A stretch of 62,936 bases of DNA, filler included, from Reclinomonas americana ATCC 50394 (Eukaryota), in NCBI GenBank assembly GCA_048213135.1. It is 5 parts of 3 records of this genome, joined end to end, with 100 filler letters (N's around TTAATTAATTAA, not from the genome) between each part and the next. Parts side by side here need not be neighbours in the genome. Positions count along the whole stretch, not along the records: positions 1 to 17,848 come from PS015239.1; 4 more parts are not named here. One strand, written 5' to 3'. Positions 1 through 62,936 of the stretch are shown one piece after another. Position 1 is the stretch's first letter. Every line of letters begins with the position of its first letter. A program made the translations under genes and the position numbers. The notes under the pieces are model-generated. The model searched no databases and was not told the DNA's origin. It saw nothing but the letters and a program-made list of their open reading frames with translations.

Positions 1-841
1 GCAAGTGCGACGGTACCCATCGAGTGGTCACACCGATGCGGTATTGTCTGTCGCTGTCACCACCGACTCCCAGTACTTTGTGAGTGGGAGCGCGGACACG
101 ACCGTGCGTGTGTGGACCATGGTGAATGGCAAGGCGGTGCGACGAATGGAGGGGCATACTCGCGCGGTGTCATGTGTCGCCGTCACCCCCGACGGTCAGC
201 AAGTGGTGAGCGGGAGTTGGGATGCGACCGTGCGCGTGTGGTCACTGGAGAATGGGAGAGAGGTGCGACGGTTGCAAGGAGACCCAAACGACAAGGTGAA
301 CTCTGTCGCCGTGACTCCGGACGGCCAACGCATTGTGAGTGGCCACCACTGGCGGTCACTCGTGTGGTCGCTGGCGAGTGGCGAGGAGCTGCAGCGGTTG
401 GAGGCATCGTGGAGGGTGCGCTCTGTCGCCGTCACCCCCGATGGCCAGCATATAGTTAGTGGGAGTGATGACTGTACTGTGCGACTTTGGTCGATGGAGA
501 CAGGGAAAGAGGTGCGACGGTTGGAAGGACACACTGGGCGCGTGAAGTGCGTCACAGTCACTCCCAACGGTCAGCACATTCTGAGTGGTAGCGACGATGA
601 TACGGTGCGAGTGTGGTCGTTTACGCCTTTTGACCATGCTCAGCAGGAGCTTGAGTGTGCTCGTTCGGCCTTGGACGTTGTGCAGGAGATTCTGGAGGAG
701 GAGGAGGAGGAGGAGGAGGAGGAGGAGGAGGAGGACTTCAATCGGCGTTGCCTGGTGGAGATCGTGCTGCGTTGCTTCTTGGTCGAAGAGGCGGAGGTTG
801 TTGTCTATCGTTGCTTCACGGACGACAGTTTCATTCTGTGA
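1..841 (+). CDS. WD40 array gene 1 (5' truncated by the window edge): WD40 repeats plus conserved C-terminal module
   Basis: GH..V.SVAVTPDG..IVSGS.D.TVRVW repeats, then ELECARSAL..VQE-polyE-DFNRRCLVEIVLRCFLVEEAEVVVYRCFTDDSFIL*. Confidence 0.9.
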   Translation, partial: QVRRYPSSGHTDAVLSVAVTTDSQYFVSGSADTTVRVWTMVNGKAVRRMEGHTRAVSCVAVTPDGQQVVSGSWDATVRVWSLENGREVRRLQGDPNDKVNSVAVTPDGQRIVSGHHWRSLVWSLASGEELQRLEASWRVRSVAVTPDGQHIVSGSDDCTVRLWSMETGKEVRRLEGHTGRVKCVTVTPNGQHILSGSDDDTVRVWSFTPFDHAQQELECARSALDVVQEILEEEEEEEEEEEEEDFNRRCLVEIVLRCFLVEEAEVVVYRCFTDDSFIL

Positions 842-898
842 CCTGCACGTTCTGCGAGAGGGAAAGGCGTGCAGTGAGCTCTTCTCTCTCTCTCTCTG

Positions 899-931
<33 letters not shown>

Positions 932-1144
932 CTCTCTCTCTCTCTCTCTGTCTCTGTCTCTCTCTCTCTGTTTTGATCTACGTTGCCAGATTGCCTCCCA
1001 CACACCTGCATTCTTAATGTACCCTACGATGAGGCAGCTGTGCAGTCTCGACGAGCGCTGCGAGTGCGTTACACCGAAGTCACAAAATCGTCCTCATCAT
1101 GGAGGACACACTCCCCCACACTCCCTCCTTCCCACGCCAGCAAC

Positions 1145-2230
1145 ATGTCCTCATCTCCTCCGTCGCTCCTGTGCAAGTTCTTGGAAGGATACACCGATAG
1201 CGTGCGTTCCGTCGCCATCACTCCCAATGGCCAACGCATTATCTGTGGTGGTGAGAACGCGTTGAGTGTGTTGTCATTGGCGAGTGGAAAAGTAGTGCAT
1301 TGGCTGCAAGGACACGGAAGAGGGGTGAACTCCGTCGCCGTCACTCCCGATGGTCAGCATGTTATCACTGGCGGTACTGACAAGACAGTGCGCGTGTGGT
1401 CACTGGCAAGTGGCGAGCAAGTGCGACGGTACCCATCGAGTGGTCACACCGATTCGGTATGGTCTGTCGCTGTCACCCCCGACTCCCAGTACTTTGTGAG
1501 TGGGAGCGCGGACGCGACCGTGCGTGTGTGGACCATGGTGAATGGCAAGGCGGTGCGACGAATGGAGGGGCATACTCGCGCGGTGTCATGTGTCGCCGTC
1601 ACCCCCGACGGTCAGCAAGTGGTGAGTGGCAGTCACGACACGACGGTGCGTGTGTGGTCACTGGAGAATGGGAGAGAGGTGCGACGGTTGCACGGAAACC
1701 GAAACGACAAGGTGAACTCTGTCGCCGTGACTCCAGACGGCCGACACATTGTGAGTGGCAGCGACCGGCTGTCACGAGTGTGGTCGCTTGCGAGTGGCGA
1801 GGAGCTGCAACGTTTGGAGGTACCTGTGTTCTGGGTGCGCTCTGTCGTCGTGACTCCCGATGGCCAGCATATTGTCGGCGGCAGTCATGACGGTACTGTG
1901 CGAGTGTGGTTGCTGGAGACTGGGAAAGAGGTGCGGCGGTTGGAAGGACACACTTTGCGTGTGAACTGCGTCGCAGTCACTCCCGACGGTCAGCGCATCG
2001 TGAGTGGCAGTTGGGACGAGACGGTGCGCGTGTGGTCAACGCCTTGTGGCCTTGCTCAGCAGGAGCTTGATTGTGCTCGCTGGGTGCTGGGTGTTGTGCA
2101 AGAGATGTTGGTGGACGAGGAGGACTTCAATCGGCGTTGCCTGGCGGAGATCGTGCTGCGTTGCTTCGTGGTCGAAGAGGCGGAGGTTGTTGTCTATCGG
2201 TGGCTCGCGGACGACAGTTTCATTCTGTGA
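1145..2230 (+). CDS. WD40 array gene 2, intronless, about 7 repeats plus C-terminal module
   Basis: ATG at 1145 (MSSSPPSL) matches the paralog N-termini; uninterrupted ORF. Confidence 0.92.
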   Translation: MSSSPPSLLCKFLEGYTDSVRSVAITPNGQRIICGGENALSVLSLASGKVVHWLQGHGRGVNSVAVTPDGQHVITGGTDKTVRVWSLASGEQVRRYPSSGHTDSVWSVAVTPDSQYFVSGSADATVRVWTMVNGKAVRRMEGHTRAVSCVAVTPDGQQVVSGSHDTTVRVWSLENGREVRRLHGNRNDKVNSVAVTPDGRHIVSGSDRLSRVWSLASGEELQRLEVPVFWVRSVVVTPDGQHIVGGSHDGTVRVWLLETGKEVRRLEGHTLRVNCVAVTPDGQRIVSGSWDETVRVWSTPCGLAQQELDCARWVLGVVQEMLVDEEDFNRRCLAEIVLRCFVVEEAEVVVYRWLADDSFIL

Positions 2231-2494
2231 CCTGCACGTTCTGCGAGAGGGAAAGGCGTGCAGTGAGCTCTTCTCCCTCCTCTCTCTCTCTCTGTCTGTC
2301 TGTCTCTATCTCTCTCTCTGTTTTGATCTACGTTGCCAGATTGCCTCCCACACACCTGCATTCTTAATGTACCCTACGATGAAGCAGCTGTGCAGTCTCG
2401 ACGAGCGCTGCGAGTGCGTTACACCGAAGTCACAAAATCGTCCTCATAACGGAGGACAAACTCCCGCACACTCCCTCCTTCCCACGCCGGCCTC

Positions 2495-3574
2495 ATGTCC
2501 TCCGCTCCTCTCCATTGCAAGTGCTTGCGTGGACACACTGGATTGGTGTCGTGCTTGGCCGTCACACACGATGGCCAGCACATCGTCAGTGGGAGCGGCG
2601 ACATGACCGTTCGCGTGTGGTCACTGGTGAGCGGCAAGCAAGTGCGACGATTGGAAGGGCACATCAATGGGGTGTCGTCAGTCGCTGTCACTCCCGATGA
2701 CCAACACGTTGTCAGTGGGAGCTTGGACAAGACGCTGCGCATGTGGTCAATGTCGAGCGGCGAGGAAGTGCGACGGATGGAGGGATATCTTCCCACGATG
2801 ATGATATCAGTGGCCATCACTCCCAACGGGCAGCGCATTATCAGCGGGAGCCGCGACAACAAACTGTGCATGTGGTCGCTGACAAGTGGCGCAGAAGTGC
2901 GTTGGCTGCAAGGTCACACCGGAAGAGTATTGGCAGTCGCTGTCACCCCCGACGGCCACCGCGTTATCAGCGGCAGTGAAGACACGACAGTGCGAGTGTG
3001 GTCTGTGAAGAGTGGGAAGGAGGTGCGACGGTTGCAGGGGCACACTGACTGGGTGACGTGCGTCGCCGCCACCCCCGATGGTCGACATGTGGTGAGTGGC
3101 AGTCACGACACGACGGTGCGTGTGTGGTCACTGGCAAGTGGAGCACAAGTGCGACAATTGGATGGACACACCGACGTGGTCTACTCGGTTGGCGTCACAC
3201 CCGATGGCCTGCTGATCGTCAGTGGGGGCGAGGACTCCACCGTTCGCATGTGGTCTGCAGCGACTGGGGAAGAGGTGCGACGGTTGGAGGGACACTCCGA
3301 TGTGGTTAATGCGGTCGCCGTCACTCCCGATGGTCAGTGCGTCGTGAGTGGGAGCGGCGACGAAACTGTGCGAGTGTGGTCGACACCTGGTGGCCTAGCT
3401 CGGCTGGAGCTGGAGTGTGCTCGCTGGGTGCTGGGTGTTGTGCAAGAGATGTTGGTGGACGAGGAGGACTTTGATCGGCGTCGCCTGGTGGAGATCGTGC
3501 TGCGTTGCTTCTTGGTCGAGGAGGCGGAGGTTGTTGTCTATCGTTGCTTCGCGGACGACAGTCTCCGATTGTGA
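2495..3574 (+). CDS. WD40 array gene 3, intronless
   Basis: 359-aa ORF, about 7 WD repeats, same C-terminal module. Confidence 0.92.
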   Translation: MSSAPLHCKCLRGHTGLVSCLAVTHDGQHIVSGSGDMTVRVWSLVSGKQVRRLEGHINGVSSVAVTPDDQHVVSGSLDKTLRMWSMSSGEEVRRMEGYLPTMMISVAITPNGQRIISGSRDNKLCMWSLTSGAEVRWLQGHTGRVLAVAVTPDGHRVISGSEDTTVRVWSVKSGKEVRRLQGHTDWVTCVAATPDGRHVVSGSHDTTVRVWSLASGAQVRQLDGHTDVVYSVGVTPDGLLIVSGGEDSTVRMWSAATGEEVRRLEGHSDVVNAVAVTPDGQCVVSGSGDETVRVWSTPGGLARLELECARWVLGVVQEMLVDEEDFDRRRLVEIVLRCFLVEEAEVVVYRCFADDSLRL

Positions 3575-3764
3575 ACTTGTTGGGAGAGAGCTCTCTCTCT
3601 CTCTGTCTGTCTCTTCATTCTCTTGCATGCGATTGCGTGGTTGCTGCAAAGTGTACCCTTCATAGTGCGCTATTATACATGCACGAAGACACGTCGCAAT
3701 TGACTCAAATAGTCCTCGCGATCGTCGTCGAGGACACACTCTTTTCTCCTCATATCACTCTCCC

Positions 3765-4841
3765 ATGTCCTCACCGCCTTCATCCCCCCCATGCATGTGC
3801 TTGCACGGACACATGTGGCACGTACTTTGCGTCGCCCTTACTCCCGATGGCCAGCACATCGTGAGCGGCAGTGCCGACAACAGTGTGCGCGTGTGGTCAC
3901 GCGACGAGGTGCGTCGCATGGAGGGGCACACCTCTCTGGTGATGTCTGTCGCCGTCACACACGATGGCCAGCACGTTGTCAGTGGGAGTGGCGACATGAG
4001 CGTGCGCATATGGTCGCTGGCGAGTGGCAAGCAAGTGCGACAGTTGGAGGGGCACACCGATGGCGTGCTGTCTGTCGCCATCACCCCCGATGACCAGCAC
4101 ATTGTGAGCGGCAGTGGTGACAAGACGCTGCGCGTGTGGTCGTTGAAGAGTGGCAAGCTAGTGCGGCGATTGGAGGGGCACACGTTTGCGGTGTGGTCTG
4201 TGGCCATTACTCCTAGCGGGCGGCACATTGTCAGCGGAGGTCTCGACAACACCGTACGCCTGTGGTCACTGGCACATGGCGCTGAGGTGTGGCGGCTGGA
4301 GGGTCACACGGGAAGAGTGTGGGCGGTTGCTGTCACCCCCGACGGGCGCTACATTGTCAGCGGCAGCGATGACAATACTGTGCGGGTGTGGTCTGTGGCG
4401 AGTGGCGAGGAGGTGCGACGGTTGCAAGGGCACACCGGCATTGTGCTGACTGTCGCCGTCACTCCCGATAGTCGGCACATTGTCAGCGGCAGTCACGACA
4501 AGACCGTGCGCGTGTGGTCACTGGCGAGTGGAGCAGAAGTGCGGCGGCTGGAGGGGCACACCGACGTGGTCTACGCGGTCGCCATCGCCCTCGATGGCCT
4601 GCGCATTGTGAGCGGGAGCCAGGACAAGACCATACGAGTGTGGTCGACTCCATACGGACTCGCCCTGAAAGAGCTCGATTGTGCTCGCTCGGCCTTGGGT
4701 GCGGTGCAGGAGATGCTGGAGGAGGAGGAGGGGGAATCGAATGTCTACTGCTTGGCAGAGATTGTGCTGCGCTGCTTCCTGGTCGAGGAGGCCGAGGTTG
4801 TGGCTCATCGATGCTTCACCGATGACCGACTCCGGTATTGA
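3765..4841 (+). CDS. WD40 array gene 4, intronless
   Basis: 358-aa ORF, about 7 WD repeats, same C-terminal module. Confidence 0.92.
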   Translation: MSSPPSSPPCMCLHGHMWHVLCVALTPDGQHIVSGSADNSVRVWSRDEVRRMEGHTSLVMSVAVTHDGQHVVSGSGDMSVRIWSLASGKQVRQLEGHTDGVLSVAITPDDQHIVSGSGDKTLRVWSLKSGKLVRRLEGHTFAVWSVAITPSGRHIVSGGLDNTVRLWSLAHGAEVWRLEGHTGRVWAVAVTPDGRYIVSGSDDNTVRVWSVASGEEVRRLQGHTGIVLTVAVTPDSRHIVSGSHDKTVRVWSLASGAEVRRLEGHTDVVYAVAIALDGLRIVSGSQDKTIRVWSTPYGLALKELDCARSALGAVQEMLEEEEGESNVYCLAEIVLRCFLVEEAEVVAHRCFTDDRLRY

Positions 4842-5029
4842 CGTCGACTCAGCGAGACAGTTTGTTTGTGTTCTTCTGTCGCACTGTCGCCTGCGTCTCA
4901 AGAGATGGCTGTGTAGTAAACGAGTGACTTCAATAATAGGCGCCACGCGAAACCCGAGGACAATCACTCAGTGTCCCGTCAAAACACTTTCGTCACTCTT
5001 GAGCACGAGCACGCAATCACACGCTCTCC

Positions 5030-6121
5030 ATGTCCGCAGCTCCTCCATCGCTCCCATGCATATGCCTGTGCAGCCACAATGAGGACGTGATGTCGATGTC
5101 TATCGCCATCACCTCCGACAGCCAGCAGATTGTGAGTGGCAGCAACAGCAACGCAGTGCGCGTGTGGTCACTGGCGAGTGGAGAAGTGGTGCAACGGTTG
5201 GAGGGGCACACTCACTACGCATGGACGGTCGCTGTCACACCCGATGGTCAGCACGTTATCAGTGGGAGTGCCGACAACACTATGCGAGTGTGGTCACTGG
5301 CGGCGGGCAGAGAAGTGCGACGGCTGGTGGGTCACACGAGTTCTGTGATGTGTGTTGCTGTTACGCCCGACGGCGAGCACGTTGTCAGTGGGAGCAGTGA
5401 CAAGACTGTGCGCGTGTGGTCCATCAAGAGTGGCAAGGAGGTGCGAAGATTCGATGGGCACACTGGCAAGGTGCAATCGGTCGCTGCCACTCCCGACGGT
5501 CTCCGCGTGGTGAGTGGGAGTTGGGACAAGACCGTGCGCGTGTGGTCGCTGGCGAGTGGAGTCGAAGAGCGGCGACTGGAAGGGGACTCGTCGATGGTGG
5601 TGAGTGTCGCCGTCACTCCCGACAGCCAGTTTGTGGCGAGTGGGGGTATGGACAAAGTTGTGCGCGTGTGGTCGCTGACGAGCGGAGAAGAAGTGCGACA
5701 GCTGGTGGGGCACGCCGACAGCGTTTGGTGTGTTGCTGTCACGCCGGATGGCCAGCACTTTGTCACTGGAAGCGGTGACGCCACTGTGCGCGTGTGGTCG
5801 GTGGCGAGTGGTGCGGAGGTTCGACGGCTGGAGGGACACACTGGGTTGGTCACCTGCGTTGCCGTCTCTCCCGACGGTCACTACATTGTGAGCGGGAGCA
5901 AGGATACCACGATGCGAGTGTGGGCGATGCCGCGTGGTCTCGCCCGCCGAGAGCTCGACTGTGCGCGTTCGGCGATGCGTGCAGTGCAGGAGATGGTGGA
6001 GGAGGGCGACGGTGACGAGGAATCCGGTCGGCGATGCCTACCGGAGGTCGTCCTTCGCTGCTTCTTGGTCGAGGAGGCGGAGGTCGTTCTGTTTCGATGC
6101 TTTGCCGGTGCAAGCCTCTGA
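5030..6121 (+). CDS. WD40 array gene 5, intronless
   Basis: 363-aa ORF; module variant RRCLPEVVLRCFL. Confidence 0.92.
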   Translation: MSAAPPSLPCICLCSHNEDVMSMSIAITSDSQQIVSGSNSNAVRVWSLASGEVVQRLEGHTHYAWTVAVTPDGQHVISGSADNTMRVWSLAAGREVRRLVGHTSSVMCVAVTPDGEHVVSGSSDKTVRVWSIKSGKEVRRFDGHTGKVQSVAATPDGLRVVSGSWDKTVRVWSLASGVEERRLEGDSSMVVSVAVTPDSQFVASGGMDKVVRVWSLTSGEEVRQLVGHADSVWCVAVTPDGQHFVTGSGDATVRVWSVASGAEVRRLEGHTGLVTCVAVSPDGHYIVSGSKDTTMRVWAMPRGLARRELDCARSAMRAVQEMVEEGDGDEESGRRCLPEVVLRCFLVEEAEVVLFRCFAGASL

Positions 6122-6351
6122 CTTTGATGACGTCTTCTCTCTCTCACACTTTCTATCTCTTCCTGGTTTCGATTTGGTTTCTGCCTCTTCACTCTCTTGC
6201 CGTGCTTTGCCAGATTTCATTTCCCGTTCCAGTGTATCGAATTATATTATGAGCACTTCTACCGTCGCCTCCTTCGTGGTGAAGTTCGCAATATCGTCCC
6301 TTTGGGGAGGACACGCCACGCCACGCCTCTTCGCACAATACGCACGCCAGC

Positions 6352-7431
6352 ATGACCTCTGCCCCTCCCTCTCTCCCATGCGTGTGGTTGCGTAGGCACA
6401 CTCACGCTGTGGCTTCTCTTGCCATCACACCCGACAACATGCACGTTGTGTGTGGCCGCAACGACCACACCATTCGAATGTGGTCACTGGCGAACGGGGA
6501 GGAAGCGCGACAGATGGAGGGACACGTACACACCCCCTTTTCGATCGTTGTCACGCCCGACGGTCAGCACGTTATCTGCGGAAGCCAGGAGACGAGCATT
6601 CGCATGTGGTCGCTGGCGACGGGAGAAGAAGTGCGACGACGGTTGGTGGACGATACGTCGACGCAGGTGTGCGTTGCAGTTAGCCCCGACGGCGAGCACG
6701 TTGTCTGCGGGAGCTATAAGACTGTGCGACTGTGGTCACTCCAGAGTGGCAAGGAAGTGCAGCGATTTGAGGGACACACTGCCAGGGTGTCGTCTGTCGC
6801 TGTCACTCCCGACGGTCAGCATGTGGTGAGTGGGAGCTTTGACAAGACCGTGCGTGTGTGGTCGCTGTCGAGCGGAGTCGAGGAGCGACGGCTGGAGGGG
6901 CACGCTTCTGCAGTGGTGTCCGTTGCCGTCACTCCCGATGGTCAGCACGTGGTGACTGGAAGTTGGGACCGCACCGTGCGAGTGTGGTCACTGGCGAATG
7001 GCGAGGAGGTGCGGCGGTTGGAGGGACACGCCGGCAAGGTGTCGTCGGTCGCTGTCACTCCGGATGGCCAGCACTTTGTCACTGGAAGCGGTGACGCCAC
7101 TGTGCGCGTGTGGTCGGTGGCGAGTGGTGCGGAGGTTCGACGGCTGGAGGGACACACTGGGTTGGTCACCTGCGTTGCCGTCTCTCCCGACGGTCACTAC
7201 ATTGTGAGCGGGAGCGAGGATACCACGATGCGAATGTGGGCGACGCCGCGTGGTCTCGCCCACCGAGAGCTCGACTGTGCGCGCTCCGCCTTGCATGCCG
7301 TCCAGGAAATACTGGAAGTTGGCAAGGACGAGTCCGATGGGCGCTGCTTGGTAGAGATCGTCCTTCGCTGCTTCTTGGTCGAGGAGGCGGAGGTCGCCCT
7401 GTTTCGATGCTTCACCCATGCCAGTCTCTGA
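6352..7431 (+). CDS. WD40 array gene 6, intronless
   Basis: 359-aa ORF, WD repeats plus module. Confidence 0.92.
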   Translation: MTSAPPSLPCVWLRRHTHAVASLAITPDNMHVVCGRNDHTIRMWSLANGEEARQMEGHVHTPFSIVVTPDGQHVICGSQETSIRMWSLATGEEVRRRLVDDTSTQVCVAVSPDGEHVVCGSYKTVRLWSLQSGKEVQRFEGHTARVSSVAVTPDGQHVVSGSFDKTVRVWSLSSGVEERRLEGHASAVVSVAVTPDGQHVVTGSWDRTVRVWSLANGEEVRRLEGHAGKVSSVAVTPDGQHFVTGSGDATVRVWSVASGAEVRRLEGHTGLVTCVAVSPDGHYIVSGSEDTTMRMWATPRGLAHRELDCARSALHAVQEILEVGKDESDGRCLVEIVLRCFLVEEAEVALFRCFTHASL

Positions 7432-7662
7432 TTTGTTCTTGTTGATGATTCTCTCTCTCACAAGCTTTCTCGTTTTGATTTGGTTTCTGCCTCTTCTCTC
7501 TCTTGCCGTGCTTTGCCAGATTTCATTTCTCGTTCCTGCCAGTGTACCATACGCATGAAACCTCCACAAGTGATATGTTGCGACGATTGCCAGCCTCTTG
7601 GAAGTTCGGAAAAATAGTCCCCTTCGCAGAGGACACACCACGCCACGCCTCTACACGCCAGC

Positions 7663-8754
7663 ATGACTTGTGCTCTTCCGTCACTCCACGACAAGTATTT
7701 CTACGAATACACCGCCTACGTCATGTGCGTGGCCATTACACCCGATGGCCGGCACATTGTGACTGGCAACGGTAATCACACAATGCGCGTGTGGACGATG
7801 ACGACTGGGCATGGATCGCAACTGCTGGAGGGACACGCTGCGCCGGTTACATCCGTTGCAGTCACTCCCGACAGTCAATACGCCGTGAGCGGGAGTGGCG
7901 ACAAGACCGTGCGAGTGTGGTCACTGGCGAGTTTGGAGGAAGTGCGACGGCTGCAGGGGCACACTACTCATGTTGTGTCTGTGGCCGTCACCCCCGACGG
8001 GCAGCACATCGTCAGCGGCAGTGAGGACAGGACCGTGCGAGTGTGGTCACTGGCGAGTGGAGAAGAAGTGCGACGGCTGGAGGGGCACTCTGACAGGCTG
8101 TGCGCTGTTGCCGTCGCTCCTGATGGTCTGCACATTGCTAGTGCGAGTGATGACGAGACTGTGCGTGTGTGGTCGTTGGCAAGCGGTGGAGAAGTGCAAC
8201 GATTGCAGGGACATGATCGCAGAGTGCTTGCTGTCGTCTTCACTCCCGACAGTCAGCACGTTGTGAGTGGAGGTCAAGACCAGACGGTGCGCGTGTGGTC
8301 GATGAAGAGTGGAGATGAAGTGCGACGGATGGAAGGGCATACGGGGTGGGTGCGTAGTGTCGCCGTCACTCCCGATGGTCGGCACGTAGTGAGCGGCAGT
8401 CACGACAAGACGGTGCGCATGTGGTCTCTCGACAGTGGCGAGGAGGTGCGACGATTGGTGGATCACTTTGACGCAGTTTTCTCTGTCGCCGTCAGTTCCA
8501 ACGGACAGCACATTGTCAGTGGCAGCATAGACAAGACTGTGCGGGTGTGGTCGTCGCAGTGTGGTCTCGCTTGCCAGGAGCTCGACGGCGCACGTTTGGC
8601 GATGCGTGCAGTGCAGGAGATGGAGGAAGAGGAGGAGGAGGAGGAGGAGGCGAATCGGCGCTGCCTGGTGGAAATCGTTCTGCGCTGTTTCTTGGTCGAG
8701 GAGGCCGCGGTTGTTGTCCATCGCTGCTTCGCCGATGACAGACTGCGACTGTGA
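7663..8754 (+). CDS. WD40 array gene 7, intronless
   Basis: 363-aa ORF, WD repeats plus module. Confidence 0.92.
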   Translation: MTCALPSLHDKYFYEYTAYVMCVAITPDGRHIVTGNGNHTMRVWTMTTGHGSQLLEGHAAPVTSVAVTPDSQYAVSGSGDKTVRVWSLASLEEVRRLQGHTTHVVSVAVTPDGQHIVSGSEDRTVRVWSLASGEEVRRLEGHSDRLCAVAVAPDGLHIASASDDETVRVWSLASGGEVQRLQGHDRRVLAVVFTPDSQHVVSGGQDQTVRVWSMKSGDEVRRMEGHTGWVRSVAVTPDGRHVVSGSHDKTVRMWSLDSGEEVRRLVDHFDAVFSVAVSSNGQHIVSGSIDKTVRVWSSQCGLACQELDGARLAMRAVQEMEEEEEEEEEANRRCLVEIVLRCFLVEEAAVVVHRCFADDRLRL

Positions 8755-8942
8755 AGAAGAAGAAGAAGAAGAGAAAAAGTGTAAAGAGCAGGGTTACGTA
8801 TCTTTTCTTCTCTTTCCCCAATATACCGTACGTCTCGACGAGGGGTGGAAGTCGTAAAGAGTGTCCCCGTCGCAAAGGACACGTGTTGTCATTCATCCGT
8901 CTCATCTGCGCGTACACACTCCACTTTTCCATTCCCCGCCTC

Positions 8943-10249
8943 ATGTCCTCAGCTCCTCCATCTCTCCCGCACAAGTGCTTCCGTGGACACACCGGCTTCG
9001 TGCATTCCATCGCCGTGACTCCCGATGGCGAGCACGTCATCAGTGGAGGTGAGGACAAGACCGTGCGTGTGTGGTCTCTGGCGAGTGGGGAAGAAGTGAG
9101 ACGATTGGAGGGACACACAAGCTGGGTGCTCTCTGTCGCTGCCACTCCTGATGGTGTGCACGCAGTGAGTGGGGGTGACACAACTGTGCGTGTGTGGTCA
9201 CTGGCAAGTGGCGAGGAGGCGCAAAGGATGGAGGGTCACACAGAAGCGGTGTACTCAGTCGCCGTCACTCCCGACGGTCAGTACGCGGTGAGTGGGAGTT
9301 CGGATGACACTGTGCGTGTGTGGCTACTCGTGAGTGGCGAGGAAGTGCGGCGGATGGAGGGACATGATAGATCTGTACTGTCTGTCACTGTCACTCCCGA
9401 CAGCCAGCACGTGGTGAGTGGCAGCTATGACAGGACTGTGCGAGTGTGGTCACTGGCGAGTGGGAGGGAGGTGCAGCGATTGAAGGAGGAAGACATTTGG
9501 GGTGTGCACTCAGTTGCCATCACTCCCGATGGCCGAGACATTGTCAGCAGCAGTGGCCATGTATATGGTGGCGACGTCGTGGTGTGCGTGTGGGCGTGGG
9601 CGAGCGGAGAGGCGGTTCGACGATTCGANNNNNNNNNNNNNNNNNNNNNNNNNNNNNNNNNNNNNNNNNNNNNNNNNNNNNNNNNNNNNNNNNNNNNNNN
9701 NNNNNNNNNNNNNNNNNNNNNNNNNNNNNNNNNNNNNNNNNNNNNNNNNNNNNNNNNNNNNNNNNNNNNNNNNNNNNNNNNNNNNNNNNNNNNNNNNNNN
9801 NNNNNNNNNNNNNNNNNNNNNNNNNNNNNNNNNNNNNNNNNNNNNNNNNNNNNNNNNNNNNNNNNNNNNNNNNNNNNNNNNNNNNNNNNNNNNNNNNNNN
9901 NNNNNNNNNNNNNNNNNNNNNNNNNNNNNNNNNNNNNNNNNNNNNNNNNNNNNNNNNNNNNNNNNNNNNNNNNNNNNNNNNNNNNTCAATCGCCGTCACT
10001 TCTGACGGCCAACACATTGTAAGTGGCAGCTACGACAGTACGGTGCGAGTGTGGTCGACCCCCTGCGGTCTCGCTTGCCAGGAGCTCGCCTGTGCGCGCT
10101 CGGCCTTGCATGTCGTGCAGGAGATGTTGGAGGAAGAGGAGGACTTTGATCGGCGGTGCCTGGTGGAGATCGTGTTGCGCTGCTTCTTGGTCGAGGAGGC
10201 CGCGGTTGTTGTCCATCGCTGCTTCACCGATGACAGCCTTCGATTGTGA
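8943..10249 (+). CDS. WD40 array gene 8 (interrupted by N gap 9629-9985)
   Basis: ATG 8943 MSSAPPSLPHKCFRGH; last WD repeat and module follow the gap. Confidence 0.8.
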
Positions 10250-10435
10250 ACAAGAAGAAGAGAAAAAGTGTAAAGAGCAGGGTTACGTATCTTCTCTTCT
10301 CTTTCCCCAATGTACCGTACGTCGTAATGGTCTCGACGAGGGGTGGAAGTCGTAAAGAGTGTCCCCGTCGCAAAGGACATTCACACCGTCCGTCTCCTCT
10401 GCGCGCACACACTCCACTCTTCCATTCCCCGCCTC

Positions 10436-11530
10436 ATGTCCTCAGTCCCTCCATCTCTCCCGCACAAGTGCTTCCGTGGACACATCGGCTTCGTGCGTTC
10501 CGTCGCCGTGACTCCCGATGGCGAGCACGTCATCAGTGGAAGTGACGATAAGACCGTGCGAGTGTGGTCTCTGGCGAGTGGGAAAGAAGTGAGACGACTG
10601 GAGGGACACACAAGCTGGGTGCTCTCTGTCGCTGCCACTCCTGATGGTGTGCACGCAGTGAGTGGGGGTGACACAACTGTGCGTGTGTGGTCACTGGCAA
10701 GTGGCGAGGAAGTGCGGAGGATGGAGGGACACACCGGTTTGGTGAACTCTGTCGCCGTTACTCCCGACGGTAAGCACGTGGTGAGTGGGAGTGCTGACAG
10801 AACTGTGCGTGTGTGGCTGCTCGCGAGTGGCGAGGAGGTGCTGCGGATGGAGGGACATGATAGAGCTGTACTCTGTGTTGCTGTCACTCCCGACAGTCAG
10901 CACGTGGTGAGTGGCAGCTATGACAGGACTGTGCGAGTGTGGTCACTGACGAGTGGAAGGGAGGTGCAACCATCGAAGGGACACACTCGGGCTGTGCAGT
11001 CTGTTGCCGTCACGCCCGATGGTCTGCACATTGTCACCAGCAGTTACGATTTGTTCAGTGACGACGGTGTGGTGCGGGTGTGGGCATGGGCGAGCGGAGA
11101 GGACGTACGACTCTTAGAGGGCCACTCTCCGAAGGTGTGTTCTGTCGCCGTCACGCCCGATGGCCGGCATGTTGTCACGGGGGGTGCGGACGACCTCGTT
11201 CGAGTGTGGTCACTGGCGACTGGCGATGAAGTGCGACGGATGGAGGGACACACTGACTGGGTGCGGTCGATCGCTGTCTCTCCTAACGGTGAGCACATTG
11301 TGAGTGGCAGTGACGACCAAACGGTGCGGGTGTGGTCGACCCCCTGCGGTCTCGCTCGGCTGGAGCTCGCCTGTGCGCGCTCGGCCTTGCATGACGTGCA
11401 GGAAATGCAGGAGGAGGAGGAGGACTTTGATCGGCGGTGCCTGGTGGAGATCGTGTTGCGCTGCTTCTTGGTCGAGGAGGCCGAGGTCATCGTTCATCGC
11501 TGCTTCGCCGATGACAGCCTTCGATTGTGA
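10436..11530 (+). CDS. WD40 array gene 9, intronless
   Basis: ATG 10436 MSSVPPSLPHKCFRGH; close paralog of gene 8. Confidence 0.92.
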   Translation: MSSVPPSLPHKCFRGHIGFVRSVAVTPDGEHVISGSDDKTVRVWSLASGKEVRRLEGHTSWVLSVAATPDGVHAVSGGDTTVRVWSLASGEEVRRMEGHTGLVNSVAVTPDGKHVVSGSADRTVRVWLLASGEEVLRMEGHDRAVLCVAVTPDSQHVVSGSYDRTVRVWSLTSGREVQPSKGHTRAVQSVAVTPDGLHIVTSSYDLFSDDGVVRVWAWASGEDVRLLEGHSPKVCSVAVTPDGRHVVTGGADDLVRVWSLATGDEVRRMEGHTDWVRSIAVSPNGEHIVSGSDDQTVRVWSTPCGLARLELACARSALHDVQEMQEEEEDFDRRCLVEIVLRCFLVEEAEVIVHRCFADDSLRL

Positions 11531-11805
11531 AGAAGAAGAAGAAGAAGAAGAAGAACAAGAGCTAGACCAACCACCACCACCACCACCACCACAACAACAA
11601 CAACAACAACACAACGTTAACAACAGCAGCAGAATACGGTGAAATAGGGGCACAGAATCCAACAGATCCCGACTCGTTTTCTGTAAGACGAAGAAGAAGA
11701 AGGGCAAGAACAAGAAGAAGAAGCAGAAGGAAGAAGTGAAGAAGAAGCAGTTGTCCCTCTCAGCAGCATGTCCCGCACCTCCTTTCAATCTCATATCTCT
11801 CTCTC

Positions 11806-12004
11806 ATGAGCGGTGGTCGTCGTGGAGGACGCGGTGGAGGTGCTCGCGGAGGAGGAGGAGGAGGAGGCGCACGCCCTCGAGGCCGCCCGCGCATGCATTA
11901 CAATAAGCACGGGGAGGAGTCGGTGGAGGAGTGGCAGTCGTCGACATCGATGCGCAAAGGCCGTGTGAGACGCAGTCGCAATGAGAAGGCGGCGGCGGCG
12001 GCGG
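11806..12004 (+). CDS. First exon of an RG/G-rich protein; the remainder is lost in gaps
   Basis: MSGGRRGGRGGG...EKAAAAA followed by a G|GTGAGT donor; downstream exons not assignable. Confidence 0.45.
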
Positions 12005-12133
12005 GTGAGTGAGGGAGGAGAAGGGGAGGAGAAGGGAGGGAAAAGGGAGGGAAAAGGGGAGGAGATGGGTATGAAAAGGGGAGGTGAGTGGAGGAGGGAG
12101 AAAGAGTGCGTGTGTGAGTGAGTGAGTGAGTGA

Positions 12134-12166
<33 letters not shown>

Positions 12167-13538
12167 GAGGTGTGACACTAGTTNNNNNNNNNNNNNNNNN
12201 NNNNNNNNNNNNNNNNNNNNNNNNNNNNNNNNNNNNNNNNNNNNNNNNNNNNNNNNNNNNNNNNNNNNNNNNNNNNNNNNNNNNNNNNNNNNNNNNNNNN
12301 NNNNNNNNNNNNNNNNNNNNNNNNNNNNNNNNNNNNNNNNNNNNNNNNNNNNNNNNNNNNNNNNNNNNNNNNNNNNNNNNNNNNNNNNNNNNNNNNNNNN
12401 NNNNNNNNNNNNNNNNNNNNNNNNNNNNNNNNNNNNNNNNNNNNNNNNNNNNNNNNNNNNNNNNNNNNNNNNNNNNNNNNNNNNNNNNNNNNNNNNNNNN
12501 NNNNNNNNNNNNNNNNNNNNNNNNNNNNNNNNNNNNNNNNNNNNNNNNNNNNNNNNNNNNNNNNNNNNNNNNNNNNNNNNNNNNNNNNNNNNNNNNNNNN
12601 NNNNNNNNNGGAGGAGGAGGAGGAGGAGGAGGAGGAGGAGGAGGAGAAGGAGGAGAGAGCACAAGCAAACGGAGAGACATGAGACAACGCCGGAAACAAG
12701 TTGTACGTGTTGTTGCAATATTTGTTATTTTGCATGAACAATAAGGACGCAACGCCATCATCTGTTCCACCTGCGGCGACAAATGCACAAACGAAAACAC
12801 CGGTGCCGCAGACGACGAAGAACCTATTTGTCGCGCGCAAATCAGCGGAGAAACTATATCAAGAGCAAAGGACAAGGATGAAGGATGAAGGGAAAGGAAG
12901 AGTGAGTGAGGATTAGAAAGGGAGAATAGTCGTGAACAAGTAAGATAGAATGTAAGACAGCTTGTTAAGCAGTGTGTGTGTGTGTGTGAGTGTGAGTGAG
13001 TGAGTGAGTGAGTGAAGATAACAGACATGAAAGACGGGGAAATCTCACACTGTGCGATACAAAGAGAGAGAGAGAGAGAGAGAGTGCAAGTGAGAGAGAG
13101 AGAGAAGGAACGACTATGTGACGACCTAATGCAGACGAAGGCGANNNNNNNNNNNNNNNNNNNNNNNNNNNNNNNNNNNNNNNNNNNNNNNNNNNNNNNN
13201 NNNNNNNNNNNNNNNNNNNNNNNNNNNNNNNNNNNNNNNNNNNNNNNNNNNNNNNNNNNNNNNNNNNNNNNNNNNNNNNNNNNNNNNNNNNNNNNNNNNN
13301 NNNNNNNNNNNNNNNNNNNNNNNNNNNNNNNNNNNNNNNNNNNNNNNNNNNNNNNNNNNNNNNNNNNNNNNNNNNNNNNNNNNNNNNNNNNNNNNNNNNN
13401 NNNNNNNNNNNNNNNNNNNNNNNNNNNNNNNNNNNNNNNNNNNNNNNNNNNNNNNNNNNNNNNNNNNNNNNNNNNNNNNNNNNNNNNNNNNNNNNNNNNN
13501 NNNNNNNNNNNNNNNNNNNNNNNNNNTCTCTCTCTCTC

Positions 13539-13625
<87 letters not shown>

Positions 13626-13781
13626 ACACTCTTTCTTTCTCCTCTGCTCAATACACCATCTCTCCTGCCGACCTTCGGTTTCCTCACATGTCTCTCCGTT
13701 CTTTCTCCCTCTTCAGCTCCCCGTCTCCTTGACTCTTTTCTCTCTCTCTCCCCTCCCTTCAACTTACTCTCCTCCTTCCAG

Positions 13782-16700
13782 CGACCTCACCACCTTTGCA
13801 TCCGTGTGCGACGAAGTGGAATTCGTTGCGTCTCTGCCGCATCTCCGCATCTCCCCCGCTCGCCGTTGCTCACTCATCCGTGGACAGTCCTCGGAGAAAA
13901 CGCGCAACATGTTTGTCGCCCCCGAGCTGCACGGCATGCTCACCGATGTGCGCAACGTGTTCGCCTTCTGGGAGTCCTTCTTGCAGCAGGTGTGACTGCG
14001 CGCCTCGTAGCAAGTGGTGGGTGAGGGGTGTGTGCTGACAAAGAGTTTCGGCAGGACTGCGACTATGCCACCGAAGTGCACAAGCTGGCGGCCGTTGGCC
14101 AGCACACGGAACGCATTGAGACGGCAATCGCCGAGTACGAAGATGCTGCATGCGCCGTCGTCGAGGTGTGTGTGTGTGTGTGTGTCTCTCTCTCTCCCTA
14201 CCTCCCTTCTCCTTCCTTACAATACCTTGCCAAGATCCTCGCCGATGAGGAGGACGAGGAAAGCGTGGGCGGCAGCGACGTGGACTCGCCCGGCGCTGTC
14301 GACGGCGAAACAGCGACGGGTTCGGCCGCAGCGCCGCCCGCCTCGCCGCCCGCGGAGGATACCGACGCGGAGTTGAACGCGTACGTGTTGAAGCGTGACA
14401 CGGCCTGCGCCACCGTCAACTCCATCACTTCCGAGTCTGCGGAGCTTTTGCCGCGTCTGGCCAGCGTGCATCGTGTGCGCGAGCAGCAGCTGCGGACGCT
14501 GATGGAGGGCGAGCATAGGTGTGTCCATTCAGTAGCTTGTTTCTCTGAGCCCGCCATCTCGGTTTTAACCGTGGTTAACGTGTGCCCGCAGTGTGGAGTC
14601 CATCCGCCTGTTGCTGACTCGTATCGGCACTCGTCTGGCGGAGATAGAGGGTGTGGAGGTCGAACTGGAATGGAATCGTGCGTACTCTGTCTCTCTCTTG
14701 TCTCCCCCGCGGCATTCTCACTGGCATGAATACGAGCAGACGAGTCCCCGGAGCAGCCGGACGAGGAATCGCCGGTTCCAGTCGCCCCTGAAATCGGTAT
14801 GCATTACATTGCGATTCTGCGTAGCAATCCAATCGTCTGGCCTCTCACTTTATGTTGCAAGACATGTCGGCCATGGTGCAACGCATGGGATCCTGGATGA
14901 ATGCGGAGAACGCCGCGCGTCTGGATCCGGCGTTTGACCAGTTCCGGAGTGGCTTCGGTGGGTGGATGGAGAGAGACTCGTTTTTCCTTTCCCCTTCTCT
15001 TCCCCTACGCCTTCCCTTCTCTTCCTTCGCCTTGTTCCTTCGCCTTGTTCCTTCCCCCTGTTTCGTCCACCTTTTCCGTCCACCTTTTCCTTCCCCTTCT
15101 CCTTCCCCCTCTCTTCCCCTTCTCTTCCCCGTTCTCCTTATCCCTTCTTCTTCCCCCTTCTTCTTCCCCTTCACCTTCTCCGCTGTTCCTTCGCGTGCGT
15201 TTGCCGCTCACTGTCCCCCTCCCGCCAGACACACTGACAAACTCGCCATTCATGATTGCCGTGCGATTGGTCAGCGACGCCGTACGTGTCAAGGTATTCA
15301 CTGCGCTCCGGGACTCCTCTTCCTTTCCCTTCTTCTCCCTTCGCCTTTCCCGTTCGACACTTTCTACCGGGCCCTGCACTTGCTGGCATTGCGGGCCCGG
15401 TCCATTCGCGTCGAAATATCAGTCTGCGACCCGAGTCCTTAAGCTTCGCGATGTCCATTGTCGTCGTCGCCGACAGTCAAATAGCTCGGGCACAACAATC
15501 GTCTCTCATCTCTTTCTTCATCGCCTCTCTCGTCCGCTGTTCCGTCAACCGTCGCCTTTCCTCTCCTGGACAGGATTTCTTGGCACAACCAACCAGCCTC
15601 AAGAAACGCGTGTTCCGCCGCGTCAAGGACGAATTGTATCACGCTTTGCGTCTGGTGAGTCACATTCGCGTTCATTGCCGGTGTTGGCGCCGACACTTAT
15701 GTTCTCCATTTTTTTTTGTATGTGTGTNNNNNNNNNNNNNNNNNNNNNNNNNNNNNNNNNNNNNNNNNNNNNNNNNNNNNNNNNNNNNNNNNNNNNNNNN
15801 NNNNNNNNNNNNNNNNNNNNNNNNNNNNNNNNNNNNNNNNNNNNNNNNNNNNNNNNNNNNNNNNNNNNNNNNNNNNNNNNNNNNNNNNNNNNNNNNNNNN
15901 NNNNNNNNNNNNNNNNNNNNNNNNNNNNNNNNNNNNNNNNNNNNNNNNNNNNNNNNNNNNNNNNNNNNNNNNNNNNNNNNNNNNNNNNNNNNNNNNNNNN
16001 NNNNNNNNNNNNNNNNNNNNNNNNNNNNNNNNNNNNNNNNNNNNNNNNNNNNNNNNNNNNNNNNNNNNNNNNNNNNNNNNNNNNNNNNNNNNNNNNNNNN
16101 NNNNNNNNNNNNNNNNNNNNNNNNNNNNNNNNNNNNNNNNNNNNNNNNNNNNNNNNNNNNNNNNNNNNNNNNNNNNNNNNNNNNNNNNNNNNNNNNNNNN
16201 NNNNNNNNNNNGATGCTACTCACCGGCCGTTTGGCGCCATGGTGCTGCGCACAAGGAAAAGTCAGCAAAAAAACCTAGCTGAGCACCCATCACATCGCGA
16301 AACACTGCTCACCCGCAGCTTCTCCAGCTCGTACCGCAGATCAATCAGACGATCCATGGCCTGGAAGTGCTCCTGCGCGGCGCGGTGCAGTCCCTCTTGC
16401 AACAACTGATTCTTGCGATTGACGGCTGCACGCACATAACCAAGGGTCACACATCACTTGAAAGACAGAGAGAGAGAGAGAGAGGTGTCACGAGCACACG
16501 CACCAGCCATGCGCTCAGTAAACTGCTCGTGAATGCTCTGATACGTATCAGCAAGCTTGGTGGCCATTGCCGCGCGGCTTTGCATTGTCGTCAACACGTT
16601 GCTGACATTGCTGGCCAGCTCGCCAAGCATGCCATTCAAAATCACGAGCGCTTCAGCCAGGCGTGTCTTGACCTGCAACNNNNNNNNNNNNNNNNNNNNN

Positions 16701-19700
16701 NNNNNNNNNNNNNNNNNNNNNNNNNNNNNNNNNNNNNNNNNNNNNNNNNNNNNNNNNNNNNNNNNNNNNNNNNNNNNNNNNNNNNNNNNNNNNNNNNNNN
16801 NNNNNNNNNNNNNNNNNNNNNNNNNNNNNNNNNNNNNNNNNNNNNNNNNNNNNNNNNNNNNNNNNNNNNNNNNNNNNNNNNNNNNNNNNNNNNNNNNNNN
16901 NNNNNNNNNNNNNNNNNNNNNNNNNNNNNNNNNNNNNNNNNNNNNNNNNNNNNNNNNNNNNNNNNNNNNNNNNNNNNNNNNNNNNNNNNNNNNNNNNNNN
17001 NNNNNNNNNNNNNNNNNNNNNNNNNNNNNNNNNNNNNNNNNNNNNNNNNNNNNNNNNNNNNNNNNNNNNNNNNNNNNNNNNNNNNNNNNNNNNNNNNNNN
17101 NNNNNNNNNNNNNNNNNNNNNNNNNNNNNNNNNNNNNNNNNNNNNNNNNNNNNNNNNNNNNNNNNNNNNNNNNNNNNNNNNNNNNNNNNNNNNNNNNNNN
17201 NNNNNNNNNNNNNNNNNNNNNNNNNNNNNNTCGCTCGCTGTTCACAGCATCCATAGGGCCATATTAACGTGCCTTGCTCTCGTTCTCTCTTTGTCTGTAT
17301 CTCTGCTTGTGTGTCTGCCTGTCTGTGTTTCTCTCTCTCTCTCTCTTCTACTCTCTTCGTCTGTGTCTGTGTCTATGTCTGTATCTCCGTCTTTGTGTCT
17401 TCCTGTCTGTGTGCAGGTGCTGCATGCTGTCGAGGAGCGTATCGTCGAGGTGGAAAACACAATTGCCGAGAAGCGAGAGGCGCTGTTGCGTCTCACTGCT
17501 GGCGAGGAGACGAGTCGCACCATGGTAAACAATCCTTTTCTTTCCCTCTCTCTGTTCTCTCTCAATGCGCTCATCTGCCTGTCTCGATCTACAGGATGTG
17601 TGCCCGGAGCTCGGCCGCACCGTGCGTCGGTGCTTGTCACGTGGGGCGGTCCTTTCGCTGTTCCCGTCGGCGCGCAAGGCGCTGCATGGACTGCCGGCCG
17701 GCCTCCTGCACTCGCCTCTCTTCAAGCGCCGCACGTTGGTGTGTTACTGTGCGCAAAAAGTTCACCTCGTGTGCAGTATCCTCAGTCCGCGGCACTCCTC
17801 TCTGCAGGCTGATTACGGCCAACTGAAGGCCATTGGTACGCGGACATANNNNNNNNNNNNNNNNNNNNNNNNNNNNNNNNNNNNNNNNNNNNTTAATTAA
17901 TTAANNNNNNNNNNNNNNNNNNNNNNNNNNNNNNNNNNNNNNNNNNNNGAGGGGAAGGAGGGGAAGGAGGGGAAGGAGAAACAAAGGGATGTAAGCTGAG
18001 AGGAGGATGAGAAGAGAGCCCTCCCCACGCACCACACTTCGCGCGTAAACGCCTCGAGTTCACCGGCTCCCAGCGCAGAGAACGACTTGAGCACGCAGTC
18101 CTCGTCCTGGTAGGTGGTTCGGNNNNNNNNNNNNNNNNNNNNNNNNNNNNNNNNNNNNNNNAAAAGAAGAATACCAAAACTATAACAAACAAAGGCAGAC
18201 GCAACAGGCGTGGTCGCATAGGCGGCTGGCCATCACCAGCGAGTGATTCTTGCGCACCGAGTAATCGAAATCGACAATCTTCAAGCGGCCGTCCGAGTGC
18301 AGCACCACAGTGTCCATCGTCAGCCACCCGTGCACCACTCCGTTGAGGTGCAGGAACTCGAGACCCTCGAGCAGCTGCCGGAAGGCGAGTCGAATCTCGT
18401 CGCCTTTCCGCGGCGTCTTGAGCCACGTGCGCAGCGTCCCACCGGAAAAGTACGGCGCCTCGAAGTACAGAGTGCTGCCGTCGGTGAAGAAGCAGTTCAC
18501 GGGCTGGATCGCGTGATGGCGCAGTTGCGACAGCAGCCTGCGACGACGAGAGTATTGGGATGGCAAAACACAAGGCACGACANNNNNNNNNNNNNNNNNN
18601 NNNNNNNNNNNNNNNNNNNNNNNNNNNNNNNNNNNNNNNNNNNNNNNNNNNNNNNNNNNNNNNNNNNNNNNNNNNNNNNNNNNNNNNNNNNNNNNNNNNN
18701 NNNNNNNNNNNNNNNNNNNNNNNNNNNNNNNNNNNNNNNNNNNNNNNNNNGTGACCCACTCTCTCACTCTCTCTCTCTCTTTATTAGTGCGCGCCAAGCT
18801 GTCGGCTGACGACTTGCCGCCTGAGTTGCTTGGCGATTCTCCTGTCGAGGCGACGCCTGCACTGGACATGTGGTGCTGGGGTGTGATGTTGTACAGTGCG
18901 TTGACGAACCAGCAGGGCCGAATGATGCTCCTTCCGAGTGGCGAGGTCCAGCTGCTTGCCGACTCGGCTCGCCACCCGCTGTTGGACTCGCAGGCGATGG
19001 AAGTTCTCCGCGGTGTTCTGCTGTCCTCTCCGCAGCAGCGACTGGACGCCGCCGAGTGTGCGATGAAACCGTACTTTTTGTCGTCGGTGGAGCGACAGTT
19101 GGAGGATGACGGCGCAGTGGTGCCGACCGAGCTCCGCCTCAACGTCGCCAGGGTGTGTCTTATTCAATCTTGGGATTCACGACTTGCGCGTCTCAATTGT
19201 CTTCGCGCACAGCAAGCGATTTTCCGTGCCACGCAGCGCATGGCCGATGCAGTGTGGGACTTTACCATTGATCGCCTCCACGGTCTCTTTGTGTTGCATG
19301 CATGTTCGTCCCCCATTCTTTGGCACTGATCTCGCTTGTCAACAGTGGTTCCCGAGTTTGTTCGTGTGATGCGAGATGCCAGCGGAGGTGAGTTGGACAC
19401 CGTGTGATAAAGAGGGGTTTGATGTGCTGCTTGTACTCTGTGAATTCTGTCTCTCTCTCTCCTTTTCTGTTTTCCTTGTGCTTTCCGATCGCCTGACATA
19501 GTGTTTTGCAGACGCGGGCAAGTGGCGATACAGACTCAAGACAAACTTCCAGGGCGAAGAGGGCATTGACGGCGGTTTCGTGTTGTTCTCTCTCTCCCCG
19601 CGGCTTTCCTCCCACTCGCTTGTTGACTCGATTTCCGTTTTCTTTAGGTGGTCTCACCACGGCATTGTACACGGCCTTCTTTGCCGGTCTGCCGAACGAT

Positions 19701-21052
19701 CCGATGTTCTCGTCGGTCACCAACGCCTGCTGTGTGCCCAAGCAACATCCCGACCAAACCATGTTGCATGACTTTACGGTGCGGGGTGTGCGTGCGTGCA
19801 TGTGCGTATTGAGTGCAACGGTGACTGACTCACACCGCGTGATAGAATATCGGTCGCTTCATGTGTCGCATGCTCGTCGACCGTCGACTGATGCCAGGCA
19901 ATGTGTTTTCCGCTGGTATGTGAGAATGGAGAGACTAGCGAGAAGAGAATAATGCCTGCTCACCGCCGACCCGCAGTGGTTTTCCGACACATATTGACGC
20001 CTCCCGATCGTCCCACTCGTGTGTTCTTTGCCGATCTCGAGGCGTACGACCCTGCGCTAGCCAGTTGCGTTGACCATCGGCGAACTCTCCGTTCCCAAAG
20101 CACGTCATAAAGCTCTTTCTGTCGACCAGGAACGTTTGTGGCCACGCTGACAAGCGACGTCACCGATTGGTATCTCGACTGGGGCGACCTCGGTTAGTGC
20201 TCACATTGTTGTTCCCTTTCCTGCTGCTCTTTGGCATCATCCTTGGTATTGTTTGTTACGGATGTAGGTGATATCAACAAGCTGGTCACCAACGCCAACA
20301 AGGCGGAGTTTGTGGAGAAACGCACTCGTCACTTGCTGCTGGACGGTTGCATCCACGGGCTTAATGCCATGCGCGCCGGTTTCTGGGCTATGGCTAGCGA
20401 CTTTTCGTTGCGTTTTATTGTTCAGAAAAGCGTGCTCTGGAGACATGGGCTCCTCACGGTGTTGGTGGGATGCAGGATGCAAGATGACTTGAAGATTCTG
20501 TCCGCCCGCGATCTGCAGCTGCTCATGTGCGGCCGGCGTGTGGTGGGGGCAGCCGAGTTCCTCGCCGAGTGTCGTTTCCAGAGCTTCTCAGCCGCGTCGG
20601 AGGCCGTCCTGCGACGCCTGCTTCACCACTGGGGCGAGCATGCGCCGGAGAAGCTGACGCAGTTGCTCATGTTCATCACTGGCTTGCCGGCGTTGCCGTC
20701 GGGAGGCGAGCTAACTGTGCGTGGATCGGGCTACACGGGCATCACGTTCAACGGATGCCTAAACAATCCAGAATCCTTCCCAGTGTCCCATGTGAGTGTG
20801 CGCTTGGTGCAAAGAGGGAATGGAGGAGGGAGTGACCTCACGAGTGATGCAATGCAGGTCTGCTTCTTCCGGCTGGACATGTACCCGTCGGAGGACTATG
20901 ATCACATGTCGCGTGTGTTGCGTCTCATATCTACTCTACTCTCCTGCTCGCCTCGTCAATCGCCGCATTCATTCATTCGTCACGTTACGCGCAGCTTGGA
21001 CCGCACGCTGGAGTACATGGCAGGCGACGGCGGTGGTTTCTTCATCGGTTGA
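13782..21052 (+). CDS. Multi-exon coiled-coil + pseudokinase + HECT E3 ubiquitin ligase (5' partial, gapped)
   Basis: Spliced HECT motifs FQGEEGIDG|GGLTTALY, DLEAYDPAL, VTNANKAEFV, LNAMRAGF, LLMFITG, catalytic FPVSH|VCFFRLDM, C-terminus GFFIG*; kinase C-lobe PPE..DMWCWGVMLY..PQQRLDAAECAMKPYF at about 18790-19080. Confidence 0.8.
16298..16679 (-). CDS. Two helical/coiled-coil exons on a gap-flanked contig, probably a mis-oriented part of the kinase-HECT gene
   Basis: Minus-strand exons VKTRLAEALVIL...ERMAG and VNRKNQLLQEGL...LEKLR joined by a GT-AG intron; N gaps on both sides. Confidence 0.5.
18033..18537 (-). CDS. Kinase N-lobe and catalytic-loop exons on two gap-flanked, individually flipped contigs
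   Basis: CVLK..EAFTREV (18122-18033), then LLSQLRHHAI..GGTLRTWL..QLLEGLEFLHLNGVVHGWLTMDTV..LKIVDFD; contig order fits the + strand gene. Confidence 0.7.
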
Positions 21053-21157
21053 TCGCGCTCAATGCGCAGTATTGGCCGCCCCGATCACGCATCGCAAACA
21101 GCCAGTGAATGTATTCAATGCATTGCCTCCTCCCACACACGCACACACCGTCTACTT

Positions 21158-24100
21158 TCATTCCTCAGTAGCCTTGAACCGTGCACTGAGTGCTGGCACA
21201 CGGCCACGGCGAAGAGCGGGCGCAGTTGCGGTGCCACGTCGCGCTCCGTGGCCACTCGTCTCCAACACGCCAGCGTCGAACTCGTCCGTGGCCTCGCGGC
21301 GCATCTTGGCTCTCTTCTTCAGGTGCTGCGCCTTGGCGTCCTCGATCTGGTCACGCGCCTCCTCCAGCTTCTGCTTGCGAACAAAGGACGGCACATGGAG
21401 CGAGGAGGCTGCGGTCGCCGCCGCCTCAGCCACCTGCAACAGCGACTGCCTCTTCTGCTCGCCCTGCCTCTGCGCGTCGTCCTTGGGGCCGCCCGACGAC
21501 CACGACGATGACTTTTTCGTTGGTACCGGTGCATAACTCTCGTAGCTGAGTGATGCCGGGCGCGCAGGCGTACTTGAAACGGTTGTCGACACTGGTGTCG
21601 CCACAAACGACCGTGACAGCGGCTTGGCTACCACTGCCGTCGCGGCGGCGGCAGCCGGCGCCGGCGTCGGTGTCGGCGTCGTTGCCGTAACAGATGTGGA
21701 TGTTGACGAAGATGACGACCACGGTTGATACTGCTGCTGCTGCAGCTGGCGAGCCTGCACCTCCATGATCGTAGTGCCCTGCACGCGTGCCTCGCGCTCC
21801 TCAAACTTGCGGATTTTGCGCTCGGTGACCTTTAGCGCCACAGGATTGGTGTTGGCACGCTCGCGTCTCCTTCTCGCGCGCTGTGGTGGGAACGGTGAGC
21901 GGCACAGAAGAGGAACACGTCTCACACAACGCCCGCCACTCACCATAATATCTGTGGGGCTCTCTTTCAGCGCAAACGAGCGTGCCACGTGGCCGAGGTG
22001 CAGGTTCTTCACGTGGAAAATGTCGCGCGTGGCCGACACGTGCGCAGCGTAGGCGCGCACGTACGACTGGAAGGTGAAGCGGGCCAACTCGTGAAGCTGT
22101 GGGAAAGAAGGCAAGGTAAACGAGGTGAATGCTTGTCTCTGCTCTTGCCTGGTGCGCACACTCACCTCATTGTCAAGGAGAACGTGGTCCTGCAACATTT
22201 GCTGCATCCATCGCACTGCGCATCGGTCACGGAAGGTCAGCGAAATACATGGGAAGCGAGAGAGAGAGAGAGAGCATGAATAGTCGCCGACAAACCAGCC
22301 TCACGCGGATCCTTGGTTCGCTCGTACCTCAACAGCGTCTTGAACAATACATCGGTGGGAATGAGATTCATGTGCACCTGCGTACCACGTGTGAGTCACC
22401 AATGCCAACACTTCAGTGCGCGCACTCTTTTTCTCCGCAACATTCATCTTCGACAGCAGTTCGACATATTTCTCCTCGGTGGGCATCAGGAAGAGCAGTG
22501 AGTCGCCGATTTGACCCAGACGTGCAGTACGACCGACCTGAGCGCGGAATAGGGGGGAGAGAGAGACGGTGAGTGAGTGAATGAGGAGGGAGGGAGGGAG
22601 GGAGGGCGAGAGAGAGAGGAGGGGGGGAGGAGAAGAAGAGTGCGAGGGTAAGAGAAAAAGAGGGCGGGAGGGAGAAGTAGAAGGAGAGAAGGGAGAAGGA
22701 AAGTGGGAGGGTGGGAGGGAGAGAGGCAGAAGGAGAGCGAGAGATGAGAACGAGGGAAGGTGGGTGAGGGGAGGAGAACGGGAGAAGGAAAGTGGGACGG
22801 TGGGAGAAGGAGAGTGGGAGGGTGGGAGGGAGACAGGCAGATGTAGAGCGAGAGAATAGGAGCGAGTGAGGACAAGGAGAAAGAAGGTGAGCGAGCAGAG
22901 AATGAAGGAAGGTGAGTGAAAGGACGAGAGAAGAAGAGAGAGAGAGAGACAGAGAGTGCGCAGTTGATTTCAAAACCAAACACGCGTCTGAGCGAGAGAC
23001 GAAACTCGATGCAAATAATCCTTTGGGTCGCCTGGCGTATCGTACTGAATGATCCACTGCACGGATGGCAAGTCGAGACCGCGCGAGGCTGCAGTCCAGC
23101 GCGCATCAATATCGTAGACGATGCCCGAAAAACCGCCCTCCGGCACACTCACCAACATCGGTGCACAGCAGAATGCCATTGGGTGAGCTGGCAAACTGGA
23201 AGTACACTTGAGTGCGCTCCTTTTGCGTCATGCTGCCGTGCAATTTGAACATGGGCAAGTCGAAAAACATGTTGCCGCCGGAGTAATCGGGGATCTTGCG
23301 TTCCTCCGGCTCGTCCTCATGTCGGGAGACCACGCCAGCTGTGACTCAAACACGGAATGAGACAGAGGAGCACGTAAAACAGCAGCGCGACATCAACACA
23401 CACCTCCCGCCTGCTGCGACATATCAATGGTGCGGAAGGTGCCGAATAATCGAAAGTGGAACTCGACAGCATCGCAGCTGGAGAAGAAGACAATCATCTT
23501 TGATGCAGATCTGCACGTCGTGATGAGTACACAAGGCAAAAACACGATAACCGTCCACAGCTCCAGTTGCGCAACTTCTTTGCCGTCTGCCACTTGAGGA
23601 AGGTCAACAGTGCCACCAGCCGATTGCCGGCCGGTACAATCAAGCAGTTCTGGCGCAGTGTTGATGGCAGTCGGAATCCCTCTTCCTGTGCAGCGTATAG
23701 CGAGATTGGTGACTGGTAAGTGACGACATTCTTCAACAACAGTAATAATGACACAGACACACACCTCGTCTTCGACGCCAAAGCTGTCAAGCTTGGTCTC
23801 GTCTGTGCACGTCAATGAGGGAAAAGGCATAGCGGCAGAAAATCGACACAGTCACGCACCCCAATCGCCAGTCTTGACGGGGTCACGCAGCGTGGCGCTG
23901 GCGAGACGCAACACTCGCTTGTCGAGAGTGGCCGAGCAGAGAATCGACTGCGGAAAGAGCTGTGCGAACGTGGAGGGTCAGCGGAAGCGGAGAGGGAGTG
24001 CAATGCAAGCAGAAACGTGCTCGTACCTTGGTCTCCTTCAGAATGTCCGCAATGCGCGTAATGTCCTTTTCGAAACCCAAGTCCATCAGTCTGTCGGCAA

Positions 24101-24725
24101 GAGGAGGTCAGAAGACAAACAAAAGAGCAATACAACTCTTCTCTGCCGCCACACACACCGATCGGCCTCGTCGTACACCACAAAGCGCAGATGATTGCAA
24201 TTCCACGAGCTGGTGGTCTGCAAGTGATCCAACAGGCGACCGGGAGTGCCCACCAGAATGTTGATGCCCTTGCGCAGGCGCGCCTTTTCAGATTTTTTCT
24301 TTTCGCCGCCCATCACGGATCCGGGAACGATCCACACGTAGGGGCGCACGACCTTGAAGATGACTTCGTAGATTTGGATACAGAGCTCGCGGGTGGGTGC
24401 CAGGATGATGGCTGCGCGCAAAGGGGGAAGGGTGAGGGAAAGGGGATGAAGAAGGGAAAGAAAGGTTGAAAGGGAAACGCAGATGGACAATGCCTGAAAA
24501 CGTTGTTGCACGTGTGAGGATTCAGCGGCGAAAGAGGGGTCGATGAGAGACAGAGTACGACGACATCGGTACATGGAGAGGAGGAGAACAGTAGGAAGGG
24601 AAAGGCACATGGACGATGACTGAGAGAACAGTGGACAGCGAACACAGAGCAAGAAGAAGAAAGGAGAAAAGATGTAGCTGCACGTGAGCGGAATCGTCAG
24701 CAAAAGAGGGAACGTTGTGAGACGG

Positions 24726-24765
<40 letters not shown>

Positions 24766-26427
24766 GACTCAACCAAAAGTGCCGTCACTGCGCTCAATGT
24801 GTGGATCAATCTGTTGCAGCATTTGTACAATGGGAATCAAGTAGGCCAGCGTCTTGCCACTGCCCGTCTCGGACTTGATGAGGCTGGTGAGTAGGAAGCA
24901 TGAGTGAGACGATTTTCATCGAGTGAGAAGGGACCCAACTGACTACGCACACATCGTGTCCTTGCAGAATACTGGGAATCGCGTCGGCTTGGCATCGCGT
25001 CAAATGCTCGACGCCAAAGTGCTCTGCTCCCGTACGGCACAATAAGTAAAGCGTCTCTCCCTCTCTTTCGGTGGCGAATGTTCAGCGCACCCTTCAAACT
25101 AGGGGCCATCTTTGCGTCGAGTCCAAGGCCGTCCATCGACACTTCGGTGGCGAAGAAACCAGCGCGACCTGGCAACGCGCTGCCGCTGCTGCTGCCACTC
25201 CCACTCGCACCTCCGTTCACACCTTCAGCTCCTCCGTCCACTTCCATGCCGTCGGTGGCTGCACGCAGAGCGGTGAGATGCAAGGCAAGCACAGGAAAAC
25301 TGAGAGAAAATTGCACAAACCCGATGTAGCCGCGCGGAAGCTGTCGCTGACGCTCGGTGCATCGACCGGTCGCCGCACCACCTCGTCGAGTGTCATGTCG
25401 GTGCCGTCGGTCTGCGGAGAATGATCCAAGAGTCAGCAAGGAACGGTGGATAGAATGTCCATCAACAGAGAGAGAGAGAGAGGCAGGAAGGGAGACGGCA
25501 AGAGGGGAAAGGGCGGGAAGGGAGAGCGCAGGAAGGGAGAGCACAGAAAGGGAGAGGGTGGGAGAGAGAGAGGGCGGGAAGGGAGAAGCGGCAGGTAGGG
25601 AAGGCAACTGACGAATCAAAAGCAAGCACGCGAGAGAAGTGGTGACGAGAAGAGAGCAATGAGAAGAAGCAGGTTGGCTGGGAAGATACGACAAATAAGA
25701 TCCGAGGTTTAACAGGGAAAACACACGCATTTTGTATTGCTCACATTAACAAGCAGTCCGCGCTGTTCCCTTTCTCTCGCATCCACCTTTCTGTTATGCT
25801 CCTCTTCGTCTCCCACAGTCCACTCAACTGTTCGCAAACATTCCTCTGTTCTCCACTCCTTTCATCTGCTCTGCCATCACCTCACTCTCTCCCTCTTCCT
25901 CTCCCTCTCCCTCTCTCTCTCGCGCGCGCGTGTACATTTTCTCCTCTGTCGCCTTCTCTCTTTCATCTCTTCTGCCTTCTCCTCCCTCTGTCACTCCCCT
26001 CCACTCTATCCCCCTCTCATTACACATCACAAACCTTTTGCTTCTTCTTCGGGGGCTTCTTCACCACCGCCGGCATCAGTCCACGCTCCTCTTGCGTCAC
26101 TCCCCCGTCATCAACGTCGTCATCGTCACCGTCAACATCACGTGAAGCCTTTTTCTTGCTCGTACCACTCTTGCTCTTCACCCCGTCACTCCCAGCGCCA
26201 TCAGCATCCTCCAGTGATCGCTTCTTCCCTGCCGTCTTATCACTCAGCTGTTGCTGCTTCTTCTTGGTTGTCGCAGTAGTCGTCGCCGCAGTCGCCGCTG
26301 TCGGTGCAGGCTTCTCCACTGCAGTCTCCGTCTTTACCGGCTTCGCCACCTTGGCCACCTTGGCGGGCTTCGGGGGTGGCGGAGGCGGAATGTAAAAGTT
26401 GAGCATCATGCCGTCGTCGTCGTCCAT
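21158..26427 (-). CDS. DBP7: DEAD-box RNA helicase DBP7/DDX31 family (60S biogenesis), multi-exon
   Basis: [101 protein letters not shown]. Confidence 0.93.
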
Positions 26428-27474
26428 GGTGAGAGGCTACTGTGGCGAAGGAGAGAGTGAGGAGGAGGAGCAGGAGGATAAGGTGAAGACAAATGAAGGA
26501 GACAAGAAAGGAGAACAGCAACAAGAAGAAGAACAAGAGGAAGAAGAGTGAAGAGGAAGAGAATAAGGAGGAAGAAGAAGAACAGGAACAGCAACAACAG
26601 CAACAACCATAACAACGCCAAGCACAAGAAGGAGGAGGATGACAAGTAGGAGAGAGGAGAAGAAGAGTGATGAGAAAGAGAGAAAGACGAAGAGGGGGGA
26701 GGATGAGGAGGAAGAAGAGGAAGAAGAAGGAGAAGGAGAAGAAGAACAAGAAGAACAAGAAGAAGGAGAATGAGAAGCAGAAGAAGAAGAAGAAGAAGGA
26801 GAAGGAGGAGGAGAAGAAGAAGAAGAAGGAGGAGGAGAAGGAGAAGGAGGAGGAGAAGGAGAAGGAGAAGGAGAAGGAGAAGAAGAAGAAGAAGAAGAAC
26901 GAGGAAAAGAAGACGAACAACAACAACAACAGCCAAGCAGAACAAGAAGGACATAGAGGAAGAAGAGGAAAGAAGGAGAGAATGAAGAAGATAATGATGA
27001 AGAAAGGAGGAGAGAGAGAAGGAAGAGACTGAAGAGAAGAAGTAGCAGGTATGCATATGCTGATATGCAAAGCAGTGCAAGGAACGACAATGTGAGCAAG
27101 GAGAACAACTGCGCGACGACTTGCAGAGTGCACAAAACGAAGAATCAACTGGCACACAGTTGAGCAAGCACACATGCACACATGATCACCACTGTACACA
27201 GAGAATGACCAACACACACACACACACACAAGAAGAAGAGTTGAGTGTAGAAAAAAAGAAAAAACACGCGTGCGTGTTGATGTGAATGTGCACATGGCCA
27301 AACCGGGACAGAAAAACACACACACAGCGAGAGACAGACAAGCATAGAGCCTCACACGCACACGCACATACCTTGTTGCACACACACGCTGCGGCAAAAG
27401 AGAGAGAGAGAACACACACGAAAAACAATGACGCATCATTGTCCACTCTCTCATTTTCTCTCTCTCACTTTCTC

Positions 27475-28849
<1,375 letters not shown>

Positions 28850-28928
28850 AAACAAACACGTTCTTGATTCGCTTTTATCTTTCTTTTCTCCTCTATGTAT
28901 CATTACTTTTCTCCTTCTTCTTCCCAGC

Positions 28929-30170
28929 TCACAAGGACCAGTTGCGTCCCCGGTATCCGGTCCAGGCGCCGTCGCCGCTCAGACTGATGAGTGGTCGTCG
29001 CTGGGGAGCGGGTGCGCCGCGTTGCACGGTCTGCTCGTCGATCTTGCAGGCGTAGGTGATGACCAGGCGTGCGGTGGGGAAGTCGATAATCTCCGGGTAC
29101 TTGTCGGCCACAAAGAGCTCGGTGCACACGGGTGAGTGTGAGCAGTGGTGGTTGACGTACGAGGCCACGCGCGAAATAACAGTGCCGTCCTCATCCAACA
29201 CCTCCGCCGACTCCACCGCCAGCAGGTGGCCTTCGCCGCAAAACAGCTGCGCCGAGCCGCCGGCCATGGTAGTAATCGTGGTCTGCGGCGGTGCCTTGGA
29301 GCACGAGTACGAGGCCGTCAGTGCCAATATCGAGGCACCATTGTCGGTGGCCGCCGTCAGACCAAAGAGACGCTGCGCCGTGATACGCGCCGGTCCCTCC
29401 ACGCACTCGGCGTGTCCGCTGCACAGCGCCAGCAGGTGGTCGCTAATGTCGAGCGTGCTGACTGGCTCGCCATCGTGCGGTTGGTACAGCAGCGCTCCGC
29501 GATGCACATACAACGACTCGTCCTCTTGGCACGCAAGAGCCAGGCGATCGGTGCCCGTGGCCTAATCACACACAAATGTCAACACACAGGCAAGGATGCA
29601 AAGGCAGTTCGGAGGTGGCACTGACCGTCGCCGTGAGGCCCATCTTGGAGAACATCTTCTCCTGCTGCACGCTGCACTTGTACTCGACCTCGAGCAGCTG
29701 CACAGTCTGGATGCAGAGCATGCGAATGGCATCAACATCGGCCACTGGAATTTCGCATTGGTTGCTGCCCGGCGGACAGAAACGCTCAAACAGCCGCCGT
29801 GCGTCGATAGCACTGAGAGGGAGGAAGGGGGGAGGGTAAGAGAGAGAGACTGAGCACACTTATGGGAAGAAGATAGGGGGCGCAACTGTGAGCACGAGGG
29901 ACTGTCCTGATAAGCATTTTGGTGCTCCGAGTGCGCCAGCTGCAGAGGTTCGCATTCATCGGCCATGGCCGGTCGGTAGACTGCGCGCTCCAGCTGAATA
30001 ATCTGACCAGGTCTGCTGCAGGCGAGTTGCAGCACCGAGGCCGACCCGACACCATCTGCGCTCTCACACTGTCGTACAGTGTGAGTGGAGGTCGCGGCCG
30101 TGCATTGTTGCACGGTTGCCAGTGTAAAGAGAACTGAGAGGAGGACGAGATAGGCCCTGCGGTAGGACAT
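28929..30170 (-). CDS. Secreted Cys-rich protein with three SUEL/rhamnose-binding-lectin-like domains
   Basis: Signal peptide MSYRRAYLVLLSVLFTLATVQQCTA; three units with LxC..(I/L)..A.(Y/L/V)...C..C...L.(V/A/I).YxC; two GT-AG introns keep frame. Confidence 0.65.
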
Positions 30171-31121
30171 GGTGGTGGTGGTGGTGGTGGTGGTGGTGGT
30201 GGGGCGTNNNNNNNNNNNNNNNNNNNNNNNNNNNNNNNNNNNNNNNNNNNNNNNNNNNNNNNNNNNNNNNNNNNNNNNNNNNNNNNNNNNNNNNNNNNNN
30301 NNNNNNNNNNNNNNNNNNNNNNNNNNNNNNNNNNNNNNNNNNNNNNNNNNNNNNNNNNNNNNNNNNNNNNNNNNNNNNNNNNNNNNNNNNNNNNNNNNNN
30401 NNNNNNNNNNNNNNNNNNNNNNNNNNNNNNNNNNNNNNNNNNNNNNNNNNNNNNNNNNNNNNNNNNNNNNNNNNNNNNNNNNNNNNNNNNNNNNNNNNNN
30501 NNNNNNAATCGGACGATTTTGTACGAAACGAGCGTGCAGGGTGCGGATGAGGATCGGGGGGTGGAGGAGAAAGAAGAGAAAGAAAGAGAGTAGAAAAGAG
30601 ACACGGTGGAGAGAATATGCGAAGAATAAAGTGAAAAGAGTGTCGACAACTGGGAAAAAACGATGTTTCGGTTTCTCGTTTCTCAATTTTTTCGTCGTGT
30701 GGAGAGAAGAGCATTCGGNNNNNNNNNNNNNNNNNNNNNNNNNNNNNNNNNNNNNNNNNNNNTTAATTAATTAANNNNNNNNNNNNNNNNNNNNNNNNNN
30801 NNNNNNNNNNNNNNNNNNAACCTTGCAGATTTTCGGACAATGGATATCGAAGACAATGCAGGGCTTGTTGGGGTGGGTGCATGAGGACCGAGGAGCAAGG
30901 AAGAGGGGGAAACGATGTGGATGAGAGGAGGCAGTGACGTTTAAAGCGGGTGGGGTGGAATATGCGAAGAATATGCATGCGCAACGCAAACTCGACAGGG
31001 AAACGCACATGTAAGGTGTGCTTTGATGAAACCAGCGGCATCAGTAGTGCAAGGATTCATTGATTGGTCGCACAAGAGAACGCAGGCAAAGAGAATAGAA
31101 GAAGGCGCGCAATCGCTCTTC

Positions 31122-41526
<10,405 letters not shown>

Positions 41527-41619
41527 GAGGCGAACGAGTGCCCATAGCGTGGCATGACGGCGTGCGTCTGCAGAGAAGAAGGGAGTGTGAGTGAGAGAAC
41601 AAGTGATCATGAGAGAGAG

Positions 41620-41660
<41 letters not shown>

Positions 41661-43655
41661 CGAGGGGCTGCAATGGGGTCTTGTGTGCTGCATCAGAAAA
41701 CTGTGACGCTCCCATGTTGCCTTTTTCTGGGGTGGCCATGGCGTGTTACCTTTGCTCGCACACATTTCTTCACGACGGAAAGAGGCTCGCTGTCCTAATG
41801 ACAGAATTGGGTGACTCGCGGGTTTATGTGCAGCCACATGGGGTCGTGTAGTGTGCGTGTGTGTGTGTGTGTGCTGGTGTGCACATGTGGGGAGGAGGGT
41901 TGTGTACACTGCAGCGAGAGGAGGACTTGTTGGGGAAACAACAAGGTTGGAGAGGACCGAACAAATGGAGTTTTTTCCAAAGTTTTAGACTCTTTCGGGT
42001 CACCGAGCGTACGTGGATTGTGGGTTAGAAAAGACATGTGTGGCAGGAGCATGCGCATCGCGACCTAAATAAAAATGACTTTGTGAGTGCCGATTAGAGG
42101 CATGGCTGCGATTTCGGTATCGATATCGCAACAGACATATCGACGTGATATTGATAATGAGCGCTTAGCAACAACAACAACACCAACAACTTAACTAATC
42201 CAAACAGAACACCAGAAACTCAAACATCACGGAGAAAGCGAGAAAATGTCGAGATGCAAGAGGTGTTGGTTTCAGAAAAAGAATAACAACAACAATTCAT
42301 TCACCAACAAACAAGNNNNNNNNNNNNNNNNNNNNNNNNNNNNNNNNNNNNNNNNNNNNNNNNNNNNNNNNNNNNNNNNNNNNNNNNNNNNNNNNNNNNN
42401 NNNNNNNNNNNNNNNNNNNNNNNNNNNNNNNNNNNNNNNNNNNNNNNNNNNNNNNNNNNNNNNNNNNNNNNNNNNNNNNNNNNNNNNNNNNNNNNNNNNN
42501 NNNNNNNNNNNNNNNNNNNNNNNNNNNNNNNNNNNNNNNNNNNNNNNNNNNNNNNNNNNNNNNNNNNNNNNNNNNNNNNNNNNNNNNNNNNNNNNNNNNN
42601 NNNNNNNNNNNNNNNNNNNNNNNNNNNNNNNNNNNNNNNNNNNNNNNNNNNNNNNNNNNNNNNNNNNNNNNNNNNNNNNNNNNNNNNNNNNNNNNNNNNN
42701 NNNNNNNNNNNNNNNNNNNNNNNNNNNNNNNNNNNNNNNNNNNNNNNNNNNNNNNNNNNNNNNNNNNNNNNNNNNNNNNNNNNNNNNNNNNNNNNNNNNN
42801 NNNNNNNNNNNNNNNNNNNNNNNNNNNNNNNNNNNNNNNNNNNNNNNNNNNNNNNNNNNNNNNNNNNNNNNNNNNNNNNNNNNNNNNNNNNNNNNNNNNN
42901 NNNNNNNNNNNNNNNNNNNNNNNNNNNNNNNNNNNNNNNNNNNNNNNNNNNNNNNNNNNNNNNNNNNNNNNNNNNNNNNNNNNNNNNNNNNNNNNNNNNN
43001 NNNNNNNNNNNNNNNNNNNNNNNNNNNNNNNNNNNNNNNNNNNNNNNNNNNNNNNNNNNNNNNNNNCAACAGCTGTCTAGATCTTGATCAAATGCTCCAT
43101 TTTGCGTCAGCAACATGGATTTTGCGAGTCTGAAGTACTCGCTCATTGTCATTCGCTTTTCAGCCTCGTTTTGTTTGTCGAGAGGCATGCTTATCTTTCT
43201 GGTACGAAAGAACGAGCAAATCAAATGCAGCAACTTGCAAATTGTTTGCGACCGAATTCGCAAGCAAATCTGCTAGAGCGAACACCCACCCTCAAAATTA
43301 ACCTGCCTCTTTCCTCAATGCTAGTATTTGCGTTGAGGTTTTGTGAACCAATGGTTGTCTTGCAATTGTGGATGAATTGCTGATCATCATGCCGATCGAT
43401 GTGGTTTTCACAGTCGTAAAGTCGAGAACACAATTCGCGAACCCAGATATTGCCATCCTGCGCTGCTCCTTCTCCCTCCCTCACCTTACGCATGCCCGGG
43501 TACCACAAGAAAGCAAAATTGCATATCGTGTCCGAATTCATTTGTCCTAGAAACAGGATGGGACGGAGCAAGGAGAAAATAACACTCGTGTGCGCGCGCA
43601 TTCACCACACGCACACGCTCTTCCTCTCTCTCTCACACACACACTCCCACTCCTC

Positions 43656-44174
43656 ATGTTCTGTGACCGTGATCGATTCAGCGGCAATCGCATCGCCGCA
43701 CCGCACTCTTCCTCCTCCACCTCCACCTCCTCCTCGGACGCTGTCTCATCCTCTTCCTCCACCTCCTCCTCGTCCTCTGCACGCCTCCTCCGTCGCATGC
43801 TTGTCCTCGACGAGGTGGCCTTGCACGGAGGCGACCTTGCCGCCGCCGAGCCCTCAGACACAGACGACGATGTGCTGATTGACGACGAGGCCAGTGAGCG
43901 CATGCGACAGTGGTACACCTCGGCTGCTCGCGGACGCATGCACCAGCACGTGCTGATTGGCGGCAATAGTGGCGGAGGAGCGTCACCAGTGGACGATGTC
44001 GATCAGAGACGCGCACATCATCATCTCATTGTGGTGTCATCGTCGTCTCCACGTGCGTCGCCTGTCATTGCAGTGGCGCCACTGGGAGGCGCAAGTGCAG
44101 CTGTGCAGAGTGGCATGGATGATGCGGATCGCCTGTCGGCGTGGCGAGTTGCGTACTGCTGCTGTTGCTTGTGA
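43656..44174 (+). CDS. Intronless Ser/Asp-rich hypothetical protein ending in CCCCL
   Basis: ATG after a CT/CA leader; 172-aa ORF; Cys-cluster/CaaX-like end; no recognisable domain. Confidence 0.45.
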   Translation: MFCDRDRFSGNRIAAPHSSSSTSTSSSDAVSSSSSTSSSSSARLLRRMLVLDEVALHGGDLAAAEPSDTDDDVLIDDEASERMRQWYTSAARGRMHQHVLIGGNSGGGASPVDDVDQRRAHHHLIVVSSSSPRASPVIAVAPLGGASAAVQSGMDDADRLSAWRVAYCCCCL

Positions 44175-45399
44175 CACTGCACGGGAATCAATTCTCTCAA
44201 GGAGTATTTCCGTCAATGCACAACAGAGACCGTCTTTGGAGGAGCGGAGACCGTCGTTGCTGTTGCGTACTGGCGTAATCATCTCTACTGTCACTCACGC
44301 ACGCATGCTCATCAACTCTTCGTTGTTGCTACAGCTCACGAGCGCGCAGTCGTCTGCGATTGGACATGATGTTGCCGTTGGGCTTGGTCGCTGGAGGCAG
44401 CAGTGGGCTGGCGAGGCGGGCGAGTGTGGCAGCGGCTGCAGCTGCGGCGTCGGCGGGGCTCGACGATCGGGAGTCGGGTGGGGGCAGCAGCGGTGGGTTG
44501 AGTTTTTGAGGGGGAAAAACGCACGCAAGAGTAGGAGAAGAAAAAATACTGTCGGGGAGAGACGTTTGTTTTGCACAAGATTGACCGCCATGTGACGAAG
44601 AAAGAGAGGGAGAGAGAATGGGAGAAGGAATGAAGAAAAGGGTCCATGTGTGGTGGAATTGATCCGGTGCTGCCAGCAGATGCTCCGCAAGGTGCAGGGA
44701 GTGGCTTTCGCGTCGACTCACCCTGCGCTGAATGGGTAGCTTGCATAAGGCAGCCTCTCACTCGCACAAGGCGCACAGTCGCAATCTACATTCTGCCTGC
44801 GAGGGTCAGCACCCTTTCCGCGAGGAGCAGGGAGTGGTCTCAGCATCGACTCACCTCGCTGCACGCTGCCTGCTCCTGAATGAGTCCAGTGCACATGTTC
44901 ATTCGCTTGTCGAGCAACCCGCCGTCGTTCCTCTGTTCTTGGCAGTTGGCATTTTGCTTCTCGAGGAAGATAAGTGGCCTTGGCGACAATTTACCTTGCG
45001 CTGCATGGGTGGCTTGCATAAGCAGCCTCTCGCGCGCACAACGCACACAGCCACAAACTGCGTTCTGCCCGCGAGGGTCAGCACCCTTTCCCGCAAAGCG
45101 CAAGAGTCGCCTCGGCATCAACTCACCTCGCTGTGCGTGCACAAACGGCGAATGCAGCAGTCACCGTCCTCTTCGTGGAGGTAAGCACACTCCAGCAGGC
45201 ATCGCAGTGGCCCAGATAAACACGAACGTCATCACTCGCTCCGCATTGTGCCCTGCGCATGGCTGATTCATAGAGGCGAGTTCGCTTGCTTTGAGTCAGC
45301 GCACTCCAGCTCGCCTGCTCGGCATTTTTCTGTTCACGAAAGTCAGCACAAGCTCTCGCTGACATCTGAGCGGCCGACGAACCTTGTGTCAACACCTCC

Positions 45400-46006
45400 T
45401 CAAATGTCCTTGTAGATCAACTCGTACCTGGGCACACGCGCCGGATCAATCGGCGACTCAATCATCATCTTGCCGCGCATGACTCCACGATAGATGGCCT
45501 CCACCAAGTCGAGCAGGTCTTGTTTGTGCGCGAATGCCCCGATCCATTTGGTGTGGTCGGGGGTTCTGATGAGAAGAGGGGGATGAGTGAGAAGGGAGAA
45601 GAGAAAAGAGAGCGAGAGAGAGAGAGAGAGCAGAAGAGTGACGGGACGACTCTCTAGGAAACAGTGAGTGGAGAAAATATTAGAGAGCAAGAGAGAGGGC
45701 GTAGTGCCAAAGAGGGTGTGCAAGAGTGAGAGAGGAGAGAGAAGCAGAGAAAAGGAAAGAGGACGAAAGAAAGGAGAGCAAGAGTGGCAAGAGACAGAAT
45801 AACCGACACAAAACAGGAGGGACGGAAAGAGTGAGAATGGAGTGAGTCTGAATGAGGAACGAGAGTGGCAAGCGGGAGGGTGAATAGAAGACCGACTGGT
45901 AACTGACACAGACAACAAAGGCGACACAGGTGAGCGTGAGGAACAGGAAGAGACGGAAAGCGACACGGAAAGACGAGAGTGATGCGAGGAAAGACAACGA
46001 GACGAG

Positions 46007-46046
<40 letters not shown>

Positions 46047-46128
46047 TCACGGAAAGATGAGAGTGATGCGAGGAAAGACAACGAGACGAGTTGTGTCTCT
46101 CTCACTCTTCTTCCCTCTCTCTCCCTTG

Positions 46129-46162
<34 letters not shown>

Positions 46163-46625
46163 GCCTCTCTCTCCGTCTCGCACTCCCTCGTCTCTCTCTC
46201 TCTTCCCTCTTCCCTCTCCTCTCTTTCTCTCTGTCTCTCTGCCTCTCTCATTTCCCTCTTCCTCACCTAAAATCCACCTTGATATGCTGCGCATTGAAGA
46301 AGAACAGCGTCGCCGGCAACAACGTGATATCGAAGTACCGCACATACACCTCCACACAGTCCTCTTCCCCATCACCGTCACCATCATCATCCTCACTAAC
46401 GTCCACCAAGTACACATCAGCCATCTCCGCCAACGCAGGCGCGCACTTGCTCAGAGTCTCGTCGAGAGAGAGTTGCTGCTGGAAGGCGTGCTCGGAGTGT
46501 GCGCGTGCGGCGTCCAAGGCGAGACCAAAACGGAGAATGACTATGCGGTCTTCGGTGTCGCGAATGACGTGGTCGATGGAGGATTTCGTGCGGAGAGTGG
46601 GGAGTAGAAGCTGTGCGGATGACAT
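45400..46625 (-). CDS. TXNL4B: Thioredoxin-like protein 4B (Dim2), 2 exons
   Basis: [93 protein letters not shown]; the PDHTK and YxDI C-terminus are Dim2-type. Confidence 0.9.
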
Positions 46626-46699
46626 GTGTGAAAGGGATAGGAAGTGATTGGAGAGAGGACAGGCTCGTGTCCTTTGCATTGGAAGCTTTGCTATGCAAC

Positions 46700-47450
46700 A
46701 GGGTATATAGTGTGGAGGGGATAGTGGGGCAGACGATGTACAGCGAGAATCCTTGCCGAGCAGCTGCAGGAGTCGCGATACACCGACATTGATCGATCGC
46801 GACGTCGAGCTTGAAGAAGCCTTTTGTTGTCGCCTGGTGGCTTTGCAGGAGGGTGTGCAATGTGGAGGGGGCAGTGGAGTAGAAGTCTCACAGCAAGGAT
46901 GCCTGCAAGGTGACTGCAACGAGTCGAGATATCGATTTCGCGATCGACGTCGATCGCGAGCTTGAAGAAGCCCTTTGTTGTCGACTGGTGCCTTTGCAGG
47001 TGGGCGTATAGTGTGGTGGAGACAGTAGAACAGAGGGTTCATAGCAAGAATGCCCGCAACCGGGATGCCAACGAGCAGGAGTCGCGAGACACGGATACTC
47101 GATTTCGATATCGATCGACGTTGCGATGTCGATCGCCTCGAGCCCTTTGTTGACCGTCCGTGGCGCTGCACGAGGGTGTGCTGTGTGGAATGGGCAGTGG
47201 AGCAGACGGTGCACGCATGAATGCCTGCAGCTGGGAATGTAACGAGTCGAAATATCGCGATCGATTGACGTCGAGCTCTCAGGAGGCCCTTTGTTGACCG
47301 TATGTGGTGTTGCAGGGGGGCTTTTCGTGAAGGAGACAGCGGAGCAGAAGGTTCTTAGCGAGAATACCTGCAGGGTGGGTGCAACGAGTCGAGATATCGA
47401 TATCAAGCGACGTCGCGATATCGATCGCGATCGATATTGATCGATAACGC
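46700..47450. repeat. About 5 degenerate ~150-175-bp repeats rich in ATCGAT/GATATC palindromes in the divergent TXNL4B-TMEM234 spacer
   Basis: Recurring blocks GAATGCCTGCA..GAGTCG(A/C)GATA..GATCGA..GCCCTTTGTTG. Confidence 0.7.
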
Positions 47451-47600
47451 CTTGCGCTCTCCGAAAGCTCTGCCAAGCAAAGCGCAAAGGAATGCACGGA
47501 TCAGATGACACAAGCACCTAATGCAGCAACTGGTACCGTGCAGAGTAGCGCAAAGATCTCTCGTGATCGACGTTTTCGTAAAGGACAACGAGATTGCACA

Positions 47601-47939
47601 ATGTGGGTCGCACTGGTCGTCGGGCTGCTGTGGGGCATCACTGATCCTCTGATCAAGCGGTTTGCATGTCACTCTCGCTCTCTTCCTTTGTTGGCCACTC
47701 ATCCTCTCTCTCTCTCCAACAGTGGAAGCAGCAATGCATTGGATGGGGAGGTGAAGAAGGAGAAGAAGAGGAGCCTGGTGCGCGACACGTGGGCGTTGTT
47801 CACCAACTGGAGAGTTGCGGAAAAGAGAGAGACAAGAGAGAAAGAGACTTTCCTCGCGGCAGGTCCTTTTCTTCAGTGTCTCTCCCTCAGGCCGCAAGGG
47901 AGCACTCCTCCTCCTCCTCCTCCTCCTCCTCCTTCTCCT

Positions 47940-47971
<32 letters not shown>

Positions 47972-48368
47972 CTTCTTCTTCTTCTTCTCTCATTCCTCAC
48001 CAACTCTTGCTTTCCTTCACCCCCGCTTTCTCACTGTTTACCTTCCCCCCTCCCCTCTCCCCTCACCTTTCCCTTTTGCAGTACCTCCTTCCCTTCGCCC
48101 TCAACCAACTCGGCTCCGCTCTCTTCCTGGTGGCCCTCGGCACCTCCGACATCACCATCGCCGTGCCCGTCAGCAACGCCACCGCCATGGTGGTATCGTA
48201 CTTGTTCTCGTGCGCACTCGGCGACTGTCGCATGTACTCTGGTGCGACCTGCTCCCTTAGCTTGCAGAGTTCTCTTTGTCGCGCTCACTCACTGCCCGCA
48301 CGAATGTAGACTCGATGATTGGGGTGGCGTGTATCGCCGCCGGTGTGGCCATGCTGCAGTCTGTGTAA
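47601..48368 (+). CDS. TMEM234: TMEM234 family membrane protein, 4 exons
   Basis: VGLLWGITDPLIKR|G..LFTNWR|YLLPFALNQLGSALF..DITIAVPVSNA..IGVACIAAGVAM. Confidence 0.88.
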
Positions 48369-48540
48369 TTCTGTGTGCAGCTGTGCGACAGGCAAGTGGG
48401 AGCGCGTGCTGGCCAGCTCATTATCTTGTTCGGGGAGAGCAGGCCTTTGTGACAAGGCTGATAGACGGACTTGTCTTCGTTGTGGAGCGAGTGAACCATG
48501 ACCATTCGCGACATTGATCGCCGGCTTGGTGGCTCACAGC

Positions 48541-49018
48541 TCCTTCGCGCTCTCGGCCTCCTGCACTCCTTCGTGCTCTCGCCCTCCTCCTGCACTCCTT
48601 GGTGCTCTCGCCCTCCTCCTGCACTCCTACGTGCTCTCGCCCTCCTCCTGCACGCCTTCGTGCTCTCGCCCTCCTCCTGCACTCCTTCGTGCTCTCGCCC
48701 TCCTCCTGCACTCCTTGGTGCTCTCGGCCTCCTCCTGCACTCCTTGGTGCTCTCGGCCTCCTCCTGCACTCCTTGGTGCTCTCGGCCTCCTCCTGCACTC
48801 CTTGGTGCTCTCGGCCTCCTCCTGCACTCCTTCGTGCTCTCGGCCTCCTCCTGCACTCCTTCGTGCTCTCGGCCTCCTCCTGCACTCCTTCGTGCTCTCG
48901 GCCTCCTCCTGCACTCCTTCGTGCTCTCGGCCTCCTCCTGCACTCCTTCGTGCTCTCGGCCTCCTCCTGCACTCCTTCGTGCTCTCGGCCTCCTCCTGCA
49001 CTCCTTCGTGCTCTCGCC
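48541..49018. repeat. 29-bp minisatellite, about 16 copies (TGCACTCCTTCGTGCTCTCGGCCTCCTCC)
   Basis: Directly visible tandem unit with few substitutions; period is not a multiple of 3. Confidence 0.92.
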
Positions 49019-49876
49019 CTCATCTCTTCTCTGCCATATCCCTCTGCCCCTGCCACCATTCCAAACAGGGGGGACATCAATCATTCATTCACGTTTTCCA
49101 TCAACTGCACGCGCGCAAACACACAAGCGCCACATTACGCAGCAAGCAAGCAAGCAAATGCACGAAAAATGGAAGAAAATCAGACAAACGGGGGACGCAC
49201 GGCAAAACAGCAGCAGCAAGGAAGAGACAAACAAACACTGTCAAGGAAAGGAGAGAAGGAAAGACGGTGGAAGAAGAGATTCAAGGGGGGAAAACAAAAT
49301 CGTGCGTCAAAAAAAGTGTGGGCGGAGAAATCAAAACGCCACACTCGACGCCTGCTCATCAAAAGAGACAGATCGCGGAACGCCACCAGAGGACACTGCC
49401 GCAGCGGCCGGCGACAGAAGCTCGCTGGAGAGGCGCAGCACGCCAGCCTTGGCTGTCGGCATGGCCTCCACCGCCTCTTCTGCCGCCGTCTTCTCCTCCT
49501 CCTCCTCGTCCAAATCGCTGCGCACATCCTCCGAGGAGAACGACGACGGCGACGAGGAGGAAGAGGCCGAGTCCGACGGCGACGACGAACGCACCGTGGT
49601 GGTCATCGTCGTGCTGGTCGGCCGCAAGGCAAAGTCCGACGATGGTGACGGCGGCGACATGGTCGCCTCCGCCGCCAAAATGGCCGCCACGCGCGCCGTA
49701 CACAGCGTACACGTGCACGGGCACTTGAGCGGCCATCGGCCGTCGGGGCCCGATGGCGGAACGCGGGGAACATCAATGGGAGTCGCAGGGATCGCGAGCA
49801 CCACTTCTCCGACTGATTCTGTCGCGCAGGCCTGCGCCGGACAGAAGGAAGGCGAAGAGAGCGCCCTGGCCTCGCC

Positions 49877-51170
49877 CTAAGTGATGTGGTCGGAGAAGAA
49901 GAAACGCTTCATCGTCTCGTCGTGGTTTGACAAATCCCACGGCGTCTCCTTCAGCGGCAAAAAGTAGTCGACCACGCCCTTGGCCAGCATGTCCTCCTTG
50001 GTGATAAAGGCGGGCAGTGGATCGTCGCACGGCTCCACGTTGCTGCCGAGGCCGTGCGAGAGCATCCACTGGAAGTGGTCGTTCAGCTCCGGCACCGGGT
50101 GGTTGTCCGAGGTGAATTGCCAATAGTCGCGCACGTGGCGGTACACAAAATCGCGCGAGATGCCGGTGAAGGGCGCCGACATGCCGCCGGTGGGGCGCAC
50201 CATCAGCACGTAGTCGTAGCAGTGGTTCTCGCGGCCGTCCAGAATGGGGCACACTGTAGGGGGGGAGAAGGGTGGGCAAAGGGGAAGAAGAAGGGGGAAG
50301 GGAGGAAGGGGGTAGGGGGAAAAGGGGGAGAGCGGGAGGGGAGGGAGGGAGGGAGGGAGGGAGGGAGGGAGGGAGGGAGGGAGGGAGGGAGGGAGGGAGG
50401 GAGGGAGGAGGGAGGGAGGAGGAGGAGGAGGGGGAGGAAAAAGAAGGAGCAAGGGGGAGGAAAAAAGAAGGAGTGAGGAGGAAGGAAAAAAGAAGGAGAG
50501 AGGAGAGAGGAGAGAACAAGAAAGAAAAACCGAGAGGGAGACGCTGAAACCGGAAGCGGGAAGAAACAGAAAAGAAAATATTGGGGAAGCCTAAGTGTGA
50601 GAAAGAACAAGATTGATAGATAGAGAGGCAAAAGAGAGAGTGAGAGCAACAAATTTGCAAAATGAAATGAGCAGAGAATGACATGAGTAGCAGGAAGACA
50701 GAAAACAGGAGAGGGCGAGATCGGGAGAAATATTGTGTGTGCGAGAGAGAAGGCAGAACAGTCCGGTAACGAAGGAATGGACACGGAACGAAGAAAACAA
50801 GGGCTGATCTGGAGAGAGAGAGAAGGAAACCCAACGCTCTCTCGCGCGCGCGCTCTCCAAACCCCTCTCCCATATCCTCTTCCATCTCACGCAACAGTAC
50901 GGGAAGTCGACCTTGCGGAAGCCGAGGTTGCAGAAGAACTTTTGGCGCGCCGCCGAGGGGTGCACGCCGTCCTCACACTCGGCGCCGTGCGTTTCGGCAA
51001 AGCACGACAGCAGCGTCGGGTACAGCGCCTCCATGTGGGACATGGAGCGCAGGAAGACGCTGGCGCCAATGCCGCGACCGCGCTGGTCGCGCGACACGAC
51101 AATGTAGTCGAGCATGGCCGAGTTGAGCTTGCGGAAGAACTCAATGTAGGTGCCGGCCACCACGCGGTCT
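49877..51170 (-). CDS. GNAT-family acetyltransferase (5' exons in or beyond the gap)
   Basis: LDYIVVSRDQRGRGIG (motif A), FAET, RQKFFCNLGFRKVDFPY|LCPIL. Confidence 0.78.
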
Positions 51171-52277
51171 CTGCAGGGCGAAGGGTGGTGAGCAAAAACG
51201 GGAGGGAGAGGAGGAGAGAGAGGAGAGGGAAGGGAGGGAAGGAGGGGAGAGAAGGGAGAGAAGGAGAGAGGGAGAGAGAGAGAAGAAAAAAGAAAGAAAT
51301 AAGAAAGAAAGAGAAGAAAAGAAAGAAAGAAAGAAAGAAGAGAAANNNNNNNNNNNNNNNNNNNNNNNNNNNNNNNNNNNNNNNNNNNNNNNNNCAAACT
51401 GGTGAGTGTGTTTTTTGCTTGCAAAGAGAGATGGGGAGAGGAAGGGAGAGAGCGACAACGTGTGAGTGCGCGTGTGTGTGTAACGGTTGAGGACGAGTTT
51501 TTTGTCCTCACTGTTTCTCACTGTGTGTGCAAACACTTCTTGCTGTTGTTGTTCTTCTCCTCCCACTGCCTACTGTGCACGTACACACTCTCTGTGCAAC
51601 GCGTGTGTGTGTGTGTGTGTGGACACGAAGAGAGATTTCCCGTGCAGACATGGCACTCTCCACATTCACGCACTCGCTCACTCGCTCGCGCACACTCACC
51701 ATTGCTGGAGAGGGAGGGGTGTGCACAGGGAGCGAGTCTTCTTAGCGGTCAAAAAGTTGTGAGAAAACGGGCGGAATATTCATTGGTACGCGGCCAATTC
51801 GTCGGACGGTGGAACTGAATATTCTCTACAACAACAACAACAACTTTTCCAATCCAAACAGCAACACAGCTTCATGATGATCAAGATGGAGGCAGCGACA
51901 AACATGAACAGCAACACAGCATGTTTTCCTCTACCCCTTACCCTTGAACCGATGCGTGCGTGTGATCAGCGGCATTTTCTACCTCCAGACCACTCATCTG
52001 CACGCGTGAAATCGCAGCTGCTCCAGCGATCAGCTATATCCGACGGCCTATTCCAAGGACATGACGAAAGCCCACAGATCCCTTGCCTTCGATCTNNNNN
52101 NNNNNNNNNNNNNNNNNNNNNNNNNNNNNNNNNNNNNNNTTAATTAATTAANNNNNNNNNNNNNNNNNNNNNNNNNNNNNNNNNNNNNNNNNNNNAGTAT
52201 AATACTCTCTCTCTTCTCTCTCTCTCTCTCTACACACACACATACACACACACACACACAACAACACACACACACAC

Positions 52278-52312
<35 letters not shown>

Positions 52313-52698
52313 GCGCGTGCTCTTTACTAACTGATGGTTTTGTTCACAGGCGGACGTTGTGGAGCAGCAGCAGCAGGCGCAGAGTCAGTGGCAAACGTGA
52401 GAGTAACACATGTTCTCTCTCCTCTTGTATCTCTCAGTGTCGACTGAGCAGCCGCAGAAGAGAATGAACGTTTTCGTCGATATTGAGCGCTTTTCGAGAG
52501 AACCCAGACAGAGCTGTGATCAAATCGTGTGTGTTTTTACAACACTGCCAATCCATTCCACGGCACATAGTATACACTCGTCTCATTCCCCACCACTCCT
52601 CCATCACGCACTCTCCATAAATCGTGCAGCAAAGTCAACAGTACCACCACCAAGCCTGCTGGCAGATTGATTTGTGTTTCGTCTCTTTTTTTCCTCTC

Positions 52699-53001
52699 TC
52701 AGGCGCGTCGTTGGGTGGTTCCGCTGCGCGGCGAAGACGCAGAGCGCGCTGCCGTGGGTCGCGGCGCCGGCGACTTGCTGCTGCTGGCCGCACCTGGAGA
52801 CTTGCCGGCACCCGGCGTCGCCGTGGTGGTGGTAGTTGTTGTTGTTGCTGCGCCAGCGCCGTTGGTGGGCCTCGGCGACTTGCTCGCGATCGGCACGGGT
52901 GAGCGTGGGCTCATCGTGGTGCGCGGTGAGTAGCCTGGTGGGGGAAATGGGGGAAAGGGGTGAGAAAATAGGGGAAGAAAGGGAGGGAGGGAGGGACAAG
53001 G

Positions 53002-53100
<99 letters not shown>

Positions 53101-53315
53101 GACGTACGTACGTACGTACGTACGTACGTACGTACGTACGTACGTACGTACGTACGTACGTACGTACGTACGTACGTACGTACGTACGTACGTAGTACGT
53201 ACGTACGTACGTACGTACGTACGTACGTACGTAGTACGTACGGTACGTAGGTACCGGTAACGGGTACGGTAACGTAACGGTNNNNNNNNNNNNNNNNNNN
53301 NACGACGTACGAGAC

Positions 53316-53372
<57 letters not shown>

Positions 53373-54981
53373 ATGACATTTCCCATTCACGAACCTTCAC
53401 TCGTCATCTTCGGCGAGTTGGCACGCACATTGAAGGATTTTTTCGTCATGTTGCCGTACACCTGCGGGAGAGACGGTTGATTGAGATGGGTGTGGCGGAT
53501 GGGGGGCGAAACCGCAAGGGTAAAAGAGAGAGGAGTGCGACGGACAGACGAGGACAGATGGGACAGCGGAGAGGAGTGCAGAGACAGCTAAAGGAAGATG
53601 CCGACCAAAGAGCACTTGTCTGTAAGCATCATAAAAGCGCGGCGCAGAGTACGACGGATGGAATGCAGAGCGGATGAAGGAAGACACTGACAAGCGACAG
53701 GAGATCACGCGTCACTGAAGCAGAATAAGAGGAGACGGTTGAGTGGAGCCTCGCAGACAATGAGAGCAGTTTGCGCGCGGCAGTGGGAGAGAAGCGGAAC
53801 GCGTACAAGTACGCACATGAGCCAGTCGCGAAAGCGCAGATAAAGGAAGATATGAAGAATGGCAATGAAGAGTGCAGAGGCAGAGTTCACGCGTCACTGA
53901 AGCAGAATAGAATAGGAGACGGATGAGTGAAGCCTCGCAGACAAAGAGAGAGAAGCGGAACGCGACAGAACAAGAAGCGGCACGCCACACTGTTTGCTAC
54001 CAGGCAGAAATGATGTCTCGTTTCAGGACAAGACTGCAATGACTGCGCGCTGCGTGTAACGCTCTGCGCCGAGACACATCTCCCTCACTCCCATCAACCG
54101 CCTCACACGCAACTTGATGGTACTCTCCAGGCCCGCACGGGGTCACCGTCTTGTGGCAAAACACCAAGTCCGATTTCAGAGTCGCTGTGGCGAGAGAGAG
54201 AGAGACACGTGAGTAAAACGCGAAGACGGCGAAGAGCTGGAGAGAGTGCGAAGCGGGAAGAGAGAGCGGTGGCACTGACACGAGCGAGAGAAAGGAGAGA
54301 GTGAGGGCGTGGGGAGAGAGAGAGAGACAGGCGAAGCGGAGGGGTGAAGCGAAGGCACACAGAGAGACAGCGTGATGGAAATACATGCGCCGAATGACAG
54401 AGAGCAATGAGTGAGAGAGCGACAGTATGAGTACAGAGCACAAGATATGAAGGTGAAACTGAGGTAAAGGAGAGAGGGAATAATTCAACGGGACAGAACG
54501 CGACGAGGGCGAGGGTGAACAGACAGCGTGAGATTCACAGAGCAAGAGAACAGAAAACAATCGAATGCTGAGAACGAACGATGGACAGAGAGAGGTAGAG
54601 AAAAGTGTGTTTGTGAAGACAGAAAGACACATAAGGAGAAGAGGAATGGGAGAGAGAGAGAGAGAGGACGGCAGAGAGTAGGGAGAATGAAGAAACAGAG
54701 AGTGAGAGTGTGAGAGAATGGAGAGTGAGTGACGAGGGAGAGAACACAATCGCATGCATGATGGACAGAGAGGAAAGATGCGCGTGTGTACGTGAAGAAG
54801 AGAGAAAGGCACAGTGATGAGAGAGAGGGGAGTGAGAGAGCGGAAAGTGCGAAGGCAGCACTGGTTGAGACAGGACAGAGAGAGAGAGAGAGAGGAGAGA
54901 GAGGAGGGAGACAGAGAAAGACAACATGAGATCACAGATAGAGAGAGATAGTGGAAACTGAGAAGGCAGCGCTGATTGAGA

Positions 54982-55024
<43 letters not shown>

Positions 55025-55136
55025 GAGAGAGAGCGGAAGGTGCGAAGGCAGCACTGATGGACACAGCACAGAGAGAGAGAGAGAGAGAGCACGAGAGAGA
55101 GAGGGGAGAGACAGAGAGAAAGACAAAGAGACAGAG

Positions 55137-55172
<36 letters not shown>

Positions 55173-55829
55173 GAAAGTGAGAAGGCAGCGCTGATTGAGA
55201 CAGCAGAGTGAGTGAGGGAGAGAGAGAGCATGAGAGACACACAGAGAGAGAGGGAAGCAGTGGAGGAGAGTGAACCGCAAATGAGAAACCGCATCGGAAT
55301 GGTAAGTCTGAAATGAATTGTGCAATCACAAACGGACGATCGCCAAGCGGAATCCCAAACAACAAACACACAAACACACAAGACACAGACACACAAACAA
55401 GAACAAAGAAGAAGAAAAAAACACACACACAACATCATGACACAAAACAACGAAATAAGACAAAAATGCACGCAAGAGTGTGTGCGTGCGTGTGTGTGTC
55501 TCTGTGCGTGAGAGTGCGTGTGCGTCTCTGTGTGTGTGTGAGTCACCATTGGTCCAGCCTGAGCGATTCTCCGGTCCATCCGCTCGCGGCGGAGCGCCCT
55601 TCTTCTTCTCCACACGGAACTGACTCGGTGCAGCATATGCACCCTGAGAGAGAACACACACAAACAAACAAACAAACAAACAAGAAAGAAAGAGTGCGTG
55701 TGCGAGTGATGTCATGTCAGCTCTCGACAAAACGAACGATTCTTCTTCTCTCGTGTGTGTGTGTGACGCAACTGGTCCGGGTACGCGGTTCTTGTCCTTC
55801 TCAAACCGGTCGGAGCAGTCGAAGAACAT
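52699..55829 (-). CDS. SHIPPO/ODF3-like PGP-repeat protein (probably ciliary), multi-exon
   Basis: MFFDCSDRFEKDKNRVPGP|GAY and TPCGPGEY motifs; S/P/T-rich last exon; internal exon boundaries partly uncertain. Confidence 0.6.
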
Positions 55830-56742
55830 TTCGTGTGTGCGTGCCTTGAGTGCGTGAGATACGTCAGCCGGTTCGTTGGTTTGGAAGAGTGGATTCTCGG
55901 AAATTTGACGGTGCAGAGGTGCAGCGACATTGCGCGACGGGAAAGGTGCTTGACAATTACCGCATCAATGAGCAGGTTTGCGTGCATACGCAGACGCCTC
56001 GTAAACAGAGTGAGTGAAAATTTCAAATTCGACCTTGCTGGTTTTTGGCTTCACATGGCAGCTCCTGCTGGCCATGGGCACCAGGAGGTGACGTAATTGT
56101 GCACGCCGGTTGCAATCTTGGTGGCCAGTGTCGACGCCGCGATCGGGGGAGCGAAAGAAACTAAATGCGAAAAAAACCGGTATTGCAAAAATGATTCAAC
56201 TGCGCCGGCTGTTTCTTCTGTGCGATGGTTGCTATCCACACAATGGTCGTCACCGGCCTTTGGCGTGTTGTAAAACCGGGGATTTATAATTACTTGCAAA
56301 TCGAAAATCGGAAATTGCTGCGATGTGCACATGAACTCCACCTTCTGATTCTCTCGTATCACGTTCTCTGCACTACACCGATACCGCTTTGCCCACTCTT
56401 GCGCGCCTTTCCTATTTCCCTTTCCTTCCCTTCCCCCCTCCAATCAGTCGACCCACACCGGACGAACCGACTGGGCGATCGCATTAACACACAACTCACT
56501 TTCCCACGCGCAACTCTCTCGCCACCACACGCGTGGTATCCGAAGCAGCAGCGAACCGGGTGCGCCTCCTCCCCCCTCACACTCACTCTCTCCGTATGCA
56601 CGTGCATGCGTGTGCGTGTGTGTGTGTGAAAGAGATGTNNNNNNNNNNNNNNNNNNNNNNNNNNNNNNNNNNNNNNNNNNNNTTAATTAATTAANNNNNN
56701 NNNNNNNNNNNNNNNNNNNNNNNNNNNNNNNNNNNNNNTCTC

Positions 56743-56995
<253 letters not shown>

Positions 56996-57261
56996 GTTCC
57001 ACTCCTGCTCTTTTGCGCATTCTGTCGCTCTCCTGAATCTCTATAGGTATCGTTCTCTCCAATTTTCTCCTCTCCATTCTCCTCCCCCTCACCTCCCCTC
57101 TCCCTTTCCCGCTTCCCTTCCCCCTTCTCTCTCTCTCATTGTTCCACTCCTGTTCTTTTGCACATTCTGTCGCTCTCTTGAAACTCTGCACGCTCTCTTT
57201 CTTCATTTCTCCTCTCCCTTCTCCTCCCCCTCACCCTCCCCCTCCCCCTTCACCCCCGCAG

Positions 57262-60200
57262 CCCAAGTTCGGCGTCGTCCACTCCGTCGGCCTGCTCAAC
57301 GGCGTGCAGAGCCTCGCTCCCAACACCAACAGCAACCACCTGCGCAGCGCCGTGTGGCAGCGCCTCCTACGCAACTGCGGCACCGAGTTCATGCGCTACC
57401 TGCTGTGCGAGCATCGCGTGTTTGTGCCGACCTCGGCGGCCACGCACGTGCAGGTCGCCGGTCCGGCCATTATCAATCACCGATTCCGCGCCACCGCGAC
57501 TTCTTCTGCTGCTGCCGCCCCACCGCCACCACCACCCGCCGCCGCAGGCCCATCACAACTGCCAGTCCGAGCACCGAAACGGCAGGCCGCCGAACCCTTG
57601 CCCAGGCAACCGACTCCCGCCAAGCGGCGCCGTGTTACAGAGCCGCTGGCCACTCTGAAGATTCCGCGGCATGTGTACCTGTACCGGAGAACATCACAGA
57701 AGCGGCCAGGACTGCCCACCGACCGTTGCGAAGAAGATGGCTCTCTCTGCGCGCCACTCGCTGTTGCTCATTGATTCTTCCCGCTTGCAGACATCTTGTA
57801 CAAACTCGGCAAGTCGGGCAACGCCGGTCGCGATCTCGCGCTGCACATCATGCAAGACGGCAGCAACACACCACTACCACCGTCGGCAGAACCCAACCGC
57901 AACGCGCATTACGTGCCGAAGCGGCTGGTGGCCTTTGCGGAACTCTGTCACACCTTTCTCGCCCGTCATCACCGCTTCAACCACTCGGCGATGTTGAATC
58001 TGCACGCGCCGTGCCACGGATCGCCGCGCGAATGGGACGAGGCGGCCACGGCGTCCAAGTCGGCCGGCTCAATCTTCGACGCCGACATCAACACGCAGGA
58101 GAGCGCGGTGTCGCAGATTGCCGGTGACGGTGCTGAAGGTCAGTGCGGACATGTAAAAGTCGGTGATGTCGTGATTCACTTTCTCATGCATGTGCACAGC
58201 AAGTTACGACATGCCCATGCCGCCGACTCCGCAAGTGGGCGGATCGTCCAGCGTGCTGTCGTTCGCCTCTCCGCCCTCGCACGTGTTTCTCTACATTCGG
58301 TCCGTGATCCGCAAGTGCGTACCACTGGAGGCGTGGGGAACCGAGGCCAATCAGCGCAAGTTCCTTTCAGATATCCTTTTTGGTGATACCTTCGCATCCA
58401 CCGTGTTCGTGCGTGCTGCGACCGATTCCTTGACCATGCGTGCCACCCGTCGACGACTTTATCAGGGGCAAGCGCTACGAGAATGTGTGTCTCGGCCATT
58501 TTCGCGACGGTATCAGCTGGAAGGCAATTCCGTGGATCAGCGAGTGCGGCGCTGACCACTTCACCAAGGAGACCATGCTGCTTCGCTTTCTCAAGTGGCT
58601 CGTGTTCGATGTGGTGCTGCAGCTCATGGCTGTCAATTTCTACTGCACGGAGACGGCGCCGCATGGTAATCATCCGCTCCAGCGAGTGTGTCACCTCTCT
58701 CCTTATACTCACCGTGCATCCAACAGGCCAGCGATTGATGTACTTTCGACAACCGATCTGGGATCGCCTCTCACGGCGTGCATTCCAAAAGCTGCACGAT
58801 TCCGGCATGTTGCGCCAGATCAACACTGCAGAACGCACCGCTCTCACCGCGCGACGCAAGCTGGGCGAAGCCTCCTCGAAACTGCGCTTCGTCCCCAAAG
58901 AGGTCAGTCCTGAGTCGGTTATGCCACGCTTTCCCTCCCGCTCACGCGCGGCGCAGTCGGGTTTCCGTCCAATCTTCAACCTGTCGCGCAAGGTGGCTGT
59001 CGCCGGTCGCTTCCCCACCTCGGCGAATGCGCTGCTCCGCGACGCTCTGGCGGTGATCAGTCTGCACATGGAGTGCAATCCGCGCCTGATGGGTGCCGCC
59101 GTGTTCGACCGCAACGACTTTTTTCGGCTGTTTGCGCCGTTTGCCGTGCACCACCAGGAGCGCAGCGCACGCACGCAGACGCCGATGCCAGAGTTCTACG
59201 CCGTGTCCGTGGACGTGCGAGGCGCATTCGACTCGCTGCCGCACCCCTCACTCGCCACCGCCGTGCGAGCCACGTTTACCGAGTCACTGTATCTGCTCGT
59301 CAAGTGTGCGGTGCTGTCGGGATCGACATCCAATTTGCGCACGCGCTTTCCGCTCATCGCCCGCAACATTCTGGCCGACGGCTACCCCGAGTTTCTCGAA
59401 CTGGCGCGTGATTGGCTCACCAAGAGGTTCTCGCCGGCGGTGTTTGTCGATAAGGTGGGGGAAGGGGAAAGGTAGAAGGGGAAGGTAGAAGGGGAAGGTA
59501 GAAAGGGAAGGTTGCTGGGGGCAAGGATCATGCTGCACTTGCTTGCCTCACCACTCTTACCCTGATCGCTAAATGTTCTCTCTTGTCTCAGTTTTGACTG
59601 TATGTCCTCTCTCTCAGGCACACATCAGTGCCCCATTTGCACCTTCGCTGCCTTTCTCGACTGGCATTCTGTGTTTCTCTTTGACAACATCCTTGTCACT
59701 GTCGTCAGTGCCTCGTCTTTTGTGATTGCGTCCCCTCTCTCCCTTTATGCTCTTGCGATTCCGTTGCTCTCTGTGTTTCTCTGGACTCCGGCCCTTATTT
59801 TGAGTTTCGTTCTGACTTGCCTCTTCTCTCTCTTTCTCTCACTCTCTCTCTCGCACTCTCTTTGCTGCCCGGATCTTGTTCAATCCTGCTCACCTCTCTC
59901 CTCATTGCATACACCTGTTACTCGCACCCAGCACTTGCTCTCTCATCCCTCCGCCGCACTCACCTATTACCTTCCCCTTTTCTTCCCTTCCCCCCTACGC
60001 CAGGTGCTCTACCACCTCTCCCCCCGCGAAGACATCCTCTCCCTCCTCGACGACCTCGTCCTCTCCAACCTCGTCAACTACGACGGCAGCGTGTCGCTGC
60101 AAGAGATCGGCATTCCGCAAGGCTCGGTGGTCTCGACGCACCTGTGCAATCTGCTGTATGCGCAGCTGGAGCGCAAGTTTCTCGATTTTCTCTCGCTGCC

Positions 60201-61874
60201 CGACGACGGCGAGGATCCCGGTGCGAAGCCTCTTTCTCTCTGTCTCTCTCTCTCTCTCACACACATTCCCCGTGCGAGCTCACTCTCCTGCTTGCAGCAT
60301 TCGTGGCTAGCAGTCACTGGCTGGCGGGCTCGACGCTGCTGGTGCGCATGACCGACGATTTCCTCCTCATTACATCGTCGCGCATCAAGGCCGAGCGATT
60401 CCTGCGGGTGATGGCGGGTGGCGTGCCTGAGTTCGGCGTGTCGGTGAATCTCGACAAGACGCAGAGCAACTTTGAGTCGCCAGCCGGTGGCACACGCACC
60501 AGTGGCAGTCGCTTCATTCGGTGGTGCGGCCTGTTGCTCGACACGGTGCAGCTGGAGCTTCTGTACGATTACTCGCGGTTGTACAGGAAACGTGAGAGTG
60601 TTGCTTGATGCACAAGCGTTGCAATGGTGGCGTACTCATTTCTTTTCTGCGCGAAGATATGGGCAATACGATTTCCGTGGACGTGGCGCGCAACGCTGGT
60701 CGACAGCTGCAGGAGCGAGTGATTTCGTTGCGTGCATGGAGGGGAAGGAGGGAGGAGGGGGGAGGGGGGAGAGAGGCAGAGGAAGAGGAAGAGGAGAGGG
60801 AGATGGAGGGGGAGAAAGCAAGGAGGGGGAGAGGGATAGGGAGAAGGAGAGCGAAGAGGAGAGGGGAGAGGGAAGAGGGAAGAGGGAGAGGAAGAGGAAG
60901 AGGAAGAGGAAGAGGGAGAGGGAGAGGGAGAGAGAGGGGGATGAAAGGGGACGGGAGGATGAGGGGGGAGAGAGAGGGAGAGGAAGAGGGGAGAGGGAGT
61001 GGGAGAGGGAGAGGGAGAGAGGGGGAGGGAGAGGAAGAGGGAAGAGTGAAGAGGAGAGGGAAAGGGGAAGGAGAGAATGATGAGAATAGGAGGAGGAGAG
61101 ATGACTGAAGAATAAGAGGGATATAGGATGAGGGAGAGGGATGCACACGAAGTGGAGGAATGAGAAGAGAACCAAAAAGGAGTGATGCCCTCTCGCTCAT
61201 CAATTCTCGCAGTGTCATGGAGCAGCGCCTGCAGCCAGTGGTCCTCGATCCGGCGGTGCTCAGCGAGCGCACCATTGCCCGCAACATCTACTGCGTGATG
61301 AGCTGGACGGCCATGCGACTGCACTTGGCGGTGCGCGACATGAGTGCACGCGCCGGCATTCGTCAGGAGTTTGTCATTCGTTGCGTTCCCGACGCTTGCT
61401 GATTCACTTGCAAGCATTGCACTCACCCCAATGAACAGGAACGGCATTCGCGCTGCTCAACGCCGCGCAACACCGCTGCTATCGCATCGGGCGGCGCGAT
61501 GGCGATGGCGACGGTGGATTGCTGCGCTGCAAGGCGGCGGTGCAATGGTGCGCACAACCATGCAGCACACGAAATTCTCCTTCGACTTGTCTCATTCCTA
61601 TTGGTGCAGGATTGGCCTCACGGCATTCCTGCACGCTCTTCAGCGCAAGCAGTCGCGCTACCGCGACCTGCTGCCGCGGCTTGCCAGCCTGCAGTACTTT
61701 ATGTTCGCCAACATCCCCTCGCGCATGACCGCATGGTTGCTCCACGACGAGTGCCTCGGTTCGCTGCTGTGTCCACCCATTGCAGATCCTGCGGCGACTG
61801 GCGCGCGCCGCATCGCCATGCTGCAAGATGTGCCACAGCATCGGCAGGCGCCCCACTTGCTGGTCAAGTACTGA
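57262..61874 (+). CDS. TERT: Telomerase reverse transcriptase (5' end missing)
   Basis: GQ motif (PNT..WQRLL..G..MRYLL..VF..QVAG), GLPTDHIL, VP..WG..N, T motif FYCTE..MYFRQPIW, LRFVPK/FRPI, A DVRGAFDSL, B' GIPQGS, C LVRMTDDFL, D VNLDKT, E WCGLLLD, CTE WIGLTAF..LQRKQSRY. Confidence 0.96.
58371..58446 (+). other. U12-type (minor spliceosome) AT-AC intron in TERT, 76 nt, phase 1
   Basis: 5' ATATCCTTT; branch site TTCCTTGAC at 58426-58434; ends CAC; removal restores NQRKFLS-A-VDDFIRGKRYE. Confidence 0.9.
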
Positions 61875-61928
61875 CGGGATATAAAAAAACACGGCGGCGC
61901 GGGCATTTACTGGAAGCGGCACGGCACG

Positions 61929-62830
61929 TCAGATGCGTGAGTCGGGCTCTCGTCGAAAGTGGCGCACTGTGGCCGCGTCAAAACTCTCCAGTCCGTCTGG
62001 GAGAGGGAGTGAGCGATTTGTCTGCCGGGCAAAGAGAGGGAGAGGGAGAGCGGACGAACCGACTTGTGTGCCAATGACCTTGGCAATGTCGGCGCGCATA
62101 ATGAATGAGATGCGTGAGTCGGTGACGACTTGGTCCCAGTGTTTGACGAGGGCGCGCACGGTGGTCAGCCACTGGTGGGGGAAGGGGGGAGAAGGGGATG
62201 GGTGAGCAAGGAGAGGGATATGGGGCAGGACGAGCAGGGAAGGGAGAGGAGGCAAGGGCAAGGGAGGAGCAGTAGGATGAAGTGAGGCATGGGGATAGGG
62301 ACACGACTGAGGATGAAGAACAAGAGGAGACGAGAAGGGAGCAGGAGAGTGAGGAGCAGGATGAGCCGGTTGTGGAACAGGCCGCGTAGAAGAGAGGCAT
62401 GGAGATTAGGACATGACTGAGGACGAAGAACAAGAGAAGAAGAGAAGGGAGCAGGAGGAGAATGAGGAGCAGGACGAGCCGGTTGTGGAGCAGGCCGCGT
62501 AGAAGTGAAGGATTGGAATACGGACATGAATGAGGACGCGGAACAAGAGGAGACGAGAGAAGGGAGCAGAGGAGAGTGAGGAGCAGGATGAGCCGGTTGT
62601 GGAACAGGCCGCGTAGAAGTGAGGCAAGAGAATAAGGACATGACTGAGAACGTGGAACAGGAGGAGACGGTGGAAGAGAAGGGAGCAGGAGGAGAAGCAC
62701 TCGTTCCAGGGAAAGAGATTTGCGACTGCACAGAGGAGCTCAGACAAGGAGCACGAGAGTCGCAGAAGTTAGGAGCAGAGCTCTCCATTAAGGCAAGTGT
62801 CGAGAACAATACGGAGGCGATCGCTCAACG
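61929..62830 (-). CDS. 3' exons of an unidentified gene convergent with TERT
   Basis: Exon-like WLTTVRALVKHWDQVVTDSRISFIMRADIAKVIGTQ with flanking splice signals; continues past the window end. Confidence 0.45.
62250..62700. repeat. 3-4 copies of a ~115-120-bp purine-rich direct repeat, probably intronic
   Basis: GAGGAGCAGGA(T/C)GAGCCGGTTGTGGA(A/G)CAGGCCGCGTAGAAG recurs near 62351, 62464 and 62578. Confidence 0.75.
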
Positions 62831-62936
62831 ATGAGAAGAGAGAGTCAAAGTGATGGCGCCAGTATCGAGCGTGCACGCGCGAGTTAAGGGATGCGGAATC
62901 ATCTCGCTCACCCTCTTTCCATCTCTCTCTCTCTCT

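Follow-up and report, generated by a model that had tools for sequence, protein, structure and literature searches.

The tandem array and its surroundings

The window, that is the whole 62,936-nucleotide stretch of Reclinomonas americana DNA that was analysed, begins with nine WD40 genes arranged head to tail on the same strand (positions 2-11530, +), in keeping with an earlier note that had claimed at least nine. Seven copies are complete, one (g1) is truncated by the window start and one (g8) is split by an N gap. The array genes, the elements upstream of them and the helicase domains located elsewhere in the window are listed below.

2..841, + strand: g1, WD40-plus-tail gene, 5' part lost at the window start; blades 3-7; tail 647-838
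1015..1028, + strand: upstream element CARTRTACCNTACG; further copies at 2365-2378, 7540-7553, 8819-8832 and 10308-10321
1090..1108, + strand: upstream element GTCCY-N5-9-RAGGACA, with complementary ends GTCC and GGAC; further copies at 2440-2458, 6296-6313, 7617-7635, 8863-8881 and 10361-10379
1145..2230, + strand: g2, complete, 361 aa, 7 blades; tail 2036-2227
2495..3574, + strand: g3, complete, 359 aa, 7 blades; tail 3380-3571; copy used for the structure model
3765..4841, + strand: g4, complete, 358 aa, 7 blades; tail 4647-4838
5030..6121, + strand: g5, complete, 363 aa, 7 blades; tail 5927-6118
6352..7431, + strand: g6, complete, 359 aa, 7 blades; tail 7237-7428
7663..8754, + strand: g7, complete, 363 aa, 7 blades; tail 8560-8751
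8943..10249, + strand: g8, with an assembly gap inside (9629-9985); tail 10055-10246
10436..11530, + strand: g9, complete, 364 aa, 7 blades; tail 11336-11527
21161-22300, - strand: helicase CTE_SPB4 domain (Pfam)
24089-24784, - strand: helicase DEAD domain (Pfam)

Every array gene is a single unbroken ORF, the seven complete copies encode 358-364 residues, and the spacers measure 303, 264, 190, 188, 230, 231, 188 and 186 bp. The intronless organization, the size of about 360 residues and the spacing of about 190-300 bp described previously were thus confirmed. Neither stop codons nor frameshifts occur in any of the seven complete copies. In g8, blades 1-5 lie before the gap and the end of blade 7 with the tail after it; the reading frame changes from one part to the other, which an arbitrary gap length would lead one to expect. 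Because g1 is cut by the window start, the array may extend upstream. A tblastn search of the window with g3 placed none of its 21 HSPs 3' of position 11530. The acidic linker of g1 has grown into a (GGA)14 run at 694-735.

The other genes of the window had been described as mostly spliced. Here the support is indirect only, coming from Pfam pieces of one helicase and a HECT fragment that lie in separate ORF pieces. Rfam gave no match over the whole window, and a telomerase-like gene considered at 58-60.6 kb was discarded as it had no Pfam support. The scaffold carries many N gaps.

Within the window both upstream elements are confined to the array. GTCCY-N5-9-RAGGACA has six matches, all 5' of array genes and 28-62 nt from the ATG, against 0.21 expected (none of 100 shuffles reached six), and CARTRTACCNTACG has five matches with at most one mismatch, all within array spacers, against 0.05 expected. 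The array has probably grown by tandem duplication of a unit of about 1.3 kb comprising the gene and its own upstream elements. Recent duplicates include g2, from g1 (scaffold dS 0.21), and g9, from g8 (scaffold dS 0.17).

The array could in principle be an artefact, either one gene that mis-assembly has collapsed or multiplied or a series of pseudogenes, and the many N gaps, one of them within g8, as well as the truncation of g1 would fit such an origin. However, the copies differ by dS values of 0.2-1.1 and their spacers are distinct, which mis-assembly of one gene cannot explain. Dead repeats are likewise hard to reconcile with the open frames and the full set of seven blades kept in all seven complete copies, or with a scaffold omega of about 0.2. 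We consider both possibilities extremely unlikely. Blade 5 of g1 and g2 lacks the GH and D landmarks, which suggests that some copies may be decaying.

Propeller fold and variable columns

A repeat HMM detected exactly seven blades in each of the seven complete copies, five in the truncated g1, and five scored blades, a fragment and one further blade in the gapped g8. Pfam WD40 (PF00400) matched seven stretches in all six proteins scanned, with E values of 1.8e-69 to 2.2e-81, and at the DNA level TRF found a period of 126 with 67-77% matches. The AF2 model of g3 (pLDDT 90.3, pTM 0.85) contains 28 strands and two helices, H298-318 and H323-353, and its propeller superimposes on 2ymu_A with a Z of 49.6 and an rmsd of 1.2 Å over 289 residues. 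As modelled, each array protein is one closed seven-bladed propeller of four-stranded blades. In the g3 model, an N-terminal strand (residues 7-12) occupies the expected place of a blade's fourth strand. Only about 12 residues precede blade 1, and the proteins have no N-terminal domain at all, consistent with the reported lack of NACHT: WD40-type families alone appeared among the best 25 of 50-57 Pfam families per protein, and Pfam revealed no NACHT, HET, TIR or other signalling domain in the array proteins. Blade 5 of g9 carries a five-residue insertion.

In structure as in sequence, the array propeller comes closest to consensus-type bacterial WD40 propellers (PDB 2ymu; 5yzv, from Thermomonospora curvata) and the designed WRAP-T. 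Foldseek and structure alignment against consensus-type structures gave 37-40% identity, rmsd values of 0.9-1.2 Å and Z scores of 47-50. The bacterial proteins share with the array both the scaffold consensus and the variable columns; such propellers usually are sensor domains that end large multidomain proteins. None of the 120 listed sequence-search matches covered the tail, and query coverage was 59-90%, mostly about 80%, as would be expected if only the propeller is matched.

Five of the 42 repeat columns are hypervariable: 16, 17 and 19, which follow GH-T, and 35 and 37, on either side of the D. Over 60 blades these columns reach 3.1-3.7 bits while most scaffold columns stay below 1.3 bits, which bears out the strong variation after GH and before D, and the near-invariant scaffold, noticed earlier; the pentapeptides quoted as examples (TDAVL, TRAVS, TGRVK and others) were also found in the array. 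The same five columns were obtained when they were defined from g3, g4 and g7 alone. With five positions per blade, each protein has 35, which map to the d-a loop, the start of strand a and the b-c turn. According to DSSP on blade 1 of the g3 model, strand E18-23 comes after columns 16-17 and has column 19 as its second residue, and strands E29-34 and E38-43 enclose columns 35 and 37. In the accessible part of PMC1805685, the d-a loop and the b-c turn are assigned to the WD40 interaction surface.

The five-residue combinations are distinct in all 53 complete blades. Between old paralogues, identity at these positions is 8.3% for the same blade index and 9.5% for other indices: the hypervariable positions are fully randomised between old copies. 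Tryptophan accounts for 6.2% of the residues at hypervariable positions, where base composition predicts 2.7%, a 2.3-fold enrichment (P=0.001) that is unlike neutral drift. The identical columns are the most variable ones in 920 repeats from 120 unrelated, mostly bacterial WD40 proteins. Their location is thus generic and not the mark of an immune receptor, and their high entropy by itself adds nothing.

Divergence and selection between the copies

Selection was analysed on three independent recent pairs, g1/g2, g8/g9 and g5/g6. The amino acid differs in 45 of 79 hypervariable codons but in only 96 of 577 scaffold codons, in agreement with the diversification of binding-face positions that had been proposed. 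The site-specific dN/dS comparison suggested as a check gave, in a two-class maximum likelihood (ML) model, an omega of 2.34 for the hypervariable columns and 0.32 for the other propeller columns; omega=1 was rejected (LRT 18.6, P=1.6e-5). In a four-class model omega was 2.17 for hypervariable columns, 0.56 for moderately variable columns, 0.26 for the rest and 0.50 for the tail. Hypervariable pN was 0.363 compared to a pooled pS of 0.240 (Fisher P=0.002). When only the seven blades with the latest homogenisation are compared, differences affect 9 of 32 hypervariable and 14 of 229 scaffold codons (P=5e-4), with a hypervariable pN of 0.145, a pS of 0.068 and an intergenic K of 0.063-0.084. Old pairs have a scaffold dS of 0.6-1.1 and an omega of about 0.2, and every complete ORF is intact. 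These data show that, once a gene has been duplicated, five columns per blade evolve faster than synonymous sites, and that purifying selection acts on the propeller scaffold and on the tail.

The recent pairs are mosaics, with blade identity within a pair ranging from 79% to 98%. The genes g5 and g6 are related in mosaic fashion, with a DNA identity of 98% in blade 7 and of 68-83% in the other blades. Because of this mosaic structure, an apparent replacement excess could also result from multi-nucleotide changes or from gene conversion by donors that were not seen. A register shift was observed between g3 and g4: blades 2-7 of g4 match blades 1-6 of g3, hypervariable-site identity being 12/30 with this offset and 2/35 in register. 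Such occasional blade exchange, seen as a one-blade shift in g3/g4 and as mosaic divergence in the young pairs, adds variety to the array.

Ordinary paralogue divergence under relaxed constraint offers another reading of these data. The top face would be the least constrained part of a stable scaffold, and omega values above 1 would arise from gene-conversion mosaics, multi-nucleotide mutations or depressed synonymous rates. The 120 unrelated WD40 proteins, in which the same columns are also the most variable, fit this explanation, as do the mosaic recent pairs, the degenerate blade 5 of g1 and g2, and a GC3 of 0.65-0.73, a hint of some bias in codon use. Two simple tests were moreover borderline, namely a binomial test against the hypervariable codons' own synonymous sites (P=0.08) and a test on the cleanest blades (P=0.054). 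Relaxed constraint nevertheless conflicts with the ML rejection of omega=1, with the restriction of omega above 1 to the five columns when moderately variable ones stay at 0.56, with a hypervariable pN that also exceeds intergenic divergence, with the tryptophan enrichment, and with the intactness of all complete ORFs at a dS of about 1. We regard this reading as rather unlikely. The copies would then be redundant or slowly subfunctionalising housekeeping adaptors.

The pattern had also been likened to that of fungal HNWD non-self receptors. Like the HNWD family of Podospora anserina (HET-E, HET-D, HET-R), as presented in the accessible part of PMC1805685, the array is a multigene WD40 family that diversifies with dN>dS at two pairs of positions. 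In the array these are columns 17/19 around the conserved V18 and columns 35/37 around the conserved D36; they stand 18 residues apart, as do the HNWD codons 7/9 and 25/27 given in that text, and some exchange of repeat units is seen in both systems. The likeness in variable pairs and spacing stands, but that of the variable location is generic, and it extends neither to concerted evolution nor to a changing blade number. HNWD proteins, in the portion of PMC1805685 available, carry HET and NACHT domains, vary in repeat number and contain repeats made up to 100% identical by concerted evolution. The array shows no repeat-number variation among the seven complete paralogues, which all have seven blades. 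None of 172 within-gene blade pairs has at least 85% nucleotide identity (mean 66%, maximum 80%), nor does any of 1367 between-gene pairs of different indices (mean 66%); with a blade DNA identity of only about 66%, there is no concerted evolution. The array proteins also end in a C-terminal hairpin, which lies outside the HNWD organisation of HET, NACHT and WD repeats set out in what was available of PMC1805685. Judged from sequence, the array family is not an HNWD/NLR. Positive selection on HNWD-equivalent face positions is seen in the array in the three mosaic paralogue pairs only.

The immune-like role that the earlier note proposed for the array proteins draws on analogy with these fungal receptors. 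They would constitute a non-self repertoire of germline receptors for bacterial, viral or conspecific molecules, with a tail signalling to a shared executor, as a NACHT-less counterpart of HNWD. The replacement excess does coincide exactly with the sites under selection in HNWD repeats (PMC1805685, accessible part), each of the 53 blades has a unique combination, the tandem array bears signs of blade exchange, and every copy carries a constant module. The proteins have, however, no NACHT, HET, TIR or other signalling domain; their blade number is fixed and concerted evolution is absent (0/172 within-gene pairs reach 85%); most copies are old (dS of about 1) and their turnover is not rapid; and variability at these positions is common to WD40 repeats in general. 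An immune repertoire seems to us improbable.

The C-terminal tail and the proposed role of the family

The fixed C-terminal module of the earlier note proved to be a conserved tail of about 64 residues directly after the propeller, with 20 of 64 positions invariant in the nine copies. It is predicted to form an antiparallel two-helix hairpin: modelled alone, it gives two helices with a pLDDT of 85.9, but in the full-length AF2 model of g3 its pLDDT is only 62-77. Structure comparison yielded a best Z of 8.9 and 14 chains with a Z of at least 8, all generic antiparallel hairpins, in a range where helical models may share merely a common arrangement (up to a Z of about 13). Prediction of a tail dimer from two copies scored 0.01, the partner's own fold being uncertain. 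With hmmscan at E<=10, no Pfam family was common to more than one of the nine tails and no SOCS-box, F-box or LisH match was obtained, homology beyond HMMER's reach being possible. A PDB profile search with the tail returned one match, at E=1. Two candidate motifs were rejected. A SOCS-box/VHL-like BC box was prompted by RCLxEIV, but the residue four before the Cys varies (F, S, P and others) and Pfam gave no match; a zinc site formed by the tail's four Cys was discarded because only the LRCF Cys is invariant across 12 tails.

Among 1.84 billion representative proteins, the tail profile found three other carriers, all short propeller-plus-tail proteins of 116-394 aa with the parts in the same order as in the array. 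P0121 (EC795383.1.p2) has an EST-style accession and the source label Reclinomonas americana, a jakobid; it shares 64% identity with g9 across the last blade and the tail. P0122 and P0123 derive from run assemblies. The former can be aligned with g9 from one end to the other (27% identity) and has the same architecture, and the latter is 24% identical to g3; the propellers of both are far more divergent than those of the array and lack the idealised scaffold. An iterated 12-sequence tail profile run against longer proteins retrieved P0122 and P0123 again and nothing else. The tail was present in none of 170 candidates from a word-indexed protein collection, none of 79 pattern matches in JGI metagenome contigs was confirmed, and an ESM Atlas search with the tail gave no usable match. 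As far as the accessible text of PMC8134430 goes, jakobids, heteroloboseans and malawimonads have the Pex7-related WD40 proteins Gcp1-3, which co-occur with the mitochondrial T2SS. Among the matches listed for literature on jakobid WD40 proteins or tandem WD40 expansions in protists, no description of the array family was found.

We think it fairly probable that the array represents a family of stand-alone propeller adaptors, restricted to its lineage and expanded in tandem, whose binding faces diversify while the coupling tail stays constant. The propeller face would be the specificity module, each paralogue recognising a different partner, and the tail would couple all paralogues to one common partner or assembly. 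F-box-WD40, WD40-SOCS-box and DCAF proteins are substrate receptors that combine a variable WD40 propeller with a small constant docking module, which is C-terminal in SOCS-box proteins. The logic proposed for the array is alike, with a diversified face and a constant helical module, but the array tail lacks their Pfam families. Were the tail a docking module, the family would offer a compact natural case of one constant handle with many binding faces, from a deep eukaryotic lineage that has received little study, and a simple system for asking what drives propeller-face diversification outside immunity. Should fuller data not bear out the selection signal, the array would be an ordinary lineage-specific gene expansion.

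A bolder version, to which we give little credence, is that a jakobid-type free-living protist possesses an NTPase-less germline recognition repertoire, with faces diversified by selection and blade exchange and a hairpin leading to a common executor. It would amount to an NLR-independent way to recognise non-self, prey or symbionts, with a previously undescribed hairpin module. To our knowledge, WD40 propellers with fast-evolving binding faces have so far been documented mainly in fungal NLRs, where they form the sensor end. In the array, omega above 1 occurs at the equivalent positions in minimal proteins made of a propeller and a 64-residue tail only.

Gene organization and spacers of the WD40 array

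Nine genes, each coding for a WD40 propeller followed by a tail, are arranged head-to-tail on the plus strand from base 2 to base 11530 of the window, with intergenic spacers of 186-303 bp:

2-841, plus strand: g1, 5' end cut by the window
1145-2230, plus strand: g2, complete ORF
2495-3574, plus strand: g3, complete ORF
3765-4841, plus strand: g4, complete ORF
5030-6121, plus strand: g5, complete ORF
6352-7431, plus strand: g6, complete ORF
7663-8754, plus strand: g7, complete ORF
8943-10249, plus strand: g8, ORF with an assembly gap (9629-9985) inside
10436-11530, plus strand: g9, complete ORF

The seven complete copies encode proteins of 358-364 residues with no stop or frameshift. The earlier note had counted at least nine same-strand genes; we count nine ORFs, and "at least" is the right wording because g1 is truncated at the window edge. 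No further copy was found by tblastn in the remaining 51 kb of the window, and the array is a real, cleanly delimited feature. The window as a whole is eukaryotic DNA, with a GC content of about 0.58 outside gaps, 24 runs of N, and apparently spliced genes in which low-complexity sequence is abundant.

Two upstream elements occur, within the window, in the array spacers only: CARTRTACCNTACG, with 5 sites against 0.05 expected, and GTCCY-N5-9-RAGGACA, which lies 28-62 nt ahead of the ATG and has 6 sites where 0.21 are expected. Since the spacers share both elements, the duplicated unit includes its own upstream region. A pyrimidine tract lies ahead of each array gene. The spacers 842-1144 and 2231-2494 contain (CT)n and (GT)n microsatellites that differ in length, although these spacers are otherwise 94% identical.

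Structure and relatives of the propeller and its tail

A repeat HMM built from the array copies identified exactly seven blades, or 42-column WD40 repeats, in each complete copy, and Pfam WD40 matched seven stretches per protein in the six proteins scanned (E 1e-69 to 1e-81). Blade 5 of g2 (1658-1783) and its counterpart in g1 are one residue short and have neither the conserved Asp nor the GH dipeptide; they are either decaying or specialised. Each protein ends with a tail of about 64 residues, 20 positions of which are invariant across the nine copies. Its consensus runs from ELxCARxALxxVQE through an acidic run to RRCLVEIVLRCFLVEEAEVV. The acidic linker differs in length among copies, usually comprising 2-9 acidic residues; in g1 a perfect (GGA)14 run (694-735) encodes a 15-Glu stretch.

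The structure of g3 was modelled by AlphaFold2 with the paralogues as alignment (pLDDT 90.3, pTM 0.85). The model contains 28 strands forming seven four-stranded blades, followed by helices 298-318 and 323-353 (helix pLDDT 62-77). Its first strand, residues 7-12, is N-terminal to strand a of blade 1 and, from WD40 topology, probably closes blade 7. The propeller superposes on the consensus-type WD40 structures 2ymu_A (Z 49.6, rmsd 1.2 Å over 289 residues), 7big_A (Z 49.5) and 5yzv_B (Z 49.0). Foldseek ranked neighbours of this type as well, and none of the listed structures aligns past about residue 306 of g3. Modelled alone, the tail is confidently predicted as an antiparallel hairpin (pLDDT 85.9, helices 3-27 and 31-63), whose best structural matches are generic hairpins with Z of at most 8.9, a range in which helical matches may reflect no more than a shared arrangement. 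No Pfam family was common to more than one of the nine tails at E<=10, and we found no match to the tail by sequence in the PDB and no neighbour in the Atlas.

A whole-protein search returned 2178 WD40 proteins. Among the matches listed, none exceeded 56% identity and query coverage was 59-90%, mostly about 80%, which is consistent with alignment of the propeller alone. When a profile of the tail was scored against all of 1.84 billion representative proteins, only three matched. The first, P0121 (116 aa, E 2e-22), is labelled by its source as Reclinomonas americana, EC795383.1.p2, and shares 64% identity with g9 across the last blade and tail. The style of the accession suggests to us that EC795383.1 is an EST, in which case R. 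americana presumably transcribes a family member. Run assemblies are the source of the other two, P0122 (394 aa) and P0123 (381 aa), in each of which the tail follows a divergent propeller; in an end-to-end alignment P0122 and g9 share 27% identity. Iterating the tail profile over longer proteins gave no additional carriers, the tail was not found in metagenome contigs, and an NTPase or other extra domain is absent from every tail carrier found. The array is shown to be a family of minimal proteins, each a propeller plus a hairpin, that has expanded in tandem. R. americana belongs to the jakobids (Discoba). Gcp1-3 are WD40 proteins described from jakobids (PMC8134430).

Variability and selection on the propeller face

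Sixty blades were aligned to the 42-column unit, taken to start after VRVW. Columns 16, 17, 19, 35 and 37 are hypervariable (3.1-3.7 bits), while most others remain below 1.3 bits; V18 and D36 are conserved in 90% and 95% of the blades. DSSP on the g3 model puts columns 16-17 ahead of strand a and column 19 at the second residue of that strand; the turn joining strands b and c holds columns 35 and 37. The five-residue combinations all differ across the 53 complete blades (53/53), and Trp is enriched at these sites (6.2% against 2.7% expected from base composition, P=0.001). Comparing old paralogues at the five columns gives background identity, 8.3% for blades of the same index and 9.5% for other indices.

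Most gene pairs are old, with scaffold dS of 0.6-1.1, omega of about 0.2 and saturated hypervariable sites; the scaffold comprises the remaining propeller columns. Three pairs are younger by scaffold dS: g1/g2 (0.21), g8/g9 (0.17) and g5/g6 (0.46). To avoid circularity, the variable columns were picked from g3, g4 and g7 only, which returned the identical five. In the three young pairs, amino-acid differences affect 45/79 hypervariable codons versus 96/577 scaffold codons (odds ratio 6.6, P=1e-13). Hypervariable pN is 0.363 versus a pooled pS of 0.240 (P=0.002); support is weaker (P=0.08) when a binomial test uses the hypervariable codons' own synonymous sites, which are few. Among the seven blade pairs at least 92% identical, 9/32 hypervariable codons differ versus 14/229 in the scaffold (P=5e-4), with pN 0.145 versus pS 0.068 (ratio 2.1, P=0.054). 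The spacers of the two youngest pairs diverge by 0.063 and 0.084, in agreement with this pS.

We fitted a maximum-likelihood codon model with F3x4 codon frequencies, kappa and a per-pair synonymous distance common to the site classes. With two classes, omega is 2.34 at the five columns and 0.32 elsewhere, and omega=1 is rejected (LRT 18.6, P=1.6e-5), in a model that permits single-nucleotide steps only and draws on three pairs only. With four classes, omega is 2.17 for hypervariable columns, 0.56 for moderately variable ones (3, 6, 12, 15, 28, 29), 0.26 for the rest and 0.50 for the tail. Thus the scaffold and tail are under purifying selection, and at the five binding-face columns the replacement rate exceeds the synonymous rate in young duplicates. 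The diversifying binding face proposed in the earlier note is borne out to this extent, in three pairs that are themselves mosaics: within-pair blade identities range from 79% to 98%, and the window contains no donor from which the divergent blades could have come.

Within genes, blade DNA identity averages 66% and reaches at most 80%; none of 172 blade pairs attains 85%, and TRF reports a period of 126 with 67-77% matches. This low identity indicates that purifying selection acting on old repeats, rather than concerted evolution, maintains the idealised scaffold. Blade exchange does occur, on a slower scale. Blades 2-7 of g4 correspond to blades 1-6 of g3 (best-partner nucleotide identities 0.76-0.80), and hypervariable identity is 12/30 with a one-blade offset versus 2/35 in register: the register has shifted by one blade, the total still being seven.

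Fungal HNWD (het-d/het-e) receptors offer a comparison. According to Paoletti et al. 2007 (PMC1805685), their four positively selected codons are 7, 9, 25 and 27, which flank the constrained codons 8 and 26 and sit in two loops of the WD40 interaction surface. The variable columns of the array occupy the same two loops with identical 18-residue spacing. The HNWD-like pattern recognized in the earlier note is therefore present, but it is not distinctive: in 920 repeats from 120 unrelated, mostly bacterial proteins, among the matches listed from the whole-protein search, columns 17, 35, 19, 12, 15 and 37 are the most variable, so the location of variability is not special to the array family. 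That the array forms a repertoire for non-self recognition, as the earlier note suggested, appears improbable to us, since nothing found is specific to immunity and three defining HNWD features, the NACHT domain, near-identical repeats and variable repeat number, are missing.

Substrate-receptor families combine a variable face for specificity with a constant coupling module, and the array proteins can be viewed by analogy. Their propeller face may constitute the specificity module of each paralogue and their tail the constant coupling module. The proposed logic is the same; the Pfam search with the tail did not place the array proteins in such a family by sequence.

Other genes of the window

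The first four entries below, with HECT, SPB4-like, FN3-like and DIM1-like matches, are neighbouring genes of ordinary appearance; the fifth is a tandem repeat:

20198-21049, plus strand: HECT ubiquitin-transferase match in an ORF piece lying some 9 kb downstream from the array (E 1.1e-13)
21161-24784, minus strand: SPB4-like DEAD-box helicase, with the DEAD domain (24089-24784) and CTE_SPB4 (21161-22300) on separate ORF pieces
31439-37101, minus strand: long run of tandem protein repeats of about 200 residues, motif ATLNGSANPFG...VYYYRV
46266-47354, minus strand: end of a DIM1-like ORF (DIM1 match E 3.7e-17) with an acidic insertion
48260-49084, both strands open: tandem repeat of about 87 bp, with long ORFs in several frames

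The 87-bp repeat, with the peptide unit ...ESTKECRRRPRARRSAGGGREHEGVQEEA..., has no Pfam match. The acidic insertion marks the 46266-47354 ORF as a divergent DIM1-like gene. The helicase ORF pieces are set apart by low-complexity sequence, consistent with a gene split by introns and with splicing of the window's genes. The 31439-37101 repeats, a run broken by gaps and short non-coding pieces, weakly match the FN3-like N-terminal domains of PhoD and purple acid phosphatase.
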